From Escherichia coli (GTDB taxonomy: Bacteria > Pseudomonadota > Gammaproteobacteria > Enterobacterales > Enterobacteriaceae): a stretch of DNA of 64,000 nucleotides. How positions within the stretch are numbered: position 1 is the stretch's first letter; the number at the start of each line of letters is the position of its first letter. The stretch is taken from NCBI RefSeq assembly GCF_024223415.1, contig NZ_CP100500.1. One strand, given 5' to 3'. Below the pieces are notes generated by a model. The model saw only the letters and a list, made by a program, of their open reading frames with translations, did not search any database and was not told the DNA's origin. Shown one piece after another: positions 1-64,000 of this stretch. The position numbers were made by a program, and so were the translations under genes.

Positions 1-1
1 G

Positions 2-379
<378 letters not shown>

Positions 380-406
380 TTTTACAAATCAGTAACAAAA
401 GTAAAG

Positions 407-446
407 AAGGCGACACCATGCGACTATGGGTCGCCTTTATTTTTTC
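407..446 (+). terminator. rho-independent terminator downstream of trxB
   Basis: 8-bp stem AAGGCGAC / GTCGCCTT (407-414 and 430-437) followed by TATTTTTT. Confidence 0.6.
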
Positions 447-501
447 CCCGTTGTAACATTGCTCTGCAAATAATTCTGATAACTCACCTGCTAAGCGTGC
501 A

Positions 502-2268
502 ATGAATAAATCTCGTCAAAAAGAGTTAACCCGCTGGTTAAAACAGCAAAGCGTCATCTCCCAACGTTGGCTGAATATTTCTCGTCTGCTGGGCTTTGTG
601 AGCGGCATATTGATCATTGCCCAGGCATGGTTCATGGCGCGAATTCTGCAACATATGATTATGGAGAATATTCCCCGTGAAGCCCTGCTGCTTCCCTTTA
701 CGTTACTGGTTCTGACCTTTGTACTGCGCGCATGGGTGGTCTGGTTACGCGAACGGGTGGGTTATCACGCCGGGCAGCATATCCGCTTTGCCATCCGCCG
801 TCAGGTTCTCGACCGTCTGCAACAAGCAGGGCCAGCGTGGATTCAGGGTAAACCTGCGGGGAGCTGGGCGACGCTGGTACTCGAGCAAATTGACGATATG
901 CATGATTACTATGCACGCTATCTGCCGCAAATGGCGCTGGCAGTGTCGGTGCCGTTGCTGATTGTGGTGGCGATCTTCCCCTCTAACTGGGCTGCGGCGC
1001 TCATTCTGCTGGGCACAGCACCGCTAATTCCGTTGTTTATGGCGCTGGTTGGAATGGGGGGTGCCGATGCTAACCGACGTAACTTTCTCGCTCTTGCTCG
1101 CTTAAGTGGGCATTTCCTCGATCGCCTGCGCGGCATGGAAACATTGCGTATTTTTGGTCGTGGTGAAGCTGAAATTGAAAGTATTCGTTCTGCTTCGGAA
1201 GATTTCCGCCAACGGACAATGGAAGTGCTACGGCTGGCGTTTTTATCCTCCGGCATTCTCGAATTTTTTACCTCGCTGTCAATTGCTCTGGTGGCGGTCT
1301 ACTTTGGTTTTTCCTATCTCGGCGAGCTGGATTTTGGTCACTACGATACTGGCGTGACGCTGGCTGCGGGTTTTCTGGCCCTGATCCTTGCGCCAGAGTT
1401 TTTCCAGCCATTACGCGATCTCGGTACGTTTTATCATGCTAAAGCCCAGGCTGTTGGCGCAGCTGACAGTCTGAAAACGTTTATGGAAACCCCGCTCGCC
1501 CATCCGCAGCGCGGTGAGGCGGAATTAGCATCGACCGATCCGGTGACCATTGAGGCCGAGGATCTGTTTATCACGTCGCCGGAAGGTAAAACGCTGGCCG
1601 GACCGCTGAACTTTACTTTGCCAGCAGGCCAACGTGCAGTGTTGGTTGGTCGCAGCGGTTCAGGTAAAAGCTCACTGCTGAACGTGCTTTCTGGTTTTCT
1701 CTCATATCAGGGATCATTACGAATCAACGGGATAGAATTACGTGATTTATCACCAGAATCATGGCGTAAACATCTCTCCTGGGTTGGGCAAAACCCACAA
1801 TTACCGGCAGCAACATTGCGGGATAACGTACTACTGGCGCGACCTGATGCCAGCGAACAAGAATTACAAGCAGCGCTGGATAACGCCTGGGTCAGCGAGT
1901 TTCTACCGCTCCTGCCACAAGGCGTTGATACACCTGTTGGCGACCAGGCTGCCCGCCTTTCCGTGGGGCAGGCGCAGCGCGTGGCGGTGGCCCGTGCGTT
2001 ACTAAATCCCTGTTCGCTATTACTGTTGGATGAACCCGCTGCCAGCCTTGATGCTCACAGTGAACAGCGCGTAATGGAGGCGCTGAATGCCGCCTCTCTG
2101 CGTCAGACAACGTTAATGGTCACCCACCAGTTAGAAGATCTTGCTGACTGGGATGTCATTTGGGTTATGCAGGATGGCCGGATTATTGAGCAAGGACGTT
2201 ACGCGGAATTAAGTGTGGCTGGTGGCCCATTCGCCACATTACTTGCCCATCGTCAGGAGGAGATTTAA
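502..2268 (+). CDS. cydD: ABC transporter ATP-binding/permease CydD (cysteine/glutathione export for cytochrome bd assembly)
   Basis: 588-aa ORF with N-terminal transmembrane domain and C-terminal ABC ATPase (Walker A GRSGSGKSS, signature LSVGQAQR, Walker B LLLLDEP); conserved position before cydC. Confidence 0.93.
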   Translation: MNKSRQKELTRWLKQQSVISQRWLNISRLLGFVSGILIIAQAWFMARILQHMIMENIPREALLLPFTLLVLTFVLRAWVVWLRERVGYHAGQHIRFAIRRQVLDRLQQAGPAWIQGKPAGSWATLVLEQIDDMHDYYARYLPQMALAVSVPLLIVVAIFPSNWAAALILLGTAPLIPLFMALVGMGGADANRRNFLALARLSGHFLDRLRGMETLRIFGRGEAEIESIRSASEDFRQRTMEVLRLAFLSSGILEFFTSLSIALVAVYFGFSYLGELDFGHYDTGVTLAAGFLALILAPEFFQPLRDLGTFYHAKAQAVGAADSLKTFMETPLAHPQRGEAELASTDPVTIEAEDLFITSPEGKTLAGPLNFTLPAGQRAVLVGRSGSGKSSLLNVLSGFLSYQGSLRINGIELRDLSPESWRKHLSWVGQNPQLPAATLRDNVLLARPDASEQELQAALDNAWVSEFLPLLPQGVDTPVGDQAARLSVGQAQRVAVARALLNPCSLLLLDEPAASLDAHSEQRVMEALNAASLRQTTLMVTHQLEDLADWDVIWVMQDGRIIEQGRYAELSVAGGPFATLLAHRQEEI

Positions 2269-3990
2269 ATGCGCGCTTTGCTACCCTATCTGGCACTGTA
2301 TAAACGTCATAAATGGATGTTAAGTCTTGGTATTGTGCTGGCAATTGTGACGCTGCTCGCCAGTATCGGTCTGTTGACACTTTCCGGCTGGTTCCTCTCG
2401 GCCTCAGCGGTTGCGGGGGTTGCCGGACTGTACAGCTTCAACTATATGCTACCCGCTGCGGGCGTGCGTGGTGCAGCAATCACCCGTACTGCCGGGCGTT
2501 ATTTTGAACGTCTGGTAAGTCACGACGCGACTTTCCGCGTGTTGCAGCATCTGCGCATTTACACCTTCAGCAAATTGTTGCCCCTCTCCCCTGCCGGACT
2601 GGCGCGCTATCGTCAGGGCGAATTGCTCAACCGCGTGGTGGCGGATGTTGATACGCTCGATCATCTTTACCTGCGCGTTATCTCGCCGCTGGTGGGCGCT
2701 TTTGTGGTGATTATGGTGGTGACAATCGGGTTAAGTTTCCTTGATTTCACCCTCGCCTTTACGCTGGGCGGCATTATGTTACTGACGCTTTTCCTGATGC
2801 CACCGCTGTTTTATCGTGCGGGAAAAAGCACCGGGCAAAATCTGACTCATCTTCGCGGACAGTATCGCCAACAACTGACGGCCTGGCTGCAAGGGCAAGC
2901 TGAGCTGACCATTTTTGGTGCCAGCGATCGTTATCGCACGCAACTAGAGAATACAGAAATTCAATGGCTGGAAGCGCAACGCCGTCAATCTGAACTGACC
3001 GCATTGTCGCAAGCGATAATGCTGCTCATTGGCGCGTTAGCGGTGATCCTGATGCTGTGGATGGCGTCTGGCGGCGTTGGCGGCAATGCTCAACCCGGCG
3101 CGTTAATTGCCCTGTTTGTCTTCTGCGCGTTAGCCGCGTTTGAAGCACTGGCACCAGTAACGGGTGCATTTCAGCATCTGGGGCAAGTCATTGCCTCTGC
3201 CGTTCGGATCACTGATTTAACGGATCAAAAACCGGAGGTCACCTTCCCTGATACCCAAACTCGTGTTGCCGATCGCGTTTCGCTGACGTTACGGGATGTT
3301 CAGTTCACTTATCCGGAGCAATCTCAACAGGCACTTAAAGGGATTTCTCTTCAGGTAAACGCCGGGGAACATATAGCGATTCTCGGGCGAACCGGATGCG
3401 GCAAATCAACACTGTTACAACTGCTGACCCGCGCATGGGACCCGCAACAGGGCGAGATTTTGCTTAACGATAGCCCCATATCCAGCCTGAATGAAGCGGC
3501 TCTACGACAGACCATCAGCGTTGTTCCTCAGCGAGTGCATCTGTTTAGCGCCACGCTGCGTGATAATCTGTTACTCGCCTCGCCTGGCAGTAGTGATGAG
3601 GCTCTGTCGGAGATCTTGCGTCGCGTTGGTCTGGAGAAGCTGCTCGAGGATGCAGGTCTCAACAGTTGGTTAGGTGAAGGCGGACGCCAGCTCTCCGGTG
3701 GTGAACTGCGCCGTCTGGCTATCGCCCGTGCGCTGTTACATGATGCGCCACTGGTGTTGCTGGATGAACCTACCGAAGGCTTAGATGCCACAACCGAAAG
3801 CCAGATCCTTGAATTGCTTGCAGAAATGATGCGTGAGAAAACGGTGTTAATGGTCACCCATCGACTTCGCGGACTCTCTCGTTTCCAACAAATAATAGTG
3901 ATGGACAACGGGCAAATTATTGAGCAAGGTACTCACGCAGAACTGCTTGCCAGACAGGGGCGTTATTACCAGTTCAAGCAGGGTTTGTAA
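2269..3990 (+). CDS. cydC: ABC transporter ATP-binding/permease CydC
   Basis: 573-aa ORF, start abuts cydD stop (TAAATG); Walker A GRTGCGKST, signature LSGGELRR, Walker B LVLLDEP. Confidence 0.93.
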   Translation: MRALLPYLALYKRHKWMLSLGIVLAIVTLLASIGLLTLSGWFLSASAVAGVAGLYSFNYMLPAAGVRGAAITRTAGRYFERLVSHDATFRVLQHLRIYTFSKLLPLSPAGLARYRQGELLNRVVADVDTLDHLYLRVISPLVGAFVVIMVVTIGLSFLDFTLAFTLGGIMLLTLFLMPPLFYRAGKSTGQNLTHLRGQYRQQLTAWLQGQAELTIFGASDRYRTQLENTEIQWLEAQRRQSELTALSQAIMLLIGALAVILMLWMASGGVGGNAQPGALIALFVFCALAAFEALAPVTGAFQHLGQVIASAVRITDLTDQKPEVTFPDTQTRVADRVSLTLRDVQFTYPEQSQQALKGISLQVNAGEHIAILGRTGCGKSTLLQLLTRAWDPQQGEILLNDSPISSLNEAALRQTISVVPQRVHLFSATLRDNLLLASPGSSDEALSEILRRVGLEKLLEDAGLNSWLGEGGRQLSGGELRRLAIARALLHDAPLVLLDEPTEGLDATTESQILELLAEMMREKTVLMVTHRLRGLSRFQQIIVMDNGQIIEQGTHAELLARQGRYYQFKQGL

Positions 3991-4031
3991 GCTATTATTG
4001 AACGATCCGACTTGCGTGGAGTTTTGCGGTC

Positions 4032-4736
4032 ATGCGCCTGGTTCAGCTTTCTCGCCATTCAATAGCCTTCCCTTCCCCGGAAGGCGCATTACGTGAGCCT
4101 AACGGCCTGCTGGCACTTGGGGGCGATCTTAGCCCTGCGCGCCTGTTAATGGCTTACCAGCGTGGTATTTTTCCGTGGTTTTCTCCAGGCGACCCCATCC
4201 TCTGGTGGTCGCCAGATCCCCGCGCGGTGCTATGGCCAGAATCACTGCATATCAGCCGTAGTATGAAGCGATTTCATAAACGCTCGCCCTATCGTGTCAC
4301 GATGAATTACGCTTTTGGTCAGGTCATTGAAGGCTGTGCCAGCGATCGCGAAGAAGGAACCTGGATCACGCGTGGCGTGGTCGAAGCCTACCATCGCCTT
4401 CACGAACTCGGTCATGCCCACTCCATTGAAGTCTGGCGTGAAGATGAGCTTGTCGGCGGTATGTACGGCGTGGCCCAGGGAACGCTATTTTGTGGCGAGT
4501 CCATGTTCAGCCGGATGGAAAATGCGTCTAAAACGGCGCTTCTGGTATTCTGTGAGGAATTTATCGGTCATGGCGGTAAGCTTATCGACTGCCAGGTCCT
4601 TAACGATCACACAGCATCGCTTGGTGCCTGCGAAATTCCCCGCCGGGATTACCTTAATTATCTCAATCAAATGCGCCTCGGACGATTGCCGAATAATTTC
4701 TGGGTACCACGATGCTTGTTTTCACCACAAGAATGA
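4032..4736 (+). CDS. aat: leucyl/phenylalanyl-tRNA--protein transferase
   Basis: 234-aa ORF in the conserved cydC-aat-infA context; sequence recognisable as Aat. Confidence 0.9.
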
Positions 4737-5017
4737 ATGTTTTCGGCACATTTCTCCCCAGAGTGTTATAATTGCGGTCGCAGAGTTGGTTACGCTCATT
4801 ACCCCGCTGCCGATAAGGAATTTTTCGCGTCAGGTAACGCCCATCGTTTATCTCACCGCTCCCTTATACGTTGCGCTTTTGGTGCGGCTTAGCCGTGTGT
4901 TTTCGGAGTAATGTGCCGAACCTGTTTGTTGCGATTTAGCGCGCAAATCTTTACTTATTTACAGAACTTCGGCATTATCTTGCCGGTTCAAATTACGGTA
5001 GTGATACCCCAGAGGAT

Positions 5018-5239
<222 letters not shown>

Positions 5240-5281
5240 TTGTTTTACCGCCTGATGGGCGAAGAGAAAGAACGAGTAAAA

Positions 5282-5303
5282 GGTCGGTTTAACCGGCCTT
5301 TTT
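5282..5303 (+). terminator. rho-independent terminator downstream of infA
   Basis: GGTCGG / CCGGCC stem with TTTAA loop followed by TTTTT. Confidence 0.6.
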
Positions 5304-5492
5304 ATTTTGTGATATGTAGGAAGTACTTTGGAAGTATAAGTCCATAACTTGTCTCGATGTAGATATACTGCACAACTTGTTTACAGTATGAGCAAACAAT
5401 AATTATCATTAAAATTCTTCTTGACCGTTTTACTCCAACTCCCTATAGTAGCGCCCCGTTGCCCCCCATGAGGTCAGGCAACAAAACAATTT

Positions 5493-5580
5493 GGTGAGGT
5501 GTCCGAGTGGCTGAAGGAGCACGCCTGGAAAGTGTGTATACGGCAACGTATCGGGGGTTCGAATCCCCCCCTCACCGCCA
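5493..5580 (+). tRNA. serW: tRNA-Ser (anticodon GGA), long variable arm
   Basis: GGTGAGG...CCTCACC acceptor stem, anticodon loop CCTGGAAAG, GGTTCGAATCC T-arm, encoded CCA end; 88 nt; lies after infA as in the conserved core order. Confidence 0.95.
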
Positions 5581-5588
5581 GATATTGA

Positions 5589-5620
5589 GCGCATGTTATT
5601 GTTTAACATGCGCTTTTTTT
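5589..5620 (+). terminator. rho-independent terminator downstream of tRNA-Ser
   Basis: Perfect 10-bp stem GCGCATGTTA / TAACATGCGC with TTGTT loop followed by seven T. Confidence 0.8.
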
Positions 5621-5731
5621 ATTTTTCCTTCCAGGCAGTATGCCACAGGGTATGCCATCTGAAACCGGTTTGTATGAGCCTCGATCACATCTTATCAGAC
5701 AATTTCCGATCTTTGAGCATACAGGGCAAAG

Positions 5732-6574
5732 CTATACTGCCAGCATGTCAGGATAGTGTCTGACGATAATATCATTCAGTCTGTCAACCAGTTCCGGTTT
5801 CCTGAACGTGATATGCGCGGAGCCTTTCCTGAAGTATCTGATGCTGAACATCTCATCCTCATAGCATGCTTCACCCTGAACGGACCGGATGTGCTCATCC
5901 AGACGAATGAGGATATTGTCCCGGTCAGTGGGTATGGGTTTACCGCTGAACAGATACAGTATCCTTTCCAGGTCGGCAAGCCGCCCGGCCTGCGGACCAT
6001 GGTTCAGACCAAATACCCACCAGTCCCATTTCACCAGGTTGTTGAGGATAATCTTACTGCCGAATTTACAGGGTGACCCGCTGTTGTGCGTCCGGCTCAG
6101 TCCTCTGAAGAGGTTGATGACGCCCCGTTCAGCCATTTCATCCCTGTTACGGTGCAGTTGTTCAGACGTACTCAGGATATTCGCTTCGCTGATTTCCGGA
6201 AAATTATCCTCCTCCAGTGAACGGTACCATTCATCACGCGCCTGTGCATCCATCAGACTCAGCATCCCGGAGCGTTGCATCAGGTCACGCCAGATTTCAC
6301 GGTCAAGGTTCCGGGTGATGGCTTTCATTGCGGTTTCCGGTTTTTCCATCAGCCAGCAGCCACAGCGAAAATCCTGTTTCACGGCCCAGTCCCGGGCCGT
6401 TTTACCTCCGATGCTTTCTGTCATTACTGAGATTTCTGCCAGTTGCCGGATAAGCCTTTCGGTTTGTTGCAGTGCTTCATTCCGTACCGTCACAACGTGC
6501 CGGATACTGGTTGAGCAGATAACGTCCGTATGTCCGTTAAGCGTTTCCGGACGGGAGACTGTGATATCAGACAT
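5732..6574 (-). CDS. hypothetical protein, island-borne (possibly a DUF4942-type protein that often follows cbtA/yeeW modules)
   Basis: 280-aa ORF, first gene after the serW terminator, same strand as the downstream end of the toxin-antitoxin module; family assignment is from memory only. Confidence 0.55.
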   Translation of the reverse strand: MSDITVSRPETLNGHTDVICSTSIRHVVTVRNEALQQTERLIRQLAEISVMTESIGGKTARDWAVKQDFRCGCWLMEKPETAMKAITRNLDREIWRDLMQRSGMLSLMDAQARDEWYRSLEEDNFPEISEANILSTSEQLHRNRDEMAERGVINLFRGLSRTHNSGSPCKFGSKIILNNLVKWDWWVFGLNHGPQAGRLADLERILYLFSGKPIPTDRDNILIRLDEHIRSVQGEACYEDEMFSIRYFRKGSAHITFRKPELVDRLNDIIVRHYPDMLAV

Positions 6575-6887
6575 AACCGATATTCCTTTTTGCAGATAAA
6601 TGAAAACGCCAGCCGTATTCGGACTGGCGTCAGTGGAATGAATCGTGGTGAGTGAGATGATGAGTGAGACTCACAGGTTCTGGTGCTGAAGCTGCAGCTG
6701 GCGCAGGGTGCGGATATCCTCCCTGGCCTGTTCGATACAGGGCAACAGTGCTGCCGAATCCGTTTTATCCTCATCGTTGTCGAAGATAATGCAGGAGCCG
6801 CAGTCGATATTGTCCTGCAGCCACGCAATCAGAATATCCGGTGCTGTTTCTGTGGTTAATGATTTCATACGGTGTCTTTTGTCCCGG

Positions 6888-7376
6888 TTACCAGTCGAAA
6901 GTGGGAAAACCCGGCAGACATTCAGCGCCGGCATCCAGATGAATGAGACTGACGCCATAACGCCGGATGAGAGTGACAACCAGACGACGAAACGTTTTTG
7001 ACAGACCCAGGCGTTTAAGCCGCAGAGCCGGGTACGACCACGCATCAGTACGTAACAGATATCCGCTGCCTGTAAAATGAATCCATTCTGATTCGCCGTT
7101 GTCATTCGTCTGATGCGACAGCGAGTACAGCCAGGCATTGTCCTGCTCCGTGATATGTGCGGTACTGCAGCGTATGCCGGTAAGGGCCGCAAATGGTGGC
7201 ATGCAGTCTGCTGAGGTCCGGTCAGATTCATCAGCAACACGAAGGGAACAGCCATTATCGCAGACCACGTTAATCAGTTCAGCGAGATTAACACCATCGA
7301 CGTCAGCGACAATGCGCCCCATGTTCAGTGCCTGTACGTTAACGCTGTCGGCTTCCAGTGTCAGGGACAGTTTCAT
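6888..7376 (-). CDS. YeeW-like protein (DUF5983-type) downstream of cbtA
   Basis: 162-aa ORF whose start overlaps the cbtA stop by 4 nt (ATGA coupling); position matches yeeW in CP4-44-type modules. Confidence 0.6.
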
Positions 7377-7750
7377 GGTTTCACCTCACAGTGTTTACCC
7401 AGGGTGATGTTGTTCACCATTCTGTAGTGGCTGCGGGTCATCAGGCCGGTCGCCCGGCGGGCCCGGAGAATATCAATGCTGCTGATTAACTGCGATGAAG
7501 CTCCTGCGCTGAATCCCGGCTGGTCGGTACGCACCAGCGCGTATTTTTCCACAAGAAAGTTCACCGCATCACACAGTGAAATACCCGCCTCAATATGCTG
7601 CTCAATCACACGTTCATCGGCGAACGGTGTGTCATTCAGCGTGAGGCCGTAGTGCTGGTCCAGCAGCCGGGTGAGCAGTGTCTGCCAGATTTCAACCGGA
7701 GACGGGCAGCGCGATGTTGCCCGTACGTGTGTGTCGGGGAATGTTTTCAT
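7373..7750 (-). CDS. cbtA: type IV toxin-antitoxin system toxin CbtA (YeeV/YkfI/YpjF family)
   Basis: Internal Met of the 7373..7876 ORF gives [80 protein letters not shown]..., closely matching CbtA. Confidence 0.85.
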
Positions 7751-7808
7751 CTTAAGTACTCTGTAACAGGTGATGATAAAGAAGTGCTGTCCGGGGTTAT
7801 GCGGTGGT

Positions 7809-8174
7809 TCAGGGTGTTGCCGGTGTCGGATAAATGGCGATATACACGTAACCACAACTGCCGAGGGTGTCGGCATCGCAGGTCAGCCCTTTCGCATACA
7901 GTGTCACGGTATGCTGATGGCGGGGACTGAGTTCACCGCTGGTGAGCATGAGTTCCAGCTGTTTCATCAGCAGCGGAAAGGCCTGGTCCAGGTGGTACGC
8001 ATCTGCGTCGCTGAACCGGCCTCTGATACCGGCGCGGTCTGCAAGGTAATGCAGGCGGTTACCCTCCTGCACCAGACGGGCACCAAAACAGGGTGTCACG
8101 GTGCAGGGCAGTCCCCACTAGGGGCGGTCGCTGTTGTCGTCAGGATGCGTTGTCCCGGTGAGTGTGTCTGACAT
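7809..8174 (-). pseudogene. cbeA: cbeA (yeeU-family antitoxin) interrupted by an in-frame amber stop at codon 19
   Basis: Minus-strand translation from ATG at 8174 reads MSDTLTGTTHPDDNSDRP-TAG-WGLPCTVTPCFGARLVQEGNRLHYLADRAGIRG...; the stop is the reverse complement of 8118-8120; the rest of the frame is intact (track ORF 7809..8099 from a GTG). Confidence 0.8.
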
Positions 8175-8224
8175 GATAAAGTCCTCACTGATAATCGGTT
8201 AAGAATGGTTTTAACAATGACGGG

Positions 8225-8869
8225 TCAGCCGGTGCGCAGACCGGCTTCGGTGAAGGTGTATCCGTTGATGAGAAGGGCCTCATCCACGGCGTCGTCTGAG
8301 GTCAGCCAGTCGTACTCGTTTTCCAGTTGACTGTATAACCAGAAGGCAAGGTCCCGCAGGGCGTCACAGACAACGGTTTCCGCGCTGGCTGTCATTGCCT
8401 GTCCGGTCGGACTGTCCCGGGTGACGGTGATATCCATGCTGTACGGATGGCAGTAGTGTCCCCGGTGGCGGATTTCAGCCTGAAGCTGCCGGAAGTTACG
8501 CTTCTGCACCGCCTGCAGGGCATCCGCGATACGATGAAGCTCACGGTCCTGCGGGGCATATTCCCTGATTTTCCGGGGTGCCGCTGGCTGCCAGCGCCAG
8601 CGTCCTTCAAAACAGGCTCCGTCCCCCTGGCTGCAGAATCCGCTGAACCAGATGCACGGCTCTTCCATAAACCTGCCGTTGCTGAGCCGGATAACACGCT
8701 GGCGGAGGGCAATCCCGACAATCTCACAGACCGTCCTGAAGTCCTCATACACGTTTTCATACCAGTTGCTGTCAGCATGATGCTGACGGTACCATTCACG
8801 GGCCTTCTCCCGTGCTGTGGCGGAAAGTTCATCCGGCGTATACACGGTGGTGATGATAATTCTGCTCAT
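8225..8869 (-). CDS. hypothetical protein inserted between the DUF987 gene and cbeA
   Basis: 214 aa from MSRIIITTVYTPDELS; GGAG Shine-Dalgarno 8 nt upstream; tightly packed between the yeeT-like stop (8886) and the cbeA start (8174); no family recognised. Confidence 0.6.
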   Translation of the reverse strand: MSRIIITTVYTPDELSATAREKAREWYRQHHADSNWYENVYEDFRTVCEIVGIALRQRVIRLSNGRFMEEPCIWFSGFCSQGDGACFEGRWRWQPAAPRKIREYAPQDRELHRIADALQAVQKRNFRQLQAEIRHRGHYCHPYSMDITVTRDSPTGQAMTASAETVVCDALRDLAFWLYSQLENEYDWLTSDDAVDEALLINGYTFTEAGLRTG

Positions 8870-8885
8870 CCGCATCTCCACTGAC

Positions 8886-9107
8886 TCAGTTCAGGGTGAC
8901 GCTCATCAGCCGGACATACGGGCCAAAACTGTCCTTCCGGCGTTCGGCAAACACGGCAAGCACACCGGGGATATCCTGCACTTCACGACCGGTATACGCT
9001 TCAGCACTGCCGTGCCAGCGGTATTTACCGGTACAGAACGGAAAAAGACGGGATGACGGATACTGACGGTGAACGCGCATGGCTTCACCACGGGTGATGA
9101 TTTTCAT
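8886..9107 (-). CDS. DUF987 family protein (YeeT/YpjJ-like)
   Basis: 73-aa ORF MKIITRGEAMRVHRQYPSSRLFPFCTGKYRWHGSAEAYTGREVQDIPGVLAVFAERRKDSFGPYVRLMSVTLN. Confidence 0.85.
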   Translation of the reverse strand: MKIITRGEAMRVHRQYPSSRLFPFCTGKYRWHGSAEAYTGREVQDIPGVLAVFAERRKDSFGPYVRLMSVTLN

Positions 9108-9196
9108 GAGAACAGTCCTCCTGAATGTGAAAGTGAGAAACAGCTGAGAAAGAGAAACTGAAGTGACAATATGAAGGTGGCTGTGACGGTGACGGA

Positions 9197-9673
9197 TTAA
9201 AGCAGACCGTGTTCCGCAAAGGAGAACACCCGGCTGCCACCGACTATCAGATGGTCCGGTACCCGGATATCCACCAGGGCCAGTGCCTGTACCAGACGTT
9301 CAGTGATAAGGCGGTCTGCCTTACCGGGTGTGACCTCACCGGACGGATGATTGTGCGCCAGCACCACGGCAGCGGCATTGTGGTACAGGGCGCGTTTAAC
9401 CACCTCCCGGGGATGCACTTCCGTGCGGTTGATGGTACCGGTGAAGAGGGTTTCACCGGCAATCAGCTGATTCTGGTTGTTCAGGTACAGCACCCGGAAC
9501 TCTTCCCGCTCCAGTCCCGCCATGTGCAGAATCAGCCATTCCCGTGCCGCATGCGTGGAGGTGAAGGCCACGCCGGGTTCATGAAGATGGCGGTCCAGGG
9601 TTTTCAGGGCCCGCTGAATGAGGCTGCGCTCGCCGGGCGTCATCGCGCCGGGCAGAAAGGAAATCTGTTGCAT
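9197..9673 (-). CDS. RadC-like JAB-domain protein (YeeS/YfjY family)
   Basis: MQQISFLPGAMTPGERSLIQRALKTLDRHLHEPGVAFTS...HNHPSGEVTPGKADRLITERL; JAMM-type HNHPSG motif. Confidence 0.85.
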   Translation of the reverse strand: MQQISFLPGAMTPGERSLIQRALKTLDRHLHEPGVAFTSTHAAREWLILHMAGLEREEFRVLYLNNQNQLIAGETLFTGTINRTEVHPREVVKRALYHNAAAVVLAHNHPSGEVTPGKADRLITERLVQALALVDIRVPDHLIVGGSRVFSFAEHGLL

Positions 9674-9684
9674 AACCTCACCCC

Positions 9685-10158
9685 TCAGTCGATGATGCGC
9701 ATAATGGCGCTGCATTCCGGATGCTGCAGGGCGTAATCCCGCAGCCGGTAATAATGGACCGTCATGGCATAATGCTCCGTACGGCAGGCGTGATGACTGT
9801 AGGCCATCAGGCAGGCGGCAATGCCGGCGGCTTCAGGGCTCATTTCCGCGCGGTTGCCGTTCATGGTGTTAAACAGTGCCCATGTTTCGTCATCATCGTC
9901 ACCCGGTTCGGGAGCCATAAATGCGCCGCCGTTGTTCAGGGTGTACATATTCCAGATACCCCCACTGTAGTCTTCACACAGACGGTCCATCCAGCCGAAG
10001 ATTCGGGGCTCAAGGGTCACCCACTGCGGAATGAGGCCAAAGTGCTGCGGCCAGAAGCTGATGCGCTGTTCGTCAGGCACTGGGCTGGCAACCAGCTGAG
10101 GTGGATTATTCCCGGATGCAGTGGTTGCGGAAACAGAGTCATGCGAAACCGTTTTCAT
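9685..10158 (-). CDS. antirestriction protein (KlcA/ArdB-like, YfjX family)
   Basis: 157-aa ORF with conserved PDEQRISFWPQHFGLIPQWVTLEPRIFGWMDRLCEDYSGGIWNMYTLNNGGAFMAPEP. Confidence 0.85.
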   Translation of the reverse strand: MKTVSHDSVSATTASGNNPPQLVASPVPDEQRISFWPQHFGLIPQWVTLEPRIFGWMDRLCEDYSGGIWNMYTLNNGGAFMAPEPGDDDDETWALFNTMNGNRAEMSPEAAGIAACLMAYSHHACRTEHYAMTVHYYRLRDYALQHPECSAIMRIID

Positions 10159-10160
10159 AA

Positions 10161-10226
10161 GTGAAATCCTTAAGTGAATAAGTGAACAAGTGAATTAAGG
10201 AAATAAGTGAATGAATAAGTGAATAA
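10161..10226. repeat. short tandem GTGAAYAA (TTCAC on the coding strand) repeat tract in the 5' leader of the antirestriction gene
   Basis: Six or seven copies of GTGAA(T/C)AA within 66 bp directly upstream of the start codon at 10158. Confidence 0.6.
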
Positions 10227-20403: not shown

Positions 20404-21453
20404 ATGAAACTTTTCAGTTCAAAACAGCGGACAAAAATTTATTTCAAACGGACTGTAATACCAGCAACTTTTCTTTTCGCATCATTTCCCGCTTTTTCAC
20501 AGGATATTGTCACCCTTTATACAACCAGAGAGCCCGGCCTGATTAAGCCACTTCTGGACAGCTGGACAAAAAGCAGCGGTATAAATGTTAATACGGTTTA
20601 TATCAAGGACGGTATGCTGGAGCGGATTAAAGCTGAAGGAAAAAATTCTCCAGCCGATCTACTGATGACCGTCGATGCCGGAAATCTCATTGATTTAGTC
20701 GAAGCGGGAGTCACTCAGCCTGTTGAATCTGAAATACTGAAAACGGCCATTCCGGCAAATCTTCGTGGAGAAAATAACCACTGGTTTGCTTTATCCATGC
20801 GGGCCCGGGTACTGTATGCAGAAAAAAACTTCCCCATTGACAGCCTGCATTATGAACAACTCGCCAGCCCTGAATACAAAGGCAGGGTCTGCATGCGTTC
20901 AGGGCAGCACCCTTATAATACAGCATTGATTGCTGCCATGATCGCCCACCACGGAGAAGAAAAAGCAGAGGAGTGGTTACACGGTCTTAAAACCAACCTG
21001 TCACGAAAAGCAACGGGGGGCGATCGCGACATAGCCCGCGATATTTTAGGAGGGATATGTGACATCGGACTTGCGAATTCTTATTACGTCGGTCATATGA
21101 AAAATGCCAAAGAAGGGACAGATGCACGCAAATGGGGAGATGCAATTAAAGTAATCAAACCAGCCTTCGTGCAGGGAGGGACCCATGTCAACATAACCGG
21201 CGCAGCCGTTGCTCGTTATGCACCGAACAAAGAAAATGCAATAAAACTGATGGAGTATCTCATATCTGTTCCGGCGCAGCAGCAATATGCCAAAGCTAAC
21301 TTTGAGTACCCGGTACTCAAAGGCGTTGATCTTGACCCTGTCATCAGAACCACTATTGGTGAAATAGATGTCGATAAAATTCCGTTAACTGACATCGTAA
21401 AGAACCGCAAACAGGCAAGCTTACTGGTAGATAAAGTTGGGTTCGATCAATAA
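20404..21453 (+). CDS. afuA: ferric iron ABC transporter periplasmic binding protein (AfuA/FbpA family)
   Basis: 349-aa ORF with signal peptide, first gene of a binding protein-permease-ATPase operon. Confidence 0.8.
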   Translation: MKLFSSKQRTKIYFKRTVIPATFLFASFPAFSQDIVTLYTTREPGLIKPLLDSWTKSSGINVNTVYIKDGMLERIKAEGKNSPADLLMTVDAGNLIDLVEAGVTQPVESEILKTAIPANLRGENNHWFALSMRARVLYAEKNFPIDSLHYEQLASPEYKGRVCMRSGQHPYNTALIAAMIAHHGEEKAEEWLHGLKTNLSRKATGGDRDIARDILGGICDIGLANSYYVGHMKNAKEGTDARKWGDAIKVIKPAFVQGGTHVNITGAAVARYAPNKENAIKLMEYLISVPAQQQYAKANFEYPVLKGVDLDPVIRTTIGEIDVDKIPLTDIVKNRKQASLLVDKVGFDQ

Positions 21454-23125
21454 ATCATTTTGGGCTTTAGTGTGGCGTTATCTTTTTTCTGCATTACGTT
21501 CCACGCTAAAGCCTTTACATCTGTGCTCGCTGTGTATCGCACTGGGTGTTCTTACACCTGTCATAACGTTATTCTGGCTGGCAACAGATGCAGACAGTTC
21601 GCAATGGAGCGGTTTTTTAACGTTTGTGCTACCTTCCGCTCTGCAGAATACCGTTATTCTGTTAACGGGTGTTGCTGTAATGACATGCGTTCTTGGTGTG
21701 GGGTGCGCCTGGGCAGTGACTGTCTGGGATTTTCCCGGCCGAAAAATGCTCAGCTGGGCATTAGTGTTACCTCTGGCCATGCCTGCCTATATTGTTGCTT
21801 TTGCATGGCTCGATCTCCTGCATCCCCTGGGGCCTCTGCAAAATTTTATCCGTCTTTTATCGGGATTTGACAGTCCCCGTCAGTTTCGTCTGCCGGATTT
21901 GCGCTCCCTTCCCGGAGCGATAATATTACTCGGTCTTGTACTGTATCCTTATGTCTACCTGACCTGCCGACCGGTGTTTATCAATCAGTCCGCTCACTTA
22001 CTGGAGGCAGCACGAACATTAGGTTGTGGCCCTGTCTCTGCTTTTTTCCGGGTAACGCTACCTCTGGCACGCCCAGCAATAGTGACAGGTATGAGTCTGG
22101 CCCTTCTGGAAACCCTGAACGACATTGGTGCATCTGAATTTCTCGGTATCCGGACAATCACAGTAACAGTCTACACCACATGGATATCACGCTCTGATCT
22201 TGCCGGTGCTGCACAAATTGCCGGCATAGTTCTGACATTTGTCTTCATGATTCTGGGTCTTGAATTTTTGTTCCGGAGAAAACAGGTATTCAGTAGTCGC
22301 AGTATGCGGGGAATACAACAAATCAGGATTTATGGCTGGCGTGGATGGTTGCTGTGCAGCATTACAGCACTGCCCGTTATTCTGGGATTTTGCGCACCTG
22401 TATTATTCCTGGGATGGGAAAGTGCAAAGCGTCTCGGAGAAGGGATTACGATATCTTCATCATTGCTGTCAGCACTGAAAAATACATTGTTTCTCGCATC
22501 CGGTACGACCCTGATTGTATCAGGGGTCAGTTTACTGGTGGTCTGGAGCGCACGGCACAGTGTACTGAACAGCCGTTTCATCGAATTCCGACGAACGGTC
22601 ATGCACCTGGCATCTTCAGGATATGCTGTTCCCGGTACTATTCTTGCTATCGGCTTTCTGCCGCCTGCAATGCTGGTTGATCACTGGCTCGCTGGTCTTC
22701 TTAATATCAGCGGCCTTCCCCTCATGTCTGCAGGTATACTGTTAGTTATTTGCTGTGCGATTCGTTTCCTGGCCATTTCAACCGGAGCGCTTGATTCAGC
22801 CCTTGGTCGCATACCGCCGTCACTGGAACAGGCATCACGATTACTGGGAGAAAATGGCGCAGGGACTTTTGTCAGAGTTCATTTGCCATTACTTCGCCCT
22901 GCTCTGATCAGCAGTGCGCTGCTGGTTTTCTCCGACGTGATGAAAGAACTGCCGACCACCTTACTGCTACGACCTGTTAACTTTGAGACCCTGTCCACAC
23001 TCCTGTATGCGGAAGCGGCACGTGGAACCTACGAACAGGGCGCAATTGCTGCACTGTTAATCGTACTTGCCGGCATACTCCCTGTGATTTTATTAGTACG
23101 CAGGCAAATGAACAGTCACCACTAA
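21437..23125 (+). CDS. afuB: ferric iron ABC transporter permease (AfuB/FbpB family)
   Basis: 562-aa polytopic membrane protein with duplicated permease halves; overlaps afuA stop. Confidence 0.8.
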   Translation: MGSINKSFWALVWRYLFSALRSTLKPLHLCSLCIALGVLTPVITLFWLATDADSSQWSGFLTFVLPSALQNTVILLTGVAVMTCVLGVGCAWAVTVWDFPGRKMLSWALVLPLAMPAYIVAFAWLDLLHPLGPLQNFIRLLSGFDSPRQFRLPDLRSLPGAIILLGLVLYPYVYLTCRPVFINQSAHLLEAARTLGCGPVSAFFRVTLPLARPAIVTGMSLALLETLNDIGASEFLGIRTITVTVYTTWISRSDLAGAAQIAGIVLTFVFMILGLEFLFRRKQVFSSRSMRGIQQIRIYGWRGWLLCSITALPVILGFCAPVLFLGWESAKRLGEGITISSSLLSALKNTLFLASGTTLIVSGVSLLVVWSARHSVLNSRFIEFRRTVMHLASSGYAVPGTILAIGFLPPAMLVDHWLAGLLNISGLPLMSAGILLVICCAIRFLAISTGALDSALGRIPPSLEQASRLLGENGAGTFVRVHLPLLRPALISSALLVFSDVMKELPTTLLLRPVNFETLSTLLYAEAARGTYEQGAIAALLIVLAGILPVILLVRRQMNSHH

Positions 23126-23140
23126 AGGAACCCAACCACC

Positions 23141-23818
23141 ATGTCAGAAATTGCCCTGAGTCTTAATGATGTTCATGTTGTTTATACCAGAAGCAGACAG
23201 GTCGTGTTACAGGGTTTTTCAATGTCCGTTCATAAAGGTGAACTTGTATGTCTGCTTGGCGTTTCAGGTTGTGGAAAAACAACCGTATTACGAACTGTAG
23301 CAGGCCTGGAACGATTACAACAAGGTGAAATATTCATATCACAACGCTGTGTAGCCGGAGCCGGAATTCATCTCCCCCCGGAAAAGCGCAGGGTCGGAAT
23401 GGTCTTTCAGGAATATGCTCTGTTTCCCCACCTGACAGTAACACAAAATGTAGCCTTTGGTCTGCGCCATCTGCCTTATGAACTACAGCATGCCAGAGTC
23501 ACTGAACTTCTGAAAATGGTTGAATTATTATCCTGTGCAAAGCGCTATCCTCATGAACTCTCAGGTGGACAGCAACAACGTATTGCACTTGCCAGAGCAC
23601 TGGCCCCGGCCCCTGATATTTTGTTACTGGATGAGCCATTTTCCAGTCTGGATAAACAAACCAGTGAATACCTAGTGAAAGAAGTACGGGACCTGTTACG
23701 TAGTTCAGGTCAGACAGCCCTGATCGTTACTCATAATGAATCAGAAGCACTCGAAATATCAAACCGTATTTGTATCATGACGGAGGGTAATATAAGTTCG
23801 GTTCAGTCTGTGGTCTGA
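23141..23818 (+). CDS. afuC: ferric iron ABC transporter ATP-binding protein, short form (ATPase core only)
   Basis: Walker A GVSGCGKTT, signature LSGGQQQRIALARAL, Walker B ILLLDEP, H-loop VTHNESEA; 225 aa, no C-terminal extension. Confidence 0.8.
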   Translation: MSEIALSLNDVHVVYTRSRQVVLQGFSMSVHKGELVCLLGVSGCGKTTVLRTVAGLERLQQGEIFISQRCVAGAGIHLPPEKRRVGMVFQEYALFPHLTVTQNVAFGLRHLPYELQHARVTELLKMVELLSCAKRYPHELSGGQQQRIALARALAPAPDILLLDEPFSSLDKQTSEYLVKEVRDLLRSSGQTALIVTHNESEALEISNRICIMTEGNISSVQSVV

Positions 23819-24625
23819 GACGTAACCGCACATTCAGGATCCCCTGTTCGTCATGGAAGCTGTATTATGTAACTATATGGAGGCATAGCAGATATTGTTG
23901 AAGAAATACATCAAAAACACTCACATTTCTGGTACAACAGGAGTTGTAGATTTAATGATTATTGGGACGAAGTTACTACAGAAAAGCTGTACCGGGAACA
24001 GGTATGGTAGTTCCTTGTCACGTGTGGATTAAATGAGCATAATGCAGATCAATTACAAAAGGCATTTCGTAATAGCTCTGTTGTTGATTCGGTTACCATG
24101 ATGGCTGTGGCAAGAGCCACCATGTGACTATACATGATATAATTATTTGTGTGATGTTGTTATACCTGAACAACAGGCATGAGATAATGGAAAAAATTAT
24201 ACATATAACTCGGCTTTCCCATACTCCACTACAGAACAGTATATGATTCTGAACATTTCAATCTAGGCGCATTACATAACTATATTACATGTAACTATCT
24301 GGCCCTCAAATCATCGAGAGAATTGTTTAAAGTCAGCAGTCATAATCTGAATATAGATCATTATCACATAATTTAATTCTTAATTCACTACATTTTCCCT
24401 TGAATCCGGTATAATAAGACAGAGCACATGGCTGATGCTTTGTTTCGGTGTGGATAATCTGGTGGCGTCGGCTATGTGCTCTCAACAGTTAACTTATTAT
24501 GAATACTATTATCAATACAGGTTTTACATAAAAAATAAAAAGCATCTCCTGATATCAGCCCAGTCTCTTTGGGCTAACCAGAATTATACATAAGCTATGC
24601 AGATATTAATTTGCATACAAAACCA

Positions 24626-25108
24626 TTATTTTCTTGAGCACACTATACTAATGTATCCCAGAAGAGGTCCTGTGCATAATCCTGTTGCTGCCCATAATAC
24701 AGCAAGTGAAATATCAGGACCATCTGTATCCGGATAAAATCCTCCATAATAAACAGCAAATACAGTAGAGTATGCATTGAATGCAGGTAAACTACTGTTC
24801 ATGCACGGTATCTGAAGGAGTAAAAGAAGAACATACACTGTTATTATTACTGATATAATGATTGCCAACATGGCAGAAATGTGCAGGGATATCATGTAAT
24901 TTATAGCAGCAATACATAACACAGACGTTGCTATACCGGGAAGTAATGAAGCATAAATTTTCTTTAATATGTCAGGCGTCGCTCCCAGAGCATAGTACCA
25001 TGCCCAGCCAATAAATATAGCCCACACAGGAATATTAATCCCCGGCCATGAAGCCAGGCATGACAGCCCTGCTAACAGGGCTATGGTAAGATTCATCGGT
25101 AATTTCAT
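24626..25108 (-). CDS. hypothetical integral membrane protein (last gene of the carboxylase operon)
   Basis: 160-aa ORF, four or five hydrophobic helices, 15 nt downstream of the PxpC-like gene. Confidence 0.6.
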   Translation of the reverse strand: MKLPMNLTIALLAGLSCLASWPGINIPVWAIFIGWAWYYALGATPDILKKIYASLLPGIATSVLCIAAINYMISLHISAMLAIIISVIITVYVLLLLLQIPCMNSSLPAFNAYSTVFAVYYGGFYPDTDGPDISLAVLWAATGLCTGPLLGYISIVCSRK

Positions 25109-25122
25109 TTCAGACGCACCTG

Positions 25123-26109
25123 TTATGAGCCATAAGATAATGAATTAATGAGAAGGTTGAGTCTTTCATTAAATTCTTTACGGATTTCCAGAGCTTTATC
25201 CATACTGACTTGTGAAAATGTCACACTGGAGCCGGGTGCAAGTTGAGCCAGAATATCGAGATCAGTACTCACTACTGTCCCCACTGTCATATATCCCCCT
25301 CCTGATACAGCATCCCTGTGCAAAACTATTGGTGTGCTTCCAGAGGGAACCTGAATTGATCCCACGGGATAACAGGCATCAACGATATTTGATGGATCTG
25401 AACCAGCACCAAATGGCGGGTGCCGATCAACAAAATTAAGTGAGCGCCCTCCCTGAAACCTGAAACCTGTTCTGTCTGAATCCTTACTGATCTTCCATAC
25501 ATCATCAAAAAAACTTTCAACTGATTCCTGTTTCAGGCGATGGATATACATTCCGGGTACAACACGTAATTCATTTTCTTTAGTAAAAACTGGACGTAAC
25601 TCATCTGGCAGAGTGTAATTTATACGCCCTTTATTACATATTGCTTCCTGTACGGGTAATTCATCTCCGGCCTGTAACCGACGTCCTTTATAACCACCAA
25701 GACTGCCAAGGAGGTAAGTAGAACGACTTCCGGCAATAACAGGGACATTAATACCTCCCGCGATGGCAAGGTAACAGCGTACACCCACCGTGGTGTATGC
25801 GATTTTTAATATCTGTCCTTTCCGGGCTAACAGGGATGTATTCACCGGAACACTCTGATTATCCAGGGTCACCGTAAAAGGGGCACCGCTGACTGCAAAA
25901 AGAGTATCCTGCTCAAACAAGAGTTCGGGCCCCAGTAATGTGCATTCCAGCGCTGCATCAAACGGGTGATTACCGACAAGCAAATTGGCGGTAACTAACC
26001 CTGTACGATCTAATGCACCGGATGGCGGGATCCCGAGATGATAAAAGCCTTCTCGTCCTCCGTCCTGAACGGACGTGGATAATCCGGGCGTCAATACTTT
26101 AATTCCCAT
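25123..26109 (-). CDS. biotin-dependent carboxyltransferase family protein (allophanate hydrolase subunit 2 / PxpC-like)
   Basis: Start placed at MGIKVLTPGLSTSVQDGGREG; overlaps upstream gene by 11 nt. Confidence 0.8.
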   Translation of the reverse strand: MGIKVLTPGLSTSVQDGGREGFYHLGIPPSGALDRTGLVTANLLVGNHPFDAALECTLLGPELLFEQDTLFAVSGAPFTVTLDNQSVPVNTSLLARKGQILKIAYTTVGVRCYLAIAGGINVPVIAGSRSTYLLGSLGGYKGRRLQAGDELPVQEAICNKGRINYTLPDELRPVFTKENELRVVPGMYIHRLKQESVESFFDDVWKISKDSDRTGFRFQGGRSLNFVDRHPPFGAGSDPSNIVDACYPVGSIQVPSGSTPIVLHRDAVSGGGYMTVGTVVSTDLDILAQLAPGSSVTFSQVSMDKALEIRKEFNERLNLLINSLSYGS

Positions 26110-26983
26110 ACAGTTCTCCCAGTAAATTTTTAGTATAATCTTCAGGATTTTCTTCAAATGCGTTCAAATCAAAATTTACAGGCCTGATAAGTAATTCAAA
26201 ATTACCAGATTCCACATCACTTATACATTGATTATATTGTTCAGTATTGATCGCCCTGAACTTAATGATGTCCCCTGCCCGGAAAAACACCATAGAGTCT
26301 TTGAAATATGATAATTTCTGTTCTGTGTCATAAATCGGAGCTGGTGTTATACCGAACAATTGATACCCACCTGCCCCCCGGACTGGATATATAGCCCCGA
26401 AGCACCCGCCATGACCAACAGAATGTTTTGGTGTATCAGTTCTGGGAACAAGATATTTTGGAACCTGGATTTGCTTTTTCCGGTCAACCATCTGATACAT
26501 AAAAGGCAGCCCGGCAACGAAGCCAACCATAGAAACAAACCAGGGACTTGAATGATGGGCCTCAATAAACGTCTGAACATCCGGATATCCGTTTATTTCA
26601 GCAGCATACTCAAGATCGGTTAATGCCGGGTTTTGATGATTATTCCGGAACCGCATCAGGGTTTCATGAGTCCATGGATCATTATACAATACAGGAATTT
26701 CAATTATACGTGTCTGTAGTGTCATTTCTCCATTCCCGGAGAGCACATTAACATTTCGTATCTGTTGTAACAAATCATCAGGGTGTATAATGTCGGGATT
26801 AAATCTTATCTGACATGATGCATTTGCAAGGCAAATATCGAGCACACCATTAATATTTAATGATTCTATTTTTCTCGTAAGAGACAAGCTGTGAAAAAAT
26901 GCTTTAAGAGACATTTCCTCACTGACTTCGATGAAAAGATGCTCATCAGCACCAAATGTATAGCGCAAATTTATATCAGTCAT
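26099..26983 (-). CDS. allophanate hydrolase subunit 1 / PxpB-like (KipI family)
   Basis: 294-aa ORF in the conserved position between the biotin carboxylase and the PxpC-like gene. Confidence 0.75.
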   Translation of the reverse strand: MTDINLRYTFGADEHLFIEVSEEMSLKAFFHSLSLTRKIESLNINGVLDICLANASCQIRFNPDIIHPDDLLQQIRNVNVLSGNGEMTLQTRIIEIPVLYNDPWTHETLMRFRNNHQNPALTDLEYAAEINGYPDVQTFIEAHHSSPWFVSMVGFVAGLPFMYQMVDRKKQIQVPKYLVPRTDTPKHSVGHGGCFGAIYPVRGAGGYQLFGITPAPIYDTEQKLSYFKDSMVFFRAGDIIKFRAINTEQYNQCISDVESGNFELLIRPVNFDLNAFEENPEDYTKNLLGELYGN

Positions 26984-26992
26984 ACAGGTTCC

Positions 26993-28354
26993 TCATTTAA
27001 ATGCACCGGTATTCAGCCAGTCTTCAAGCGTTTTATTATGAAACTGAGCATTTCTGAAAAACTCAGCTGATAATAATGCTTCATGAAGAGGTATAGTTGT
27101 ATGAACGCCTTCTATTTGCATATTACCAAGGGTCTCCCGGGCAAGACTTATCGTTTTTTCTCTGCTGTCAGTATGAATAATAAGTTTTGCCAGTAAAGAA
27201 TCATACCAGAGAGGCATCTTATACCCTTCAAACATGTGAGTATCGACTCTTATTCCCTGCCCTTCAGGTATCTGCAATACCGATATTGTTCCGGGACTGG
27301 GCATAAAACCATTGTAAGGATTTTCTGCATTAATCCTCATTTCAATTGCAGCTCCCTGTAACGTAATCTCATCCTGTCCAAACGACAGAGAGTCGCCCCC
27401 GGCAATTCTCAGCATCCAGTCGATAATATCAATGCCTGTGACCATTTCTGTAACCGGATGTTCAACCTGAATCCGCGTATTCATTTCAATAAAAAAGAAT
27501 TCCCCGCTCCGGTCATCGACCAGGTACTCAATAGTTCCTGCGCTTGAATAATTCAGCATTCTGGCGAGATTCAGTGCACTCTGACATAAGGCCTCACGTA
27601 GTGACGCTGAAACAGAAGGCGATGGCGCTTCTTCTGTCACTTTTTGTCTTTTTCTCTGCAGAGAACACTCTCGTTCAAACAGGTGAACGATGTTTTTTCC
27701 GTCTCCAAGGATCTGAACTTCAACATGACGGGCTTCCGGTATATAACGTTCCAGATATACACCATCGTGCCCGAAAGCTGCTTTTGCTTCAGCACGCGCT
27801 ACTGTATATTCATGCACCAGCTGTTCCGGAGAATGTACAATCCGTATCCCCTTCCCGCCTCCCCCGGCCGAGGCCTTTATCAATAAAGGATATCCGGTAA
27901 TATCCGATGCTACTGATAATGCCTCCTCAGGGCTTATAACCTCGCCATTTGAGCCTGGTACAACCGGGACACCTGCCTTTATCGCGCAATCTCTCGCGAT
28001 TGCTTTATCCCCCATTTGCTCAATAATCTGAGGAGATGGCCCAACAAAAATAAGCCCTGCATCGAGCACCGCACGGGCAAAAGACGCATTCTCCGACAGA
28101 AAACCATATCCGGGATGAATGGCCTGAGCGCCAGACTGAAGGGCTGCATCAATTATCTTCTTTCCGTCCAGATAACTGTCATCGGCACGGGATTTACCTA
28201 TGACAATAACTTCATCGGCGCTCTTTGCCGGAAGAGAATTGATGTCTGATTCGCTACATGCCAGCACCGTTTTTATATTCAGCTTCTTTGCACTTCGTAT
28301 AATTCGTAATGCAATCTCACCTCTGTTGGCAATAAGCAGTTTTTGAATACTCAT
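26993..28354 (-). CDS. biotin carboxylase (AccC paralogue, ATP-grasp)
   Basis: 453 aa MSIQKLLIANRGEIALRIIRSAK...; ATP-grasp motifs; ...EMNTRIQVEHPVTE. Confidence 0.9.
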   Translation of the reverse strand: MSIQKLLIANRGEIALRIIRSAKKLNIKTVLACSESDINSLPAKSADEVIVIGKSRADDSYLDGKKIIDAALQSGAQAIHPGYGFLSENASFARAVLDAGLIFVGPSPQIIEQMGDKAIARDCAIKAGVPVVPGSNGEVISPEEALSVASDITGYPLLIKASAGGGGKGIRIVHSPEQLVHEYTVARAEAKAAFGHDGVYLERYIPEARHVEVQILGDGKNIVHLFERECSLQRKRQKVTEEAPSPSVSASLREALCQSALNLARMLNYSSAGTIEYLVDDRSGEFFFIEMNTRIQVEHPVTEMVTGIDIIDWMLRIAGGDSLSFGQDEITLQGAAIEMRINAENPYNGFMPSPGTISVLQIPEGQGIRVDTHMFEGYKMPLWYDSLLAKLIIHTDSREKTISLARETLGNMQIEGVHTTIPLHEALLSAEFFRNAQFHNKTLEDWLNTGAFK

Positions 28355-28364
28355 GCTCAGTTCC

Positions 28365-28622
28365 TTATATTATTTCTATGGTAGCCAGTACCTGACCAGG
28401 TTCCACTTCCTCCCCATTCTCCACCTTAAACTGGATATTAGTCCCGGTTGTTTCAGCATGAATTTCGTTAAACTGCTTCATTATTTCAATCAACCCAATG
28501 ACGGTACTCTCCTGAACAGTGTCACCATTCTCCAGAAACGGGGCACTATCAGGTGCTGGTTTCCGATAAAATACACCAGGTAAAGGTGAAAGAATTTCTG
28601 TAACAGCCATAACATCCTCCAT
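28365..28622 (-). CDS. biotin carboxyl carrier protein (biotinyl domain)
   Basis: 85-aa ORF with biotin-attachment-like EIMKQ motif. Confidence 0.75.
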   Translation of the reverse strand: MEDVMAVTEILSPLPGVFYRKPAPDSAPFLENGDTVQESTVIGLIEIMKQFNEIHAETTGTNIQFKVENGEEVEPGQVLATIEII

Positions 28623-28627
28623 GTATA

Positions 28628-29389
28628 TCAGTTTTGAGAATTTACACTTATGTCTGCCTCACGTAAGGCTTTATTTATTGCAATCAGAAGAGATAAGGCA
28701 CCGGGCGTATCACTATGGACACAGACAGAAGAGAAATGAATGTCAATATCCTGATCTTCTACAGTACGAACTTTTCCCTCCAGACAGGCACGCAGCACTT
28801 TTTTTGCGACATCATCAGGATTAAGAGGTTCAGTTCTCCGTATAAATACAATGGAACCGCTTTGATCATAATCCCTGTCGGCATAAAACTCACAAATAAC
28901 AGGATGTCCGATTTGCGTCGCTTCTTTCCAGATGGCACTACCATACATGCAATATATTCTCAATTCAGGCGCATAACTATGAAGCGTTGAGACAAAATGC
29001 TTTGCAGCATCCCGATCATGAGCAAGATGCATATACAACGCGCCATGAGGCTTAACATGGTTTACAGGCACATTGTGTAATGTGGCAAATTCACGCAAGG
29101 CCCCCAGCTGATAAATCATGTCATTGGTGATTTCCTCTGCGGTGCAGTGAATATGACGCCGGCCAAAACCAGCCAGATCACGATAACCGGGATGAGCACC
29201 GACAGACACACCACTGTCACGGGCGCTGATTATTGTACGGTGCATAATCCCCGGATCACCTGCATGAAAACCTGTCGCTATATTCGCTGAGGAGATGTAT
29301 GGCATAATATCAATATCCCGGATATCTCCGAGAGTCCATGCTCCAAAGCTTTCCCCCATATCAGAGCTGATATCAATACTGCGAAGCAT
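28628..29389 (-). CDS. LamB/YcsF family protein (5-oxoprolinase subunit A / PxpA-like)
   Basis: Start at MLRSIDISSDMGESFGAW with GGAGG Shine-Dalgarno; track ORF extends to 29437. Confidence 0.8.
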   Translation of the reverse strand: MLRSIDISSDMGESFGAWTLGDIRDIDIMPYISSANIATGFHAGDPGIMHRTIISARDSGVSVGAHPGYRDLAGFGRRHIHCTAEEITNDMIYQLGALREFATLHNVPVNHVKPHGALYMHLAHDRDAAKHFVSTLHSYAPELRIYCMYGSAIWKEATQIGHPVICEFYADRDYDQSGSIVFIRRTEPLNPDDVAKKVLRACLEGKVRTVEDQDIDIHFSSVCVHSDTPGALSLLIAINKALREADISVNSQN

Positions 29390-29531
29390 TAAAACCTCCG
29401 TCTGACAAATACGGTAACAGTATGTCATGTAGCACATTTGTTTCTTTATTGTAAATTATTATTTTTCTATGGTAATATATTAAATTTATTTATAATTACT
29501 GTTGCAAAAATATCTTTATCAGGAAAATTTG

Positions 29532-30467
29532 ATGAACATCACACTCAGACAGATAAAATATTTCGTATCAACAGCGGAGTCCGGATCGTTATCAACTGCA
29601 GCCAAATCACTCAATATTTCACAGTCTGCGATAACAACAGCAATTCAGGGGCTTGAAAGGGACATCGGTTATAAATTACTGATTCGCTCAAAATCTGGCG
29701 TTGATTTAACAGATGAGGGAAGACTGTTCTTATACAATGCCTACAATATTATCCGGACATATGATGAGGCAATAAATACAGTGCATGTTCAGAAGCCTTT
29801 GCATGGAACAGTTTCCATTGCGGCGACTTATACAATAATGGGATATTTTTTACCTGTTCATCTGAAACAATTTTCAAGAATTTATCCACATATAAAGCTG
29901 GAGCTTTTTGAAAATCAAAGAAGCATTATTGAAACCGGACTTCTCAGCGGAAAATATGATATTGGGATTGTAATCAATGATAATCTGACATGTCCCGATA
30001 TTGTATCAGAAACACTGTTACGGTCGGAGCGCCGTATATGGTTACCATCCGGCCACCCTCTGCTGGAAAAAGAAATTCTCTCCCTGAATGATATTGTCTC
30101 AGAGCCTTTTATTATCCTTGATGTGGATGAAGCATGGGAAACAGCAAAACGTTACTGGAATACGGCCAGTACCATGCCAGATGTAATTTTACATACGCAT
30201 TCTATTGAAGCTGTACGAAGTATGGTTGCGAATGATATGGGTATAACCATTCTTTCTGACATGGTTTATCGCCCATGGTCGCTTGAAGGGAAACGTATAG
30301 AAACACGCGCATTATCTAAATCAGAAGTTTTCCCAATGAGTATTGGCCTGGCATGGCGTAATAATGTTGAGTTTACGCCTGCAATGCAGGCTTTCATCAA
30401 TTATTTCAGAAAGATTTTTATGTGTTCTCCCGGTTATCAAAACCGGAATGTTGACCACTTTATCTGA
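29532..30467 (+). CDS. LysR-family transcriptional regulator, divergent from the carboxylase operon
   Basis: MNITLRQIKYFVSTAESGSLSTAAKSLNISQSAITTAIQGLE... (helix-turn-helix); track ORF begins 30 nt upstream. Confidence 0.85.
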   Translation: MNITLRQIKYFVSTAESGSLSTAAKSLNISQSAITTAIQGLERDIGYKLLIRSKSGVDLTDEGRLFLYNAYNIIRTYDEAINTVHVQKPLHGTVSIAATYTIMGYFLPVHLKQFSRIYPHIKLELFENQRSIIETGLLSGKYDIGIVINDNLTCPDIVSETLLRSERRIWLPSGHPLLEKEILSLNDIVSEPFIILDVDEAWETAKRYWNTASTMPDVILHTHSIEAVRSMVANDMGITILSDMVYRPWSLEGKRIETRALSKSEVFPMSIGLAWRNNVEFTPAMQAFINYFRKIFMCSPGYQNRNVDHFI

Positions 30468-30608
30468 TGTGTTAAAGACATCACTTTATTATTACCACTA
30501 TAGCTGAACTCATTGAAGATGATTAACTACTGTCTGCTCAGAGAAACGATGTAAAGTGAAATGTGAATACTCCTGACCAGAGTGTTGTTCCCTCTGTTAC
30601 CAGCCACC

Positions 30609-32102
30609 TCAGACCTTTACCAGCACCTGAGGGCAGTGATGGCGCAAACAGGTCAGAAGCGTGGCGAAAGCCTCTTCCATCTGCGCTTCCGGCAGACTCG
30701 CAAATCCCATCAACAGTCCTCTTTTACGCTGTGCTGTCAGGTAGTAAAGCGACAGCGGACGCACCAGTATATTTTGTGCATTGGCGCTGGCCGCAACCGC
30801 AACATCATCAACATCGTCCGGTAAATTTAATATCAGATGCAGCCCGGCATTATCGCTGAAATCTGACAGTGCCTGTGTTCCACAGTGACGTTCAATCAGT
30901 TCACCAAGAAAGGCGCGACGGCGACTGTACAGTAACCGCATACGGCGAATATGAGCAGAATAATGCCCTCCGTTGATAAACTCAGCCAGTGCCATCTGGA
31001 TCAGTGTATGCCCGCCACGATAAAGCTCAGCATGGGCACGTTTTAAAGCCTCTTTCAGCGGGCGCGGTAATACCAGATAACCCAGCCTCAGTCCGGGATA
31101 CACTGTCTTGCTGAAAGTACCAATATACACCACTGGTGCATCGTCAATAAGCCCCTGTAGTGCCGGAACTGGTTGACCGGAAAAGCGAAATTCACTGTCA
31201 TAATCATCTTCCACAATCCAGCTTCCATGCTGTCTGGCAAGGGCCAGCAAGCGTTGCCGTCGCTCAAGACTCATCACCACGCCCAGAGGGTATTGATGGG
31301 ATGGCGTGACGAAAATCAGCCTGGGAGGTGGCATCAGGCGTTCGGGAGGTACCAGACCACTGGCATCAACGGCAACAGGGGTGATCTGCACAGCATTCAT
31401 TGCCAGTACATGGCGTATTCCCCAGTAAGACGGCTCTTCCACCCATGCCATATCACCGGCATCTGCCAGCATGCGTGCAACAAGATCGATCGCCTGATGG
31501 ATACCTTCGGTGATAAGTATCTGATCAGCCTGACAGCGTACGCCACGCGCAATCCGTAAATAATCAACCAGTGCATGCTGTAATTCCGGTGTCCCTCCGG
31601 TACAGCTATAGCTCAGCCGCTCCGGCTCAGGACGGCGACTGATACGCGCCTGAATCCTGCTGAACAGGGGGTGGGGAAAGGCACTGACATCCGGGACGCC
31701 GGGAATAAATGCCCCCCACTGGCACGGACTGGCGCTGACATGCCGGAGCAGATAATCCCCGCGGTGAGAAACAGCAGAACTCAGCCTGGCATCTTCACTT
31801 TTTTCCGTGTTACTGAACGCCATTAAGAAGGTATCAGGAGCCGTCTGTGCGACGAATGTTCCGCTTCCACGACGTGATACCACATATCCTTCCGCCTGTA
31901 ATTGTTCATAAGTTGTTAATACTGTGTTTCTTGAGATTCCAAGTTCAACTGCAAGTTCCCTGGAGGCAGGGAGACGGCTGTGCGGCGGTAAAGAGCCATC
32001 GAGAATAGCATAGCGAAGCGCATTATAGAGCCGTTTGTGCAGAAGTTTATCCTGCTCCTGACCCATTCTGAACAGCAGCAGATCGCCTATGAATGCCCTC
32101 AA
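30609..32102 (-). CDS. MocR/GntR-family regulator with PLP-dependent aminotransferase-like domain
   Basis: N-terminal GntR helix-turn-helix (RLPASRELAVELGISRNTVLTTYEQLQAEGY) plus a long aminotransferase-fold domain; start may be the internal Met at 32066. Confidence 0.8.
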   Translation of the reverse strand: MRAFIGDLLLFRMGQEQDKLLHKRLYNALRYAILDGSLPPHSRLPASRELAVELGISRNTVLTTYEQLQAEGYVVSRRGSGTFVAQTAPDTFLMAFSNTEKSEDARLSSAVSHRGDYLLRHVSASPCQWGAFIPGVPDVSAFPHPLFSRIQARISRRPEPERLSYSCTGGTPELQHALVDYLRIARGVRCQADQILITEGIHQAIDLVARMLADAGDMAWVEEPSYWGIRHVLAMNAVQITPVAVDASGLVPPERLMPPPRLIFVTPSHQYPLGVVMSLERRQRLLALARQHGSWIVEDDYDSEFRFSGQPVPALQGLIDDAPVVYIGTFSKTVYPGLRLGYLVLPRPLKEALKRAHAELYRGGHTLIQMALAEFINGGHYSAHIRRMRLLYSRRRAFLGELIERHCGTQALSDFSDNAGLHLILNLPDDVDDVAVAASANAQNILVRPLSLYYLTAQRKRGLLMGFASLPEAQMEEAFATLLTCLRHHCPQVLVKV

Positions 32103-32220
32103 CTGGATCCCTCAGATAATCAAAATTGGTACTCGATTATAGTGCCATCGCCTGCCTAAATAAACAACACAGCGTCTCATTTGTTGCAGTTAAGTGACAT
32201 ATTTAACAGGAGAGTCGGGA

Positions 32221-33486
32221 ATGAAAAATTCTGAACTGAATCATCGTCGCCAGCAGGCGACTCCCCGTGGTGTGGGGGTAATGTGTGACTACTTTGTCGG
32301 GAAAGCGGAGAACGCCACGCTGTGGGATGTGGAAGGCAATGAAGTTATCGACTTTGCCGCCGGTATTGCCGTACTGAACACCGGCCATCGGCATCCAAAA
32401 ATTGTGGCGGCGGTAGAGCAGCAGTTGCAGTCGTTTACCCATACCGCTTATCAGATTGTCCCTTATGAGAGTTACGTTTCGCTTGCAGAACGTATTAATG
32501 CTGTCGCCCCTGTCGATGGACCTGCCAAAACGGCATTTTTTACCACCGGTGCCGAAGCAGTTGAAAATGCGGTGAAAATTGCGCGCGCATACACCGGTCG
32601 TCCGGGGATTATTACTTTTGGCGGTGGGTTCCATGGTCGTACATTCATGACCATGGCACTCACGGGCAAAGTCGCTCCCTACAAAACAGGGTTTGGCCCG
32701 TTCCCGGGCTCAGTTTACCACGCCGTCTATCCTAATGATGCCCATGGCATTTCCGTTGATGATGCTCTCAGGAGTCTTGATCGTATCTTTAAAGCAGATA
32801 TTCCTGCTGATCAGGTCGCCGCGATTGTACTGGAGCCCGTTCAGGGAGAAGGCGGGTTCAATGTCGCTCCGGCCGCTTTTATGCAGGCATTGCGTGAGTT
32901 GTGCGATACACACGGGATCCTGCTGGTTGCCGACGAAGTACAGACCGGTTTTGCCCGTACTGGCAGGCTATTTGCGATGCAGCACTACGCTGTGAAAGCC
33001 GATCTGATAACAATGGCGAAAAGTCTGGCTGGCGGCTTCCCGTTATCGGGGGTTGTGGGGCGTGCCGAAGTCATGGATGCCCCGGCTCCGGGAGGACTGG
33101 GAGGTACTTATGCCGGTAATCCGCTGGCAGTAGCTGCTGCGCATGCGGTGCTGGATATCATTGAAGAAGAACAGCTCTGCCAGCGTGCCGATCAACTTGG
33201 CGAACATCTGAAAGAGGTGCTCAGTCAGGCCCGGGCAGGATGTCCGGCAATTGCGGATGTGCGTGGACTGGGTTCAATGGTGGCAGTGGAGTTTAACAAT
33301 CCGCAAAGCGGTGAGCCGTCGGCGGAATATGCACGACAGGTACAGCACAAAGCCCGGGAAAACGGCCTGCTGCTGTTGAACTGTGGTATCTACGGTAACG
33401 TTATCCGTTTTCTCTACCCTTTAACAATCCCGGATGCTCAGTTCAGCAAAGCGCTGAATATTCTGACCCGAATTCTGCGTACCTGA
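32221..33486 (+). CDS. class III aminotransferase (4-aminobutyrate aminotransferase GabT-like)
   Basis: Start MKNSELNHRRQQATPRGV with AGGAGAG Shine-Dalgarno; strongly GabT-like throughout. Confidence 0.85.
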   Translation: MKNSELNHRRQQATPRGVGVMCDYFVGKAENATLWDVEGNEVIDFAAGIAVLNTGHRHPKIVAAVEQQLQSFTHTAYQIVPYESYVSLAERINAVAPVDGPAKTAFFTTGAEAVENAVKIARAYTGRPGIITFGGGFHGRTFMTMALTGKVAPYKTGFGPFPGSVYHAVYPNDAHGISVDDALRSLDRIFKADIPADQVAAIVLEPVQGEGGFNVAPAAFMQALRELCDTHGILLVADEVQTGFARTGRLFAMQHYAVKADLITMAKSLAGGFPLSGVVGRAEVMDAPAPGGLGGTYAGNPLAVAAAHAVLDIIEEEQLCQRADQLGEHLKEVLSQARAGCPAIADVRGLGSMVAVEFNNPQSGEPSAEYARQVQHKARENGLLLLNCGIYGNVIRFLYPLTIPDAQFSKALNILTRILRT

Positions 33487-33620
33487 TATGCACGGAAAAT
33501 TGCCACAACGGCAGGGAAGCCTTTCTTTCCCACGTGTCGTTTGTGCCAGGCGTGAGTGATTTATTCCTGATATCACCTTTTTCCGGCGGCAATAGTCGCC
33601 GGTGTAATACGGAATCTGTT

Positions 33621-34865
33621 ATGTCTGAAAATGCCACCTTTTCCCCTGAACAGTCATGCCGCAAACATACCGCTGCGCCGGCGAAATCCCTGAGTTTCGT
33701 TGAAGGTGTGTCGATGATTGTCGGCACGAACATTGGCGCAGGTGTACTGTCTGTGGCCTACGCCTCCGGTAAAGCCGGTTTTCTGCCGCTGTTATTCTGG
33801 CTCGTGCTGGTCGGGAGCCTGACCACCATAACCATGCTGTATGTGGCTGAATCGACTTTACGTACCCGTAAACATTTGCAGTTAAGCGGATTGTCACATC
33901 GTTATGTCGGACGCTGTGGCGCGCTGATAATGTTCCTTTCCGTCTGTGTGAACAGCGTTGGCGCTCTGATTGCATATATGAGCGGAAGCGGTAAGCTGCT
34001 GCACTCACTGCTGGGCATTTCTCCAGCTCTGGGTAGCATGTTATTTTTCATTCCCGCCGCAGGAGTGCTTTATCTCGGCCTGAAAGCGATAGGTCGCGGG
34101 GAAAAATTTATAAGTATCGGTATGGTGGTGATGCTCACTATCCTTATCGTCGCCACAATGCTGAAAGACACAACACAAATGCGTTACCTGCTGGATGGCA
34201 ACTGGCTGTATATGGTGCCGGTCTTTAACGTTGTGGCATTTTGTTTCTCGGCACAATATATTGTTCCGGAAATGGCGCGCGGTTTTTCTGATAAACCAGA
34301 AAAATTGCCGAAGGCAATTATGGTCGGGATGGGAATTACCTTCATTCTGCTGGCTCTGGTGCCTATGTCTGTCATAGCACTCAACGGGCTGGACAATATT
34401 TCTGATGTGGCGACCATTTCCTGGGGACGTGCGCTGGGTGAGTGGGCCTTTTTCTCTGCGAATCTGTTTGCTCTTTGCGCGATGCTGACTTCTTACTGGG
34501 GACTTGGTGGCAGTTTTCTGACCAATATCGTTGACCAGTTCAGTCCGGGCGATGACAGCCAGCCTCTAAGACGCTTTCTGTTACTGCTGATCGTTGTCAT
34601 ACCACCGTTTATTCTTGCTTATAGCGGCATGGTATCGTTTGTAAATGCGCTTTATTTTGCGGGGGTCTTCAGTGGCGTGGTCCTGTCTGTTATGCCCATT
34701 CTGATACTGAAAGGGGCGCGCCAGCACGGTGACCTGACACCTGGCTGGACGTGTCCTGCACTCATTATTCATCCGCTACTCCAGAGCTTTATTGTGTTGT
34801 TATATCTCTGTAGCGCTGCGTATGCAATTGCTTCTGCGCTGGGCCATCTCCCGGCAGGCTGGTAA
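33621..34865 (+). CDS. amino-acid permease (HAAAP-type)
   Basis: About 11 predicted transmembrane helices; start placed at MSENATFSPEQ; family assignment moderate. Confidence 0.65.
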   Translation: MSENATFSPEQSCRKHTAAPAKSLSFVEGVSMIVGTNIGAGVLSVAYASGKAGFLPLLFWLVLVGSLTTITMLYVAESTLRTRKHLQLSGLSHRYVGRCGALIMFLSVCVNSVGALIAYMSGSGKLLHSLLGISPALGSMLFFIPAAGVLYLGLKAIGRGEKFISIGMVVMLTILIVATMLKDTTQMRYLLDGNWLYMVPVFNVVAFCFSAQYIVPEMARGFSDKPEKLPKAIMVGMGITFILLALVPMSVIALNGLDNISDVATISWGRALGEWAFFSANLFALCAMLTSYWGLGGSFLTNIVDQFSPGDDSQPLRRFLLLLIVVIPPFILAYSGMVSFVNALYFAGVFSGVVLSVMPILILKGARQHGDLTPGWTCPALIIHPLLQSFIVLLYLCSAAYAIASALGHLPAGW

Positions 34866-35175
34866 ACATAAAGGAAAAGTATTATCGACCTCCTGTATAT
34901 TAAAATTGAGTTAGCATAGTGACGAACAGATTTGGCAGGGCATATGTAGCCTGCTCCCCTCCGGGGTTTAAAGCTCTTTTTGTAAGCAACGGGCGCATGT
35001 GCTGACCCACTCATTTGACATCATGACGGTTTATCTGTACGTCACCATAACGCATTTTATAAGAATGTTTTTTGTCCCATAACAGGTGTCCACTGGTTAA
35101 AAAGGTGGGCACCTGTCGTTACCAGTACTGGCTTAATTGCTACATACGGCTGTCGGTTTACGCTTACTTTCAACT

Positions 35176-35251
35176 TGTGGGTAAGGGGATGGAGTGCGAA
35201 TAAATGATCGAGCTTCGTGCGAATCACTGATCGAATACATCGGAATGCGCA
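35176..35251 (+). repeat. interspersed repeat copy A1 (TGTGGGTAAGGGGATG terminus followed by GATC-containing subrepeats)
   Basis: Closely similar to 59539..59591; subunits of form GTGCGAAT-N-GATCG. Confidence 0.6.
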
Positions 35252-35424
35252 CTCTGAAGCAAACTTAAAACATCTCTGCACCATTCCATGCACGCATAAA
35301 AGTCATTCCGGCATTTCATTTTACATAACATAAACAGAACAATAATAATTACAACAACATTCACACCAGCATTACAGAACACACTCTGTCTGTTGTTATC
35401 ACCAGAAATATCAGGAGTATTTAA

Positions 35425-36591
35425 ATGATTATTTCCTCACCTGCAGATTACAGGGACGCCGCAAAACACAGACTGCCACGCTTTCTTTTTGATTACATAG
35501 ACGGCGGGGCTGTTACTGAAAAAACCATGCATGAAAATATGACCTCTTTATCTTCGGTCAGCCTCCGGCAGCAGGTGCTTTGTGGCGCCGGAGCCCCCGA
35601 ACTGAACACCACCATCCTTGATTCAGAATGGGCCATGCCTGTTGCTCTGGGCCCCGTCGGTGCCACTGGCATGTACGCCCGTCGTGGAGAGGTGCAGGCA
35701 GCCAGAGCGGCCTCAGCAATGAACATCCCTTATACTCTCTCAACCGTCTCCGTCTGCCCGATCGAAGAGGTCGCCGGACACGCTGACGGGCAACTGTGGT
35801 CCCAGTTATACGTCCTTCGGGATCGTGGTTATATGCAAAACGCACTTGAACGCGCCTGGACTGCAGGTATGAAAACCCTGGTATTTACCGTCGACATGCC
35901 TGTGCCGGGCTCCCGGTACAGGGATAACCATTCAGGGATGTCAGGTCCCCACGCCACACTGCGTCAGTATCTTCAGGCCGTTCTTCATCCCCGCTGGGCG
36001 CTGGATGTGGGAATTGCCGGTCGTCCTCTGTCATTTGGTAACATCGAAACGTACACCGGGCATAAAATGTCGATGGATGACTATATGGGCTTTATCAGCA
36101 AAAACTTTGATCCCTCTATTGCATGGAACGATCTCGAATGGATCCGTGATGGCTGGAAAGGTAAACTGATAATAAAAGGGATCCTTGTTCCGGAAGATGC
36201 AAAAAATGCTGTACGGCTTGGCGCGGATGGCATCATTGTCTCCAATCATGGCGGACGTCAGCTTGATGGTGCCATCCCCACGGCCAGGGCATTACCGGCG
36301 ATAGCAGATGCAGTGGGTGATGACATCACGGTACTGGCGGATTCAGGTATTCGTTCCGGTGTGGATGTGGTCCGGATGCTTGCTCTGGGGGCAAAAGGTG
36401 TGCTGCTGGGAAGAGCGTATATTTACGCACTTGCCGCTGCGGGAAAAAAAGGCGTTGAGCACCTGCTCAGACTTTATGCTGAAGATATGAAAGTCACCAT
36501 GACGCTGATCGGCGCTTCTTCTCCCGCTGATATCAGCAGCAGAAATCTTGAATATCTGGAAAAAGAATTCTCCCGACATTCATCATCCTGA
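35425..36591 (+). CDS. FMN-dependent L-lactate dehydrogenase (LldD paralogue)
   Basis: 388 aa [29 protein letters not shown]...; alpha-hydroxy-acid oxidase fold motifs. Confidence 0.88.
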
Positions 36592-36667
36592 CCAAAGTAA
36601 ACCAGGCACATATCCTCCATGCTCCCGGGACAACAGAGCGCAGTTCGGGCACTACAGCCTTACTGGT

Positions 36668-36958
36668 TTACCAGTATGGTCTGCATTCAGAAGGGACCGA
36701 CAACAACTCAGCCAGCTCCGCCACAAGGCGGTTGGTTTCCAGTAATTTCCGCAGTCTCACCGAAAAATAGCCTTGTGCCACATCGTGATTTTCACAGGCT
36801 TCCCTGCGCGTCAGCCCCAGAACAAAATAATCCCTCAGCGCCAGGATAACCTTTTTACTGTTAACGGGAGAAAGCGCTGCAAGTATTTCAAAATGTGCAT
36901 CTGACATGCTTCCGGGCGTGTCATATATCCCGGCAACACGACTGTGATATATCCCCAC
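36668..36958 (-). CDS. PapB/FocB-family fimbrial-type transcriptional regulator (orphan)
   Basis: 96-aa ORF with PGSMSDAHFEILAALSPVNSKKVILALRDYFVLGLTRREACENHDVAQGYFSVRLRKL, resembling PapB. Confidence 0.55.
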   Translation of the reverse strand: MGIYHSRVAGIYDTPGSMSDAHFEILAALSPVNSKKVILALRDYFVLGLTRREACENHDVAQGYFSVRLRKLLETNRLVAELAELLSVPSECRPYW

Positions 36959-37839
36959 GGATACCCCCTGATTACCGCCTGCCCTTATTCCCCGGGAGAC
37001 TGAGAACAGGCTGAGATATAAGTATATTTATATAATATTATATTTCGGATTATTCGCAGAATACTGAAAAAACCGGTCGGGTCAACCGCAGGAAAACAGA
37101 AAGAGCCTGTAATAACGCATAGAAACGATATTTAAAACCAGAACAACCATCAAAAACAGAACATAAAGTCACAAAAACCGTCAAAAACGACCAGGTACTG
37201 CATTTTTAACACCTTTTTTAAATTTTGGTATCTTTACAAAAAACACCACCTGAAAATCATTTATTTAATTAAATAAAGTAAATTGCTTAGCCTGATAAAT
37301 ATTGTTCTGCAACACTCCGGTTCAGGCAGAATGTATTTTCATGGCTTACCCATTCAGGCGTAAATGCGATATTCCGCACATGACAGAGACCACACAAAGA
37401 AAAACAGGCGCAGACAGCCGGATACAGGATAAATTAACACTTCACAATCCGGCATTATTACGCTACAACATTCACGGGCAACTGCCCTTGTAACGAAAAC
37501 TTCCTTAATTTGGGTATTTGTGTGCCGTACGTCTGTGGTGTACGGCTTTTTTTCATTTTTTTATAATTTCTATAAATAAAGATATAATCAATACGTATAT
37601 ACCGTCGTATAAGATCCTTCTTCACCTTTCATTAAAAAGATCCGGAACAAAACAGACGATGAGATTGTGGTACTACCAGATTTACACCCTTACTCCGGAT
37701 AATTCACAAATCCTGAAATTACGACCTTCCTCCCGTTGCCGGACTGAAACAATATGCAGACACTCTGACGGACATGTCAGCAATGCACTCGCTCTCTGCT
37801 GTACAGGTATTACACCATACTTCACCAGGAGGTCTGTTC

Positions 37840-39483
37840 ATGGATATCTGGTCACAGGACTATGATCCCGTCGGAAATATCTGGCTGTCCAGCCTGACAG
37901 CATCGCTTCCCATTCTGTTTTTTTTCTTTGCCCTGATTAAGCTGAAGCTTAAAGGCCATGTTGCTGCCACATGGACTGTCATTATCGCGCTCATCGTGGC
38001 CCTTCTTTTTTATAAGATGCCTCTCACAGCCGCACTCGCTTCCGTGCTCTATGGTTTCTTCTATGGCCTGTGGCCCATTGCCTGGATAATTATTGCCGCA
38101 GTTTTTGTTTATAAAATTTCTGTAAAAACCGGACAGTTCGATATCATTCGCGCTTCAGTGCTGTCCGTTACGCCTGATCAGCGTATTCAGATGCTGATTG
38201 TGGGGTTTGCCTTTGGTGCCTTTCTCGAAGGGGCCGCCGGTTTTGGAGCACCTGTGGCCATAACAGCAGCACTGCTCGTGGTGCTTGGGTTCAGACCACT
38301 TTACGCGGCCGGGTTGTGTCTGATCGTCAATACAGCTCCCGTGGCCTTTGGTGCGATGGGGATCCCCATTCTCGTCGCAGGCCAGGTTACCGGGCTGGAC
38401 AGCTTTGAAATCGGTCAGATGGTTGGTCGTCAGTTACCCTTCCTGACCATTATTGTGTTGTTCTGGATCATGGCAATTATGGATGGCCTGCGTGGCATTA
38501 AGGAAACCTGGCCCGCCGTTCTGGTTGCCGGAGGTTCCTTCGCCATAGCCCAGTTTCTCAGTTCCAACTTTCTGGGCCCGGAGCTCCCGGACATCATATC
38601 ATCACTGGTGTCGCTGGTTTGTCTGACGCTTTTCCTGAAACGCTGGCAGCCTGTACATATTTTTCGCTTTGACAACACCCCGTACCAGAATACGGACTCA
38701 TCACCACTGAGCCGTTCACAGGTGATACGGGCATGGTCGCCATTTCTGTTTCTGACTGCCACGGTGACACTCTGGAGTCTTCCTCCCTTTAAAACACTGT
38801 TCGCACCGGGCGGTACACTGCATGACCTGGTGATTACTGTTCCTGTGCCGTATCTTGATAAACTCATTGCACGTATGCCTCCGGTAGTCAGCGAAGCCAC
38901 TGCTTATGCCGCGGTGTTTAAGTTTGACTGGTTCTCTGCCACCGGTACCGCCATCCTGTTTGCAGCATTGCTCTCTGTGATCTGGCTGAAGATGAAACCG
39001 TCAGATGCTGTCAGCACCTTTGGCAGTACACTGAAAGAACTTGCCCTGCCCGTCTATTCCATCGGCATGGTGCTGGCTTTCGCCTTTATCTCTAATTATT
39101 CGGGGCTTTCATCCACACTTGCCCTGGCTCTGGCACAGACAGGCAGCGCCTTTACGTTCTTCTCACCGTTTCTGGGCTGGCTGGGCGTATTTCTGACGGG
39201 ATCAGATACCTCATCCAATGCATTATTTGCATCACTCCAGGCAACGGCAGCTCATCAGATCGGGGTCTCCGATATTCTGATGGTTGCCGCCAACACCACA
39301 GGGGGAGTAACCGGCAAAATGATTTCTCCACAGTCCATTGCCATCGCCTGCGCAGCAACCGGACTTGTTGGCAAAGAATCAGAACTCTTTCGTTTTACTG
39401 TTAAACACAGCCTGATCTTCACCTGTATTGTGGGAGTCATCACCTCTCTCCAGGCATGGGTATTCACCTGGATGATCCCATGA
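37840..39483 (+). CDS. L-lactate permease (LldP/GlcA family paralogue)
   Basis: Start [39 protein letters not shown]...; LldP-like over full length; track ORF begins 66 nt upstream. Confidence 0.9.
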
Positions 39484-39658
39484 AATATTTGTTGTGCCGG
39501 ATCTTTTCCGGCATGATGATGTGTGTTACAGCCTCTGGCTTATAACACTCTGCAGTAGTGCTGGCTGACGTGACTGCCGGATATTCTGGTTTTCTTAAGT
39601 CACGGATATACTGACGACAGGGTTTCACATTCAATATTCAACTGACAGGTATGTTTAT

Positions 39659-40951
39659 ATGGCACACCGCTACCTGACACGACAGGATCACAGGACCTTA
39701 TCTCTGGCTGCGCTCGGAGGCGCACTTGAATTCTATGACTTCATCATTTTTGTTTTTTTCGCCGCCGTCATTGCTGAGCTCTTTTTCCCGCCGGATATAC
39801 CGGAATGGCTCCGTCAGCTCCAGGCATTTGGTATATTTGCTGCCGGGTACCTGGCACGACCTCTCGGCGGAATAATTCTGGCCCATTTTGGCGATATACT
39901 TGGGCGAAAGAAAATGTTCACCCTGAGTATTTTGCTTATGGCAGTACCGACACTTGTTATCGGTATTTTGCCAACCTACAGCTCTGTGGGTACCCTGGCT
40001 CCTGTGCTGCTTCTTCTGATGCGTCTGCTTCAGGGCGCAGCGATTGGCGGTGAAGTGCCCGGTGCCTGGGTTTTTGTTGCTGAGCATGTACCGGAGCGCC
40101 GAACCGGTATTGCATGCGGAACACTGACAGCAGGTTTAACCGCCGGGATCCTGCTTGGTTCAGTGGTTGCCACACTTGTCAATTCAGTATTGTCTCAGGA
40201 TATTGTTTACGATTACGGCTGGCGATTCCCCTTCCTTCTTGGTGGTGTTTTTGGCCTGGCAGCAATGTACCTGCGCCGCTGGCTGGAGGAAACTCCGGTA
40301 TTTCTGGAAATGAAAGCCAGAAAAAAACTGGCTCAGGAATTACCGGTAAAAGCTGTCGTTTTAAGACATAAAAAAGCTGTTGTGATTTCCATGCTGTTGA
40401 CATGGCTGATATCCGCAGGGATTATTGTGGTGATACTGATGGCACCGGTCTGGTTACAGAAACAGTATGACTTTTCGCCGACAGTCACCTTACAGGCTAA
40501 CAGCATTGCAACTATTATGCTGAGTCTGGGATGCCTGCTGGCCGGTATGGCCATTGATTCTTTTGGTGCCGGAAAAACCTTTATATCAGGCAGTATTCTG
40601 CTTGGATGTTCAGGATGGCTGTTCTATCACACTGTCGGTGAGTATCCTGAAATGTTGTTCTGGCTGTATGGGCTAGCGGGATTCAGTGTGGGCATTGTCG
40701 GGGCCGTCCCTTATGTTCTCGTGCGTATTTTCCCCGCAGAGGTCAGGTTTACCGGCATTTCATTCTCTTACAATGTCGCTTATGCAGTGGTGGGGGGACT
40801 GACTCCTGTTGTGGTCACGATGTTAACGGAAATCTCCCCGATGGCTCCAGCATGGTATGTTATGCTGTTATCACTTGTGGGATCAGGACTGGGAATATGG
40901 TTCTGCAGGGATCCCCGTCTTTTTATCTGTCACGCAGACAAAGACAAATAA
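39659..40951 (+). CDS. MFS transporter (metabolite:H+ symporter family)
   Basis: 430 aa, 12 predicted helices, MFS motif GDILGRKK. Confidence 0.8.
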   Translation: MAHRYLTRQDHRTLSLAALGGALEFYDFIIFVFFAAVIAELFFPPDIPEWLRQLQAFGIFAAGYLARPLGGIILAHFGDILGRKKMFTLSILLMAVPTLVIGILPTYSSVGTLAPVLLLLMRLLQGAAIGGEVPGAWVFVAEHVPERRTGIACGTLTAGLTAGILLGSVVATLVNSVLSQDIVYDYGWRFPFLLGGVFGLAAMYLRRWLEETPVFLEMKARKKLAQELPVKAVVLRHKKAVVISMLLTWLISAGIIVVILMAPVWLQKQYDFSPTVTLQANSIATIMLSLGCLLAGMAIDSFGAGKTFISGSILLGCSGWLFYHTVGEYPEMLFWLYGLAGFSVGIVGAVPYVLVRIFPAEVRFTGISFSYNVAYAVVGGLTPVVVTMLTEISPMAPAWYVMLLSLVGSGLGIWFCRDPRLFICHADKDK

Positions 40952-41260
40952 TGTTTCACCGTTATATAACGGTATCATTCAGTTTTTAAAAATGGCGACA
41001 GGTTAACCTGTCGCCATCCGGTCAGATGCTCACCAGACCGCGCCCCCCATCAGTCTCCATATCCTCCCCCTTGCCCTGCCGGATGATAGCGCCACGCGAC
41101 ATCACCAGGTAGTGGTCCGCCGTAATGTTCCGGTGAAATCGTCCTGACACGTTTCCGGGCTCGTTATCAGCGGTTTTTGCGAATGATCGCCGCCCTGCGA
41201 TGGTTGATTTATTTTATTGCGCCCCGGCGTCTGCCTTGCCAGGTACCGGAGGCGGGCTCT

Positions 41261-41360
41261 GAAGTACTGAGTAGGGTGAGCGCGTCAGGCCACGAAGTAC
41301 TGACACGGGAGTTTGTGGCAGGCAGTGAAGTCCTGACCAGGGTAAGGGAGGGGCTGACGT
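41261..41360. repeat. three degenerate 33-bp tandem direct repeats beginning GAAGT(A/C)CTGA
   Basis: Units start at 41261, 41294 and 41327. Confidence 0.6.
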
Positions 41361-41580
41361 GCATGCCCTGACTGTCAGCCAGGGCGCGTGGTGACTGACT
41401 TTCTCAATAACCCGCTGTCAGGCGCTCAACGCCCGACAGCAGGCCATGGCCCGGTGTGCAAAGACCTGACGGCAGGCCTTGTGTCACCCGGATAAGGTAA
41501 ATCCCTCAAGAGGCAGCAACTCAGCCAGTCGGTCCTCAGGCCACTCCGGCAGGCGCGTCAGTACGTCCGTCAGCCAGGCA

Positions 41581-41692
41581 TGTTGCAAAATCGCATCGTG
41601 TTCGATCGCCGATTCGCATCGTACTCGATCGCTGATTCGCATTGTCCGATCATTGATTCGCATCCTGCAGTCACTCCTGGAATTAACTTTTC
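41581..41692 (+). repeat. repeat copy B1: putative IS21-family left terminal region with three GATC-containing about 21-bp subrepeats
   Basis: Starts TGTTGCAAAATCGCATCG; subunits GATTCGCATCG-N-GATCGC; lies about 150 bp upstream of istA. Confidence 0.5.
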
Positions 41693-41733
41693 TGCATAGT
41701 CTCTACTGCTGAATTTTCTTCTCAGTAGAGGTC

Positions 41734-43269
41734 TTGATGGCTAAAAAGAAAATCTCCCGGAGTTCTATGGAAACCTGTTTAAAAATTCTCCAACTTAAGT
41801 TCGAGCAGCATCAGACAAACCGGACTATCGCACTTACACTGAACATCAGTCCCTCGACTGTTTCCGATGTATTGTCCCGCTTTAAGAACACGTCAATATC
41901 GTGGCCTTTGCCTGAATCGATGACAACTCAACGTCTTGAGGTGCTTATCTTTCCTGGCAAGCAAGCCCCGGAAATGACGCCGGCACTGCCTGACTGGCTC
42001 TACATTGATACCGAACTACGTCGTGTGGGAGTCACTCGTCAGCTCTTATGGATGGAATACAAACATCAGGCTGGTGAATATGCTCTGGGATACTCACAGT
42101 TCTGTCGTCGTTATCTGCACTGGAAAAAAAGCGTGCGTTACTCCATGCGGCAGGAACATCGTGCTGGTGAAAAACTCTTTATCGACTTCTGTGGTCCTAC
42201 AGTCCCTGTTGTTAATCCGGAAACCGGAGAAGAACGCAGAGTGGCCATCTTTGTAGCCGTGATGGGAGCATCTAACTATACCTATGTTGAAGCGTGCGAA
42301 GGTCAGGATCTGATGTCGTGGCTAAACGCCAACAGCCGATGTCTGACCTTCCTTGGTGGTGTACCAAAACTGCTGATCCCGGATAACCTTAAAAGTGCTG
42401 TCAAAAAAGTCGATCGCTACGAACCGGTCATCAATGAGAGTTACCAAGCATTCGCAGAGCACTACAATACAGTGATACTCCCAGCAAGACCAAGAAAACC
42501 AAAGGATAAAGCGAAAGCCGAAACGGCTGTACTTATCGTCGAACGATGGCTGCTTGCCCGCATTCGCAACGAGACCTTCTTTACACTCAGGAGCCTGAAC
42601 AGTCGTCTACGCGAGTTGTTGGTAGAGCTGAATAACCGTCCCATGAAAGGATACGGCAACCAGACGCGTGCAGAGCGTTTTGCCCTGCTGGATGCCCCTG
42701 CATTATCAGCCCTGCCAGTATCAGAGTATGAGTTCGCTGAATACAAAACGGTGAAAGTTGCACCTGATTACCATGTTGAATACGCCCACCACTGGTACTC
42801 AGTACCTCATGAACTGATCGGACAACGGTTATCCCTGAAAGCCACTCAGACAGTGATCCAACTCTGGCATCAGGGGCAATGCGTGGCACAACATCCGCGC
42901 AGCCTCCATGAGTACAAGCACACGACCAACCCTCTACACATGCCTGCAGCACATCAGGCACACAGCAGATGGACACCGGAAAGTCTTCAGGAAGCAGCCA
43001 GAAAGATAGATCCTTATACAGCAATGACAGTGGATAGCATGCTGAACAGTAAACGTCATCCTGAACAGGCTTACCGGACAGTCCTGGGGCTGCTGAGCCT
43101 GAAAAAACACTATGGTCGTGAGCGTCTGGAAAAAGCCTGTCATGTTGCCCGGGAGTGCAGAACGTCGGAAAGAAGGTTCATCGAAAACCTTCTGCGTAAT
43201 AACAGGGAAAACCTTTCCCTCCGGAAAAAGAGAGGCAGACGGAGGGAAACGTATCAAAAATCCAGTTAA
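41734..43269 (+). CDS. istA: IS21-family transposase IstA (orphan; no istB downstream)
   Basis: 511 aa with N-terminal helix-turn-helix and DDE integrase core; sequence typical of IstA. Confidence 0.85.
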   Translation: MMAKKKISRSSMETCLKILQLKFEQHQTNRTIALTLNISPSTVSDVLSRFKNTSISWPLPESMTTQRLEVLIFPGKQAPEMTPALPDWLYIDTELRRVGVTRQLLWMEYKHQAGEYALGYSQFCRRYLHWKKSVRYSMRQEHRAGEKLFIDFCGPTVPVVNPETGEERRVAIFVAVMGASNYTYVEACEGQDLMSWLNANSRCLTFLGGVPKLLIPDNLKSAVKKVDRYEPVINESYQAFAEHYNTVILPARPRKPKDKAKAETAVLIVERWLLARIRNETFFTLRSLNSRLRELLVELNNRPMKGYGNQTRAERFALLDAPALSALPVSEYEFAEYKTVKVAPDYHVEYAHHWYSVPHELIGQRLSLKATQTVIQLWHQGQCVAQHPRSLHEYKHTTNPLHMPAAHQAHSRWTPESLQEAARKIDPYTAMTVDSMLNSKRHPEQAYRTVLGLLSLKKHYGRERLEKACHVARECRTSERRFIENLLRNNRENLSLRKKRGRRRETYQKSS

Positions 43270-43395
43270 TACGCGTGATGACTGCCTGCATCACGTTTTC
43301 ACCCGTCATGATTTTCTTTTTCACGGCCTCTCCGTCATCTTCAGTTCACACCTTTGTATAAAAAACAGGGCGTGATACACATCACGCCCTGCGCT

Positions 43396-44391
43396 TCAGT
43401 GGCTGATTTTTTTCAGCTGTTCTTCACTCAGCCCCGTAATTTTCATGATTGTCTGGAAACCCATCCCTTCAGCCAGCATATTACGCGCGGTTTCCAGTTT
43501 GCCTTCCAGTTGTCCTTCGAGTCGACCTTCGGCACGGCCTTCCATTCTGCCTTCCATTCTGCCTTCCAGCTTACCACGCTCCATACCCTGCGCCATGCCC
43601 AGCGCAATGCCTTCCTCGCGTCCGCTCTGCTTCAGTTGTTCAGCCAGTGTCATTATGTTGCCCTCGTGCTGTGGCAGCCGCTCCGCCAGCGTCTGCAAAA
43701 ACCTTACCGTCACATGTTCACTGCCGTTCAGCAGATAGTGGAACAGAACCTGCGCCAGCTCTTCATTCAGCGAAGTCTGTATCAGCTGAACCAGCCTGTC
43801 CATCTGCAGCATGATGTCGCGGCTGCGGCTGTGTTTCATCAGCAGCGTCAGTGCCCCCATACGACGGTGCTGCATTATTTCATCGTCATCCAGTACCGTC
43901 ACGTCCACCAGGTGGAACGGTCTGGTGTAGATTTTAGCAGCAAGTTCCGGATTTCTGAAACACTCCAGCCAGTTCATGCTGTACGGGTACGGACTCCGCT
44001 CACCGTGGTAGAATAACAGCGGGATCACCAGCGGCAGCTCATGGTGCTGTTCAAAGTGACGCTGCATCGCCGCCACCGCATATCTGAGCATCCTGAACGC
44101 CATAAACGCGTTTTCCGTGCTCTGGTGTTCCGCGAGGCAATAAATATACCCCTCCTCACCGCTGACGGTCTTCATGCTGAACAGCGCATCGCACGCATAC
44201 TGTTTCAGATCCTGGTCCACAAAGGTACAGGGCTCCAGCCGCAGCGTTGACAGATCACACAGCTGCCGGTATTCCGCCGGAAGATGCAGTTCAACAAAAT
44301 CACGGGCCACCTCTGCGGAGGCCATAAACGCCCTGAAGGCAGCATCATGCGGCGTGGGGGTATTTTTCTCTTTCCTGCTGCTCACCGTCAT
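43396..44391 (-). CDS. Rpn-family recombination-promoting nuclease / putative transposase (YhgA-like)
   Basis: 331 aa; PD-(D/E)xK-like N-terminal region; C-terminal tandem GRMEG/GRAEG/GRLEG/GQLEG repeats. Confidence 0.75.
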   Translation of the reverse strand: MTVSSRKEKNTPTPHDAAFRAFMASAEVARDFVELHLPAEYRQLCDLSTLRLEPCTFVDQDLKQYACDALFSMKTVSGEEGYIYCLAEHQSTENAFMAFRMLRYAVAAMQRHFEQHHELPLVIPLLFYHGERSPYPYSMNWLECFRNPELAAKIYTRPFHLVDVTVLDDDEIMQHRRMGALTLLMKHSRSRDIMLQMDRLVQLIQTSLNEELAQVLFHYLLNGSEHVTVRFLQTLAERLPQHEGNIMTLAEQLKQSGREEGIALGMAQGMERGKLEGRMEGRMEGRAEGRLEGQLEGKLETARNMLAEGMGFQTIMKITGLSEEQLKKISH

Positions 44392-44506
44392 CCACTCAAC
44401 TGTCCGGTATCACTCTTTTTTGCAATCATACCAGCCGTAACCATTTCAGTCACCGGTGCAGCCTCCGCCTGAAACCTGTACCGGAGAGAATAACATCGCG
44501 AATGGC

Positions 44507-45061
44507 TTAGCGGATGATGCCGGCCATCACAGGCCAGGATAACGAAAGGCACGCGTTTCTGAATGCCCTGAGTGGCTCAGCGCCTTCAGGTGTGGCTGCA
44601 CGCACCACCCTGTAACAGCATACCACCGTACACTGCCCTTCTGGTGTGAGTGTGGTGCCGGCCTGTTGCAGTAACGCCACCAGGAGCGAATCAGCTGTTA
44701 GGCCGGATCCCGGTGGGCAAATGAGATCCTGGCTGATCAGCAACAGACAACGTATCCCGGTGCTGTCTGTCGTTTCCCGCAGCCAGCGTAACACCACCGG
44801 CAGTAACGGATATCCGGCATGGCTTCGCTGATTCAGCTGTCTGTAAAATGCCCGGTAAAACGCATGAATCTGCCCCCCGTCACGATTTCCTCCTGTTGAA
44901 TGAAGTGTGAACTGAACGGCCAGCAGACGCGGCCAGTGATCCACCGCCTGCTGAATAAAACGCCGGATTTCCACCGGCTCTGAAAGTACGGTTTCGGTTA
45001 TCTGCACGATTTGCTCTCTTTGAATGTTTCTGAACCGGTGTCGGTGCACAGGGAAACGCAT
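44507..45061 (-). CDS. YagK/YfjJ-family (inovirus Gp2-like) protein, divergent copy lacking the His-hydrophobic-His motif
   Basis: HWPRLLAVQFTLHSTG resembles the family N-terminal motif, but the HxH position reads IRCLLLISQD. Confidence 0.45.
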   Translation of the reverse strand: MRFPVHRHRFRNIQREQIVQITETVLSEPVEIRRFIQQAVDHWPRLLAVQFTLHSTGGNRDGGQIHAFYRAFYRQLNQRSHAGYPLLPVVLRWLRETTDSTGIRCLLLISQDLICPPGSGLTADSLLVALLQQAGTTLTPEGQCTVVCCYRVVRAATPEGAEPLRAFRNACLSLSWPVMAGIIR

Positions 45062-45125
45062 ACCCACACCACCACGCATACCCGGTCACAGCGTCACCGC
45101 CGTAAACTGCGACCGGGAACGCGCA

Positions 45126-45548
45126 TTACAGCAACGAATTGTCCGTCCCGGTATCTTCCATCAGGGGCTCCCGGCGTTCCCTGCTGTACAGCCCGCTTCC
45201 ACACCCCGGGCAGACCTTTTCTCCTTCATAGCTTTCATCACACATCACACAAAACCACCTTCTTACCTTCACCGCATAATCAGGCACCAGCATGCCCTGC
45301 AGATACACACGACGGGATTCTTTCTCTGCCGGGTCAAGCCAGGTACATCGCAGGAGAACTTTCTCAGAGACCGTCATCTGGTCATGTTCAAACCACGGTG
45401 GTTGTCCGTCCGTGCCCCGCTTAAGCGTTAACGGGCAACCACAGGACACACAGCACAAAACGTCCTGGCGGTTGTGCTCCGCAGCTTCTTTCGCGGTGAC
45501 AAAATGGCCCTTGCTGTCATTCGCCATATAGCAGTTCAGAATTCGCAT
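45126..45548 (-). CDS. zinc-ribbon protein, paralogue B
   Basis: CCVSCGCPLTLKRGTDGQPPWFEH and C-terminal CVMCDESYEGEKVCPGCG; start placed at MRILNCY. Confidence 0.5.
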   Translation of the reverse strand: MRILNCYMANDSKGHFVTAKEAAEHNRQDVLCCVSCGCPLTLKRGTDGQPPWFEHDQMTVSEKVLLRCTWLDPAEKESRRVYLQGMLVPDYAVKVRRWFCVMCDESYEGEKVCPGCGSGLYSRERREPLMEDTGTDNSLL

Positions 45549-45562
45549 ATCCCCCCCTGAGC

Positions 45563-45949
45563 TTAAGCTGTCCGGGAAATACTGAAGCGCCCGGTCCGGC
45601 AGTGTGTGCAGTACTGCTCCCCATAATAATCGTGGTGACATTGTCTGCAGTGCCGGCTGGCTTTACGCACCACGGGTAAGGCATCCGGTACAAACTGCCG
45701 TAAGCGTTTAATCAGTTGCACCTCCCTGCGCTCAGGCTGTACGTAAGGACACTGCTGACCGTGCTCCGTCAGCCCTTCGTCAGTGTGTTCAAACCAGGGG
45801 CGTTCAGTGTTGTATTGCGGGTGGTATCTGAGCGCACTGCCGCAAAGGTGGCAGGTGTAGCGGTCGTAAGGTGCAGTCTGTGCGGTACGGGCACCGGTCA
45901 GACGTCCGTTGCCATCAAACGCGAGAAAAGATTTTGCGTACATCGTCAT
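45563..45949 (-). CDS. zinc-ribbon protein, paralogue A
   Basis: CHLCGSALRYHPQYNTERPWFEH and C-terminal CRQCHHDYYGEQYCTHC. Confidence 0.5.
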   Translation of the reverse strand: MTMYAKSFLAFDGNGRLTGARTAQTAPYDRYTCHLCGSALRYHPQYNTERPWFEHTDEGLTEHGQQCPYVQPERREVQLIKRLRQFVPDALPVVRKASRHCRQCHHDYYGEQYCTHCRTGRFSISRTA

Positions 45950-46154
45950 ACTCCGGGGCCGCCAGACGACACGCAGGCGTCAGCCGTCCCTTTACGGGCA
46001 GCGTGGACAGAGTGTGAATGGCGGTACAGTTAAGGGTGGAAAATGGGTGGGCTGTTGTTACAGCACTGTGGGTGTCACATCATGGTGTACCAACGTAAAA
46101 AATAATCAGCAGGATGTCGCCGGACATCAGCCCGTCCTGCTGGTTTTGCCGGGC

Positions 46155-46724
46155 TCAGCCCCGACTGCAGCCGAAATTACGTTCACCGGTGCCACAGGCT
46201 TTGGTATGCTCCTTCGCCAGATAGTCAGCCCGTTCCAGTAGCTGCTGAAAGCCGGCGTCATCATCACGCGTCAGCCACAGTGCGGGATGTTCCGGAAAGG
46301 TCGCCAGCGTGGCATGGTATCCGGCATCCACACCCAGGGCACTGCACCACGCCTGTTTAATCATCCCGGCCAGTGACCCCGGAACGCGGTAATCGCCGGC
46401 ACGGCACCAGGTATCCCGGTTGACCAGCAACAGCAGGTGATAATGTTTTTTACCTTTACGCTCCCCGAACTCCCGGGCCCAGGCGTAATGCAGGGTTGTG
46501 GGATGTACGCGTTTACCTTCACGGCGCCTGCGTTTCTGGTAAGCGTAAATTCGGGCTTTCAGGGCATTGACGAAGCGGGATATCACCGCAGCATCGGTCT
46601 CTGCGGGGTGCTCCGGCAGACGCAGATCCACCTGGAGCGCTGTCAGGCGGGGATGCACCGCCAGTGCCTGCTGCACCGTCTCACGGATACGCTTCTGCCA
46701 GAAGCTGTTGTACTTGTGTATCAT
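46155..46724 (-). CDS. YagK/YfjJ-family (inovirus Gp2-like, putative HUH-type) protein
   Basis: Motifs HPRLTALQVDLRLPEH and KKHYHLLLLVNRD. Confidence 0.65.
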   Translation of the reverse strand: MIHKYNSFWQKRIRETVQQALAVHPRLTALQVDLRLPEHPAETDAAVISRFVNALKARIYAYQKRRRREGKRVHPTTLHYAWAREFGERKGKKHYHLLLLVNRDTWCRAGDYRVPGSLAGMIKQAWCSALGVDAGYHATLATFPEHPALWLTRDDDAGFQQLLERADYLAKEHTKACGTGERNFGCSRG

Positions 46725-47167
46725 GGTTGAATCTCCTCCGTGACTCACAGACGTTACTTAAGGAAGAAGATGAGCAACAGGCTACACGTACGATAAAAGA
46801 CATTTGGGTCATGAATACACGATCTGGATGGACGACATAAAGGTGATGATCTGCTCAAACCAACCAGCGTTTATGATCGATGCGACAGACAGAAGGAATG
46901 AACTACTACAATAAATAAAATCTGTCGCTGTGTGGCAAGGAAGATTTTCTTCAGGAGTGCTGGCTTATTGGGATTTTTAACACAATTTAGAGTGAGTTCA
47001 ATCAGCCACAAATCTGGATTCCTATGTCCGGATTTTTACCACAATCCCCTTATTGATTTTTATTAATCATTCACAATCTGTGATCTAGCTCGATTGCGAT
47101 TTGTATTTGACTTAATATAATCACCATGATTGTATTAAATCAAATTATAACAACAGGCGTAAAAACC

Positions 47168-48121
47168 ATGAACATTAAAAAATCAATAGAACGAGTACCC
47201 GGCGGTATGATGGTTGTACCACTGGTGATTGGCGCCATTATCAATACCTTTTCACCACAAGTGCTGGAGATCGGCGGGTTCACCACCGCGTTGTTCAAAA
47301 ACGGCGCTGCTCCTCTGATTGGTGCCTTCCTGCTCTGTATGGGAGCAGGGATCAGCGTGAAAGCCGCACCTCGGGCGTTGTTTCAGGGGGGGGCAATAAC
47401 CCTGACCAAACTGCTTGTCGCCATTGCGATTGGCCTAGGTGTTGAGCATCTGTTCGGTCAGGAAGGTATCTTCGGATTGAGCGGCGTGGCAATCATTGCG
47501 GCAATGAGTAACTCAAACGGCGGACTTTACGCGGCGCTAGTGGGAGAGTTTGGCAACGAACGCGATGTCGGCGCTATTTCAATTCTATCTCTGAATGATG
47601 GACCGTTCTTTACAATGATCGCGCTGGGAGCTGCTGGTATGGCGAACATACCAATCATAGCGCTGGTCGCAGTGCTGATTCCGCTGGTGATAGGGATGCT
47701 CCTCGGTAACCTTGATCCCAACATGCGTGACTTCCTGACCAAAGGTGGACCACTATTGATCCCGTTCTTCGCGTTTGCGCTGGGTGCGGGGATCAACCTT
47801 GAAATGCTTCTGCAGGGTGGGCTGGCTGGGATTCTGCTTGGCGTACTGACCACCTTTATCGGCGGTTTCTTTAACATTCGCGCCGACCGTCTGGCTGGGG
47901 GAACCGGTATTGCCGGCGCGGCGGCTTCCAGCACAGCCGGAAATGCGGTAGCGACGCCGCTGGCGATTGCTCAGGCAGACCCTTCGCTGGCTGAAGTGGT
48001 TACCTCTGCCGCACCGCTGATTGCCGCATCGGTGATCACAACCGCAATTCTGACGCCAGTCCTAACCTCTCGGGTCGCCAAAAATCGGGCGCGTCAGATC
48101 TCTGAGGAGAAAAAAGTATGA
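47168..48121 (+). CDS. 2-keto-3-deoxygluconate permease (KdgT family)
   Basis: MNIKKSIERVPGGMMVVPLVIGAIINTF...; polytopic membrane protein. Confidence 0.8.
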   Translation: MNIKKSIERVPGGMMVVPLVIGAIINTFSPQVLEIGGFTTALFKNGAAPLIGAFLLCMGAGISVKAAPRALFQGGAITLTKLLVAIAIGLGVEHLFGQEGIFGLSGVAIIAAMSNSNGGLYAALVGEFGNERDVGAISILSLNDGPFFTMIALGAAGMANIPIIALVAVLIPLVIGMLLGNLDPNMRDFLTKGGPLLIPFFAFALGAGINLEMLLQGGLAGILLGVLTTFIGGFFNIRADRLAGGTGIAGAAASSTAGNAVATPLAIAQADPSLAEVVTSAAPLIAASVITTAILTPVLTSRVAKNRARQISEEKKV

Positions 48122-49389
48122 AGATGATCGTTATCGCCGACGACTTTACGGGTTCTAACGATACTGGCGTGCAGTTGGCGAAGAAAGGAGCTCGCACGGA
48201 AGTTTTGCTAACGCCGGAGCAAAAGCCTTCGCGTCGCACGGATGTACTGGTGCTCAACACTGAAAGTCGTGCGGTGCCGGCCGCACAGGCAGCGAAAGCG
48301 GTAACGCATGCTCTGGCTCCCTGGTGCAAAGGAGAGATGCTCCCGCTGGTATACAAGAAAATCGACTCCACATTTCGCGGCAACGTCGGCGCGGAAGTGA
48401 CGGCAGCGATGCGAGCCGCTAAACGGACTCTGGCAGTGATCGCTGCGGCGATCCCAGCTGCAGGACGCACAACCCGTAACGGATTATGCCTGGTCAACGG
48501 TACGCCTCTACTGGAAACCGAGTTTGCCAGCGATCCGAAAACGCCGGTTTTCTCCTCGCGCATTGCGGAACTGATCGCGCTACAAAGCGATATCCCGGTA
48601 CATGACGTGTCGCTTGATGACGTGCGACGCGGACAGCTCAGCGCCCTTCTTAAAGCTTTTGCAGCCCAGGGGGAATGCATGGTGGTAGTCGATGCGGTGG
48701 AAGATCACGACCTGTCTCTGATTACCCAGGCTATTTGTGAACAGGCTACATTTCCTCTACTGGTCGGTGCGGCAGGACTGGCGAATGCGCTACCGGTCAG
48801 AATGTTCATGCAGGAGAAGAAGGCTCTGCCAGTGCTAGTAGTTGCAGGATCGATGAGCGAAGCCACCCGGCGGCAGGTTGAAAAAGCGCTCACCCAGGCA
48901 CACGCCAACGTGGTGGACATTGATGTCTCACGACTGATTTCCTCGAAGGCCGAACAGGAAATAGCCTCTGTGGTGGAACAGGCCAGCGTGTTGCTCAGTC
49001 ACCAGAAACACACGATTCTTCGCACCAGCCGTAGTGCGGATGACCGACTGATGATCGATGCTCTGTGTACTGAAGCAGGCGTAGGCCGCCAACAGCTTGG
49101 CGAGATGCTCAGCCAATGTCTAGGGATCATTACACTGCGCATTATCGAACAGGCGCGTATTGGCGGCCTGTTCCTGACCGGAGGAGATATTGCCACTGCT
49201 GTTGCCAGTGCGCTTGGTGCTGAAGGCTATCGCATCCAGAACGAGGTCGCCCCATGCATTCCCTGCGGGATGTTTGTGAACAGCGAAATCGACGATCTTC
49301 CGGTGATCACGAAAGCTGGCGGATTCGGTTCAGACAGCACCCTTTGTGATGCACTTTATTTTATTGAGGAGATGTACAGTGGTAACTAA
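48118..49389 (+). CDS. four-carbon acid sugar kinase family protein (YgbK/OtnK-like)
   Basis: MKMIVIADDFTGSNDTGVQLAKKGARTEVLL N-terminus. Confidence 0.8.
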   Translation: MKMIVIADDFTGSNDTGVQLAKKGARTEVLLTPEQKPSRRTDVLVLNTESRAVPAAQAAKAVTHALAPWCKGEMLPLVYKKIDSTFRGNVGAEVTAAMRAAKRTLAVIAAAIPAAGRTTRNGLCLVNGTPLLETEFASDPKTPVFSSRIAELIALQSDIPVHDVSLDDVRRGQLSALLKAFAAQGECMVVVDAVEDHDLSLITQAICEQATFPLLVGAAGLANALPVRMFMQEKKALPVLVVAGSMSEATRRQVEKALTQAHANVVDIDVSRLISSKAEQEIASVVEQASVLLSHQKHTILRTSRSADDRLMIDALCTEAGVGRQQLGEMLSQCLGIITLRIIEQARIGGLFLTGGDIATAVASALGAEGYRIQNEVAPCIPCGMFVNSEIDDLPVITKAGGFGSDSTLCDALYFIEEMYSGN

Positions 49390-50362
49390 AACAATAGCGA
49401 TTACGATGGGCGATCCGGCAGGTATCGGTCCAGAAATAATTGTCAAGGCACTTTGTGAAAATGAACTTAGCGGCGCACCGCTGGTAGTGGTGGGATGCCT
49501 ACAGACCCTACAACGTTTGCAAACCAAAGGACTGGCAGAAGGAGTGACTTTTCGCGCAATTGACAATGTCACGCAGGCGCGATTTTCACAGGGCGTGATT
49601 CACGTAATCGATGAGCCGCTGGCACAGCCCCAAGCGCTGGAGCCAGGTAAAGTGCAGGCCGAGGCGGGAGATCTGGCCTACCGTTGCGTAAAACGTGCGA
49701 CGGAGTTGGCACTGAAAGGTGATGTACACGCCATCGCCACTGCGCCGCTGAATAAAGAAGCACTACATCAGGCGGGACATTATTATCCGGGACATACCGA
49801 ACTGCTGGCGACGTTGACCGGAAGCCGTGACTATGCGATGGTGCTTTACACCGACAAGCTGAAGGTGATTCACGTTTCGACCCATATTGCGTTACGCAAG
49901 TTTCTCGACACTCTCAACAGGCAACGCGTGGAGACTGTTATAGGCATCGCGGATCACTTCCTTAAGCGTATTGGCTTAGCCCAACCGCGCATCGCCGTAG
50001 CCGGGATCAATCCCCATGCAGGCGAAAACGGTCTGTTTGGCGATGAAGAAATTCGCATTGTATCGCCAGCCATTGAAAACATGAGGGCGAAAGGAACAGA
50101 CGTTTTCGGACCATGTCCACCGGATACCGTGTTTTTGCAGGCATACGAGGGTCATTATGACATGGTGGTGGCGATGTACCACGATCAGGGACATATTCCG
50201 CTCAAACTGCTTGGATTCTATGATGGCGTGAATATCACCGCCGGTCTGCCGTTTATTCGTACCTCTGCTGATCACGGGACTGCGTTTGATATTGCCTGGA
50301 CGGGCAAAGCAAAATCTGAGAGCATGGTCATATCGATTAAACTGGCAATGCAACTGGCATAA
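49379..50362 (+). CDS. PdxA-family NAD-dependent dehydrogenase (4-hydroxythreonine-4-phosphate dehydrogenase-like)
   Basis: KTIAITMGDPAGIGPEI...HTELLA...DHGTAFDIAWTGKA; GTG start with GAGGAG Shine-Dalgarno assumed. Confidence 0.8.
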   Translation: MVTKTIAITMGDPAGIGPEIIVKALCENELSGAPLVVVGCLQTLQRLQTKGLAEGVTFRAIDNVTQARFSQGVIHVIDEPLAQPQALEPGKVQAEAGDLAYRCVKRATELALKGDVHAIATAPLNKEALHQAGHYYPGHTELLATLTGSRDYAMVLYTDKLKVIHVSTHIALRKFLDTLNRQRVETVIGIADHFLKRIGLAQPRIAVAGINPHAGENGLFGDEEIRIVSPAIENMRAKGTDVFGPCPPDTVFLQAYEGHYDMVVAMYHDQGHIPLKLLGFYDGVNITAGLPFIRTSADHGTAFDIAWTGKAKSESMVISIKLAMQLA

Positions 50363-50371
50363 TTTCCTGTT

Positions 50372-51142
50372 ATGAAAGGACAACACCGTCTGGATAAAAT
50401 AGTGGCGTATTTGAAAAATCATACGCTGGCGACCGTGGAACAACTTGTAGATGTGGTAGAAGCATCGCCCGCGACGATCCGACGTGATCTGATCAAACTG
50501 AATAAACAGGGTGTGATCAGCCGCAGCCACGGAGGTGTTGCCCTGCGGCGTTTTGAACCCGCGCAACCCACAACCAATGAAAAGCAATTACGATCGCCTG
50601 CGGAAAAGCGGGCGATCGCGCGTTTTGCAGCCTCAATAGTACAGGCCGGCGACGCAGTGGTTTTGGACGCCGGCACCACCATGCTGGAGTTGGCTAAATG
50701 CCTGACTCATTTGCCACTCAGGGTGATCACGGTCGATCTGCATATCGCCCTGTTTTTGTCCGAATTTCCCCAGATTGAAGTCACCATTGTGGGTGGTCGT
50801 ATTGATGAAAGCAGTCAGTCCTGTATCGGCGACTTTGGTCGCAAAATGTTACGTAGCGTCTACCCTGATATCGCATTCATGAGCTGTAACACCTGGAGTA
50901 TGGAAAAAGGTGTCACAACTCCGACGGAGGACAAAGCAGGACTCAAGCAGGAGATTATCGCTAACGCCCAACGTAAGGTTCTACTGGCCGACAGCAGCAA
51001 ATATGGCGCGCATTCGCTGTTCAACGTAACGCCGCTGAGCAGTTTTACCGATGTTGTGACCGATGTGCATCTGCCACGCCCTGTCCAGGCAGAGCTGGAA
51101 GCCCACTCCATTGCCCTTACGCTAGTCCAGCCTGGATTTTAA
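50372..51142 (+). CDS. DeoR-family transcriptional regulator
   Basis: N-terminal helix-turn-helix ([34 protein letters not shown]) plus sugar-phosphate-binding domain. Confidence 0.85.
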
Positions 51143-51429
51143 AGGGACCGTTCACAGTTATCAGGACGGACGGCATGTTGCGCCAACAGTCTTACCTGTG
51201 AACTGTATAGTGAACGTCTTTATGCTTATGGCAGTAAATCCACCAGTTGCAAACATCCCCCGCTGACCGGGGGAAAGTATTCATGTACCTGTTGTTGATT
51301 TACTGATGTCCATATCGGACATTCAGCATGATACGCGTTGTCATCCGGAACACGACTCTCTGTCGTATAAATATACCCCCGGATGAACGCTGTTTCGGAT
51401 GTGCGTACCTGGGGGCCTCAGGTGACAGC

Positions 51430-52449
51430 TCAGACGGTGGTCATATCAATAACGATTCTGCCGTTGATTTTTCCTGCGCGCATGCGGCCGAATACAGAGT
51501 TGATATTTTCCAGTGGCTCCGTGGTGACCTCTGCATGAACCTTGTGCTGACCGGTAAAGAAGAGAGCTTCCTGCAAATCCTTACGGGTCCCTACAATAGA
51601 ACCCCTCACAGTTATACCATCAAGCACCATATCGAATATCGACAAATCAAATTTCCCCGGCGGCAGACCGTTCAGTACCATCGTTCCGCCACGACGCATC
51701 ATACCTGTGGCCTGAGAAAATGCGGCTGGTGACACTGCCGTGACCAGTACACCATGTGCACCACCAGTTTCTGCATGAATGCGCTGTACCGGATTTTCAC
51801 GCACGGCGTTCACCACAACAGAGGCTCCAAGTCTGCAGGCCAGCTCCAGTTTACTGTCATCCACATCAACAGCCGCAACATTCATCCCCATCGCGGCGGC
51901 ATACTGAACGGCCAGATGTCCCAGTCCTCCGACACCGGAAATCACCACCCATTCCCCCGGGCGGGCTTCCGTCATTTTCAGTCCTTTGTAAACAGTCACG
52001 CCGGCGCAAAGCACGGGGGCTATATGGTGAAAATCAACATTATCCGGAAGAAGTCCGACATAATTCGCATCCGCAAGACAGTATTCCGCAAACGTGCCAT
52101 TCACCGAATAACCAGCATTTTGTTGGGAATGACACAGGGTTTCCCAGCCCCCCAGGCAATGCTCACAGTAGCCGCATGCAGAATACAGCCAGGGAACCCC
52201 TACCCGATCGCCTTCCCTGATATGTTTTACGCCGGCACCCACGGCCACCACGTGACCTACCCCTTCATGTCCCGGAATAAACGGCGGACGTGGTTTGACT
52301 GGCCAGTCACCATCTGCAGCATGAAGATCGGTATGGCATACCCCCGTGGCTGCTATTCTGACCAGAATTTTTCCGGGTTCAATGGCCGGCACGGTAACTT
52401 CATCAATAACCAGCGGTTTTCCAAATTCTGTGACAATAGCGGCTTTCAT
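51430..52449 (-). CDS. zinc-dependent alcohol dehydrogenase (AdhP-like)
   Basis: [21 protein letters not shown]...GHEGVGHV...; zinc and GxGxxG motifs. Confidence 0.88.
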
Positions 52450-52494
52450 GGTTTTGAGTTGCATTTTTGATTCCTCTGTTAGCGAAAGACAAAA

Positions 52495-54015
52495 TCAGAA
52501 CAGACCAGCCGGTGATGTGTCATAACTGACCAGAATATTTTTAACCTGCTGATAGTGGCTGAGAGCCAGCTTATGTGTTTCCCTGCCAATACCAGAATTT
52601 TTATACCCTCCGAATGCGGCATGTGCCGGGTAATAATGGTAACAGTTTGTCCATATACGCCCGGCCTGGATCCCTTTTCCCATTCTCCATGCCCGGTTTA
52701 TATCTGTCGTCCACACACCCGCGCCAAGTCCGTATTCCGTATCGTTGGCGATACTGAGCGCCTCTTCTTCTGTCCTGAACGTGGTTATGCCAATGACAGG
52801 TCCGAAGATTTCCTCCCTGAAACATCGCATCTGATTATGGCCTTTGATCAGGGTCGGCTGAATGTAGAAGCCATTCTGTAAATGTCCCTCGTGGATGACA
52901 GGTGCACCACCGGTGAGTATTTCTCCGCCCTCATCCCTTGCTATGCGGATCCAGGAAAGGATCCTGTCATACTGTTCCCGGGAAGCCTGTGCACCTATCA
53001 TTGTGTCTGTATCAAACGGATCTCCACGGCGGATATTTTCGATTTTATGCAGAACCCGCTCCACAAAAGCCTGAAAGATCGTTTCCTGAACCAGGATACG
53101 TGAGGGACAGGTACAGACCTCCCCCTGATTAAAGAAGCCAAGTACAGCACCTTCAACCGCCTTTTCAAGGTAGCTGTCATCTCCGTTCATCACATCGTCA
53201 AAGAAAATATTGGGGGATTTACCGCCCAGTTCGACTGTACTGGGGATAATATTTTCAGCTGCGCAGGAGAGAATATGCCGCCCGACGGGCGTGGAGCCTG
53301 TGAATGCAATTTTATCGATACGACGGCTGCGGGCCAGAGCTTCACCAGCTTCCTGCCCGAAACCATGAACAACGTTAAGCACACCCGGCGGTAAAAGATC
53401 ACCGATTAATTCCAGCAGTACGCAAATACCCAGAGGGGTCTGTTCTGCGGGCTTCAGTACCACACAGTTTCCTGCCGCAAGTGCCGGTGCCAGTTTCCAG
53501 GCCGCCATCAGCAAAGGAAAATTCCATGGAATAATCTGACCGACCACTCCCACAGGTTCATAGATGTGCCATGCCATCATATCCCTGCCCACCTCTGCTG
53601 CACTGCCTTCCTGCGCCCGGAGACAGCCCGCAAAATAACGGAAGTGGTCAACTGCCAGTGGAATATCGGCCGCGAGTGTTTCGCGTACCGGCTTGCCGTT
53701 ATCCCAGGTTTCTGTCAGTGCCAGGATTTCTGTGTTCGCTTCAATACGATCGGCAATGGCAAGCAGTATATTCGCCCGCTCCGTGACCGGTGTTGCCCCC
53801 CATCGGGCTCTGGCCTCATGTGCCGCAGTGAGCGCGCTTTCAATATCCATCTCACCCGAACGTGGGAATTCAGCAATATTTTCTCCGGTAACAGGAGTGG
53901 TGCTGGTGAACCATCGCCCGCCGACAGGATCAACAAACTGACCGTTGATAAAGTTACCGTAGCGTTTTTTGAATGACACTTTTGAGCCGGGTAATCCCGG
54001 ATGTATGTATTTCAT
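52495..54015 (-). CDS. NAD-dependent aldehyde dehydrogenase (AldB/AcoD-like)
   Basis: 506 aa with catalytic ELGGKSP and GQ...C motifs. Confidence 0.88.
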   Translation of the reverse strand: MKYIHPGLPGSKVSFKKRYGNFINGQFVDPVGGRWFTSTTPVTGENIAEFPRSGEMDIESALTAAHEARARWGATPVTERANILLAIADRIEANTEILALTETWDNGKPVRETLAADIPLAVDHFRYFAGCLRAQEGSAAEVGRDMMAWHIYEPVGVVGQIIPWNFPLLMAAWKLAPALAAGNCVVLKPAEQTPLGICVLLELIGDLLPPGVLNVVHGFGQEAGEALARSRRIDKIAFTGSTPVGRHILSCAAENIIPSTVELGGKSPNIFFDDVMNGDDSYLEKAVEGAVLGFFNQGEVCTCPSRILVQETIFQAFVERVLHKIENIRRGDPFDTDTMIGAQASREQYDRILSWIRIARDEGGEILTGGAPVIHEGHLQNGFYIQPTLIKGHNQMRCFREEIFGPVIGITTFRTEEEALSIANDTEYGLGAGVWTTDINRAWRMGKGIQAGRIWTNCYHYYPAHAAFGGYKNSGIGRETHKLALSHYQQVKNILVSYDTSPAGLF

Positions 54016-54081
54016 GACATTCTCCCTGAGCGAAATTCAGTGTACGTTCATGCAGGAACAAAACTGTTGCAGATAACCTTA

Positions 54082-54097
54082 AGCAACACCCATGCCA
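54082..54097 (-). promoter_or_regulatory. sigma-54 (-24/-12) promoter upstream of the aldB-adhP operon
   Basis: Minus strand reads TGGCATGGGTGTTGCT (GG and GC spaced as in TGGCAC-N5-TTGCA), about 65 nt upstream of the aldB start. Confidence 0.7.
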
Positions 54098-54256
54098 CCA
54101 AGTTGTTACACACAGTTAACAACAACAAAAACAGCCTGTTAGCCCAAAAAACAGACAACCGAAAAAGAATCACCACAGGAAAATGTGAAGCAAATAAAAC
54201 ATTTTCGATACACAAATGATACAATCATGCAACACAACTGTTGCAAGGATTGAATT

Positions 54257-56017
54257 ATGTTACGTAAGAGATCTGCAACTGAGTATCAGAAAGAAAAAGC
54301 CACGCTTCCGGTACTCCTGAGTGCATCATGGCAACGATGTACCGGCTATCATCTCGAAAGAGACAGTGCGCCCTCAGTATGTGTTGAGCATGACCAGTTA
54401 CGGGATCTCCGGTCGCACAACGGCTGGTCAGATATCCTTAAACAACAGTTCCCTGAATCAGGCTCTGATTTTTTCAGTAAATCACTGGTACTGGTTATTG
54501 CTGATGCATCAGGCGTGATCCTTGACACCTGCGGTAACAGGAAATTTCTGAATAAAGCCGAAGGTTTTTTCCTTTCCCCCGGTCATATCTGGACCGAACA
54601 ACACTACGGCACAAATGCCATAGGTACAGCGCTGGCTGTACAGCAGGCATGTGAAGTGAGGGGGAGTGAACACTGGCTCAACAGAAATTCAGGACTCTGT
54701 TGTTCGGCATACCCGCTATTTTCACCTGAAGGTTATCTTGCCGGTATCCTGGATTTATCGTCACCGGCAGATTTACCATTCCGTGATGCACCGGTGATTA
54801 TCAGGCGGTTTGTTCAGCAAACCGAATATCTCTGGACAACAAAACGACTCAATGCAGAGAGATATCTGTTGCATCTCCGCCGGGAAAACAACGCAGACAT
54901 CAGTGACAGTAGTGAATTTTTACTGGTCATTGAAGGTGATGTGATTGTTGGTGCCAACAGGCTCGCTGTGAATGAATTTGGCCTTCTTCCACCTTATGAT
55001 TCCGTCACTCTGGATACTCTCTTTACCGGGGGTAACAGACAGTCTGATTTTCTGGAATCGTGCAGCGGACAACGTTATCTGCAGCGACGCACCCGCCCCC
55101 ACAGAGCTGCCGTGAATCTGTCACCCCGCCTCCGTTTTCCATCGCGGCGTGAAGCGGACAACGAAAAAAAGGAAAAAGCACAGCAGTTAATCAACCACGG
55201 AATATCGGTCTGTATTACAGGAGAAACCGGAACGGGGAAAGAATATCTGGCGCGGGAGCTTCACCGTAACAGTTGCCGGAAAAACGGCAACTTTGTTGCA
55301 ATTAACTGTGCTGCCCTGCCGGAACACCTGACAGAATCAGAGCTTTTCGGATACGCTCCGGGAGCATTTACCGGCGCGAATTCCAGAGGTTATCCCGGGA
55401 AAATCAGGGAAGCCAGTGGCGGGATCCTGTATCTTGATGAAATCGGCGATATGCCGGCAACACTTCAGACACGGTTATTACGTGTACTGCAGGACAAAAA
55501 AGTGATTCCTCTGGGTTCAAACACGCCTGTGGACGTTGACTTCGTACTGATATCAGCCACGCACCGTGATCTGGATAAGATGTGTGCAGAAGGGACTTTT
55601 CGGGATGATCTGTTATACCGAATACGGGAATTTCACCTGCATCTTCAGCCACTTCGGGAAAGAAGCGACCTGGGTAAACTGATAGTTAAACTCTGGGAAG
55701 AATCTGAACAGGAGATGAAAAAAACCGTCATGCTGGGCAGTGAAATTATTGAAGATTTAAAACGACATTCATGGCCGGGGAATGTACGTCAGTTGCTGAA
55801 TGTGCTCAGAGTTCTGATGGCGCTGGCACGACCTGGAGGAAGAATCACTCCAGGTGATCTCAGCGTAGTGTCTGAAGATATTTGTCATATCCATAATACC
55901 GTAAAGATAGTGACCGAAAGAAAAATAGTGGATGAGGCCGGAGGAAACATCAGCAGAGCGGCAAAAATGCTGGGTATTTCCCGAAGCACATTATACAGAC
56001 GACTGAAAAGTCTGTAA
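54257..56017 (+). CDS. sigma-54-dependent transcriptional activator (AcoR-like)
   Basis: AAA+ Walker A GETGTGKE, GAFTGA motif (YAPGAFTGA), C-terminal helix-turn-helix. Confidence 0.88.
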   Translation: MLRKRSATEYQKEKATLPVLLSASWQRCTGYHLERDSAPSVCVEHDQLRDLRSHNGWSDILKQQFPESGSDFFSKSLVLVIADASGVILDTCGNRKFLNKAEGFFLSPGHIWTEQHYGTNAIGTALAVQQACEVRGSEHWLNRNSGLCCSAYPLFSPEGYLAGILDLSSPADLPFRDAPVIIRRFVQQTEYLWTTKRLNAERYLLHLRRENNADISDSSEFLLVIEGDVIVGANRLAVNEFGLLPPYDSVTLDTLFTGGNRQSDFLESCSGQRYLQRRTRPHRAAVNLSPRLRFPSRREADNEKKEKAQQLINHGISVCITGETGTGKEYLARELHRNSCRKNGNFVAINCAALPEHLTESELFGYAPGAFTGANSRGYPGKIREASGGILYLDEIGDMPATLQTRLLRVLQDKKVIPLGSNTPVDVDFVLISATHRDLDKMCAEGTFRDDLLYRIREFHLHLQPLRERSDLGKLIVKLWEESEQEMKKTVMLGSEIIEDLKRHSWPGNVRQLLNVLRVLMALARPGGRITPGDLSVVSEDICHIHNTVKIVTERKIVDEAGGNISRAAKMLGISRSTLYRRLKSL

Positions 56018-56337
56018 GAACAACGTGCTGCCGGATACGTTATTTGCGGGAAATTCCTGTTCTGTAAAATATATCTCAGGTTGTTAAAACCCTGTCATTC
56101 TTCCATGTGAACAGTATGAGAAACATCACACGGGTATATTCACGGCCGGCACAACCACAGACATAAATGATATCCTGCGCATCATTTCCTGATGCTCTGA
56201 TACTGAGTTAACCACTTATTTACATCTGACGATAAATTGTTTATTCATTCTTCAGGGTAAATAAAGCCATAAGGAGTGTGATATTCACGATACGCTGAAA
56301 ATCGGTGAACTGAAAAATGGCAGTTACAGGGGGAAAT

Positions 56338-57822
56338 ATGAGTGATTTAATTAATTTTATTAATGGCATAATATGGAGCCCGGCACTGGTCTGGCTTTGT
56401 CTTGGAACAGGCCTCTGGTTTTCTGTCAGGGGACGCTTCCTGCAGCTCCGGCATATTAAAGAAATGCGCCGTCTGATATTCCGGAGTAAACAGAATGATG
56501 CGGGCGTTTCCTCTTTTCAGGCACTCACGATGACACTGGCCGGACGGGTCGGAACCGGTAATATTGCCGGTGTTGCCACGGCTATCACCTTTGGTGGTCC
56601 CGGTGCATTATTCTGGATGTGGGTGGTGGCATTTCTCGGCGCAAGCTCAGCCTTTGTCGAATCCACACTGGGGCAAATTTATAAGGAAAAAATTAACGGA
56701 GAATACCGGGGCGGACCCGCTTTTTACATAGAAAAAGGGCTTGGGTTACGATGGTACGCATGGCTGTTTGCTGTGGTGACGGTGCTTTCCTGTGGGCTGT
56801 TATTACCCGGTGTCCAGGCGAATTCGATAGGAAGCAGCCTGAACCTTGCATTCGGGATTAGCCCCAATGTGACGGCAGCATTTATCGCCCTCCTTCTTGG
56901 ATTCATCATCTTTGGTGGTGTAAAACGGATTGCTGTATTTACCAGTACTGTCGTGCCTTTCATGGCTCTCGGCTATATCATTGTCGCGTGTGTCATTGTT
57001 GCACTTCATATTGAAAAACTTCCCGGCGTGCTCCTCCTTGTCTGGCGCTCTGCTTTTGGACTGGATGCAGGTTTTGGTGCCATTGTCGGGCTTGCCATTT
57101 CATGGGGGGTCAAACGTGGTGTCTATTCCAATGAAGCCGCTCAGGGAACCGGACCTCACGCCTCTTCCGCTGCGGCAGTGACACATCCGGTTAAACAGGG
57201 ACTGGTGCAGGCCTTTTCTGTATATATCGACACGCTTTTTGTCTGTTCAGCTACGGGATTTATGCTTCTTGTTACCGGTCTGTATAATGTTCAGGGCCCC
57301 GGTGATGTTGCCTTATATACCGGTATCGCCGGTGTGGCAGCCGGGCCCGGCTATGTGCAGACAGCCATGGAAAGTATGATGCCGGGGTTTGGTAATTATT
57401 TTGTCGCAATCGCACTGTTCTTTTTCGCATTCACCACGATTGTTGCTTACTATTATATCGCAGAAACTAACATTGCCTGGATTTGCCGTAAAACAGCACG
57501 CCCCTGGCTTATGATTGTACTGAAGATTATGCTGATGGTTTCTGCGGTATACGGTACGGTCAAAACCGCAGATATGGCATGGGGACTGGGTGATATAGGG
57601 GTTGGTATGATGGCATGGCTTAATATCATCGCTATATTGCTTATGGGAGGGACTGCGTTTAATTGCCTCAGGGACTACGAAAAACAGATGTCACAGAATG
57701 CTGACCCGGTATTTGATCCCGAACGCCTCAGTCTGCAAAATGCTGATTACTGGACAGAACACCGTGATGAAGTTAAAAAATTGAGTGAGCCCGGGCCCAC
57801 ATTCCGGACAACGTCGTCGTAA
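56338..57822 (+). CDS. alanine/glycine:cation symporter (AGCS family)
   Basis: MSDLINFINGIIWSPALVWLCLGTGLWFS...; polytopic. Confidence 0.85.
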   Translation: MSDLINFINGIIWSPALVWLCLGTGLWFSVRGRFLQLRHIKEMRRLIFRSKQNDAGVSSFQALTMTLAGRVGTGNIAGVATAITFGGPGALFWMWVVAFLGASSAFVESTLGQIYKEKINGEYRGGPAFYIEKGLGLRWYAWLFAVVTVLSCGLLLPGVQANSIGSSLNLAFGISPNVTAAFIALLLGFIIFGGVKRIAVFTSTVVPFMALGYIIVACVIVALHIEKLPGVLLLVWRSAFGLDAGFGAIVGLAISWGVKRGVYSNEAAQGTGPHASSAAAVTHPVKQGLVQAFSVYIDTLFVCSATGFMLLVTGLYNVQGPGDVALYTGIAGVAAGPGYVQTAMESMMPGFGNYFVAIALFFFAFTTIVAYYYIAETNIAWICRKTARPWLMIVLKIMLMVSAVYGTVKTADMAWGLGDIGVGMMAWLNIIAILLMGGTAFNCLRDYEKQMSQNADPVFDPERLSLQNADYWTEHRDEVKKLSEPGPTFRTTSS

Positions 57823-58096
57823 ATCAGAAACATTTTCCCGTCAGATGCCCGACGTATTCTGACGGTTAAGGGGCTGCAGGAGACGATATGCTCATTCCTG
57901 CAGCCCTGATTATTTCCCCTCCCTCCACAGGAAAAACATGCTCCCCTGTATTTTATACCAGATATTTTTATCTTTATCGTCCGGCCACCTTATGGTATAA
58001 AATCCGCAAACGGCAAGGCTGAACAGTACCTCGTTCCGGGTGGTTTGAGACTTTTCTGCCTTAGCCGTTTTCTGATCTTCAACCGTGGTATCAAAA

Positions 58097-58303
58097 ATGA
58101 AAACAAAACAGGACTGGTTATTTCAGTTACGGCGATGCTCCAGTATTGAAACCCTGGAAAAAGTTATTGAGAAAAATCATTACTGCCTGACCCCATCAGA
58201 AATGGAAACATTCAATTCAGCGGCAGATCACCGGCTTGCAGAACTTAAAATGAATAAGCTTTATGACAAAATTCCGCCGTCAGTCTGGAAATATGTTTAT
58301 TAA
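58097..58303 (+). CDS. Hha/YmoA-family nucleoid-associated modulator
   Basis: [68 protein letters not shown], closely similar to Hha. Confidence 0.85.
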
Positions 58304-58745
58304 GTCTGCGCCACATACGGGACAAATTCCCGGGGATACGTGACATATGCCGGTAACACAATCACAAATATCGCGGTTGTATCAGCAATTGTTGATACAA
58401 CGAAAAATTTGCACCTGACAGCGGGCAGAAATGAACAGGAAGAATCAAAGCACAACAACTTATTACAAAACTCCGCACTGCCATATCCTGCTTTCAGGAC
58501 CATGCTGATTTTCATGACTGTTCCGGCAGGAACAGTCATTACGCAAAAAACTCCCCGGTAAAACCATTATCTGCCCTCCTGAAAATCACTTCTTCGCAAG
58601 AGTACAACTGAGTTCAGGTATTTTGAGCTGAACACGCACTTTTTTCTGCGCCGGAAAAAATTTACGGTATTCCTCTTCCTTCAGCACTTCACCGGTATTG
58701 CGCCGCCAGATAAATGGTATGCCATCACTTTTCTGAATAACTGCA

Positions 58746-59195
58746 TTAATCTGATAACAGCTCATTTTTCTCACTTTGTTCCGGCGGCATTTCTCCTGCC
58801 CGACGCGAACACATCCAGCGACGCAGAGCCGTCAGCGTGTCTTCTTCCTGAACGCTGCAGGATTTTGGTGTGGCTGGCTGTGGAGCGGGTTGCCGGTAAC
58901 GTATCCCTGAGGCTGGCACAGACGTCACGCCCGGAGATACTGACAGGATCCGGATGGCACGGATTTTCTGACGGTGCGCATCAATCAGGTTAAGTACTTC
59001 GCTGTCAATGAACTCCCGCGCATCGCGGGTAATGAAAAGCAGAATATCGTGTGCCTCTGCCTGGCTGATGCCGAATGCACGCGCAACACAGATTTCGGTC
59101 AGCAATACTTTTTCTCTCAATCCCCACATGGCAACAGCGACATGCAGCGGAGCATGCTCAAAATCACAGACAATTCCCGGTAACATTTTTCTCAT
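58746..59195 (-). CDS. putative CaiF/GrlA-family transcriptional regulator
   Basis: 149 aa; N-terminal region PLHVAVAMWGLREKVLLTEICVARAFGISQAEAHDILLFI resembles CaiF/GrlA winged-helix proteins. Confidence 0.4.
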   Translation of the reverse strand: MRKMLPGIVCDFEHAPLHVAVAMWGLREKVLLTEICVARAFGISQAEAHDILLFITRDAREFIDSEVLNLIDAHRQKIRAIRILSVSPGVTSVPASGIRYRQPAPQPATPKSCSVQEEDTLTALRRWMCSRRAGEMPPEQSEKNELLSD

Positions 59196-59263
59196 GCCAT
59201 CATCACCACACTAATCCCGCATGACTGGTAATACTTTAACTTCACACGCCATGGACGACAATA

Positions 59264-59327
59264 TGCTGTAAAATCGCATCGTGCCGATCACTGATTCGCA
59301 TCGCATCATCCAGCACATTTACTTTTC
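59264..59327 (+). repeat. repeat copy B2 (TGCTGTAAAATCGCATCGTG...GATC...GATTCGCATCG)
   Basis: Similar to 41581..41692. Confidence 0.55.
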
Positions 59328-59538
59328 CCGGTGTTGAAAGGAAGTATTTGTGGCAGCTTGTTGAAAATACAACTCCACCGGTCAATCCCCAGGATATAAA
59401 GACAGCAACGATAATGCAGGCCAGCCCCGGAGAATAACCTGCAAGAAAAAATGATCCCCCACCCGGTATTAAGGCTGTATGGGCAGGTTAACACGGTGAT
59501 TACTGTCAGTTAATACCATCACGCCGGCCCCAAAAACC

Positions 59539-59591
59539 TGTGGGCAAGGGGATGTCGTGCGGATCACTGAGCAAATTCATCGGAATGCGCA
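59539..59591 (+). repeat. repeat copy A2 (TGTGGGCAAGGGGATG...)
   Basis: Similar to 35176..35251 but lacking one 23-bp subunit; abuts the helicase stop codon. Confidence 0.55.
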
Positions 59592-59603
59592 GCAAAGCAC
59601 TCC

Positions 59604-61955
59604 TCAGAATAACCCCCCTTCACCATCAGCCACAATCCTGTATCCCATCGCCTTATAACCCCGCTGGCGTTTATCCCACATTCTGAGCAGCACAGGATAC
59701 GCTTTATCCACAAAATCAATGATCCTGACATCGCTTTTACCGGTATACTGTCTGTGCAGACGCCCTGCATACTGCTGTAACGTCCCTTTCCATGACACCG
59801 GCATCGCCAGAATCAGCGTATCCAGCGGTGGGTGGTCAAATCCCTCACCAATAAGTTTACCGGTTGACAACAGAATGCGGGGAGAATCCTGAGGAAGCGC
59901 ATTTAACTCAGAAATCAGCATTGTACGCTTTTTTTTCGATAACCGGCCATGAAGCACAAAGGGTGACAGGTTCAGTGAATGCATTACTGATGCTATATCA
60001 TCCAGATGCTCTTTTCGTTCAGTCAGTACCAGAACTTTACGTCCCTGCGCGAATGCCTTCATGGCTTCTTCAGCTATCGCCACAGTCCTGTCATGATCAA
60101 GCGCAATTTCTCTGAAAATATCCTGGATCCCCGCATCCGATGGTAAATGTCCGGATGTAAAACGGAAACGGAGCTGCACTTCCAGATTATGCGGACTTTC
60201 CTTCGGGCTGGCCGCTGTGTGACGAAGGGCACCACAGTACATAAAAATGATGGGATGCAGACCATCCCGTCGGACAGGCGTTGCCGTCAGTCCCAAAAGA
60301 TATCTGGCATTCGTTTCCTTCAGAACAGCAGAAAATGAAAACGCTCCAGCATGATGGCACTCATCAACTATGACTTGCCCGTAATTCCTGACCACAGGTG
60401 CAACTTTGCCATGCCTGAACAGAGACTGCACAACAGCAATATCAATATTGCCAGAGGGGTTATGTTTGCCCCCTCCGATAATACCAATACCGTCACTGGT
60501 CTGCAGAAATACCCCAAGCCGCTCCTGCCATTGCTTTAATAACTCAGTCCGGTGTACCAGTACAAGTGTATTAACTCTCCGTCGTGCAATCACAGCCGCG
60601 GCGGTAACCGTCTTACCAAAAGCCGTTGGCGCACAAAGTACACCAGAATCATAACGGAGCAATACCGAAACAGCCTCTTCCTGATCCGCTCTGAGGTTTC
60701 CCGTGAACACAGCATGACATTCTGTACCTGCAAATCGTTCATCGATGATTTCTGCAGCAATATTGTTGTCACTGAGGAAGGATAATGCGCTGTCCAGACA
60801 TCCACGGGGTAACGCAATGTGTTGCGGATAATTTTCCGCACAACCTGTAACCCGGGGTTTATTCCAGACAGACATTCTCATGGCCTGAGCCTTATAAAAC
60901 ACAGGATTAGGAAACGCAGCCAGTCGAATAAGCCGGTTGGCCAGCGGCTGAGGTAATTGCGCTTTTTCGAAATAGATCTGGTTTGCCAGCGTGATTCTCA
61001 GCGGCTCAGCAACAGAAACCGTCAGTTTGTTTTCTGATGATGTTTTCCACGGCGTGCTCAGGTCTTCGTCGGTAAAGTTCACATCCAGTGGATGAATACT
61101 TCCTGTAGCCCGTAATATTGTCGGTTCTATATCCTGCACATTCATCGGGATCACCGATGCCAGGAATGCCCACTGATCAGGATAAGGCTGAAAATTCATA
61201 TCAACAAAAACACTGCCTCCCGATTCACGCGGTCTTTTTTGCAGAGGTAACGCGATGAGATTGCCGAATCCCCCTTTTGGCATGGTATCCTGATTAGGAA
61301 ATAATCGGTCATAAGAACTCAACCGCAGTTGCCGGGAACGGCTACACGTATGGCTGATAACGGCTGTCCCCAGTCGGCGTGCATCACGGGCCGAAACCCG
61401 GGAAGCAAAAAATATCCAGACATGCGCCCCCTGACGTGAGCGGGATATTTCCAGCGCTGCGGGTATCCCCAGCTCATCACAGGATCGCATGAATGCGGAT
61501 GCATCCTTCTGCCATTCAGCATCATCAAAATCAACAGCCAGAAAATAACAGGAATCGTCTTCCAGCAGCGGATATACCCCGACTGTATGGTAGCCTGCGA
61601 GATGACGGTAAATGACAGGATCGGATACAGGTAGCAACTGACGGTGTGCGCAGTCACCGCATTTTATCCCGGGCTTACCGCAGATTCCCGGCTTCCATTC
61701 GTTAGCACAGGCCGGCGAATACCCTGATTTACCACTGACCTGACTTTCCCAGCGAAGGGCCCATACATCATCACGCCCACGAAACAACCGACGAAATAAT
61801 GAAACCTTCTGTTCAGCAGATAATGCGGAAACATGATGTACAGAACGCTGCGGTTTACGTCGCCATTCAATCCCGTGAGCTTCAAGTAATGAGGCCAGAC
61901 GGGCATTTTCTGCCCTCAGTGCAGCTAATTCGTCGTTATCAGATTGACACACCAT
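59604..61955 (-). CDS. fusion protein: N-terminal archaeo-eukaryotic primase (primase-polymerase)-like domain plus C-terminal SF2 DExH helicase
   Basis: N-terminal coiled coil, Cys cluster CGKPGIKCGDCAH, AEP-like motifs FLAVDFDD and GAHVWIFF; helicase motifs APTAFGKT, VIVDECHH, GLTATP, QYAGRLHRQ. Confidence 0.8.
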   Translation of the reverse strand: MVCQSDNDELAALRAENARLASLLEAHGIEWRRKPQRSVHHVSALSAEQKVSLFRRLFRGRDDVWALRWESQVSGKSGYSPACANEWKPGICGKPGIKCGDCAHRQLLPVSDPVIYRHLAGYHTVGVYPLLEDDSCYFLAVDFDDAEWQKDASAFMRSCDELGIPAALEISRSRQGAHVWIFFASRVSARDARRLGTAVISHTCSRSRQLRLSSYDRLFPNQDTMPKGGFGNLIALPLQKRPRESGGSVFVDMNFQPYPDQWAFLASVIPMNVQDIEPTILRATGSIHPLDVNFTDEDLSTPWKTSSENKLTVSVAEPLRITLANQIYFEKAQLPQPLANRLIRLAAFPNPVFYKAQAMRMSVWNKPRVTGCAENYPQHIALPRGCLDSALSFLSDNNIAAEIIDERFAGTECHAVFTGNLRADQEEAVSVLLRYDSGVLCAPTAFGKTVTAAAVIARRRVNTLVLVHRTELLKQWQERLGVFLQTSDGIGIIGGGKHNPSGNIDIAVVQSLFRHGKVAPVVRNYGQVIVDECHHAGAFSFSAVLKETNARYLLGLTATPVRRDGLHPIIFMYCGALRHTAASPKESPHNLEVQLRFRFTSGHLPSDAGIQDIFREIALDHDRTVAIAEEAMKAFAQGRKVLVLTERKEHLDDIASVMHSLNLSPFVLHGRLSKKKRTMLISELNALPQDSPRILLSTGKLIGEGFDHPPLDTLILAMPVSWKGTLQQYAGRLHRQYTGKSDVRIIDFVDKAYPVLLRMWDKRQRGYKAMGYRIVADGEGGLF

Positions 61956-62115
61956 ACCCTGAATCCATATTTCTTATAACCTGCCCCGGGATACTGCGCT
62001 GCACACGACAGAAACTCGTGTCGTCCCCCGGCACTGACAGCTCCCCGTACCTTACGATACATTAACGTTATCCCCTCACGATCCCTTACGGCAATCTTGC
62101 TTTATTCTCCCCCTT

Positions 62116-62679
62116 TCAGTTGTGTCGCGGTCGGCCGCGGTTACTTTTTTCAGGTAGTCTGCTACGCATCAGAATAATACCGTGTTCTTTCTGATCCTGT
62201 TTAGCCAGGTAGCTAAGGGCGTAACGTAAGTCATCTACCGCAGATTTATTACTATAGCGAATTACGTGATCAATACGCACCGGGTATTTATCTTTAGCCC
62301 GGCACAGGTGAAAATAACCATCCCCTTCCGTGATCCGCCTCCAGATATCTCCCAGCAGCCTGGATATCCGGTAAGATTTCTTGTGCCGTTGTCCATCCAG
62401 ATAGCCGATAAAATGAATATGAAGTCCCTTGTTTTGTGTATATTCCATAACCCAGTAATATCCTGCCAGAATCGTTTGGGTTTCGCTAAGTAAGCGCTGC
62501 ATCTCAATACACATACTGTGCTTACAGGAATGACCGAAACTGGGCGTGTCTTTCCTGTAGGCAAAATCAATTCTGAAAGGTAACAGTTTAGAAAAACGTT
62601 GAAACATACCTTCCATGTGTTTATTCACGTCTTTCAGAATCGTGAAATTCATTTCGTAATTGGGATTGGCATTGTACAT
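62116..62679 (-). CDS. YagK/YfjJ-family (inovirus Gp2-like, putative HUH-type) protein
   Basis: 187 aa with LLPFRIDFAYRKD and GLHIHFIGYLDG motifs. Confidence 0.65.
   Translation of the reverse strand: MYNANPNYEMNFTILKDVNKHMEGMFQRFSKLLPFRIDFAYRKDTPSFGHSCKHSMCIEMQRLLSETQTILAGYYWVMEYTQNKGLHIHFIGYLDGQRHKKSYRISRLLGDIWRRITEGDGYFHLCRAKDKYPVRIDHVIRYSNKSAVDDLRYALSYLAKQDQKEHGIILMRSRLPEKSNRGRPRHN

Positions 62680-64000: not shown

Follow-up and report, generated by a model that had tools for sequence, protein, structure and literature searches.

A naturally occurring amber codon in a cbeA-family antitoxin gene beside an intact cbtA toxin gene of Escherichia coli: a probable recent loss-of-function allele of Dcm-site origin

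The window, by which we mean the whole 64-kb stretch of DNA analysed, carries a CP4-44-like genomic island at tRNA-Ser(GGA), beside infA, aat and cydCD of the E. coli chromosome, and several E. coli genomes match the core flank of this island with 100% identity. Read on the minus strand from the island interior towards the tRNA, its genes follow in the order DUF932, antirestriction, radC, DUF987/yeeT, a gene for a protein of 214 residues, the cbeA frame, cbtA, DUF5983, DUF957 and DUF4942 (Table 1). The antitoxin frame lies directly upstream of the cbtA-family toxin gene on the same strand, with a spacer of 58 nt between them. An NCBIfam search of the small island proteins gave no match except that of RadC.

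Table 1. Coordinates of the features in the window (a minus or plus sign gives the strand)
Feature	Position	Strand	Remarks
tRNA-Ser(GGA)	5493..5580	+	ARAGORN; island insertion site adjoining infA
DUF4942 gene	5732-6574	-	
DUF957 gene	6671-6868	-	
DUF5983 (yeeW-like) gene	6888..7376	-	Relatives' annotation; Pfam PF19419 in contig L025; ATG overlaps the cbtA stop (ATGA)
cbtA-family toxin gene	7373..7750	-	Intact, 125 residues; uninterrupted frame
cbeA/yeeU-family type IV antitoxin frame	7809..8174	-	121 codons plus stop, broken at codon 19; from translation
Possible restart open reading frame	7809..8099	-	96 aa from GTG (codon 26), from the list of open reading frames; without the WWGLPCT segment
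Amber codon	8118..8120	-	TAG replacing Trp19 (TGG); derived base 8119
Former Dcm site	8118..8122	+	CCAGG to CTAGG, from sequence context; inner (methylated) C8119 to T
Residual 5' frame	8121..8174	-	18-residue peptide (MSDTLTGTTHPDDNSDRP), from translation; behind the native ribosome-binding site
214-aa gene	8225..8869	-	Between yeeT (DUF987) and the cbeA frame
DUF987 (yeeT-like) gene	8886..9107	-	
radC/yeeS-like gene	9197..9673	-	NCBIfam TIGR00608, above cut-off
Antirestriction gene	9685-10158	-	
DUF932 gene	10263-11081	-	

The closest known module is that of CP4-44, encoding CbtA/CbeA (YeeV/YeeU), which together with the K-12 paralogues YkfI/YafW and YpjF/YfjZ is of the same type IV toxin-antitoxin kind as the pair in the window. 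The CP4-44 module shares with the window the order DUF932, antirestriction, radC, DUF987, antitoxin, toxin and DUF5983, as well as the Pfam families PF06154 and PF06755 of the pair itself. It differs in three respects: codon 19 of the window antitoxin is a stop, the insertion site is tRNA-Ser by infA in place of the CP4-44 site, and the 214-aa gene found here between DUF987 and the antitoxin is absent from CP4-44 of K-12.

The toxin gene is, as the preliminary description had it, full length, with an unbroken frame of 125 residues and no base that differs from the intact gene of its closest relatives. An identical gene in contig L025 carries the PF06755 CbtA_toxin family. The encoded protein shares 83% identity with CbtA from the CP4-44 locus of strain JE86-ST05, and it has Arg14 and Cys15 where the CP4-44-locus CbtA that we compared has Ser14 and Arg15. 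Its sequence retains F65, a residue of CbtA that is required for FtsZ binding (PMC5624674).

The 214-aa gene had been regarded as an insertion next to the pair, and this view does not survive comparison, since every close relative with an intact cbeA carries the gene at this place, and it is hence not specific to this strain. It is also present at this position in another, paralogous island (contig L010) and is a regular component of this island subtype. Its product matches no Pfam or NCBIfam family, and its annotations vary between hypothetical, DUF8835 and “antitoxin of toxin-antitoxin stability system”. Nothing ties it to compensation of the cbeA amber. The gene carries a change private to the window, A213T, at 8233.

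The minus-strand frame of the antitoxin (8174..7809) conceptually encodes MSDTLTGTTHPDDNSDRP, then a stop, then WGLPCTVTPCFGARLVQEGN and so forth up to a terminal ATP and the final stop; the residues that follow the interruption are WGLPCTV. An in-frame amber in the antitoxin at a position where homologues have tryptophan had been claimed beforehand, and both parts are borne out: translation places TAG at 8120-8118 with 8119 as its middle base, and W19 is tryptophan in 24 of the 26 other family members aligned. In the same alignment of 27 members W20 is near-invariant and G21 and L22 are invariant, and the solved YeeU structures 2INW and 2H28 carry RPWWGLPCTV at the segment of the amber codon. 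With TGG put back, residues 18-117 give a match to Pfam PF06154 (CbeA_antitoxin) with E=1.3e-54, and the antitoxin matches those two PDB structures with E about 1e-75. The stop at codon 19 corresponds to position 2 of the PF06154 model, so that no uninterrupted frame spans the whole domain, and the frame as sequenced is a pseudogene or truncated allele of the CbeA/YeeU/YfjZ family. The native start is preceded, 7 nt upstream of the ATG, by GAGGA (duplex -6.5 kcal/mol), a good ribosome-binding site, because of which ribosomes should still load there and then terminate at codon 19. The native start would now yield just an 18-residue peptide outside the conserved domain, the Pfam match beginning only at residue 18.

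When 5,426 complete RefSeq E. coli genomes were searched with an 802-bp query, a perfect match over the 802 bp was found in none of them (0/5,426), and in the five best the alignment differs by a single base, TGG against the TAG of the window. TGG likewise stands at this codon in seven of seven near-identical related islands and in contig L026, whose island lies at the same infA site. (L026 had been considered as a third carrier of TAG, but what looked like a stop was a mere truncation at the contig end.) The five best-matching genomes all encode an intact 121-aa antitoxin, WP_032289760.1, together with a toxin, WP_000847116.1, identical to that of the window. Since TGG is found in the seven islands and in L026, and since W19, W20, G21 and L22 are conserved in the family, we consider TAG to be derived and private to the window.

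The same TAG is present in a second assembly. Contig UDHK01000029.1 (GCA_900482235.1) is 100% identical to positions 3809-12111 of the window (8.3 kb), amber codon included. The contig spans 43.6 kb, which would place its end near window position 15401, at the start of an ISEc8 copy through which the window sequence continues; because it breaks where the window runs on, the window must come from a different and more contiguous assembly, even though both assemblies could stem from one strain or even one read set. The shortened product is also found in public databases (WP_143360777.1, UTJ29125.1).

On the plus strand the change at 8119 is C to T, which on the coding strand turned TGG of Trp19 into TAG. 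B strains aside, most E. coli carry the Dcm methylase, and the amber would have arisen by a single event, the deamination of 5-methylcytosine at the methylated inner C of CCAGG. We infer this origin from the context of the site, and it is in keeping with the spectrum of other changes in the island. Over 29.8 kb, with a recombination patch within DUF932 left out, the window has eight private substitutions relative to the four to seven near-identical islands compared, and two of these (8119 and 24264) change the inner C of CCAGG to T. Such positions make up 0.38% of the sequence, and the probability of at least two of eight falling there is about 4e-4. Deamination of 5-methylcytosine at Dcm sites is the classic amber hotspot of lacI (Coulondre et al. 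1978, reviewed in PMC12606429). The lacI hotspots described by Coulondre, Miller, Farabaugh and Gilbert (1978) likewise arise by C to T at the second C of CCAGG, giving TAG. They differ from the present case in that CAG becomes TAG there, whereas in the window the opposite strand carries the amber (TGG to TAG), and in that they were recovered in a selected mutant collection, whereas the cbeA amber is a natural polymorphism.

Nonsense alleles of this kind are not confined to the window. A metagenome scan with a 26-mer containing the TAG returned three contigs, all of them other paralogues with an amber at W19 that share about 89-91% identity with the window gene; the backgrounds include the archetypal CP4-44 cbeA, adjoining yeeA. 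The corresponding scan of viral contigs gave no TAG match as against 11 wild-type matches. Gene conversion of the window gene by a TAG-bearing paralogue was set aside, since the tract would have to fit in the roughly 16 nt common to both backgrounds. At CP4-44 cbeA we counted alleles in complete genomes by exact 80-mer queries. W19 TAG was found in 30 exact-match records, with roughly 2,300 records (mostly wild type) at one mismatch from that query; W20 TAG, the non-Dcm control, was found in 24, Q64 TAG, the sole other possible Dcm-derived amber of the gene, in 2, and W19 TGA gave no exact match among the complete genomes. In RefSeq the W19-amber CP4-44 gene is represented not as a pseudogene but as a 101-aa protein starting from CTG codon 22, WP_044863316.1, and this shortened CP4-44-type product occurs on at least 1000 contigs. 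Early nonsense alleles in this antitoxin family are accordingly a recurrent natural polymorphism; our literature searches returned no paper describing natural cbeA/yeeU nonsense alleles.

The W19-amber allele of CP4-44 cbeA has the same TGG to TAG change at codon 19, within CCTGG. It belongs to a different paralogue at another locus, with about 90% nucleotide identity to the window gene, and it is widespread, as the genome and contig counts given above show, whereas the allele of the window is confined to one strain or lineage. We had also entertained the Dcm hotspot alone as the reason why early ambers predominate, and dropped this idea in view of the 24 genomes with the non-Dcm W20 TAG and the two with Q64 TAG; the hotspot explains the origin of the W19 amber but not by itself why early stops are common. 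W19 and W20 are the only tryptophan codons of the gene and among the few codons that are one transition away from a stop, and for that reason the prominence of early stops has a simple mutational explanation. As to the toxin, cbtA is intact in three of three W19-amber CP4-44 genomes checked, frameshifted in three of three W20-amber genomes, and frameshifted together with DUF5983 in a Q64-amber genome. The frameshifted cbtA of the W20 lineage is compatible with some cost of a toxin that is retained without its antitoxin.

How an antitoxin can be lost beside an intact toxin is perhaps best approached from K-12, in which a triple deletion of the antitoxin genes yafW, yfjZ and cbeA affects neither growth nor viability, in which the toxin and antitoxin genes of the CbtA/CbeA family are weakly transcribed and neither product autoregulates the operon, and in which YafW, YfjZ and CbeA each neutralise non-cognate toxins (PMC5371832). 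Moreover, the K-12 CbeA acts indirectly, by stabilising and bundling FtsZ and MreB polymers, without binding the toxin (PMC5624674). If the toxin is weakly expressed, and if the antitoxin neither autoregulates nor acts directly on it, loss of the antitoxin would not unleash the toxin, and cross-neutralising paralogous antitoxins elsewhere in the genome would probably add a margin of safety. In this strain, weak expression of the toxin and the existence of such paralogues are presumed. The 802-bp query finds a median of 3 places per E. coli genome and up to 11, and 2 to 11 in the closest relatives of the island; no further cbeA paralogue lies within the 64-kb window. Paralogues, named in the preliminary description as one possible source of compensation, are common in E. 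coli; but given the normal growth of the K-12 triple antitoxin mutant and the action of these antitoxins on non-cognate toxins, viability does not call for any compensation. The Keio single mutants and the yafW yfjZ cbeA triple mutant (Wen et al. 2017) resemble the present case in that the toxin is kept without antitoxin and without growth defect; they differ in being in-frame laboratory deletions in K-12, whereas the window holds a natural nonsense allele on which effects of polarity or restart are possible.

Building on the observed mutation and its context, its derived and private state, its recurrence elsewhere and the intactness of the toxin gene, we consider it probable that the cbeA of the window is a real and evolutionarily recent loss-of-function allele, or at most a hypomorphic one, that it originated at a Dcm site and that it is tolerated. 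Several alternatives, some of which bear on the consequences of the stop and others on its very existence, have to be weighed against this reading.

Perceivably, the amber could act on the toxin as well, if the mRNA left untranslated beyond it invited Rho-dependent termination and so lowered toxin expression, disarming the toxin too. The distance from the stop to the ATG of cbtA is 367 nt and includes a C-rich, G-poor stretch (7842-7765; C 0.38, G 0.13), the ribosome-binding site of cbtA is itself weak (-2.4 kcal/mol), and no convincing minus-strand promoter was found inside cbeA, all of which would favour such an effect. However, these are inferences from base composition, from which Rho sites are not reliably predictable, and a restart at codon 26 would put ribosomes back on the mRNA. 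Deletion of the antitoxin in K-12 left toxin mRNA levels unchanged (PMC5371832), although the deletions in question were in frame. As an explanation in its own right we regard polarity as having perhaps one chance in several; as a contributing mechanism it is compatible with loss of function of the antitoxin.

Somewhat less likely still is that the locus remains a working pair, in which reinitiation at the GTG of codon 26 gives a 96-aa CbeA that still neutralises CbtA. An in-frame GTG from which translation may restart does exist, as had been proposed, but the distance of eight codons given for it needs correction, as it is codon 26, seven past the stop, with 18 nt between the two. In E. coli lacI and in rIIB of phage T4, ribosomes are known to restart beyond early nonsense codons, and reinitiation at this GTG (8099-8097) is, as judged from the sequence, plausible. 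The codon is preceded by a Shine-Dalgarno-like GGGGA whose calculated strength is -5.5 kcal/mol, against -6.5 kcal/mol for the native site; it lies 12 nt upstream, however, a spacing that is long and suboptimal. Residues 1-17 are outside the Pfam domain and would not be missed from it, and the alignment of the natural paralogue YfjZ, which is without the first 14 residues, with CbeA does not begin until residue 19. On the other hand, the 96-aa product would be devoid of W20, G21 and L22 and would leave positions 1 to 9 of the Pfam model uncovered, whereas YfjZ retains WGL. The AlphaFold2 model of the restored CbeA (pLDDT 58.9, with residues 1-27 below 50) is too weak to judge residues 19-26. 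As regards records of the product, the 96-aa GTG-start form had no exact match in the contig index, in which a 100-aa CTG-start form matched contigs.

It may also be asked why the common ambers of CP4-44 cbeA, W19 and W20, precede this GTG while the Q64 amber is rare, a pattern that would be expected if restart mattered. One could go further and envisage the W19 and W20 ambers as a toggle, thrown at a Dcm hotspot, to a low-level truncated antitoxin made from GTG26, that is, a functional isoform or dosage “dimmer” selected in several E. coli lineages. The prominence of these two codons can, however, be accounted for in purely mutational terms, as set out above for the only tryptophan codons of the gene, and we deem the idea of a selected dimmer improbable.

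Doubt about the base itself carries little weight. If the true base were G, so that the codon read TGG, the stop might be the product of a systematic miscall at a methylated CCWGG; certain long-read base-callers miscall methylated Dcm motifs, both unusual C to T changes of the window fall in such motifs, and the allele is absent, in this sequence background, from the 5,426 complete RefSeq E. coli genomes. Against this, a second and differently fragmented assembly, GCA_900482235.1, has the same TAG with 100% identity over 8.3 kb, and because two assemblies agree on TAG a sequencing error is unlikely. A systematic miscall is, moreover, at odds with the fact that a mere 2 of the 142 CCWGG sites of the window differ from the relatives. 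The core flank matches other genomes with 100% identity, the shortened protein WP_143360777.1 is already in RefSeq, and the same amber stands at another locus, CP4-44 cbeA, in 30 complete genomes. We therefore hold an artefact to be very improbable.

Least probable of all, to the point that we give it barely any credence, is that the strain depends for its viability on compensation, whether from an amber-suppressor tRNA, from read-through or from the 214-aa gene as a substitute antitoxin: that gene does lie directly upstream of the cbeA frame in the same orientation and is sometimes annotated as antitoxin of a toxin-antitoxin stability system, but it has no family match and accompanies intact cbeA in all relatives, ARAGORN finds only tRNA-Ser(GGA) and thus no suppressor tRNA in the window, and UAG followed by U, as here, is an efficient terminator, which counts against read-through. 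The K-12 upstream genes, for their part, did not neutralise the toxin YkfI, and the triple antitoxin deletion is viable (PMC5371832).

Taken together, we argue that a nonsense codon in an antitoxin gene beside an intact toxin gene, paradoxical as it seems, is for the type IV CbtA/CbeA family a tolerated and recurrent natural state. The allele of the window is an ordinary nonsense allele, of recent origin, in a dispensable antitoxin gene; it is already present in public protein databases, and the archetypal locus has common alleles of the same kind. It also offers a clean natural instance of the Dcm deamination hotspot giving rise to an amber codon, and the restart product, should it prove functional, would delimit the minimal CbeA domain. 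Its main relevance is to annotation and to cautious interpretation, given that annotation pipelines mask the stop by calling shortened coding sequences from CTG (WP_044863316.1, WP_143360777.1) without a pseudogene flag.

What is essentially one island occupies several chromosomal sites among the strains compared, namely the window, the seven near-identical islands of other E. coli (L001-L007) and L026, a contig whose cbeA reads TGG where the window has the amber at codon 19. The window and L026 carry it at the tRNA-Ser adjoining infA, most of the relatives carry it at the tRNA-Ser adjoining ghrA, and in strain Br_112_kylling it adjoins glnP. Coordinates of the features discussed here are collected in the table below.

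Features of the window considered in this part
Feature	Window position	Strand
tRNA-Ser adjoining infA	5493-5580	
Window-private substitutions near the amber	6015, 8233, 9250	
ATGA overlap of cbtA stop and DUF5983 start	7373-7376	
Patch of differences in the DUF932 gene	10271-10857	
Ag43/Cah autotransporter gene	12160-15279	minus
Differing position in Ag43 codon 291	14409	
ISEc8 copy	15319-16857 and onward	
C->T change in Dcm site	24264	plus
1-nt deletion	24529	

The Ag43/Cah gene of the window is intact over 1039 codons, whereas in each of the four near-identical islands found at the tRNA-Ser on the ghrA side a CAG->TAG change turns codon 291 into an amber, and the gene is annotated there with an 'internal stop'. 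For Ag43 it is the window that has kept a functional allele, and these four relatives that have the pseudogene. Immediately past this gene lies a copy of ISEc8 (IS66 family), the position of which is where UDHK01000029.1, the short-read contig that shares the cbeA amber with the window, would be expected to end.

Within 4.8 kb of the amber the window has three further private substitutions: at 6015 the DUF4942 gene has G187V, at 8233 the 214-aa gene has A213T, and the change at 9250 is a synonymous one in radC. Their density exceeds that of the following 25 kb of island sequence (4 substitutions and the one 1-nt deletion). A second C->T change that is private to the window, CAATCCAGG to CAATCTAGG, again affects the inner C in a Dcm site (CCAGG); it is intergenic, with an ABC-transporter ATPase gene on one side and a DUF1097 gene on the other. 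The DUF932 gene has 55 clustered differences from that of strain 135, while the remaining island is nearly identical; the patch resembles a tract acquired from a paralogous island by recombination or gene conversion.

At the cbtA end of the toxin-antitoxin locus, the ATGA overlap together with a good Shine-Dalgarno match at the start of the downstream, yeeW-like DUF5983 gene (-6.9 kcal/mol) suggests that toxin and downstream gene are translationally coupled.

In other E. coli, amber alleles also occur at a paralogue locus, the cbeA of CP4-44, in a W19-amber (L011-L013) and a W20-amber lineage (L027-L029; strains L73, IMT16316 and 2D). cbtA is frameshifted in all three W20-amber genomes checked, unlike in the W19-amber lineage, where it is intact. 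For these interrupted genes RefSeq/PGAP calls not a pseudogene but a shortened 101-aa CDS starting from CTG, and since the W19 and W20 alleles share the single accession WP_044863316.1, the nonsense mutations are hidden.

Follow-up and report, generated by a model that had tools for sequence, protein, structure and literature searches.

In this study, we found that the antirestriction gene of an Escherichia coli genomic island is preceded by a real, non-random 8-nt tandem tract that is a member of a true variable-number tandem repeat (VNTR) family. We consider it probable that the tract in the window (the whole 64,000-nt stretch of DNA that was analysed) is a decayed, length-frozen allele of this VNTR and that it has no dedicated regulatory role. 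Under this model, an 8-nt unit (TATTCACT on the mRNA strand, equivalently TTCACTTA) would have been duplicated by slipped strands from sequence just upstream of the ribosome-binding site, the array would have originated in the spacer between a DUF932 gene and the antirestriction gene in one lineage of E. coli tRNA-Ser islands, and substitutions and small indels would have interrupted the units of the window allele and thereby fixed its length. Transcription would run from DUF932 through the tract, which would form an unstructured intercistronic spacer poor in G and rich in pyrimidines. Because the array lies upstream of an unchanged Shine-Dalgarno (SD) sequence and ATG, unit number is expected to have little or no effect on translation initiation, and one mutated unit (UUUCCUUAA) is predicted to be able to pair with the SD, which might modestly dampen initiation. 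As far as our searches on the locus and the motif show, the locus has not been described in the literature.

The tract and its island

The tract lies in a 104-nt spacer on the minus strand, with the DUF932 gene upstream and the antirestriction gene downstream (Table 1). The antirestriction protein matches PF03230 over profile positions 1–92 of 92 and scores 125.9 bits against a cutoff of 25; the identical protein is found in 1,169 index blocks of public assemblies. Relatives of the upstream gene in E. coli carry the annotation "DUF932 domain-containing protein". The layout of the window, which includes a tRNA-Ser(GGA), matches that of an E. coli island inserted at tRNA-Ser beside ghrA, and the genes of the island follow the order Ag43, DUF905, DUF932, antirestriction, RadC, DUF987, CbeA/CbtA, DUF5983, DUF957 and DUF4942, so that RadC, DUF987 and then the CbeA/CbtA genes lie downstream of the antirestriction gene. 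Two other features of the island are worth recording. The Ag43/Cah-type autotransporter ORF (12160-15279, minus strand; 1,039 aa) is intact in the window, whereas in the closest relatives, L001 and L181, the corresponding gene has an internal stop and carries a pseudogene annotation. No Pfam match was found for a 218-aa ORF that separates DUF987 from CbeA (8225-8881, minus strand), and its homologue is called "hypothetical" by RefSeq, or DUF8835 in a newer record.

Table 1. Coordinates of the spacer, its repeat units and neighbouring features in the window
Feature	Position	Strand	Basis or remark
tRNA-Ser(GGA)	5493-5580		
Antirestriction gene, 157 aa, ArdB/KlcA-type	9685..10158	-	PF03230 E 6.9e-37
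Antirestriction start codon	10156-10158	-	RefSeq start of the identical gene in L001
Spacer, 104 nt	10159-10262	-	between the DUF932 and antirestriction genes
Interrupted 8-nt tandem tract	10159..10224	-	TRF, exact-match scan, repeat search, alignment to perfect arrays
Copy AAGTGAAA	10159-10166	+ (letters)	between Shine-Dalgarno and ATG
Shine-Dalgarno AAGGA	10167-10171	-	8 nt upstream of ATG; in all E. coli leader variants examined
Copy AAGTGAAT	10172-10179	+ (letters)	
Copy AAGTGAAC	10180-10187	+ (letters)	
Copy AAGTGAAT	10188-10195	+ (letters)	
Candidate anti-SD heptamer UCCUUAA	10195..10201	-	mutated unit UUUCCUUAA; window-type allele only; prediction
Degenerate 9-nt unit TAAGGAAAT	10196-10204	+ (letters)	
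Copy AAGTGAAT	10205-10212	+ (letters)	
Partial 4-nt unit GAAT	10213-10216	+ (letters)	
Copy AAGTGAAT	10217-10224	+ (letters)	
Polypyrimidine run UCUUUUCUCUCUU	10225..10237	-	borders array on its 5' side; common to perfect-array allele (alignments)
DUF932 gene, 272 aa	10263..11081	-	ORF; PF06067 E 6.1e-52; stop codon opens spacer

The repeat itself is unlikely to have arisen by chance. The spacer contains six GTGAA cores, whereas 0.128 are expected from the window-wide frequency of the motif (Poisson P about 6e-9), which bears out an earlier, sequence-only reading that had placed a GTGAA-type repeat ahead of the antirestriction gene. On the plus strand, AAGTGAAY matches exactly at 10172, 10180, 10188, 10205 and 10217, so that a 53-nt segment accounts for all but one of the six exact matches found in the 64 kb (exact-match scan). 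Tandem Repeats Finder (TRF) reports a period of 8 at 10171-10227, with 7.5 copies, 70% matches, 18% indels and a score of 56. The same reading had described a run of units leading up to the start codon. The repeat and its AAGGA are indeed present, but the start-to-start spacings of 13, 8, 8, 17 and 12 nt make the array imperfect, at most two perfect units are adjacent, and one unit (AAGTGAAA) sits downstream of the SD rather than in the leader run above it. On the mRNA strand, the leader ends in ...UUCACUUAAGGAUUUCACUUAUG.

The spacer differs sharply in composition from its surroundings, with a GC content of 36% compared to 57% in both flanking genes. It is 71% pyrimidine on the mRNA strand, a 68-nt core reaches 79% pyrimidine with only two G, and the best 78-nt stretch of the leader combines 19 C with 3 G (top 0.006% of the 64-kb window) and holds 16 YC dimers. 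Another C-rich, G-poor stretch, at about 45100-45300 on the plus strand, was dropped as it lies inside an opposite-strand ORF. Scans of both strands of the spacer detected no sigma-70-like promoter or intrinsic terminator, and an Rfam scan of 7000-13000 at E values up to 1 gave no match near the spacer. Since the spacer lacks promoter and terminator matches, the simplest reading is that the antirestriction gene is co-transcribed with DUF932.

Several other elements were noted in the vicinity. A GC-rich hairpin of 13 bp with a T run after it (11130-11159, minus strand), between the DUF905 and DUF932 genes, is terminator-like, and the same element lies upstream of DUF932 in L052 and L053. If this hairpin terminates transcription, a promoter for DUF932 and the antirestriction gene would have to lie in the remaining ~50 nt, where none was detected. 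An 8-bp hairpin with a 12-nt loop is predicted at 10242-10269 (minus strand), where it covers the stop codon of DUF932 and precedes CUUUUCUCUCUU. It falls below the criteria of the terminator scan, and the sister allele described below carries another sequence here, which is likewise predicted to fold. A 35-aa ORF that enters the array (10195-10302, minus strand) was rejected; it has no ribosome-binding site and overlaps the 3' end of DUF932 out of frame.

Distribution and copy-number variation

The gene pair is common and the array is rare. Of 5,426 complete E. coli genomes, 4,539 carry the DUF932/antirestriction pair (median three copies), whereas megablast and blastn both found the array leader type in only 11 (about 0.2%). 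Nine of these 11 genomes carry the window-type tract, eight at 100% identity and one with a C-to-T change in a degenerate unit, and the other two carry a sister allele made of perfect TATTCACT units, six in AR_0085 and five in GF60. The commonest spacer type, found in approximately 2,037 genomes including O157:H7 and ST131, is 90 nt long and has no repeat, and the array was absent from the common homologous island types that were sampled. Neither the motif nor any close direct repeat was found upstream of the gene in any of 50 relatives from other Enterobacterales (60–89% protein identity), in a scan that scored both of its positive controls, the window and L052. Searches with the pattern in its SD context returned no matches among IMG/VR viral contigs or JGI metagenomes, and in a plasmid collection the coding part alone matched, with the leader absent.

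Related leaders hint at how the array arose. In L054 (E. coli ZYB62), a single TTATTCAC unit stands ahead of a AAGGATTTCACTYATG segment that is also found in the array allele, and this one-unit leader is probably the progenitor state of the array. Some islands, such as L054 at 874-1119, have an additional hypothetical ORF of 81 aa separating DUF932 from the antirestriction gene, and the leaders of these islands contain just one TTATTCAC unit. In addition, GF60 has a second copy of the window-type antirestriction gene (L198, CP172185.1 3489434-3491307), in which a transposon end at about 560-690 replaces everything upstream of CACTTAAGGA, so that both the array and DUF932 are gone. The transposon end bears an rve/Mu-transposase-C gene and repeated GATCGATT..GATGCCAAA motifs.

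The unit is not confined to this locus. A three-unit pattern searched without its context matched more than 120 metagenome contigs; the two contigs that were inspected, both environmental, proved to be unrelated microsatellites and were set aside as irrelevant. Their perfect 8-nt arrays are built from the same unit or one nearly identical to it, with 13 copies in L107 (255-358) and 10.4 copies in L109 (476-558). In L109, the array is 40 nt ahead of a carbonic anhydrase ORF beside ArgJ, has no Shine-Dalgarno, and probably belongs to a fungal genome. The occurrence of the unit in unrelated environmental contigs thus marks the motif as a generic microsatellite and not a signature of the antirestriction system.

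Where the units are perfect, slipped-strand events change the number of whole units at a higher rate than substitutions build up in the flanking sequence. An alignment of AR_0085 with GF60 over 1,986 nt shows a difference of one 8-nt unit and not a single substitution. A look-up of contigs encoding the exact sister-allele protein (150 index blocks of public assemblies) added assemblies with 3, 4, 5 and 9 units, and overall perfect arrays of 3, 4, 5, 6 and 9 units correspond to spacers of 77, 85, 93, 101 and 125 nt with otherwise identical flanks. The sister allele therefore shows what defines a VNTR, namely alleles that differ by whole units within otherwise identical sequence. Head-to-tail organization is seen in both forms, as a period of 8 in the window and as seven in-register copies at 8-nt spacing in L052.

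The window's own allele behaves differently. All 16 other window-type assemblies (nine complete genomes and seven further assemblies retrieved by a look-up of the window's antirestriction protein) have a spacer of 104 nt, and the only variation among these copies is one C/T SNP. Thus, the proposal that the tract varies by slippage, and the expectation that repeat number would differ across homologous islands, hold for the sister allele but not for the window-type copies, which are identical in unit number. Because at most two perfect units adjoin, the window allele offers little substrate for slippage. The equal length of the window-type copies is nevertheless weak evidence of intrinsic stability, since the islands are in part near-clonal.

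We also considered whether the leader is under constraint, because it is 100% identical in a comparison in which the gene pair is only ~96% identical. Over 6 kb, 58 positions separate the window from L001, and 55 of them fall within ~10270-10900, the 3' two-thirds of DUF932; outside this patch, the two islands are nearly identical. The cluster has the appearance of gene conversion by a paralogous island. Leader identity is thus no evidence of selection, because the differences sit in a recombination patch confined to DUF932. On the other hand, the two array alleles have similar total array length although their flanking genes are ~7% apart, which could reflect selection for a long spacer.

On the ordinary reading, the tract would be a rare VNTR carried on an island and of little biological weight. 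The perfect-array allele could still be useful for fine-scale typing of the few E. coli lineages in which it occurs, and the window tract is a clean illustration of how interruptions freeze a tandem array.

Candidate regulatory roles of the leader

Unit number may nonetheless influence transcription polarity, mRNA stability or the recruitment of ribosomes. In the broadest version of this idea, which we regard as unlikely, unit number would set the expression of the antirestriction gene and of the downstream RadC and DUF987 genes, and the locus would act as a slow anti-defence contingency locus. Two routes can be envisaged: the untranslated, C-rich, G-poor, unstructured RNA could load Rho and cause polarity that depends on copy number, or the leader could serve as a standby platform for ribosomal protein S1 that enhances initiation. 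Rho loading needs roughly 70–80 nt, a length bracketed by the natural spacers of 77–125 nt, and the leader has the composition of a Rho utilization site, with ~70–80 nt of untranslated RNA that is predicted to be single-stranded and in which C greatly exceeds G. The C-to-G skew and YC dimers of the best 78 nt and the polymorphism of the array, from 3 to 9 units, also count in favour of this reading, as does the precedent that simple sequence repeats in a 5' UTR can control expression, for example in hmw1A (PMC12721329). The extreme composition of the leader could therefore matter for Rho or S1. However, the argument is one of composition, and this composition follows from a unit that contains no G. 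Moreover, over 99% of homologous islands that have the same genes lack the array, E. coli arrays of at most 13 units have low mutation rates, and the window allele cannot vary. Our literature searches on Rho or on the regulation of these genes and their K-12 paralogues found nothing relevant.

Folding predictions argue against an effect of unit number at the step of initiation. The SD-to-ATG spacing is unchanged in all alleles, and units upstream of the SD alter only the length of the spacer. The array is single-stranded in predicted folds because the unit has no G, and the predicted energy needed to open the SD is 3.50 kcal/mol for the natural 5-unit array, 3.49 kcal/mol for the natural 6-unit array and flat at 3.4–3.5 kcal/mol across a synthetic series of 2 to 12 units. 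The earlier suggestion that slippage gives variable expression thus finds no support in the analysis.

The predicted fold of the window allele raises a second possibility, also improbable in our judgement, that UCCUUAA was selected to hide the SD, so that translation of the antirestriction gene would remain low until a hairpin opens. This could be added to the preferred reading of a decayed VNTR allele without conflict. In both the minimum free energy (MFE) and centroid folds, UCCUUAA (10195-10201) pairs with UUAAGGA (10167-10173) to form a 7-bp stem with a 21-nt loop, leaving the SD 99% paired (predicted probability of an unpaired SD, 0.01). Opening the SD is predicted to cost 5.4–6.0 kcal/mol in this allele, compared to about 3.5 in perfect arrays and 2.6 in repeat-free leaders, and reverting the mutated unit lowers the predicted cost from 5.36 to 3.16 kcal/mol, a change of 2.2 kcal/mol. 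The anti-SD pairing of the mutated unit is thus predicted to add about 2 kcal/mol to SD opening, and the UCCUUAA unit required three mutational steps. Against selection for such a structure, the isolated hairpin is weak (predicted -4.2 kcal/mol), the leader as a whole folds no better than its shuffles (z -0.81), and the pairing is absent from the perfect arrays of the sister allele, from repeat-free leaders and from all other leader types. The stem is invariant among window-type copies, so that no covarying or conserved pairing was seen and covariation is uninformative, and the sequence around the SD, CTTAAG, is palindromic, which makes chance complementarity easy.

A more ambitious model, in which the VNTR tunes anti-defence expression heritably and reversibly, seems to us quite improbable. 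In this model, unit number would determine how well Rho or S1 engages the untranslated C-rich leader and hence the amount of antirestriction/RadC message and protein that the island produces, and the interrupted window allele, with its anti-SD unit, would be fixed at a low setting. Simple-sequence contingency control is unusual in E. coli. A phase-variable contingency locus would be expected to have its repeat in the reading frame or between promoter elements, and a tract of sufficient length and purity to switch at high frequency; here, the tract lies between the DUF932 stop and the SD with no promoter-like site on either strand, the sister allele has arrays of only 3 to 9 units, and in the window perfect units adjoin in twos at most. 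If unit number did tune the antirestriction operon, repeat instability would be linked to the dosage of an anti-defence gene in a mobile island.

The least probable reading is that the repeats, with their 8-bp period, form an operator for a MetJ-, ParG- or omega-type ribbon-helix-helix (RHH) repressor, for DnaA or for a nucleoid protein. Arrays of 7–8-bp direct repeats are the operator style of RHH proteins, the spacer is AT-rich, and the unit plus one base, TTATTCACT, matches eight of the nine positions of the DnaA box TTATNCACA, giving two one-mismatch sites in the array (10173 and 10218). Yet these are only 2 of 77 one-mismatch sites in the window, none of which is perfect, and position 9 is always T; a DnaA box array is not supported. 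The earlier suggestion that the tract binds regulators fares no better, as the motif neither recurs nor is conserved with the gene set in the way that an RHH- or island-regulator operator would be: there is no second cluster of it in the 64-kb window, and almost every island with this gene set, like each of the 50 cross-species relatives, lacks the array. Unit number also varies freely, from 3 to 9, and no promoter was detected for an operator to control.

Comparison with known repeat systems

The closest parallels to the tract are the VNTRs used for multilocus typing of E. coli, such as the O157 typing loci, which share its head-to-tail units, whole-unit slippage and several alleles among near-identical strains (PMC3777172). 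The antirestriction array differs from these loci in lying in an intercistronic spacer of an island and in that its window allele is interrupted and length-invariant. E. coli VNTR alleles of up to 13 units fall in the low mutation-rate class (PMC3777172), and even the perfect arrays are thus population-level polymorphisms rather than fast switches.

The (ATCTTTC)n tracts of Haemophilus influenzae hmw1A and hmw2A (PMC12721329) are likewise pyrimidine-rich 7–8-nt repeats in a 5' leader with polymorphic copy number. That system, however, needs at least 11 units, a long hairpin in which the repeats pair with a G-rich arm, and cleavage by RNase III (PMC12721329). The E. coli array has 3 to 9 units and no G-rich partner, it is predicted to be unpaired, and it lies in a leader whose transcription we infer; no long hairpin of the hmw type was seen, as perfect arrays are unpaired in MFE folds and the window allele forms only its 7-bp stem. 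The TAACTGA heptamer repeats of Beggiatoaceae, Cyanobacteria and Bacteroidetes offer a third comparison, since they too are tandem short units a few nucleotides upstream of a start codon (PMC4679880). They have been proposed as sites for S1, Csp or a CsrA-like factor, and their presence at about 170 loci in each genome points to a regulon (PMC4679880). In contrast, each island has one antirestriction array, the window contains no further copy, and a canonical Shine-Dalgarno accompanies the array.

Two generic regulatory elements also bear some likeness to the tract. As in SD-sequestering leader hairpins, a 7-nt anti-SD in the window allele pairs with the SD in the predicted minimum-energy fold, although its stem is short and weak, with a 21-nt loop, and is restricted to one allele. 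Rho, which loads at rut sites, silences horizontally acquired DNA, and the array resembles such a site as ~80 nt of C-rich, G-poor, predicted unstructured and untranslated RNA with many YC dimers in an acquired island; this resemblance is one of composition, and a ribosome-binding site lies immediately downstream.

Follow-up and report, generated by a model that had tools for sequence, protein, structure and literature searches.

Does an operon of iron-uptake type in Escherichia coli whose ABC ATPase is only 225 aa long encode an intact importer or a truncated one, and what would it import? The operon occupies positions 20,404 to 23,818 of the window, the 64,000-nucleotide stretch of contig NZ_CP100500.1 (assembly GCF_024223415.1) that was analysed here. 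We consider it very probable that the locus is an intact FbpABC-type ferric-iron ABC importer, belonging to the subfamily of Bordetella pertussis FbpABC and acquired on a tRNA-Ser island.

An intact three-gene operon

The operon consists of three intact genes.

20404..21453, + strand: fbpA-type gene for a periplasmic ferric-binding protein, 349 aa, predicted class III (three-tyrosine)
21437..23125, + strand: fbpB-type gene for a fused double permease, 562 aa, TTG start
23141..23818, + strand: fbpC-type gene for an ABC ATPase, 225 aa, with a complete nucleotide-binding domain and lacking a C-terminal regulatory domain

The fbpA-type gene overlaps the permease gene by 17 nt, and the 562-aa permease contains two BPD_transp_1 stretches according to Pfam. 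The same three genes are found in the RefSeq annotation of a genome that is 100% identical over positions 20100-24700 of the window, including matching permease coordinates. With the open reading frames and the RefSeq annotation in agreement, the sequence-only reading was right to describe the operon as complete and ordered binding protein, permease, ATPase. The Buttiauxella and Citrobacter permeases are also 562 aa long, and their genes also overlap the binding-protein gene by 17 nt. A fused permease encoded between the binding-protein and ATPase genes is present in four genera, these two included, and in 73 loci.

The binding protein and its probable substrate

From its homology and ligand positions, the binding protein is assigned to class III FbpA, with B. 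pertussis FbpA (PDB 1Y9U) as its closest relative. The match to 1Y9U covers residues 33-348 with an E value of 5.5e-144 and roughly 70% identity, and the FbpA structures of Mannheimia haemolytica (1Q35) and Moraxella catarrhalis (7LI0) are matched at E values of 4.9e-82 and 4.5e-62, respectively. The N-terminus is hydrophobic and lies ahead of where the crystallised chain begins, and is read as a putative signal peptide. Class III FbpA is defined by three tyrosines and a carbonate that is held by arginines of the N-lobe (PMC10182148). In a 10-sequence alignment, Arg42, Arg133, Tyr171, Tyr227 and Tyr228 of the E. coli protein are all invariant. The three tyrosines align with Tyr142, Tyr198 and Tyr199 of 1Q35, and the two arginines with its Arg10 and Arg101. 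We infer that the substrate of the E. coli operon would be ferric iron.

The iron might be carried in a different form. It is conceivable, though rather unlikely, that the main cargo taken up from the periplasm is ferric siderophores or other ferric chelates and not bare Fe3+. This is suggested by the very close homology of the E. coli binding protein to that of B. pertussis, where FbpABC is reported to be iron-repressed and required for growth on native and foreign siderophores (reviews PMC8489951, PMC8891985). However, the Bordetella evidence is reported by a secondary source, and the binding site of the E. coli protein is a conserved class III site for Fe3+ and an anion. Moreover, no gene for a TonB-dependent receptor is adjacent to the operon in the window or in four other genus contexts. 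Chelate import would be a refinement of ferric-iron import by an FbpABC-type system, with no contradiction between the two.

It is very improbable that the operon is instead a true AfuABC homologue, with sugar phosphates or a different small organic anion as its substrate and not iron. The sequence-only reading had called it 'afuABC-type', and AfuABC, a hexose/heptose-phosphate transporter, was itself long mis-annotated as an iron system (PMC4546632). The top NCBIfam matches of the E. coli proteins are also models of 2-aminoethylphosphonate and thiamine transporters. However, no AfuA chain is found among the PDB matches to the binding protein even at E <= 10, and P5PA (6WCE), the only relative from the AfuA group that is listed, reaches an E value of just 1.9e-4 compared to 5.5e-144 for B. 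pertussis FbpA. The invariance of the iron-ligand tyrosines and the anion-binding arginines also argues against an organic substrate. The 'afuABC-type' label is imprecise, given that no AfuA match was obtained and that the binding protein is best described as a class III FbpA.

The NCBIfam scores for phosphonate and thiamine transport are all far under their cut-offs. A thiamine importer of the ThiBPQ type was rejected with scores of 162.4 for ThiQ (cut-off 245.05), 24.5 for ThiB (317.15) and 24.9 for ThiP (679). A 2-aminoethylphosphonate importer of the PhnSTUV type was rejected as well, with 54.7 for PhnS2 (cut-off 392.75), 94.8 for PhnU2 (593.25) and 251 for PhnT2 (457.7). All three proteins of the operon stay under the cut-offs of all NCBIfam equivalog models and so receive no name from a curated model.

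Length of the ATPase and the spacer behind its gene

The 225-aa ATPase has all of the motifs that had been reported from the sequence alone, namely Walker A GVSGCGKT (residues 40-47), the signature LSGGQ (140-144), Walker B ILLLDE (160-165) with the catalytic Glu, and the H-loop His198. A Q-loop (Q90) and a D-loop SSLD (168-171) are also present. Pfam matches in the 225 residues are limited to ABC_tran (E 2.1e-34) and P-loop models akin to it; TOBE is not among them. Short whole-protein models are matched almost end to end, with FtsE covered from 3 to 213 of 214 positions and ThiQ from 13 to 211 of 213. In sequence, the ATPase most resembles TOBE-bearing proteins of the FbpC/PotA/CysA type, and it scores 195.9 bits against the E. 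coli ferric ATPase model NF008513, which has a cut-off of 496. Residues 16-220 can be aligned with residues 13-219 of Neisseria gonorrhoeae FbpC (3FVQ) at an E value of 1.9e-53. The regulatory domain of 3FVQ consists of residues 242-352 (PMC2896483), and the C-terminus of the E. coli ATPase falls 17 residues short of its start.

The length of such an ATPase needs to be judged against the right subfamily and not against generic FbpC/AfuC proteins. The closest homologues, 57-75% identical and coming from Buttiauxella, Citrobacter, Salmonella diarizonae, Providencia, Brenneria, Edwardsiella and Variovorax, are nearly all 216-240 aa long. At an ATPase-domain identity of >=58%, every relative is 221-242 aa long, and relatives of 340-380 aa with TOBE appear only at <=56%. 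TOBE_2 is present in the long relatives P0128 and P0129 and absent from the short ones, among them the Bordetella and Achromobacter forms of 258-263 aa. The short ATPases are visible as a clade in identity-based average-linkage clustering, which is not a rooted phylogeny. When loci were collected by means of the binding protein alone, 80 loci of different species were obtained, 73 of them with readable downstream DNA, and the downstream ATPase has an equivalent length of 217-263 aa in 73/73. The genes directly 3' of the ATPase gene are unrelated to it in four genera, and convergent in three.

Between the ATPase gene and position 24625, the window contains no remnant of a regulatory domain, but it does contain the remnant of another gene.

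23959..24248, + strand: decayed GNAT N-acetyltransferase pseudogene, in the spacer and outside the operon

A tblastn search of 23700-24700 with C-terminal domains taken from 105 long relatives found no relic of the regulatory domain 3' of the ATPase stop codon. The sole match (E 2.6e-6, 23723-23794) lies inside the ATPase gene and is due to an offset in cutting the query protein. The GNAT relic is recognized as two tblastn segments that do not share a frame and have a combined E value of 1e-12; it carries in-frame stops as well as a frameshift. Positions 23959-24195 of the window have 75% DNA identity to an intact GNAT gene of six other E. coli genomes. The earlier description of the next 800 bp as gene-free holds for intact genes, none of which is present in 23819-24625 (807 bp), but not for this decayed one. 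An Rfam scan of 19000-25200 gave no match at E <= 1. One weak terminator-like hairpin was detected at 23986-24008, inside the GNAT relic, which is fewer than expected by chance. Since this single weak hairpin is below the chance number, we do not claim an operon terminator.

With relatives that are uniformly short and no relic downstream, the 225-aa ATPase is not anomalous. Judged by these alignments, 225 aa is the normal length in the B. pertussis-type FbpABC subfamily, and the E. coli gene is not truncated. The sequence-only reading had considered 225 aa anomalously short and had named alignment to the subfamily as the check that could overturn this view; that alignment gives an ordinary length, with close homologues of 216-240 aa in nearly all cases and 217-263 aa at all 73 loci. 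The idea that a nonsense mutation, frameshift or deletion removed a ~125-aa regulatory domain and crippled the transporter is next to impossible, and is refuted by the sequence comparisons, as the generic FbpC/AfuC/PotA/CysA/MalK models and solved structures of 340-380 aa, of which the query covers just the first ~220 positions, and the unusually long spacer 3' of the gene are outweighed by dozens of species in Enterobacterales and Burkholderiales whose short ATPases stop at the same place, by the identical 225-aa sequence on at least 1000 contigs, and by a spacer that holds an unrelated GNAT relic and no TOBE-like coding remnant.

Upstream region and possible control by Fur

The region ahead of the operon contains a Fur-box-like site and two candidate promoters.

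20338..20360, no strand assigned: Fur-box-like site, overlapping the candidate -10 hexamer
20319..20346, + strand: candidate sigma-70 promoter, TTTACA, 16-nt spacer, AATAAT, 10/12 consensus matches
20299-20326: second candidate sigma-70 promoter, from a consensus scan

Positions 20338-20356 of the Fur-like site have 13/19 matches to GATAATGATAATCATTATC, and this score was reached in 306/2000 shuffles of the region (15%), so that by itself it lacks significance. At <=3 mismatches, the 19-bp Fur consensus has no match in the whole window. Promoter-like sites in the upstream region are not enriched, with 8 observed compared to 10.8 expected from shuffles.

The best Fur score is >=13/19 in 54/77 orthologous upstream regions, compared to 27/600 (4.5%) for 250-bp windows drawn at random from those loci. 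These Fur-like sites are mostly located 70-110 bp ahead of the start codon. Comparison of the regions upstream of the operons in Citrobacter, Buttiauxella, Cedecea, Enterobacter and Klebsiella gives a conserved Fur-like core, GTGATTATCATTTA, with which the E. coli site aligns. The E. coli site is found at the homologous place, and several of its positions differ from this core. The caution with which a Fur box had earlier been suggested was justified, since the best E. coli score is only 13/19 and is equalled by 15% of shuffles; the candidate is supported by the related loci but is weak in E. coli itself. The enrichment and the conserved position suggest that the operon may be controlled through Fur.

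Island context and distribution

Of 5426 complete genomes of E. coli, 11 have the operon, which is carried by a tRNA-Ser genomic island. The E. coli strains that have it include human and poultry isolates. In strain MS 119-7, the operon is interrupted by IS2, with IS21-family elements on its flanks. Its rarity and its broken state in MS 119-7 indicate that the operon is dispensable.

Proposed mechanism and significance

In the proposed mechanism, the exported binding protein would capture Fe3+ between its two lobes, where Tyr171, Tyr227 and Tyr228 would coordinate the metal jointly with a synergistic anion that Arg42 and Arg133 of the N-lobe hold in place. The binding protein would dock on the fused permease of 562 aa, and import would be powered by ATP hydrolysis in a dimer of the 225-aa ATPase, which is a complete minimal nucleotide-binding domain. 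The absence of a TOBE-type domain suggests that control would be solely transcriptional, probably by Fur, with no feedback through the ATPase and hence no trans-inhibition.

How this arrangement arose can be proposed only tentatively. The subfamily may descend from TOBE-bearing ATPases similar to FbpC, PotA and CysA by a single ancient loss of their regulatory domain, leaving it with no ATPase feedback and with control by Fur only, and the E. coli copy, with its degraded Fur-like site, could be weakly regulated and partly constitutive. We give this scenario a low probability. The short ATPase is a trait of the subfamily. It is speculative that the domain was lost just once, that trans-inhibition is absent and that regulation is leaky.

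The finding is an ordinary one and matters little. It corrects the label of the operon to FbpABC with a class III binding protein, in place of the sugar-phosphate system AfuABC, and it points to a Bordetella-type ferric-iron importer in circulation among E. coli, where a small minority carry it on a tRNA-Ser island. A subfamily that is uniformly without the regulatory domain of neisserial FbpC provides a natural comparison for the role of that domain, and the related upstream regions supply a candidate Fur site that can be tested.

Comparison with known systems

The closest known system is B. pertussis FbpABC (PDB 1Y9U, 2OWS, 2OWT), in which the binding-protein precursor is 349 aa long as in E. 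coli and the permease has 556 aa (PMC8891985 table) compared to 562 aa. The same table lists a 'B. pertussis ABC transport protein' of 354 aa; this is a BLAST match to Shewanella FbpC and was rejected as the ATPase of the operon. Loci of the genus Bordetella have the same gene order as in E. coli and an ATPase that is likewise short and without TOBE (258 aa in B. ansorpii), with the tail of the E. coli ATPase ~30 aa shorter than those of Bordetella and Achromobacter. Bordetella FbpABC is reported to be repressed by iron (PMC8489951). Unlike it, the E. coli copy is located on a tRNA-Ser island, is rare and has a weak Fur-like site. All five site positions of the M. haemolytica (1Q35/1SI0) and M. 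catarrhalis (7LI0) FbpA proteins are kept in the E. coli protein, to which both are more distant than B. pertussis FbpA.

The FbpABC (HitABC) systems of N. gonorrhoeae and Haemophilus influenzae have the three-component architecture and the ferric-ion substrate that would apply to the E. coli operon. Their binding proteins are distant relatives of the E. coli one (E about 1e-15 to 1e-16) and use a different ligand set, consisting of His, Glu, two Tyr and phosphate. At the C-terminus of neisserial FbpC there is a domain-swapped regulatory domain of ~110 aa (PMC2896483), which the E. coli ATPase lacks.

AfuABC of Actinobacillus pleuropneumoniae and Citrobacter rodentium has the gene order and the broad binding-protein superfamily in common with the E. 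coli operon, and the A. pleuropneumoniae permease is 687 aa long (PMC8891985 table) compared to 562 aa. ThiQ of ThiBPQ is a domain-only ATPase like that of the E. coli operon, at ~213-234 aa judging from NCBIfam model lengths. ThiBPQ and Archaeoglobus fulgidus ModBC are both type I importers with a minimal ATPase and are not orthologues of the E. coli operon. ThiQ works with ThiP, likewise a fused double permease, and with a binding protein from the superfamily of the E. coli one, and A. fulgidus ModC is without the regulatory domain that Methanosarcina acetivorans ModC uses for trans-inhibition. From the contrast between the two ModC proteins, the presence or absence of a regulatory domain within one transporter family is already well known.

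Operon structure and integrity

The operon is composed of three overlapping or closely spaced genes encoding an fbpA-type binding protein, a fused fbpB-type permease and an fbpC-type ATPase. Its open reading frames, as predicted by the sequence-only reading, are borne out by RefSeq, in which the same three genes are annotated in a genome 100% identical across window 20100-24700.

Genes of the operon and the relic that follows them
20404-21453, + strand, solute-binding protein gene, open reading frame of 349 aa
21437-23125, + strand, permease gene, open reading frame of 562 aa with a TTG start and two BPD_transp_1 modules
23141-23818, + strand, ABC ATPase gene, open reading frame of 225 aa
23959-24248, + strand, decayed GNAT N-acetyltransferase pseudogene with 75% DNA identity to an intact GNAT gene, in-frame stops and a frameshift

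The stop of the binding-protein gene overlaps the permease start by 17 nt (21437-21453; TTG in E. coli). This overlap is kept in Buttiauxella and Citrobacter, and its conservation suggests translational coupling of the two genes. In the ATPase all the expected motifs are present, namely Walker A (residues 40-47), Q-loop, LSGGQ (140-144), Walker B (160-165), D-loop and H-loop (His198). The TOBE domain, the C-terminal regulatory domain of long FbpC-type ATPases, was not found by a Pfam domain search of the protein, in agreement with the earlier description of a 225-aa ATPase ending before such a domain.

Length of the ATPase

The same reading regarded 225 aa as anomalously short. Homologue lengths and an independent set of loci show instead that this length is the norm of the B. 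pertussis-type subfamily, an outcome which that reading had itself named as its refutation. In a search of 5.8 billion proteins, a length of 216-240 aa was seen in almost all of the closest ATPase homologues (57-75% identity; Buttiauxella, Citrobacter, Rahnella, Salmonella diarizonae, Providencia, Brenneria, Xenorhabdus, Edwardsiella and Variovorax), and all eight aligned ATPases end 7-19 residues past the last invariant glycine, Gly216. A HMMER search on 50%-identity cluster representatives gave a 231-aa protein as the best match (333 bits), followed by single-domain matches of 242-266 aa at 54-61% identity; among these representatives, proteins of the typical 340-380 aa predominate from about 55% identity down. 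When ranked by identity across the ATPase domain, sequences at 58% or above all have 221-242 aa, and long ones are met only from 56% downwards. Pfam TOBE_2 is found in the long neighbours but is absent from the short ones.

As an independent anchor, one genome per species was searched with the binding-protein alignment only, and 80 loci were kept, 73 of them with readable downstream DNA. The ATPase after the permease has an equivalent length of 217-263 aa in all 73 readable loci, none of which carries an ATPase near 350 aa. The longest forms occur in Bordetella and Achromobacter (258 aa for the B. ansorpii open reading frame), still without TOBE. Unrelated genes lie directly 3' of the ATPase gene in Buttiauxella, Citrobacter, Providencia and Variovorax, so that neither a lost domain nor a fourth conserved gene could fit there. 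No relic of a regulatory domain was found 3' of the E. coli ATPase stop with the C-terminal domains of 105 long relatives as queries. Two short whole-protein models are covered almost completely by the ATPase, FtsE over 3-213 of 214 and ThiQ over 13-211 of 213. In contrast to N. gonorrhoeae FbpC, whose regulatory domain comprises residues 242-352 (PMC2896483), the E. coli ATPase lacks such a domain and aligns to residues 13-219 only.

The 807 bp 3' of the ATPase gene, described earlier as gene-free, contain no intact gene and no Rfam match, but a pseudogene relic is present. At the DNA level, window 23959-24195 shares 75% identity with a GNAT acetyltransferase gene (144 aa) that is intact in six other E. 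coli genomes. On translation, the match falls into two pieces that lie in different frames and contain in-frame stops, so the spacer is a decayed gene unrelated to the ATPase. The intact counterpart in other E. coli sits near sitCD and lsr genes.

Upstream region

A Fur box had been suspected upstream of the operon without being defined. In the window, no site with three or fewer mismatches to the 19-bp consensus was found, but a candidate with 13/19 matches lies at 20338-20356, overlapping the -10 hexamer of a candidate promoter (20319-20346). Since a score of at least 13 is reached in 15% of shuffles of the upstream region, this site is not significant by itself. Among orthologous upstream regions, 54 of 77 have a best score of at least 13/19, versus 27 of 600 windows of 250 bp drawn at random from these loci, and most of these sites are 70-110 bp 5' of the start codon, GC-rich Variovorax included. 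The aligned Enterobacterales regions share a conserved core, GTGATTATCATTTA, on which E. coli TCTATTACCATTTA is aligned with several substitutions. Fur control is plausible for the operon family, and the E. coli site is a candidate only.

A second conserved block, GTGTAAATGT[AG]AATC[AG]TTT, is located ~35 bp 5' of the main core in Citrobacter, Buttiauxella and Cedecea. It occupies columns of about 76-100 in the alignment of orthologous upstream regions (window about 20305-20329), is poorly conserved in E. coli, and could represent either a further Fur site or the -35 region.

Genomic island and distribution

The island holding the operon begins directly after tRNA-Ser(GGA) (5493-5580), and the left flank (1-5484) carries cydDC and aat. 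Window 5485-41742 is >99.5% identical to strain TUM1886, in which the island follows the other tRNA-Ser copy, adjoining ghrA; both tRNA-Ser(GGA) genes have therefore served as insertion sites. Colinearity with TUM1886 ends at 41742, and within 41743-64000 only 62115-63100 matches a TUM1886 segment (87% identity), one that includes an inovirus Gp2-type gene.

The island has CP4-44-like genes (a CbtA/YeeU toxin-antitoxin pair, RadC, an antirestriction protein, an Ag43 pseudogene and a GTPase), an IS66-family element and, past the operon, DUF1097 with a pxpABC-like carboxylase cluster. The Ag43/Cah autotransporter pseudogene is interrupted by an internal stop and directly adjoins the IS66-family ISEc8 (tnpA, tnpB and transposase; about 12160-17631, - strand). 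Convergent with the operon at about 24626-29389 (- strand) are DUF1097, two 5-oxoprolinase-like subunits (PxpB/PxpC-like), a biotin carboxylase, a biotin carrier protein and PxpA, with a divergent LysR regulator beyond them at about 29532-30467 (coordinates transferred from RefSeq, accurate to about 1 bp). The gene content of this cluster resembles that of a biotin-dependent hydrolase module of the lactam or oxoproline type, carried as island cargo.

Only 11 of 5426 complete E. coli genomes have the 4.6-kb operon region. In E. coli MS 119-7 (locus 6000-9841) the operon is decaying: an IS2 insertion splits the ATPase gene, and the binding-protein gene is reduced to a 141-bp remnant adjoining IS21-family elements.

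Proposed mechanism

By homology, the exported binding protein would capture Fe3+ with a synergistic anion and dock on the fused permease, and import would be powered by a dimer of the minimal ATPase. With no regulatory domain, feedback at the ATPase is not expected, and control would be transcriptional only. A regulatory domain can vary within one transporter family, being absent from ModC of A. fulgidus and present in ModC of M. acetivorans; ThiQ is another minimal ATPase.

Comparison with known ferric-iron importers

NCBIfam equivalog scores for thiamine, phosphonate, polyamine, sulfate and E. coli ferric (NF008513) systems are all far under their cut-offs. The label "afuABC-type" given by the sequence-only reading is a poor one: with an E cut-off as loose as 10, the PDB matches of the binding protein included no AfuA chain, and AfuABC is a hexose/heptose-phosphate transporter (PMC4546632).

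The binding protein matches the B. pertussis FbpA structure 1Y9U over residues 33-348 (E 5.5e-144) and, more weakly, M. haemolytica FbpA 1Q35 (E 4.9e-82); further weaker matches are cyanobacterial FutA, M. catarrhalis FbpA (7LI0) and C. jejuni FbpA. Five iron-site positions of 1Q35 are conserved, with Tyr171, Tyr227 and Tyr228 aligned on Tyr142, Tyr198 and Tyr199, and Arg42 and Arg133 on Arg10 and Arg101. The five residues are invariant across ten orthologues. Class III ferric-binding proteins are defined by three tyrosines and a carbonate held by N-lobe arginines, and in M. catarrhalis the tyrosines are essential (PMC10182148). According to reviews, B. pertussis FbpABC is an iron-repressed ferric transporter required for growth on native and foreign siderophores, and the ligands of its FbpA include free iron as well as ferric-siderophore complexes (PMC8489951; PMC8891985). 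Judged by its sequence, the operon is intact, was acquired horizontally and encodes an ordinary ferric-iron importer of the FbpABC type, B. pertussis subfamily; it is a new, so far uncharacterised representative of these already known importers.

Follow-up and report, generated by a model that had tools for sequence, protein, structure and literature searches.

What fills an 807-nt gap between two convergent genes of an Escherichia coli genomic island, and why is this gap so rich in A and T? The gap (positions 23819-24625, hereafter the tract) lies in a 64-kb stretch of E. coli DNA, which was analysed as a whole and is called the window here. It runs from the base directly 3' of the TGA of a 225-aa ABC-transporter ATPase ORF to the base adjoining the stop codon of a 160-aa DUF1097 ORF on the opposite strand. 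The initial annotation had described an AT-rich, gene-free tract of about 800 bp, and this description is exact in its coordinates and composition: the GC content is 36.3% against 50.4% in the whole window, the lowest-GC 1-kb bin of the 64 kb coincides with the tract, and the longest ORFs within it encode 52, 50, 45, and 40 aa, so that none reaches 60 codons. Stop codons are frequent in DNA of 36% GC, and the absence of long ORFs is therefore within chance expectation and says nothing alone.

The tract belongs to the chromosome and is rarely found. Of 5,426 complete E. coli genomes searched by blastn, 11 carry the same tract (99.8% identity), each on its chromosome, and the RefSeq/PGAP annotation places no feature at the tract in any of these 11. 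Carriers of the island include E. coli AR_0085, MS 119-7, and LR-31. Searches of plasmid (72,556) and phage (50,697 records) collections, in both near and distant modes, did not find it. The window and the corresponding tract of E. coli AR_0085 differ only at 24264 and in the A-run at 24530, and a metagenome contig with the same island differs from the window by two mismatches and one gap over 3,473 nt (99.9%). The lesions described below are common to all known copies (the 11 genomes and the one metagenome contig).

A sensitive blastn search of the tract against the 5,426 genomes (28 Gb) returned, besides the 11 identical copies, matches in six further genomes. In five of the six, query positions 141-377 (23959-24195 of the window) matched an annotated GNAT N-acetyltransferase gene at 75% identity (E = 4e-37); in the sixth, strain CS5L, the match was limited to query 141-257 and fell on the unannotated 5' part of a gene split by an IS3 element. 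Pairwise blastn against the intact GNAT gene gave 190 identical positions of 253 (75%, E = 3e-44), and tblastn with the intact GNAT protein as query recovered two segments of the tract (46% and 49% identity, E = 6e-13) that lie in two different frames, with stops within the alignment. The left part of the tract is therefore almost certainly a heavily decayed, unannotated pseudogene of a small GNAT acetyltransferase gene, situated at a module junction. The initial annotation had suspected a gene remnant and had proposed a translated search and a comparison for an intact gene; the remnant has been found, with multiple stops, frameshifts, and deletions, and both approaches gave a positive answer, the second in the form of an intact 144-aa homologue (WP_053287820.1) in other E. 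coli strains. Its remark that short stretches translate to protein-like peptides interrupted by stops applies to 23956 to about 24285, where the frame-0 and frame-1 translations align to GNAT, but not to the rest of the tract, which has no protein match. As judged from the alignments, the remnant proper makes up about 40% of the tract (~330 nt) and its homologous flanks a further ~170 nt, with ~310 nt on the right free of a coding remnant; the initial reading thus holds for the left 60%.

The start codon of the pseudogene is kept, the part corresponding to the 5' 260 nt of the reference gene is well preserved, and the 3' part is full of deletions. Within the first 87 codons alone, the gapped alignment to the intact gene shows at least four frameshifting indels and three premature stops (Table 1), and about 90 nt of the reference are missing after 24194. 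In GNAT proteins, the acetyl-CoA-binding loop of motif A follows the pattern Q/R-x-x-G-x-G/A. This loop reads QQGLGYG in the intact protein and QQA*DNG in the window copy, where the third premature stop falls within it.

Table 1. Features of the tract and its flanks, in window coordinates
Feature	Position	Strand	Evidence or detail
ABC-transporter ATP-binding gene, 225 aa, left flank	23141-23818	+	ORF list; PGAP annotation of identical E. coli locus
Ancestral non-coding spacer, ATPase stop to GNAT start	23819-23955	+	homology to upstream DNA in L002
GNAT N-acetyltransferase pseudogene (144-aa ancestor)	23956-24285	+	blastn, tblastn, gapped alignment
Two in-frame 3-nt deletions	after 23958 and after 24157	+	gapped nucleotide alignment to intact GNAT
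1-nt deletion	23967	+	gapped nucleotide alignment to intact GNAT
Premature stop, reference codon 20	TAG 24008	+	alignment to intact GNAT
Net -1 indel	24074-24078	+	gapped nucleotide alignment to intact GNAT
11-nt deletion	24098	+	gapped nucleotide alignment to intact GNAT
1-nt insertion	24123	+	gapped nucleotide alignment to intact GNAT
Premature stop, reference codon 66	TGA 24135	+	alignment to intact GNAT
Premature stop, reference codon 82	TGA 24180	+	alignment to intact GNAT
3' flank of former GNAT gene	24286-24316	+	alignment continues over L002:8428-8464, beyond reference stop
Orphan AT-rich DNA, seam between modules	24317-24529	.	no coding remnant; ~210 nt assignable to neither module
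Long imperfect inverted repeat (hairpin)	24410-24500	+	repeat search, folding
Predicted intrinsic terminator of DUF1097/pxp operon	24530-24589	-	stem 24589-24542, run UUUUUAUUUUUU at 24541-24530
DUF1097 membrane-protein gene, 160 aa, right flank	24626-25108	-	Pfam PF06496, 69.9 bits; PGAP

Beyond the large deletion, the tail of the remnant (24210-24316) aligns with L002:8343-8464, L002 being the locus of E. coli CFSAN061770 that carries the intact gene, with a score of 45.25 against 20.9 +/- 3.3 in 500 shuffles, none of which reached 45.25. This alignment extends 36 nt beyond the reference stop codon, and the end of the former gene can therefore be placed near 24285, although the 3' third of the alignment is ambiguous, with two gapped solutions, and leaves this right end uncertain by tens of bases. 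The tract also contains a short repeated motif: TTAYRTAACTAT has two exact copies (23865-23876 and 24272-24283) and a third that is lengthened by 2 inserted nt (TTACATGTAACTAT, 24286-24299). There is no exact copy of TTAYRTAACTAT elsewhere in the 64-kb window, three matches were found at one mismatch or fewer against 0.65 expected, and the homologous spacer of L002 does not preserve the first copy. These repeats are probably small duplications in decaying DNA.

The family assignment of the remnant rests on its intact homologue because the remnant itself reaches no Pfam GNAT model: its frameshift-corrected translation matched no Pfam family at E <= 1, and the raw translations (short ORFs and frame 0) gave only noise (E >= 0.097). 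A search for a closer intact relative with the frameshift-corrected translation yielded no candidate sharing enough words. All three marks of a pseudogene are nevertheless present, namely, collinear homology from the ATG to past the stop codon, disabling lesions, and a neighbourhood conserved with the intact copy. What a functional GNAT would show is absent from the remnant, which has no domain-model match, a destroyed motif A, and no uninterrupted frame of ~140-160 codons; it descends from a member of the family and is not a functional member. Its GC content (37.2%) is close to that of the intact gene (36.1%), and since the intact gene is itself so low in GC, the low value is inherited from the acetyltransferase gene rather than a result of decay. 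The AT-richness of the tract is thus a legacy of a dead foreign gene and not the mark of a regulatory region or a new element. The remnant is more decayed than the pseudogenes that PGAP normally flags, and this probably accounts for the missing annotation in the 11 RefSeq genomes.

The intact gene, WP_053287820.1 of E. coli CFSAN061770 (L002:7994-8428), encodes 144 aa and lies between sitABCD and the lsr operon, and the intact E. coli GNAT occupied this sit/lsr locus in every context seen. The protein scores above the cut-offs of four Pfam GNAT models, namely, PF00583 (46.2 bits, with a cut-off of 20.7), PF13508, PF13673, and PF13527, and matches no NCBIfam model. It has few relatives, with only three clusters among 5.8 billion proteins; a homologue from the Klebsiella oxytoca/huaxiensis group is 58% identical and lies in an unrelated gene context. 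The nearest solved structures are uncharacterised GNATs and a plant serotonin N-acetyltransferase (E from 1e-10 to 1e-7). A PhnO-type identity, considered because of the 2-aminoethylphosphonate matches of the neighbouring transporter, is not supported, given the lack of an NCBIfam match and the uncharacterised GNATs among the nearest structures. In strain CS5L (L003:6001-7768), the sit/lsr GNAT gene is split by an IS3-family insertion, and PGAP marks only the C-terminal part, as a pseudogene; the gene therefore appears dispensable in E. coli.

The two loci share more than the acetyltransferase. Between sitD and the intact GNAT gene, CFSAN061770 carries an unannotated 3'-end fragment of the same ABC ATPase gene (L002:7593-7811), within a ~1.2-kb stretch left blank by PGAP, the reverse of what the window shows. 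Here, L002:7601-7811 aligns with window positions 23702 to ~23914, which comprise the final ~120 nt of the ATPase gene and the adjoining ~95 nt of the tract, at 68% identity (146/214) with the stop codons co-positioned, and a tblastn search also detects ATPase residues 192-210 there. On the other side of the intact GNAT gene, the DNA has been replaced by an IS630 fragment. As the ATPase 3' end and the spacer precede both GNAT copies, both loci would derive from an ancestral segment in the order ABC ATPase, spacer, GNAT. This order is inferred from the sequences of two reciprocal relics rather than observed: no genome with both the ABC operon and the GNAT gene intact was found, and 23 orthologous operons (from Citrobacter, Buttiauxella, Cedecea, Raoultella, Serratia, and Symbiopectobacterium) have neither GNAT nor DUF1097 nearby and gave no match to the tract by blastn or tblastx. 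The reciprocal decay at the two loci is a hint that transporter and acetyltransferase formerly worked as a pair.

The initial annotation had also placed the tract at a junction between two cargo modules, and this is borne out on both sides, as the ABC operon on the left and the pxp/DUF1097 cluster on the right are each conserved as a unit elsewhere. The left module is a three-gene importer operon consisting of a substrate-binding protein (SBP) gene (20404-21453), a fused permease gene (21437-23125), and the ATPase gene, which comes last. For the transporter, the best family matches are to putative importers of 2-aminoethylphosphonate or of the polyamine type, with scores that all fall far short of the equivalog cut-offs, and those of the ATPase in NCBIfam are of the PhnT2/PotA type, likewise below these cut-offs. 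Orthologous operons in Citrobacter and Buttiauxella share 71-85% protein identity, the unit also occurs in Cedecea, and across the 23 orthologous operons the identity is 62-75% for the ATPase and 76-85% for the SBP. The spacer that follows the ATPase gene has no significant fold (z = +1.1), and the six-frame translation of 23812-23961 gave no protein match at E <= 0.001.

The right module ends in the DUF1097 gene, which is the last gene of a LysR/pxpA/BCCP/biotin carboxylase (BC)/pxpB/pxpC/DUF1097 cluster. The cluster is kept as a unit, with DUF1097 last, in two unrelated contigs (L093 and L094); the nearest relatives on the DUF1097 side share 57-59% protein identity, and their downstream DNA is not alignable. 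In L093 (positions 1-7042, GCA_000307305.1), from a distant genome, the cluster lies between clpA and infA, which is the chromosomal neighbourhood (infA-serW-clpA in E. coli K-12) that holds the island of the window. This may be a coincidence or may point to a recurrent insertion hotspot. Within the cluster of the window, the pxpC-like ORF (25123-26157, minus strand, TTG start, 344 aa) overlaps the upstream pxpB-like ORF (26099-26983, minus strand) by 59 nt, and at the identical E. coli locus PGAP uses a later pxpC-like start (equivalent to 25124-26110), which reduces the overlap to 11 nt. From its sequence and modelled fold, the segment at the right end of the tract is predicted to be the intrinsic terminator of this operon. 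It begins 36 nt 3' of the DUF1097 stop codon with a bulged stem of ~48 nt, directly followed by UUUUUAUUUUUU, and folds at -19.3 kcal/mol on the minus strand against -11.6 kcal/mol on the + strand, where the U-run is lacking. The z-score of this fold is just -2.3, and the terminator was not listed by a simple consensus scan because the stem is bulged.

Between the flank of the former GNAT gene and this terminator lies the orphan DNA that forms the seam. It has no significant similarity to the DNA 3' of the intact GNAT gene or 3' of distant DUF1097 genes, and searches of E. coli genomes, plasmids, phages, related loci, and metagenomes matched it only within the same island. A second gene remnant in the tract is unlikely and was rejected: phmmer searches with the six frames of 24240-24632 and 23812-23961, with stops written as X, returned no match at E <= 0.001 among 1.84 billion protein representatives.

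The most conspicuous feature of the seam is a palindrome of ~90 nt. Its core arms (24421-24438 and 24465-24482) are 18 nt long with three G.T positions, and outer arms, TAATAAG (24412-24418) and CTTATTA (24493-24499), extend the pairing to about 24410-24500. As + strand RNA, the core (24421-24482) folds at -32.6 kcal/mol (z = -5.0, with none of 200 shuffles as good), which places it within the top ~1% of the 76-nt segments of the 64-kb window (140/15,982). The minus strand folds at only -18.0 kcal/mol, because the three imperfect positions, G.U pairs in + strand RNA, are A.C in its complement. No U-tract follows the hairpin on the + strand, and a role in termination is therefore only a guess.

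Such a hairpin could make the core of the tract a structured non-coding or regulatory/stabilising RNA, with the pseudogene incidental to it. The strength of the fold and the strand bias of the G.U pairs agree with this reading, as does a perfect TATAAT at 24410-24415, which could let transcription begin at the base of the stem. However, three of three imperfect positions falling as G.U on one strand has a chance probability of ~1/4 (two-sided), Rfam 15 gave no match at E <= 1 on either strand of 22500-26000, and no + strand terminator lies 3' of the hairpin. As a promoter, the TATAAT was rejected, since it has no usable -35 element, the promoter scan was silent, and the hexamer lies within the extended inverted repeat. 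All known copies are identical and thus offer no covariation in favour of an RNA. We consider a structured RNA unlikely and prefer to read the tract as a dead gene followed by a termination zone.

Slightly less likely still is that the inverted repeat and the surrounding orphan DNA are a scar of module joining, such as a MITE, a recombination site, or what is left of a terminal repeat. The location, precisely within the ~210 nt assignable to neither module, fits well; IS fragments abound in the island, and at the other E. coli locus it was an IS630 fragment that replaced the DNA 3' of the intact GNAT gene. Against this, a search for further copies of the hairpin in the 5,426 E. coli genomes, 72,556 plasmids, 50,697 phage records, 1.5 Mb of related loci, and a metagenome collection found none, the one metagenome match being the same island; no transposase-like remnant is present in any frame and no flanking direct repeats are visible. 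Its identity as a dispersed repeat (REP, MITE, or IS end) was rejected on the same search. Taken by itself, the palindrome could form or stabilise the 3' end of the ABC-operon mRNA, be a scar of the junction, or have no role at all. That it is functional at all, whether as a structured + strand RNA complementary to the DUF1097 transcript at its 3' end, as a 3' stabiliser of the ABC-operon mRNA, or as a DNA site for module joining, we regard as improbable.

It is very unlikely that the tract encodes one or more small proteins. Two candidate ORFs are present, one of 52 aa (24435-24593, + strand) and one of 50 aa (24333-24485, minus strand), but ORFs of such lengths are expected by chance, neither has a homologue among 1.84 billion proteins or a Pfam match, no Shine-Dalgarno-like sequence precedes the ATG at 24435, and PGAP calls no such gene in the 11 genomes. 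Finally, a plain intergenic spacer that was never coding would suit the low GC, the lack of ORFs, and the right-hand 40% without protein similarity, but it is hardly credible given the collinear start-to-stop homology of 23956-24316 with an intact gene.

Taken together, we are highly confident that the tract consists of dead DNA where two horizontally acquired gene modules meet. In the history that best fits the alignments, the ABC importer operon would have arrived with a small, AT-rich GNAT gene ~140 nt 3' of its ATPase gene. This gene was not maintained in the island and gained frameshifts, stops, and deletions and lost its acetyl-CoA motif; these lesions, all visible in the alignments, mean that no GNAT product is possible. 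The remaining DNA would have no function beyond that of a long zone of 3' untranslated sequence and transcript termination separating the convergent operons. Transcripts of the DUF1097/pxp operon would end at the predicted minus-strand terminator, as its sequence and fold suggest, and those of the ABC operon would run into the pseudogene and might end or be stabilised at the + strand hairpin, the more tentative of the two proposals.

The tract lies within a larger cargo block. The positions 18134-41583 (and also 15282-18104) of the window form a ~26-kb block that is 99.6-99.9% identical to an island of E. coli AR_0085. It contains genes of an IS66-family element, a GTPase-family gene, the ABC operon, the pxp/DUF1097 cluster, a gabT-like gene, lldD/lldP, and an MFS transporter gene. 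In AR_0085 the block adjoins lptG/yjgR, and in the window it lies in an island 3' of cydDC-aat-infA and a tRNA-Ser(GGA) gene (5493-5580); the same cargo block therefore occupies two chromosomal sites. Within it, the tract is an ordinary relic of a genomic island together with termination signals, and not a new element. An 800-nt gap that is blank in RefSeq in 11 complete E. coli genomes is thereby explained, which has little import beyond annotation, and the reciprocal decay offers a small example of island cargo being pruned gene by gene.

The features of the tract can be compared with three known systems: (i) at its right end, the bulged stem followed by a U-run on the minus strand, 3' of the DUF1097 stop codon, resembles the rho-independent terminators found between convergent operons, whereas the + strand hairpin does not fit the definition of an intrinsic terminator for want of a U-tract. 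(ii) The WP_053287820.1 locus is homologous to the pseudogene from the start codon to beyond the stop, with 75-79% nucleotide identity and a GC content of 36-37%, and both GNAT copies lie 3' of the same kind of ABC ATPase gene end. The two loci differ in what was kept, as the sit/lsr locus has an intact GNAT gene and an ATPase gene cut to a ~120-nt fragment, and the window has the ATPase gene and a dead GNAT gene. (iii) The unitary pseudogenes and gene relics of enterobacterial islands are likewise horizontally acquired accessory genes that bear several independent lesions and lie unannotated between functional neighbours, and beside these the window copy has nothing unusual, apart from being more decayed than the pseudogenes normally flagged by PGAP.

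Follow-up and report, generated by a model that had tools for sequence, protein, structure and literature searches.

What does an operon do in which a PxpABC-type core is joined to a biotin carboxylase (BC) and a biotin carboxyl carrier protein (BCCP) of its own? Such an operon lies in the window analysed here, a stretch of 64,000 nucleotides of the Escherichia coli contig NZ_CP100500.1. On balance, we lean towards a LysR-controlled, multi-subunit, biotin-dependent enzyme that would open lactams, with carboxybiotin activating the ring and PxpA then hydrolysing it to an omega-amino acid.

Operon Organization and Control Region

The original prediction placed here six tightly spaced co-directional genes with a divergent LysR regulator, and saw in them a PxpABC-type core joined to a dedicated BC and BCCP. 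Its bounds, 24626-30467, are the exact stop codons of the DUF1097 and LysR genes. All seven genes were found at the expected coordinates, each with a strong family match in the Pfam profile search, and the core, BC and BCCP are all present in a single operon, as had been proposed. In an identical E. coli sequence, RefSeq annotates the same seven genes. The order on the minus strand is LamB/YcsF, BCCP, BC, CT_C_D, CT_A_B and DUF1097, with LysR divergent:

28628..29389, minus strand: PxpA-like LamB/YcsF protein (253 aa), first operon gene; Pfam LamB_YcsF, E 5.5e-85
28365..28610 (ORF extendable to 28622), minus strand: stand-alone BCCP (81-85 aa); Pfam Biotin_lipoyl, E 1.1e-13
26993..28354, minus strand: BC (453 aa); Biotin_carb_N, CPSase_L_D2 and Biotin_carb_C, E 1e-33 to 5e-69
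26099..26983, minus strand: long PxpB/KipI-like CT_C_D protein (294 aa); Pfam CT_C_D, E 3.2e-36
25123..26109, minus strand: PxpC/KipA-like CT_A_B protein (328 aa); Pfam CT_A_B, E 1.5e-84
24626..25108, minus strand: DUF1097 small membrane protein (160 aa, six predicted helices), last operon gene; E 3.5e-19
29390..29531, unstranded: divergent control region, 142 bp, AT-rich, between the LamB/YcsF and LysR genes
29532..30467, plus strand: LysR-type regulator (311 aa); HTH_1 and LysR_substrate

The intergenic gaps, in gene order, are 5-17, 10, 9, -11 (the CT_A_B gene overlaps the upstream CT_C_D gene by 11 nt) and 14 bp, so the six minus-strand genes form one operon. The LamB/YcsF ATG is preceded, at a distance of 5 nt, by a GGAGG ribosome-binding site. 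Promoter-like sites for the operon occur on the minus strand at 29483-29455 and 29475-29448, not above chance. The control region also carries a degenerate LysR-type box, TATCTTTATCAGG, at 29511-29523; relatives have at the same position, beside the LysR start, a conserved TCTG-N5-CAGA (T-N11-A) box, of which the window copy is only a degenerate form.

The divergent LysR gene of the prediction is a lasting feature of the family. Its ortholog lies divergently beside PxpA in 75 of the 77 informative relatives (52/52 type I and 23/25 type II loci, with and without BCCP and BC, respectively), at 48-55% identity, falling to 43% in L037, the most distant of the loci. The regulator is presumably a lactam-responsive activator, the lactam being its putative inducer.

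Subfamilies of the Operon Components

RefSeq and NCBIfam label the core subunits PxpA and 'PxpB/PxpC family'. How near are they to the canonical 5-oxoprolinase subunits? The LamB/YcsF protein, the proposed ring-opening hydrolase of the operon, passed the NCBIfam PxpA subfamily model NF003814 (278.6, cut-off 226) and remained below the cut-off in all NCBIfam PxpA equivalog models; against PDB it scored 189 bits with TTHB195 and only 116 bits with E. coli YbgL. The CT_C_D and CT_A_B proteins are counterparts of subdomains C + D and A + B, respectively, of the urea-carboxylase carboxyltransferase (CT) domain, and their heterodimer is, as judged from sequence, a split homolog of that domain. The CT_C_D protein reached 101 bits with the urea_carbox model TIGR02712 (profile positions 804-1079) and failed the PxpB model TIGR00370 (73 bits, cut-off 145.55); its residues 7-272 align to the K. 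lactis urea carboxylase 3va7 with only 38 bits. The CT_A_B protein matched 3va7 with E 1.4e-53 and E. coli YbgK with E 2.1e-47, and failed the PxpC equivalog NF045499 (223, cut-off 500). The resemblance of the CT subunits to urea carboxylase is at least as great as that to canonical PxpBC.

The BCCP consists of a biotinyl domain only, which has a thumb of the AccB type and carries the motif EIMKQF; the N-terminal half of AccB is missing. When E. coli AccB is aligned to it, the Lys of this motif falls on the biotinyl-Lys, and 54/54 relatives keep E[VI]MK[QTS]F. The BC is a predicted ATP-grasp enzyme that would carboxylate biotinyl-BCCP; its motifs GGGGKG (164), EMNTRIQVEH (290) and RINAE (340) are intact, and in PDB it matches biotin carboxylases best (E 4e-136). 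Both proteins passed dedicated NCBIfam models (BC: PRK12833, 703.7, cut-off 686; BCCP: PRK07051, 121, cut-off 87) and failed the accC equivalog (563, cut-off 626.5) and the AccB equivalog TIGR00531 (77, cut-off 115), respectively. A plain duplicate of accBC and pxpABC, the simple case that the original prediction had set against itself, is rejected: the AccC, AccB, PxpB and PxpC equivalog cut-offs were all failed, and BC and BCCP belong to subfamilies of their own.

Evolution of the Operon across Relatives

The operon family is widespread and includes P. aeruginosa PA0492-PA0496, known from annotation alone. The published product names of PA0492-PA0495 fit the window order LamB-BCCP-BC-CT, and PA0496 we take to be the second CT gene. 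Among 80 species loci, 52 have the window layout (type I) and 25 are without BCCP and BC (type II); in every type I locus BC and BCCP lie between pxpA and the CT genes. Loss of BC and BCCP is recurrent (25/77 loci) and leaves the other genes intact, and among sibling Pseudomonas species some lack the two through a clean excision of ~1.6 kb. The E. coli proteins of the window have only 62-69% identity to any relative.

The small membrane protein of the prediction, DUF1097, proved to be a recurrent partner of such clusters, kept across phyla, and is presumed to be a channel or permease. A 438 aa NCS1-like permease (X438) ends the operon in its place in 32/52 type I loci, many of them Pseudomonas. 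DUF1097 would provide a dedicated membrane passage, with a presumed direction of transport, in the slot held by X438 in most relatives.

More distant type III clusters have the order CT_C_D-CT_A_B-LamB-BCCP-DUF1097 and keep BCCP without BC; one of them adjoins hydantoinase-like genes in place of GABA genes. A BC~CT_C_D fusion was found in a LamB-[BC~CT]-CT_A_B-BCCP cluster, and a CT_C_D~BCCP fusion protein was found as well. At the level of gene architecture, these fusions and distant clusters tie the carboxyltransferase to biotin.

In P. putida, butyrolactam induces PP_2919/PP_2920-2, and growth on it requires them; they fail to complement the use of 5-oxoproline, the reporter responded only to butyrolactam, and in the deletion mutant PP_2920-2 supplied on a plasmid is enough to bring back the use of butyrolactam (Schmidt et al., 10.1101/2021.12.09.472016). 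In the P. putida group, the LysR-PxpA-CT-CT loci belong to the clade of the window operon, at 62-66% amino-acid identity to it, and share 80-84% nucleotide identity with the BC/BCCP loci of sibling species apart from the clean excision. This short form very probably corresponds to PP_2919-PP_2922, a mapping by architecture and taxonomy and not by KT2440 sequence. PP_2920-PP_2922 with the regulator PP_2919 resemble the window in the divergent regulator beside PxpA, the long CT_C_D and CT_A_B, and differ from it in having no BCCP, BC or membrane-protein gene. Since BC/BCCP were lost repeatedly and PP_2920-2 suffices, the dedicated BC/BCCP appear dispensable, and biotin is possibly unneeded unless the housekeeping AccBC substitutes.

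Genomic Island and Neighbouring GABA Genes

The operon is present in 11/5426 complete E. coli genomes and is carried on a low-GC tRNA-Ser island, in agreement with its earlier description as accessory. Two neighbouring genes are confined, within E. coli, to the same 11 genomes:

30609..32102, minus strand: MocR/GabR-type regulator (GntR HTH and aminotransferase fold); Pfam GntR and Aminotran_1_2
32221..33486, plus strand: island-specific 4-aminobutyrate:2-oxoglutarate transaminase; NCBIfam PRK06777, 842, cut-off 725

The regulator matches the NCBIfam MocR, PdxR and GabR models and is probably tied to the downstream step, outside the operon. The transaminase, part of one island cargo with the operon, is a probable consumer of the operon product; it is 77-80% identical to one lying directly 3′ of CT_A_B in Xenorhabdus and an Enterobacteriaceae MAG, and in Celerinatantimonas an SSADH-like gene flanks the cluster. 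The GC content is 41% in the operon and about 50-52% in the gabT module, a mismatch by which the adjacency in the window could be incidental. These GABA-gene neighbours, the widespread family, its sister form without BC/BCCP and the very probable link to P. putida extend the original prediction.

Proposed Reaction and Alternatives

Lactam hydrolysis is thermodynamically uphill. How could the operon drive it? BC would carboxylate biotin on the small free-standing BCCP, spending ATP and bicarbonate, and the CT_C_D/CT_A_B heterodimer would move the carboxyl onto the amide of a small lactam, a putative N-carboxylation. The PxpA/LamB subunit would then hydrolyse the activated ring, and CO2 would leave the carbamate to give the omega-amino acid. 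Overall, ATP would drive the hydrolysis of a lactam, in parallel to what urea carboxylase and allophanate hydrolase do together. For this scheme speaks the presence of BC, BCCP and a urea-carboxylase-type CT together in one operon with intact motifs; moreover, an unrelated caprolactamase requires ATP and bicarbonate (PMC8453981). The operon hints at a carboxybiotin route for this 5-oxoprolinase-like enzyme class.

A lactam or amide substrate had been hinted at, as not established. This suggestion holds, and the recurrence of GABA-catabolic genes beside the cluster narrows it: the substrate is most likely 2-pyrrolidinone (gamma-butyrolactam) or a close relative, with GABA as the product. The island transaminase and the GabR-like regulator would pass GABA on to succinate semialdehyde.

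Could the PxpABC-like core hydrolyse the lactam with ATP unaided, BC and BCCP being a regulator, a bicarbonate/CO2 handler or a relic rather than catalysts? Several clean BC + BCCP deletions with the rest intact and the use of butyrolactam by P. putida with just PP_2920-2 on a plasmid favour this, as does the current assumption, contrary to the carboxybiotin reading, that PxpABC works by direct ATP-dependent phosphorylation of the substrate by PxpBC (PMC13274462). We nevertheless consider it unlikely in view of the BC~CT and CT~BCCP fusions, the distant clusters that keep BCCP without BC, the mycobacterial homologs with biotin in their CT pocket (10.1101/2025.10.28.685139), and the intact BC and BCCP, translationally coupled between pxpA and the CT genes throughout type I. 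It seems quite improbable that the operon encodes a carboxylase of urea, guanidine or another acyclic amide in split form, whose N-carboxylated product PxpA would hydrolyse in place of allophanate hydrolase. The CT subunits do match the urea-carboxylase CT domain over the full length of the subunits, one fused relative sits after an Urt/Liv-type ABC transporter, and JGI calls some homologs 'urea carboxylase'. But the annotated genes nearby include neither an amidase-type allophanate hydrolase nor CgdAB, an Rfam search of the control region found no element, neither a guanidine nor another riboswitch, and urea-carboxylase-length proteins are missing from the top 150 family representatives. The low CT_C_D score with the K. 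lactis enzyme, the link of every studied LamB/YcsF case to lactam use and the mycobacterial homologs without urea carboxylase activity (10.1101/2025.10.28.685139) also count against it.

The annotation names and the three-subunit core would fit a redundant extra 5-oxoprolinase that makes glutamate from 5-oxoproline, a PxpABC paralog with incidental acc-like genes. This is very unlikely: the CT subunits lie far under the PxpB/PxpC equivalog cut-offs and PxpA passes a subfamily model only, the subunits resemble E. coli YbgJ, YbgK and YbgL only weakly, the P. putida sister system behaves otherwise in complementation and reporter response, and the neighbours are GABA and not glutamate genes. Scarcely credible are KipI/KipA-type regulators, which would block a histidine kinase, or throttle fatty-acid synthesis by sequestering BCCP, with no catabolic role. 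The homology to KipI/KipA exists, and BCCP binding was read as sequestration in the mycobacterial study (10.1101/2025.10.28.685139), but here a LysR-controlled operon has its own BC, BCCP, hydrolase and membrane protein on a metabolic island, transaminase and dehydrogenase genes adjoin the cluster in relatives, and the sister system has a clearly catabolic phenotype.

Comparison with Known Systems

PxpABC is the prokaryotic 5-oxoprolinase (E. coli YbgJKL, B. subtilis, C. glutamicum; Niehaus et al. 2017; PMC13274462). The window shares with it the three core families, a dedicated transporter, a local regulator and, putatively, ATP-dependent lactam hydrolysis, and differs in its longer CT subunits, nearer to urea carboxylase and failing the equivalog thresholds, and in its own BC and BCCP; its sister enzyme in P. 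putida, unlike PxpABC, does not act on 5-oxoproline. Urea carboxylase/urea amidolyase (K. lactis 3va7, 5i8i) likewise has BC, BCCP and a CT of A/B and C/D subdomains, and its logic, to carboxylate the amide nitrogen and then hydrolyse, is the one proposed here. It is a single polypeptide of ~1200 aa with an amidase-type allophanate hydrolase, whereas the window has four separate proteins and a LamB/YcsF hydrolase.

The mycobacterial PxpC/PxpB homologs MSMEG_0435-0436 bind the BCCP biotin of AccA3 in the CT pocket (PDB 9yx5), 'positioned to participate in a carboxylation reaction'; unlike the window operon, they make use of the BC-BCCP that belongs to an acyl-CoA carboxylase, and the study reads the binding as regulatory (10.1101/2025.10.28.685139). 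The window proteins resemble them little in sequence (53 and 92 bits).

The LamB/YcsF family has Aspergillus nidulans LamB as its founding member, as the Pfam family name reflects. The lamA/lamB genes serve lactam utilisation, with 2-pyrrolidinone as the genetic substrate, and LamA presumably unites BC, CT and BCCP, in this order, in one fused protein that resembles urea carboxylase. In that case, lamA/lamB would be a fused, eukaryotic counterpart of the window operon.

Structure of the operon and relation to known enzyme families

ORF listing combined with Pfam and NCBIfam scans of the window recovered all six co-directional, tightly spaced genes and the divergent LysR gene described in the original prediction.

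29532-30467, plus strand: LysR gene, divergent from the operon
28628-29389, minus strand: PxpA-like LamB/YcsF protein, first operon gene (Pfam LamB_YcsF, E 5.5e-85)
28365-28610 or 28622, minus strand: biotin carboxyl carrier protein (BCCP), 81-85 aa
26993-28354, minus strand: biotin carboxylase (BC) with three BC Pfam domains
26099-26983, minus strand: carboxyltransferase (CT) subunit CT_C_D, PxpB/KipI-like, 294 aa
25123-26109, minus strand: CT subunit CT_A_B, PxpC/KipA-like, Pfam CT_A_B
24626-25108, minus strand: DUF1097 membrane protein, last operon gene

The intergenic gaps in the operon are 5-17, 10, 9, -11 (an overlap) and 14 bp, and an AT-rich region of 142 bp (29390-29531) separates it from the LysR gene. 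In BC the ATP-grasp motifs GGGGKG (the glycine loop), EMNTRIQVEH and RINAE are all intact. BCCP consists of the biotinyl domain alone with an AccB-like thumb; the Lys of its EIMKQF motif aligns with the biotinyl-Lys of E. coli AccB (EAMKMM), and all 54 of 54 relatives share the motif. The CT component, CT_A_B plus CT_C_D, aligns to the CT domain of Kluyveromyces lactis urea carboxylase (structure 3va7). Judged by these motifs and alignments, the operon appears to possess the carboxylase, the carrier and the CT of a biotin-dependent carboxylase. The PxpABC-type subunits share one operon with a dedicated BC and BCCP. The operon is real, its first interpretation is supported, and it probably encodes a lactamase of PxpABC type that brings along a separate BC/BCCP module. 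This form is annotated in databases, but as far as we found it has not been characterised, and our literature search returned no described BC-linked LamB/YcsF system.

The families of PxpA, PxpB and PxpC occur here together, as in the 5-oxoprolinase PxpABC, but the subunits miss the curated equivalog scores. CT_C_D reaches 73.1 with the PxpB model TIGR00370 (cut-off 145.55) and CT_A_B 223.3 with the PxpC model NF045499 (cut-off 500), while the PxpA-like protein falls below the cut-off of every PxpA equivalog, passes only the subfamily models NF003814 and NF003816, and resembles homologs from Thermus and Pyrococcus more closely than it does YbgL of E. coli. BC passes PRK12833 (703.7 against 686) and BCCP passes the dedicated model PRK07051, and they miss the AccC and AccB equivalog cut-offs, respectively. 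Their RefSeq product names refer to acetyl-CoA carboxylase, but the operon has no accA, accD or full-length AccB. A recent duplication of housekeeping accBC plus pxpABC was rejected because the equivalog scores fail and Megablast matches only 11 island-bearing genomes.

Urea carboxylase is the other enzyme to be compared. CT_A_B aligns to 3va7 with E 1.4e-53 and to YbgK with E 2.1e-47, and CT_C_D aligns to urea carboxylase over residues 7-272 and to YbgJ only over 131-242; the CT subunits are no less similar to urea carboxylase than to canonical PxpBC. Urea carboxylase (EC 6.3.4.6) is, however, a single BC-CT-BCCP polypeptide, whereas the window operon encodes four separate proteins. The urea carboxylase model TIGR02712, with its cut-off at 1303.85 bits, gives partial scores of 101-507 bits, and the annotation of the identical E. 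coli locus shows no amidase-signature allophanate hydrolase in the 20 kb flanking it at each end. A further parallel would be the fungal LamA/LamB system of lactam utilisation, where LamA is probably a urea-carboxylase-like BC-CT-BCCP protein; the LamB homolog is the LamB_YcsF protein of the window.

Distribution of the operon and loss of its biotin components

The long CT_C_D has thousands of homologs, including Pseudomonas, Rhizobium, Marinomonas, Dickeya and Lonsdalea, the nearest being only 62-69% identical to that of the window. Published product names of P. aeruginosa PA0492-PA0495 are consistent with the same gene order. One genome per species was scanned, and 80 loci were tabulated. 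Type I, with LysR divergent from PxpA-BCCP-BC-CT-CT, accounts for 52 of these, LysR being present in every one. Type II, without BCCP and BC, was found in 25 loci, 23 of them with LysR; in the two others, from Xenorhabdus, LysR is absent and a GABA transaminase directly follows CT_A_B. The remaining 3/80 loci are truncated by contig ends.

The last gene in 32 of the 52 type I loci encodes a weakly NCS1-like permease of 438 aa and 12 helices, absent from all type II loci surveyed. This membrane protein (for example at 11953-13269 of L004, a Pseudomonas type I locus) has no Pfam match and gives a weak signal to NCS1, the hydantoin/allantoin/cytosine permease family.

How are the two types related? 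In a neighbour-joining tree from concatenated PxpA, CT_C_D and CT_A_B, type II is nested within type I several times, and Xenorhabdus clusters with Enterobacteriaceae bacterium B14 and the window. The idea of two ancient paralogs with different substrates is ruled out for Pseudomonas, where sibling type I and type II loci share 80-84% nucleotide identity over LysR-PxpA and CT-CT, and BCCP and BC are missing by a precise excision of ~1.63 kb from the end of pxpA to the start of CT_C_D (L082 against L080, L066 against L044). One Pseudomonas pair has a common upstream flank, which indicates that the deletion happened in place, and the excision recurs in several lineages.

Immediately downstream of the type I operon of L004 lies a five-gene cluster (13419-18126) whose Pfam domains (Radical_SAM/BATS, Aminotran_1_2, Abhydrolase, Methyltransf and CbiA/AAA_26) match bioBFHCD, an arrangement that may reflect either a functional pairing or no more than synteny.

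Gene fusions, type III clusters and DUF1097

Two fusions bear on the link with biotin. One joins BC to CT_C_D (826 aa, L089 6001-8481) in a cluster LamB-[BC~CT]-CT_A_B-BCCP, and the other joins CT_C_D to BCCP (520 aa, L090 1346-2908). As Rosetta-stone fusions they offer sequence-based evidence that CT would work with biotin. The first cluster sits behind an Urt/Liv-type ABC transporter. From another side, a 2025 cryo-EM preprint describes mycobacterial PxpC/PxpB homologs gripping the BCCP biotin of AccA3, placed for carboxyl transfer (10.1101/2025.10.28.685139).

Type III clusters, CT_C_D-CT_A_B-LamB-BCCP-DUF1097 without BC, come from one Bacillota MAG and two unassigned metagenome contigs (L085, L086, L087), and the identity of their enzymes to those of the window is as low as 27-39%. 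L086 adjoins Amidohydro_1 and M20 (hydantoinase-like) genes, and L087 adjoins AcetylCoA_hydro and aldehyde:ferredoxin oxidoreductase; such different neighbours indicate that the substrates may differ between type III clusters.

Only 18 homologs of DUF1097 were found. All three whose contig was examined lie in CT-LamB-BCCP clusters, and three further homologs are on contigs of the same size as those of CT_C_D matches. In B14 the gene directly follows the type I operon (L011), the single DUF1097-ended locus among the 52. Between E. coli and type III the identity of DUF1097 is 43-54%, above that of the enzymes, and this better conservation argues that the functional partnership is genuine. Its predicted structure, with six helices, is confident (pLDDT 91).

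Substrate and possible mechanism

In P. putida KT2440 the PxpABC paralog PP_2920-2, with the adjacent regulator PP_2919, is required for growth with butyrolactam as nitrogen source; the deletion is complemented by a plasmid with PP_2920-2 alone, the paralog is no substitute for the 5-oxoproline system PP_4575-7, and its promoter is a specific and sensitive reporter of butyrolactam (10.1101/2021.12.09.472016). Loci of type II in the P. putida group have exactly the layout regulator-PxpA-CT-CT (8/8), with a divergent regulator and a long CT_C_D, and belong to the same clade as the window; 500 members of the P. putida group fall in their CT_A_B cluster. Given the matching layouts and this cluster, PP_2919-2922 very probably represent the type II form. 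The operons of Xenorhabdus and of an Enterobacteriaceae MAG carry a transaminase 77-80% identical to that of the window, and a Celerinatantimonas locus has an SSADH-like neighbour gene. Together with the P. putida genetics, these neighbours lead us to favour 2-pyrrolidinone as the likely substrate and GABA as the likely product. The locus predicts that some E. coli of gut and poultry have a route from 2-pyrrolidinone-type lactams to GABA.

In the cycle we propose, BC would use ATP and bicarbonate to carboxylate biotinyl-BCCP, the CT heterodimer would pass this carboxyl group on to the amide of the lactam, PxpA would hydrolyse the activated ring, and decarboxylation of the carbamate would yield the omega-amino acid, in parallel to urea carboxylase plus allophanate hydrolase. 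Such a cycle fits with the facts that lactam hydrolysis is energetically uphill and that an unrelated caprolactamase needs ATP and bicarbonate (PMC8453981). The current assumption in the field is that PxpBC phosphorylate the lactam directly (PMC13274462). Although PxpABC lactamases are widespread, their mechanism has been assumed rather than shown. PxpB and PxpC are not known to contain a recognisable nucleotide-binding fold.

The repeated loss of BC and BCCP, and their absence in cis in P. putida, mean that either housekeeping AccBC substitutes for them or biotin is not essential. It is possible, though we hold it rather doubtful, that PxpABC-type lactamases as a class, including prokaryotic 5-oxoprolinase, are biotin-dependent carboxylase-hydrolases whose ATP need comes from BC and whose PxpB/PxpC is an N-carboxylating CT. 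If so, type I would carry its own BC and BCCP and type III BCCP only, type II and canonical operons would borrow housekeeping AccB/AccC (AccA3/AccBC in actinobacteria), and the AccA3-MSMEG_0435-0436 complex would be a catalytic encounter, not regulatory sequestration. The importance of the operon would rise accordingly. The operon, the fusions and the BCCP-only relatives provide a genomic link from PxpABC enzymes to carboxybiotin chemistry, and the hypothesis is directly testable because all partners are encoded together in a compact clonable system. Its LysR protein is in addition a candidate sensor of lactams, and the operon suggests a possible function for DUF1097.

Regulatory signals

An Rfam scan of 19000-36000 for riboswitches gave chance-level matches only. 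Promoter-like sites (21, with 20.7 expected from shuffled sequence) and terminator-like sites (11, with 5.0 expected, sd 2.6) are not clearly above shuffled sequence, and no convincing terminator was seen 3′ of DUF1097. The window has no clear palindromic LysR box; its box is degenerate in comparison with the conserved TCTG-N5-CAGA of relatives.

Genomic island and neighbouring genes

The accessory status of the operon was confirmed: its sequence is present in 11 of 5426 complete E. coli genomes, on an island at the tRNA-Ser gene adjoining ghrA, with CP4-like genes and IS elements aboard. Two blocks flank the operon.

20404-23818: ABC transporter with an aminoethylphosphonate/thiamine/Fe3+-type solute-binding protein, a fused two-domain permease of 562 aa and a short ATPase of 225 aa
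30609-34865: MocR/GabR-like regulator, GABA transaminase and aromatic-amino-acid-family transporter

Both occur in exactly the 11 genomes of the operon, so that all three segments move together as a single cargo. The transaminase scores above the equivalog cut-offs for GABA transaminases. GC content is ~41% in the operon, ~50% in the surroundings and about 50-52% in the gabT module; this difference within the same 11 genomes suggests a mosaic assembly of a route from lactam to GABA to succinate semialdehyde. The ABC transporter was set aside as the uptake system on account of its type and because it is found beside the operon in E. coli alone. Between it and DUF1097 lie about 800 bp (23819-24625) that appear to be non-coding.

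By the annotation of L001 (offset +4625), the island starts at tRNA-Ser/ghrA, and window ~5490-20000 carries a CP4-like set with a CbtA/YeeU toxin-antitoxin, RadC, an antirestriction protein, an Ag43 pseudogene, ISEc8 and a GTPase. On the other side, at ~35400-41000 and beyond (L001, L088), a PapB/FocB-type regulator gene lies between lldD and lldP, followed by an MFS transporter, IS66 and IS3 debris and a raffinose/sucrose-like block (porin, GH32, alpha-galactosidase). As a whole, the island is patched together from catabolic modules. Among individual island-bearing strains, E. coli GF60 (H7) and MS 119-7 (H33) show insertions of an IS3-family element in the operon region and of IS2 in the ABC transporter; such interruptions suggest that in some lineages the cargo is in decay.

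Follow-up and report, generated by a model that had tools for sequence, protein, structure and literature searches.

In Bacillus subtilis, the MocR-type, PLP-dependent regulator GabR is encoded divergently from the gabTD operon for GABA aminotransferase. Residues H114, R207 and R430 of GabR hold the GABA carboxylate (PMC6917764), and its operator boxes, of the TGGTAC/ATACCA type, overlap both promoters; TGGTAC is a box of the gabT promoter (PMC9452892). A proteobacterial GabR regulog has also been described (Suvorova and Rodionov, 2016; PMC5320631), whose supplement assigns Klebsiella pneumoniae KPN_03826 and Serratia proteamaculans 568 Spro_4307 to 'GabR (Proteobacteria)' as predicted GABA regulators. 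The published regulons comprise GabT alone (Klebsiella MGH 78578) or GabT and GabD (Serratia); a HAAAP-type permease is absent, and the group's named transporters are GabP, GbtABCD and DppABCD (PMC5320631).

PdxR of Corynebacterium, Streptococcus, Listeria and Bacillus clausii is of the same MocR type, and the HAAAP transporters (TC 2.A.42) include TyrP, Mtr, TnaB, SdaC and TdcC. Escherichia coli has the GABA aminotransferases PuuE and GabT, whose genes are governed by PuuR, CsiR, sigma-S or Nac.

Here, we analyzed a 64-kb stretch of E. coli DNA (hereafter the window), of which positions 30609-34865 hold a 4.26 kb cassette of three intact open reading frames, a regulator gene on the minus strand followed by divergent aminotransferase and permease genes on the plus strand:

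30609-32102, minus strand: MocR-type PLP-binding regulator, 497 aa from a TTG start, with Pfam GntR and Aminotran_1_2 domains
32104-32147, no strand assigned: predicted three-box operator of the regulator, from conservation of boxes and spacing
32133-32162, plus strand: tentatively inferred promoter of the aminotransferase-permease operon
32221-33486, plus strand: predicted GABA:2-oxoglutarate aminotransferase of the PuuE clade, 421 aa, from NCBIfam models, identity and conserved residues
33583-33602, plus strand: GC-rich RNA hairpin between gabT and the permease gene, from covariation and conservation
33621-34865, plus strand: HAAAP-family (Trp_Tyr_perm) permease and putative GABA importer, 414 aa with about 11 hydrophobic segments

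At the nucleotide level, homology with other Enterobacteriaceae spans exactly 30621-34865, the block that a sequence-only reading had singled out, and homology to other genera stops precisely with the stop codon at either end. The three reading frames are all full-length and equal in length to their orthologs, with dN/dS values of 0.04-0.12. We consider it likely that the cassette is a self-contained, horizontally acquired unit scavenging gamma-aminobutyrate (GABA).

The regulator's divergent partner, earlier read as a class III aminotransferase, matches Pfam Aminotran_3 (2e-133) and passes the NCBIfam GABA-aminotransferase equivalog cut-offs (NF005272, 842 bits against 725; NF007308, 766 against 747). 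Its longest open reading frame is 32194-33486 on the plus strand; the likely start is ATG 32221, which follows an AGGAG Shine-Dalgarno site, agrees with RefSeq and gives the ortholog length. The protein is 87% identical to the solved structure of the K. pneumoniae ortholog (PDB 6WJ8) and closer to PuuE (7JH3, 75%) than to E. coli GabT (1SF2, 57%), with a dN/dS of about 0.05. It keeps GabT residues I50, G111, H139, R141, E206, E211, D239, V241, Q242, K268, T297 and R398, including both arginines and the residues defining GABA/2-oxoglutarate recognition. These measures place it in the PuuE clade of GABA:2-oxoglutarate aminotransferases. Family, reaction and catalytic residues are common to the cassette enzyme, PuuE and GabT, beside which it forms a third, accessory copy in 0.2% of genomes. 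Unlike the E. coli genes, however, the cassette is under a MocR-type regulator, and it has no gabD, gabP or puu neighbours such as those of the PuuE and GabT (csiD-lhgO-gabDTP) loci. The proposed lack of gabD and gabP is borne out, as neither an aldehyde dehydrogenase nor an APC-type GabP was found within the three-gene unit; the sole Aldedh match in the window (52528-53964, ExaC-like) lies about 18 kb from the cassette.

The HAAAP assignment of the downstream gene also stands. Its longest open reading frame is 33534-34865 on the plus strand, with ATG 33621 as the likely start since the resulting 414 aa equal the ortholog length. The permease (dN/dS about 0.04-0.06) matches Trp_Tyr_perm (PF03222, 4.9e-30, 105 bits), as do HAAAP transporters of similar size and hydrophobic segment number. 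It is nevertheless very distant from the characterised members, far under the aromatic amino-acid transporter cut-offs (TIGR00837, 85 against 350; TyrP, 48 against 482; tryptophan permease, 24 bits against 515), and additionally matches the AAAP family (Aa_trans, PF01490, 1.6e-08, 34 bits). Its gene context points to GABA rather than to the aromatic or hydroxy amino acids of HAAAP transporters. Of 80 species loci, 45 have a permease ortholog adjoining gabT, and 25 of those 45 have gabD too. This linkage takes three gene orders (gabT-perm, gabT-gabD-perm and perm-gabT-gabD), extends across Enterobacterales, Crenobacter, Lautropia, Gallibacterium and Wohlfahrtiimonas, and makes GABA the likely substrate. 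In about 27 Pseudomonas species the permease occurs by itself. In the fuller cassettes of Serratia, Mangrovibacter, Mixta, Crenobacter and others, a bona fide succinate-semialdehyde dehydrogenase (SSADH) gene separates gabT from the permease gene, and the Serratia dehydrogenase passes the SSADH model (TIGR01780, 731 against 646). Because of these fuller cassettes, the 'omega-amino acid' of the sequence-only reading can be narrowed, most likely to GABA.

The regulator is the GntR/MocR fusion it had been taken for. Both domains are matched (GntR, 1.8e-16; Aminotran_1_2, 6.6e-24), giving the MocR architecture of a GntR wHTH and an aminotransferase-like domain, and the protein aligns over its full length to B. 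subtilis GabR (4N0B) and B. clausii PdxR (7PQ9). The GabR PLP residues Y205, D279, Y281, K312 and R319 are conserved as Y226, D299, Y301, K332 and R339, the PLP lysine thus being intact, and dN/dS is 0.06-0.12. Identity is 78% to KPN_03826, the gene adjoining rpoH, and 71% to Spro_4307, whose loci have the same divergent regulator-gabT layout; by orthology, the regulator belongs to the proteobacterial 'GabR' group. The E. coli unit lies on a mobile island instead of the chromosomal rpoH-livJ site. B. subtilis GabR is only about 30% identical, the regulator scoring well under the NCBIfam GabR cut-off (285 against 600), and the cassette operon, unlike gabTD, has a permease and no gabD. The GabR carboxylate ligands H114, R207 and R430 are Pro, Gly and Leu in E. 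coli (P134, G228 and Leu452). At the third position, most orthologs, including the GabR-regulog relatives, have Arg; Leu452 (CGT to CTT) is confined to the E. coli copy among 20 orthologs checked, and Gln or Ser occurs in some otherwise intact cassettes. The effector response of the E. coli regulator may therefore differ or be impaired. We take the Cupriavidus necator GabR system that was tested with GABA to be the C. necator member listed in the regulog. In that system, GABA gave only 1.9-fold induction (PMC7057948).

It is unlikely, though worth weighing, that the cassette handles one or more other omega-amino compounds (5-aminovalerate, beta-alanine, a putrescine-derived intermediate, an amino-sulfonate or a broader set), with GABA as one or a minor substrate of enzyme, permease and regulator. 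5-Aminovalerate is a known substrate that GabT-family enzymes accept. Homotaurine can be processed by GabP, GabT and GabD, according to work cited in PMC5320631. The regulator's effector pocket is unlike that of B. subtilis GabR, and no characterised close relative of the permease was found among the profile models, homologs and literature searched, its substrate being read from gene context alone. Against such a substrate, the enzyme is 75% identical to PuuE with its recognition residues and both arginines kept, and the dehydrogenase of the fuller cassettes passes the SSADH model and no other listed aldehyde dehydrogenase model.

The predicted operator consists of TGGATC (32104-32109), N17, TGGTAC (32127-32132), N9 and inverted GTGCCA (32142-32147), with box 1 between the regulator's Shine-Dalgarno site and start codon. 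This three-box pattern occurs once in the 64-kb window (0.02 expected). Of 27 orthologous intergenic regions, 24 keep the boxes and spacings, with variation in the box 1-box 2 spacer. The boxes are of the B. subtilis GabR type, but their spacing and order are unlike those of its operator. A consensus scan of the gabT-regulator intergenic region found no strong sigma-70 promoter, as expected of an activator-dependent promoter. We tentatively place the promoter of the aminotransferase-permease operon at 32133-32162, with a -35-like TCGATT (32133-32138), an 18-nt spacer containing box 3 and a -10-like TAAATA (32157-32162); the blocks TCGATTATA and TAAATAAAC are near-invariant across Enterobacterales.

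Between the two operon genes, the hairpin CCGGCGGC-AATA-GTCGCCGG (about -15 kcal/mol) lies 18 nt before the permease ATG with no U-tract behind it, and is conserved ahead of the permease gene in Enterobacterales with either gabT or gabD upstream. Across 26 sequences, pairing holds in 93.9% of cells against 25-56% in slid registers. Double-change cells number 19, where shuffles give 5.9 ± 2.5, and many of the G-U pairs are valid in plus-strand RNA only. The hairpin has no Rfam family; its probable role is to stabilise the upstream message or to tune expression of the permease.

The unit had been described as island-borne, and it does lie on an island beginning directly after tRNA-Ser(GGA) (5493-5580), downstream of trxB-cydDC-aat-infA. 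The cassette is carried by 11 of 5426 complete E. coli genomes (0.2%), few strains having acquired it horizontally on a genomic island. Among the island's pseudogenes are an Ag43 gene with an internal stop and, in strain 135, a frameshifted lldD. That E. coli carries the cassette as silent or decaying cargo, intact in sequence and not usefully inducible, strikes us as improbable. Its rarity, its place on a mosaic island rich in IS elements and pseudogenes, the lost gabD and the Arg-to-Leu change at the regulator's carboxylate-binding arginine, seen in the E. coli copy only, would fit such cargo. However, the three frames have ortholog-matching lengths, operator, Shine-Dalgarno sites and hairpin are all intact, position 452 is Gln or Ser in otherwise intact cassettes, and gabD is also missing from the chromosomal, widespread unit of Klebsiella, Raoultella, Citrobacter, Enterobacter and Cedecea.

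RefSeq names the regulator 'PLP-dependent aminotransferase family protein' or 'PdxR'. Its score on the NCBIfam PdxR equivalog model clears the cut-off (NF052282, 409 bits against 320), and therefore 3 of the 11 carrier genomes label the gene pdxR; its best PDB match is PdxR (7PQ9, 208 bits), on a par with GabR (206 bits), and at GabR positions 114 and 207 it has Pro and a non-basic residue, as in PdxR. Yet a PdxR-type vitamin B6 regulator that senses PLP, tunes a PLP enzyme or B6 metabolism and ignores GABA is very improbable, given that the regulator adjoins gabT in 36 of 36 regulator-bearing loci (of 80 species loci) and never pdxST or B6 genes, that no pdx gene adjoins it here or in Klebsiella and Serratia loci with gene calls, that the intergenic region beside gabT holds the conserved operator, that a rhizopine-MocR model outscores the PdxR model (477 bits against 409), suggesting a permissive PdxR cut-off, that Gly at 207 is typical of the entire GabR/PdxR/TauR/MocR cluster (PMC6677901), and that comparative genomics assigned the Klebsiella and Serratia orthologs to the GabR group and not to a PdxR group, with no pdx genes in Enterobacterial GabR regulons (PMC5320631). 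The PdxR label of newer RefSeq is probably an over-call.

In the GABA-scavenging unit that we favour, the permease would import GABA, and the PuuE-type aminotransferase would transfer its amino group to 2-oxoglutarate, yielding glutamate and succinic semialdehyde. Because the E. coli/Klebsiella form of the cassette has lost its own gabD, host succinate-semialdehyde dehydrogenases (GabD, Sad/YneI) would oxidise the aldehyde to succinate. The regulator would bind the three hexamer boxes between the two divergent start codons. With PLP on Lys332 it would repress its own gene, by analogy with B. subtilis GabR and because box 1 lies in its own 5' leader; by the same analogy, the aminotransferase-permease operon would be activated once an amino acid effector and PLP form an external aldimine. 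The hairpin would probably set the enzyme-to-permease ratio. The literature searched held no experimental evidence on the cassette or close orthologs, and we infer the regulator's effector, activation versus repression, the transported substrate, the promoter and expression. The cassette is an ordinary representative of a known type of GABA-utilisation unit, and its HAAAP-type putative GABA importer is the only, modestly new element.

The cassette at 30609-34865 is of a known kind, a MocR/GabR-controlled GABA catabolic unit. An ORF check placed three real reading frames at the positions proposed in the sequence-only reading, and domain searches bore out its assignments. More specifically, the proposed GntR/MocR fusion regulator joins a GntR helix-turn-helix to a class I/II aminotransferase-like domain (Pfam), the class III aminotransferase (Aminotran_3) is divergent from it on the opposite strand, and the putative HAAAP-type permease matches Trp_Tyr_perm (PF03222). 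The suggestion of a catabolic unit for an omega-amino acid is likewise supported, and the substrate can be narrowed to GABA as the most likely one.

Genes and predicted regulatory elements of the cassette
30609-32102, minus strand: regulator, 497 aa, MocR architecture (Pfam)
32104-32109: operator box 1 (predicted), TGGATC, then a 17 nt spacer
32127-32132: operator box 2 (predicted), TGGTAC, then a 9 nt spacer
32142-32147: operator box 3 (predicted), GTGCCA, inverted
32221-33486, plus strand: aminotransferase, 421 aa, likely start ATG 32221, Aminotran_3 2e-133
33583-33602, plus strand: hairpin CCGGCGGC-AATA-GTCGCCGG, -15.4 kcal/mol, 18 nt before the permease start
33621-34865, plus strand: permease, 414 aa, likely start ATG 33621, Trp_Tyr_perm (HAAAP), also Aa_trans

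The aminotransferase start at ATG 32221 is preceded by AGGAG, coincides with the RefSeq start and gives a length in agreement with the orthologs.

The unit had been described as island-borne, and it is. The window opens with trxB-cydDC-aat-infA, followed by tRNA-Ser(GGA) at 5493-5580 and, directly after the tRNA, by island cargo; the cassette lies on this island and is carried, 100% identical, by 11 of 5426 complete E. coli genomes. It was not found in the plasmid collection searched. Upstream, the cassette is flanked by a LysR gene and a pxpA-BCCP-biotin carboxylase-pxpBC cluster; on its downstream side come lldD, a papB-like gene, lldP and an MFS gene. In BLASTN comparisons with six other Enterobacterales, homology of 70-78% covers window 30621-34865, starting and stopping at the cassette's two outermost stop codons. 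The three genes thus make up a single unit, set apart from neighbours that are unrelated mosaic cargo. Because the closest relative found, Citrobacter sedlakii, is only 85-89% identical at the protein level with a dS of about 1.5, no sampled species is the direct donor. Relative to their Citrobacter, Klebsiella and Serratia orthologs, all three genes have dN/dS values of 0.04-0.12; these reflect constraint on the family over the long term and do not bear on function after the cassette reached E. coli.

The island begins at the serW position, after infA. Its cargo between 5493 and 24000 includes a CbtA/YeeU toxin-antitoxin pair, RadC, an antirestriction gene, DUF932, IS66/ISEc8 copies, a YeeP-like GTPase, an ABC transporter, an Ag43 gene broken by an internal stop, and an IS102 RNA match at 17751-17947 (Rfam). 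A different 4-aminobutyrate aminotransferase gene, with 73% nucleotide identity to the island gene, lies on the mobilizable 142 kb E. coli plasmid NZ_CP107722.1 (44030-44985). The right third of the window, taken as a whole, has no match in any complete E. coli genome.

The chemistry of the aminotransferase is, judging from sequence, close to certain to be GABA:2-oxoglutarate transamination. The protein passes the equivalog-level GABA-aminotransferase cut-offs of NCBIfam (NF005272, 842 against 725; NF007308, 766 against 747) as well as TIGR00700 (667 against 507). It is 87% identical to the solved structure 6WJ8, which matches the Klebsiella pneumoniae gene of the orthologous cassette at 419 of 421 residues, 75% to 7JH3 and 57% to E. 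coli GabT (1SF2). The 7JH3 entry is deposited as PuuE, and we take its sequence to be that of E. coli K-12 PuuE, an enzyme with established GABA:2-oxoglutarate transaminase activity. Residues K267, D238, R140, R396 and E210 correspond to GabT K268 (the Schiff-base lysine), D239 (the pyridine-nitrogen aspartate) and R141, R398 and E211, which handle GABA and 2-oxoglutarate. GabT residues I50, G111, H139, E206, V241, Q242 and T297 are also kept, and the sole changes among the active-site residues examined, S112A and Y138F, are both common to PuuE.

Assigning the regulator requires a choice between GabR and PdxR. Its Pfam domains, GntR at residues 23-84 and Aminotran_1_2 at residues 158-480, give the MocR subfamily arrangement of an N-terminal GntR winged helix-turn-helix and a C-terminal fold-type-I aminotransferase-like domain, and it aligns over its full length with both Bacillus subtilis GabR (206 bits) and B. 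clausii PdxR (208 bits). By itself the sequence does not decide. The PdxR model NF052282 is passed (409 bits, cut-off 320), and the passing of this cut-off accounts for the 'pdxR' label in 3 of the 11 E. coli genomes in RefSeq; the score is topped by that of the rhizopine-MocR model, at 477 bits against a cut-off of 650. The B. subtilis-type GabR model NF052285 is missed (285 bits, cut-off 600).

Gene context settles the group as GabR, not PdxR. Wherever the regulator is present (36 loci), it is divergently arranged with gabT. No vitamin B6 gene (pdxST, pdxK and similar) lies in the neighbourhood here or in those Klebsiella and Serratia loci for which genes are called, the gabT neighbour alone being established in the remaining species loci. 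Identity is 78% to a Klebsiella gene abutting rpoH and 70-71% to Serratia genes; as rpoH is KPN_03827 (PMC4882505), the Klebsiella ortholog is KPN_03826. The supplement of Suvorova and Rodionov (2016; PMC5320631) lists KPN_03826 under 'GabR (Proteobacteria) - Enterobacteriales' with GabT as its regulon, and Serratia Spro_4307 under the same heading with GabT and GabD. Orthology to these two genes and the conserved divergent gabT place the E. coli regulator in that regulog. According to a 2024 paper, E. coli, Klebsiella and Bordetella also have gabR genes upstream of gabT (PMC11669113). The pdxR name in newer RefSeq annotations is therefore probably an over-annotation, and likely a mis-annotation: the gene's surroundings in 36 species and the regulog as published both indicate a regulator for GABA.

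Residues that hold the cofactor are intact. Y226, D299, Y301, K332 and R339 are invariant in 10 orthologs; in GabR, roles in holding the cofactor are described for Y205, D279, K312 (the PLP lysine) and R319 (PMC6917764). The B. subtilis GabR ligands of the GABA carboxylate, H114, R207 and R430, have no match in the regulator, which carries P134, G228 and L452 at these positions. Pro134 and Gly228 are invariant in the orthologs, and glycine at GabR position 207 is typical of the whole GabR/PdxR/TauR/MocR cluster (PMC6677901). Position 452 varies: among 20 orthologs it is Arg in 14, Gln in 3 and Ser in 2, with Leu in the E. coli copy alone. The codon (window 30747-30749, minus strand) is CTT in E. 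coli, a CGT to CTT change, and encodes Arg (CGT/CGC) in Citrobacter, Klebsiella, Serratia and most other orthologs. Leu452 may alter effector sensing, so that the E. coli allele responds differently. Retention of the PLP residues, together with the unmatched carboxylate ligands, suggests a regulator that would work like GabR but stands outside the Firmicutes GabR group. A Cupriavidus necator GabR system, which may be the C. necator member listed in the regulog, shows 1.9-fold induction by GABA (PMC7057948), the only experiment we found on a possible member of the proteobacterial GabR regulog.

The 118 bp between the regulator and gabT hold all three predicted operator boxes. The pattern TGGATC-N17-TGGTAC-N9-GTGCCA occurs once in the window against 0.02 expected. 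Of 27 orthologous intergenic regions, ranging from Klebsiella to Crenobacter, 24 keep the boxes and their spacings, with drift in the sequence between boxes 1 and 2. The pattern agrees with the GabR (Proteobacteria) motif as described verbally, not as a logo, in PMC5320631, and TGGTAC is one box of the B. subtilis gabT promoter (PMC9452892). Because box 1 comes after the regulator's Shine-Dalgarno site (GAGGG) and before its conserved start codon, TTG, bound regulator should block its own expression. Invariant blocks around box 3, TCGATTATA and TAAATAAAC, might serve the gabT operon as a weak -35/-10 pair. A sigma-70 consensus scan of the regulatory region gave no strong promoter, terminator-like matches there were at chance level, and inspection by eye of the conserved block downstream of box 3 gave no convincing CRP, Nac or sigma-54 site. 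By analogy with B. subtilis GabR, the regulator would activate the gabT-permease operon and, bound at box 1, repress its own gene.

The unit had further been distinguished from the chromosomal gab operon by its lack of gabD and gabP. This holds: ORF, annotation and domain checks found no aldehyde dehydrogenase (Aldedh) and no APC-type GabP permease in the unit or adjoining it, whereas the chromosomal operon (csiD-lhgO-gabDTP) has both gabD and the APC-family gabP beside gabT. E. coli has GabD and Sad/YneI, and these host enzymes could take the succinic semialdehyde formed. A cryptic gabD elsewhere in the window was considered and rejected: the sole Aldedh, at 52528-53964 on the minus strand, is ExaC-like (839 bits) and lies beside adhP and a sigma-54 regulator, and is therefore unrelated to the cassette. 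The ExaC-like acetaldehyde dehydrogenase, adhP and the sigma-54-dependent regulator lie together with a sodium:alanine symporter in a block (about 51200-56500) that shares 99% identity with part of strain NCTC9699.

The survey of gene order covered 80 loci, obtained by a search for permease relatives in a single genome of each species, and used TBLASTN with all cassette proteins.

Gene orders at the 80 permease loci
Regulator divergent from gabT-permease: 20 of 80; Klebsiella, Raoultella, Citrobacter sedlakii, Enterobacter, Cedecea, Pluralibacter, Franconibacter, Pantoea and others
Regulator divergent from gabT-gabD-permease: 16 of 80; Serratia, Mangrovibacter, Mixta, Crenobacter
gabT, gabD and permease, no regulator within reach: 9 of 80; Lautropia, Gallibacterium, and Wohlfahrtiimonas in the order permease-gabT-gabD
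Permease alone: 35 of 80; mostly Pseudomonas (guaBA-purL housekeeping region) and Xenorhabdus

The extra gene of Serratia passes the succinate-semialdehyde dehydrogenase model (TIGR01780, 731 against 646), and the E. coli/Klebsiella form of the cassette has lost gabD. Linkage of the permease to gabT, and in 25 loci also to gabD, spans four taxonomic orders and three gene orders and is the main argument for GABA as the cargo. The context of the lone permeases in Pseudomonas (guaBA-purL) and Xenorhabdus offers no functional clue. In Xenorhabdus (loci L037-L041 and L070), the last ~30 nt of gabD and the hairpin still precede the gene, which shows that gabT and gabD were lost there and the permease kept. 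In two other loci, L012 (Klebsiella michiganensis, 8519-10000) and L013 (a Tolumonas MAG), an insert of about 1.5 kb with an opposite-strand gene separates gabT from the permease and takes the place of the conserved leader and hairpin.

The same survey bears on two proposed links to neighbouring genes, both of which we rejected. A lactate link would draw on LldD and LldP, which occur within 5-8 kb of the permease in only two Pseudomonas loci (L050 and L053); we treat this as coincidence. A lactam link, in which pxpA-BCCP-biotin carboxylase-pxpB-pxpC would open a lactam to an omega-amino acid for the cassette, is unsupported since none of the 80 loci has PxpA, biotin carboxylase, BCCP or LysR adjoining the cassette and nucleotide homology stops at the cassette's ends. 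The pxp cluster itself (about 24626-30467, minus strand) comprises DUF1097, pxpC, pxpB, biotin carboxylase, BCCP and pxpA (LamB/YcsF), and a LysR regulator runs divergently from it. This 5-oxoprolinase-like system, which brings a biotin carboxylase of its own, was not found beside the cassette in any other species examined. After the cassette, an accessory L-lactate set (35425-39483) consists of lldD, a PapB/FocB-like fimbrial regulator on the opposite strand, lldP and the MFS gene; lldD is intact in the window and annotated as frameshifted in strain 135.

The permease scores 105 bits against PF03222 (cut-off 22) over residues 52-405 of the long ORF, and a crude hydropathy scan gives roughly 10-12 hydrophobic segments, about 11 transmembrane segments being expected of HAAAP proteins. 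Its AlphaFold model, built from a 15-sequence alignment, has a mean pLDDT of 38 and is unusable. Scores fall far under the aromatic and hydroxy amino acid subfamily models (TIGR00837, 85 against 350; TyrP, 48 against 482; tryptophan permease, 24 against 515), so the RefSeq name is a family label only. Searches of the literature returned no paper on the permease clade or on any HAAAP-type GABA transporter, and locus tags of the Klebsiella and Serratia cassettes retrieved nothing except rpoH (KPN_03827). PMC5320631 names GabP, GbtABCD and DppABCD as transporters of proteobacterial GabR regulons. From its conserved linkage, the permease is a probable new type of GABA importer. For the fuller proposal, that it represents an uncharacterised HAAAP-like clade of dedicated GABA (omega-amino acid) importers, a fourth type in GabR regulons beside these three, with expression set by the intercistronic hairpin, we consider the chances evenly balanced.

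This GC-rich hairpin precedes the permease gene throughout Enterobacterales, with either gabT or gabD upstream. Across 26 distinct sequences, 93.9% of cells pair, compared to 25-56% in slid registers; double-change cells number 19 versus 5.9 +/- 2.5 in shuffles, and compensatory changes occur in 4 of the 9 pairs. Many U-G/G-U cells pair in the plus-strand transcript only, which favours a structure in the RNA rather than a palindrome in the DNA. There is no U-tract after the hairpin, and Rfam gave no credible match. Its role may be that of a stabiliser or attenuator between the two cistrons, which would set the ratio of enzyme to permease.

Much of the system is already known: orthologs of the regulator-enzyme pair in Klebsiella and Serratia were catalogued in 2016, and the structure of the enzyme ortholog is solved. 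Our understanding of the system class is thus unchanged by the cassette, and the points of interest are small, namely the probable new importer type, the conserved hairpin, the likely 'PdxR' mis-annotation, flagged here as it is now spreading in RefSeq, and the Arg-to-Leu change in the regulator. Arg452Leu, at the canonical carboxylate-binding arginine, is a natural variant for testing effector sensing in proteobacterial GabR-type regulators. The analysis also offers a probable function for a widespread permease, labelled only 'aromatic amino acid transport family protein' in databases, with orthologs in Klebsiella (a cluster of more than 2000 sequences), Serratia, Enterobacter, Citrobacter and Pseudomonas. 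GABA is abundant in gut and plant tissue, and a substrate-inducible uptake and transamination unit could supply carrier strains with an extra nitrogen source. If the fuller importer proposal is true, the island would let rare E. coli lineages scavenge GABA in the gut by a GABA-inducible route that does not depend on gab and puu, which are under stress and putrescine control.
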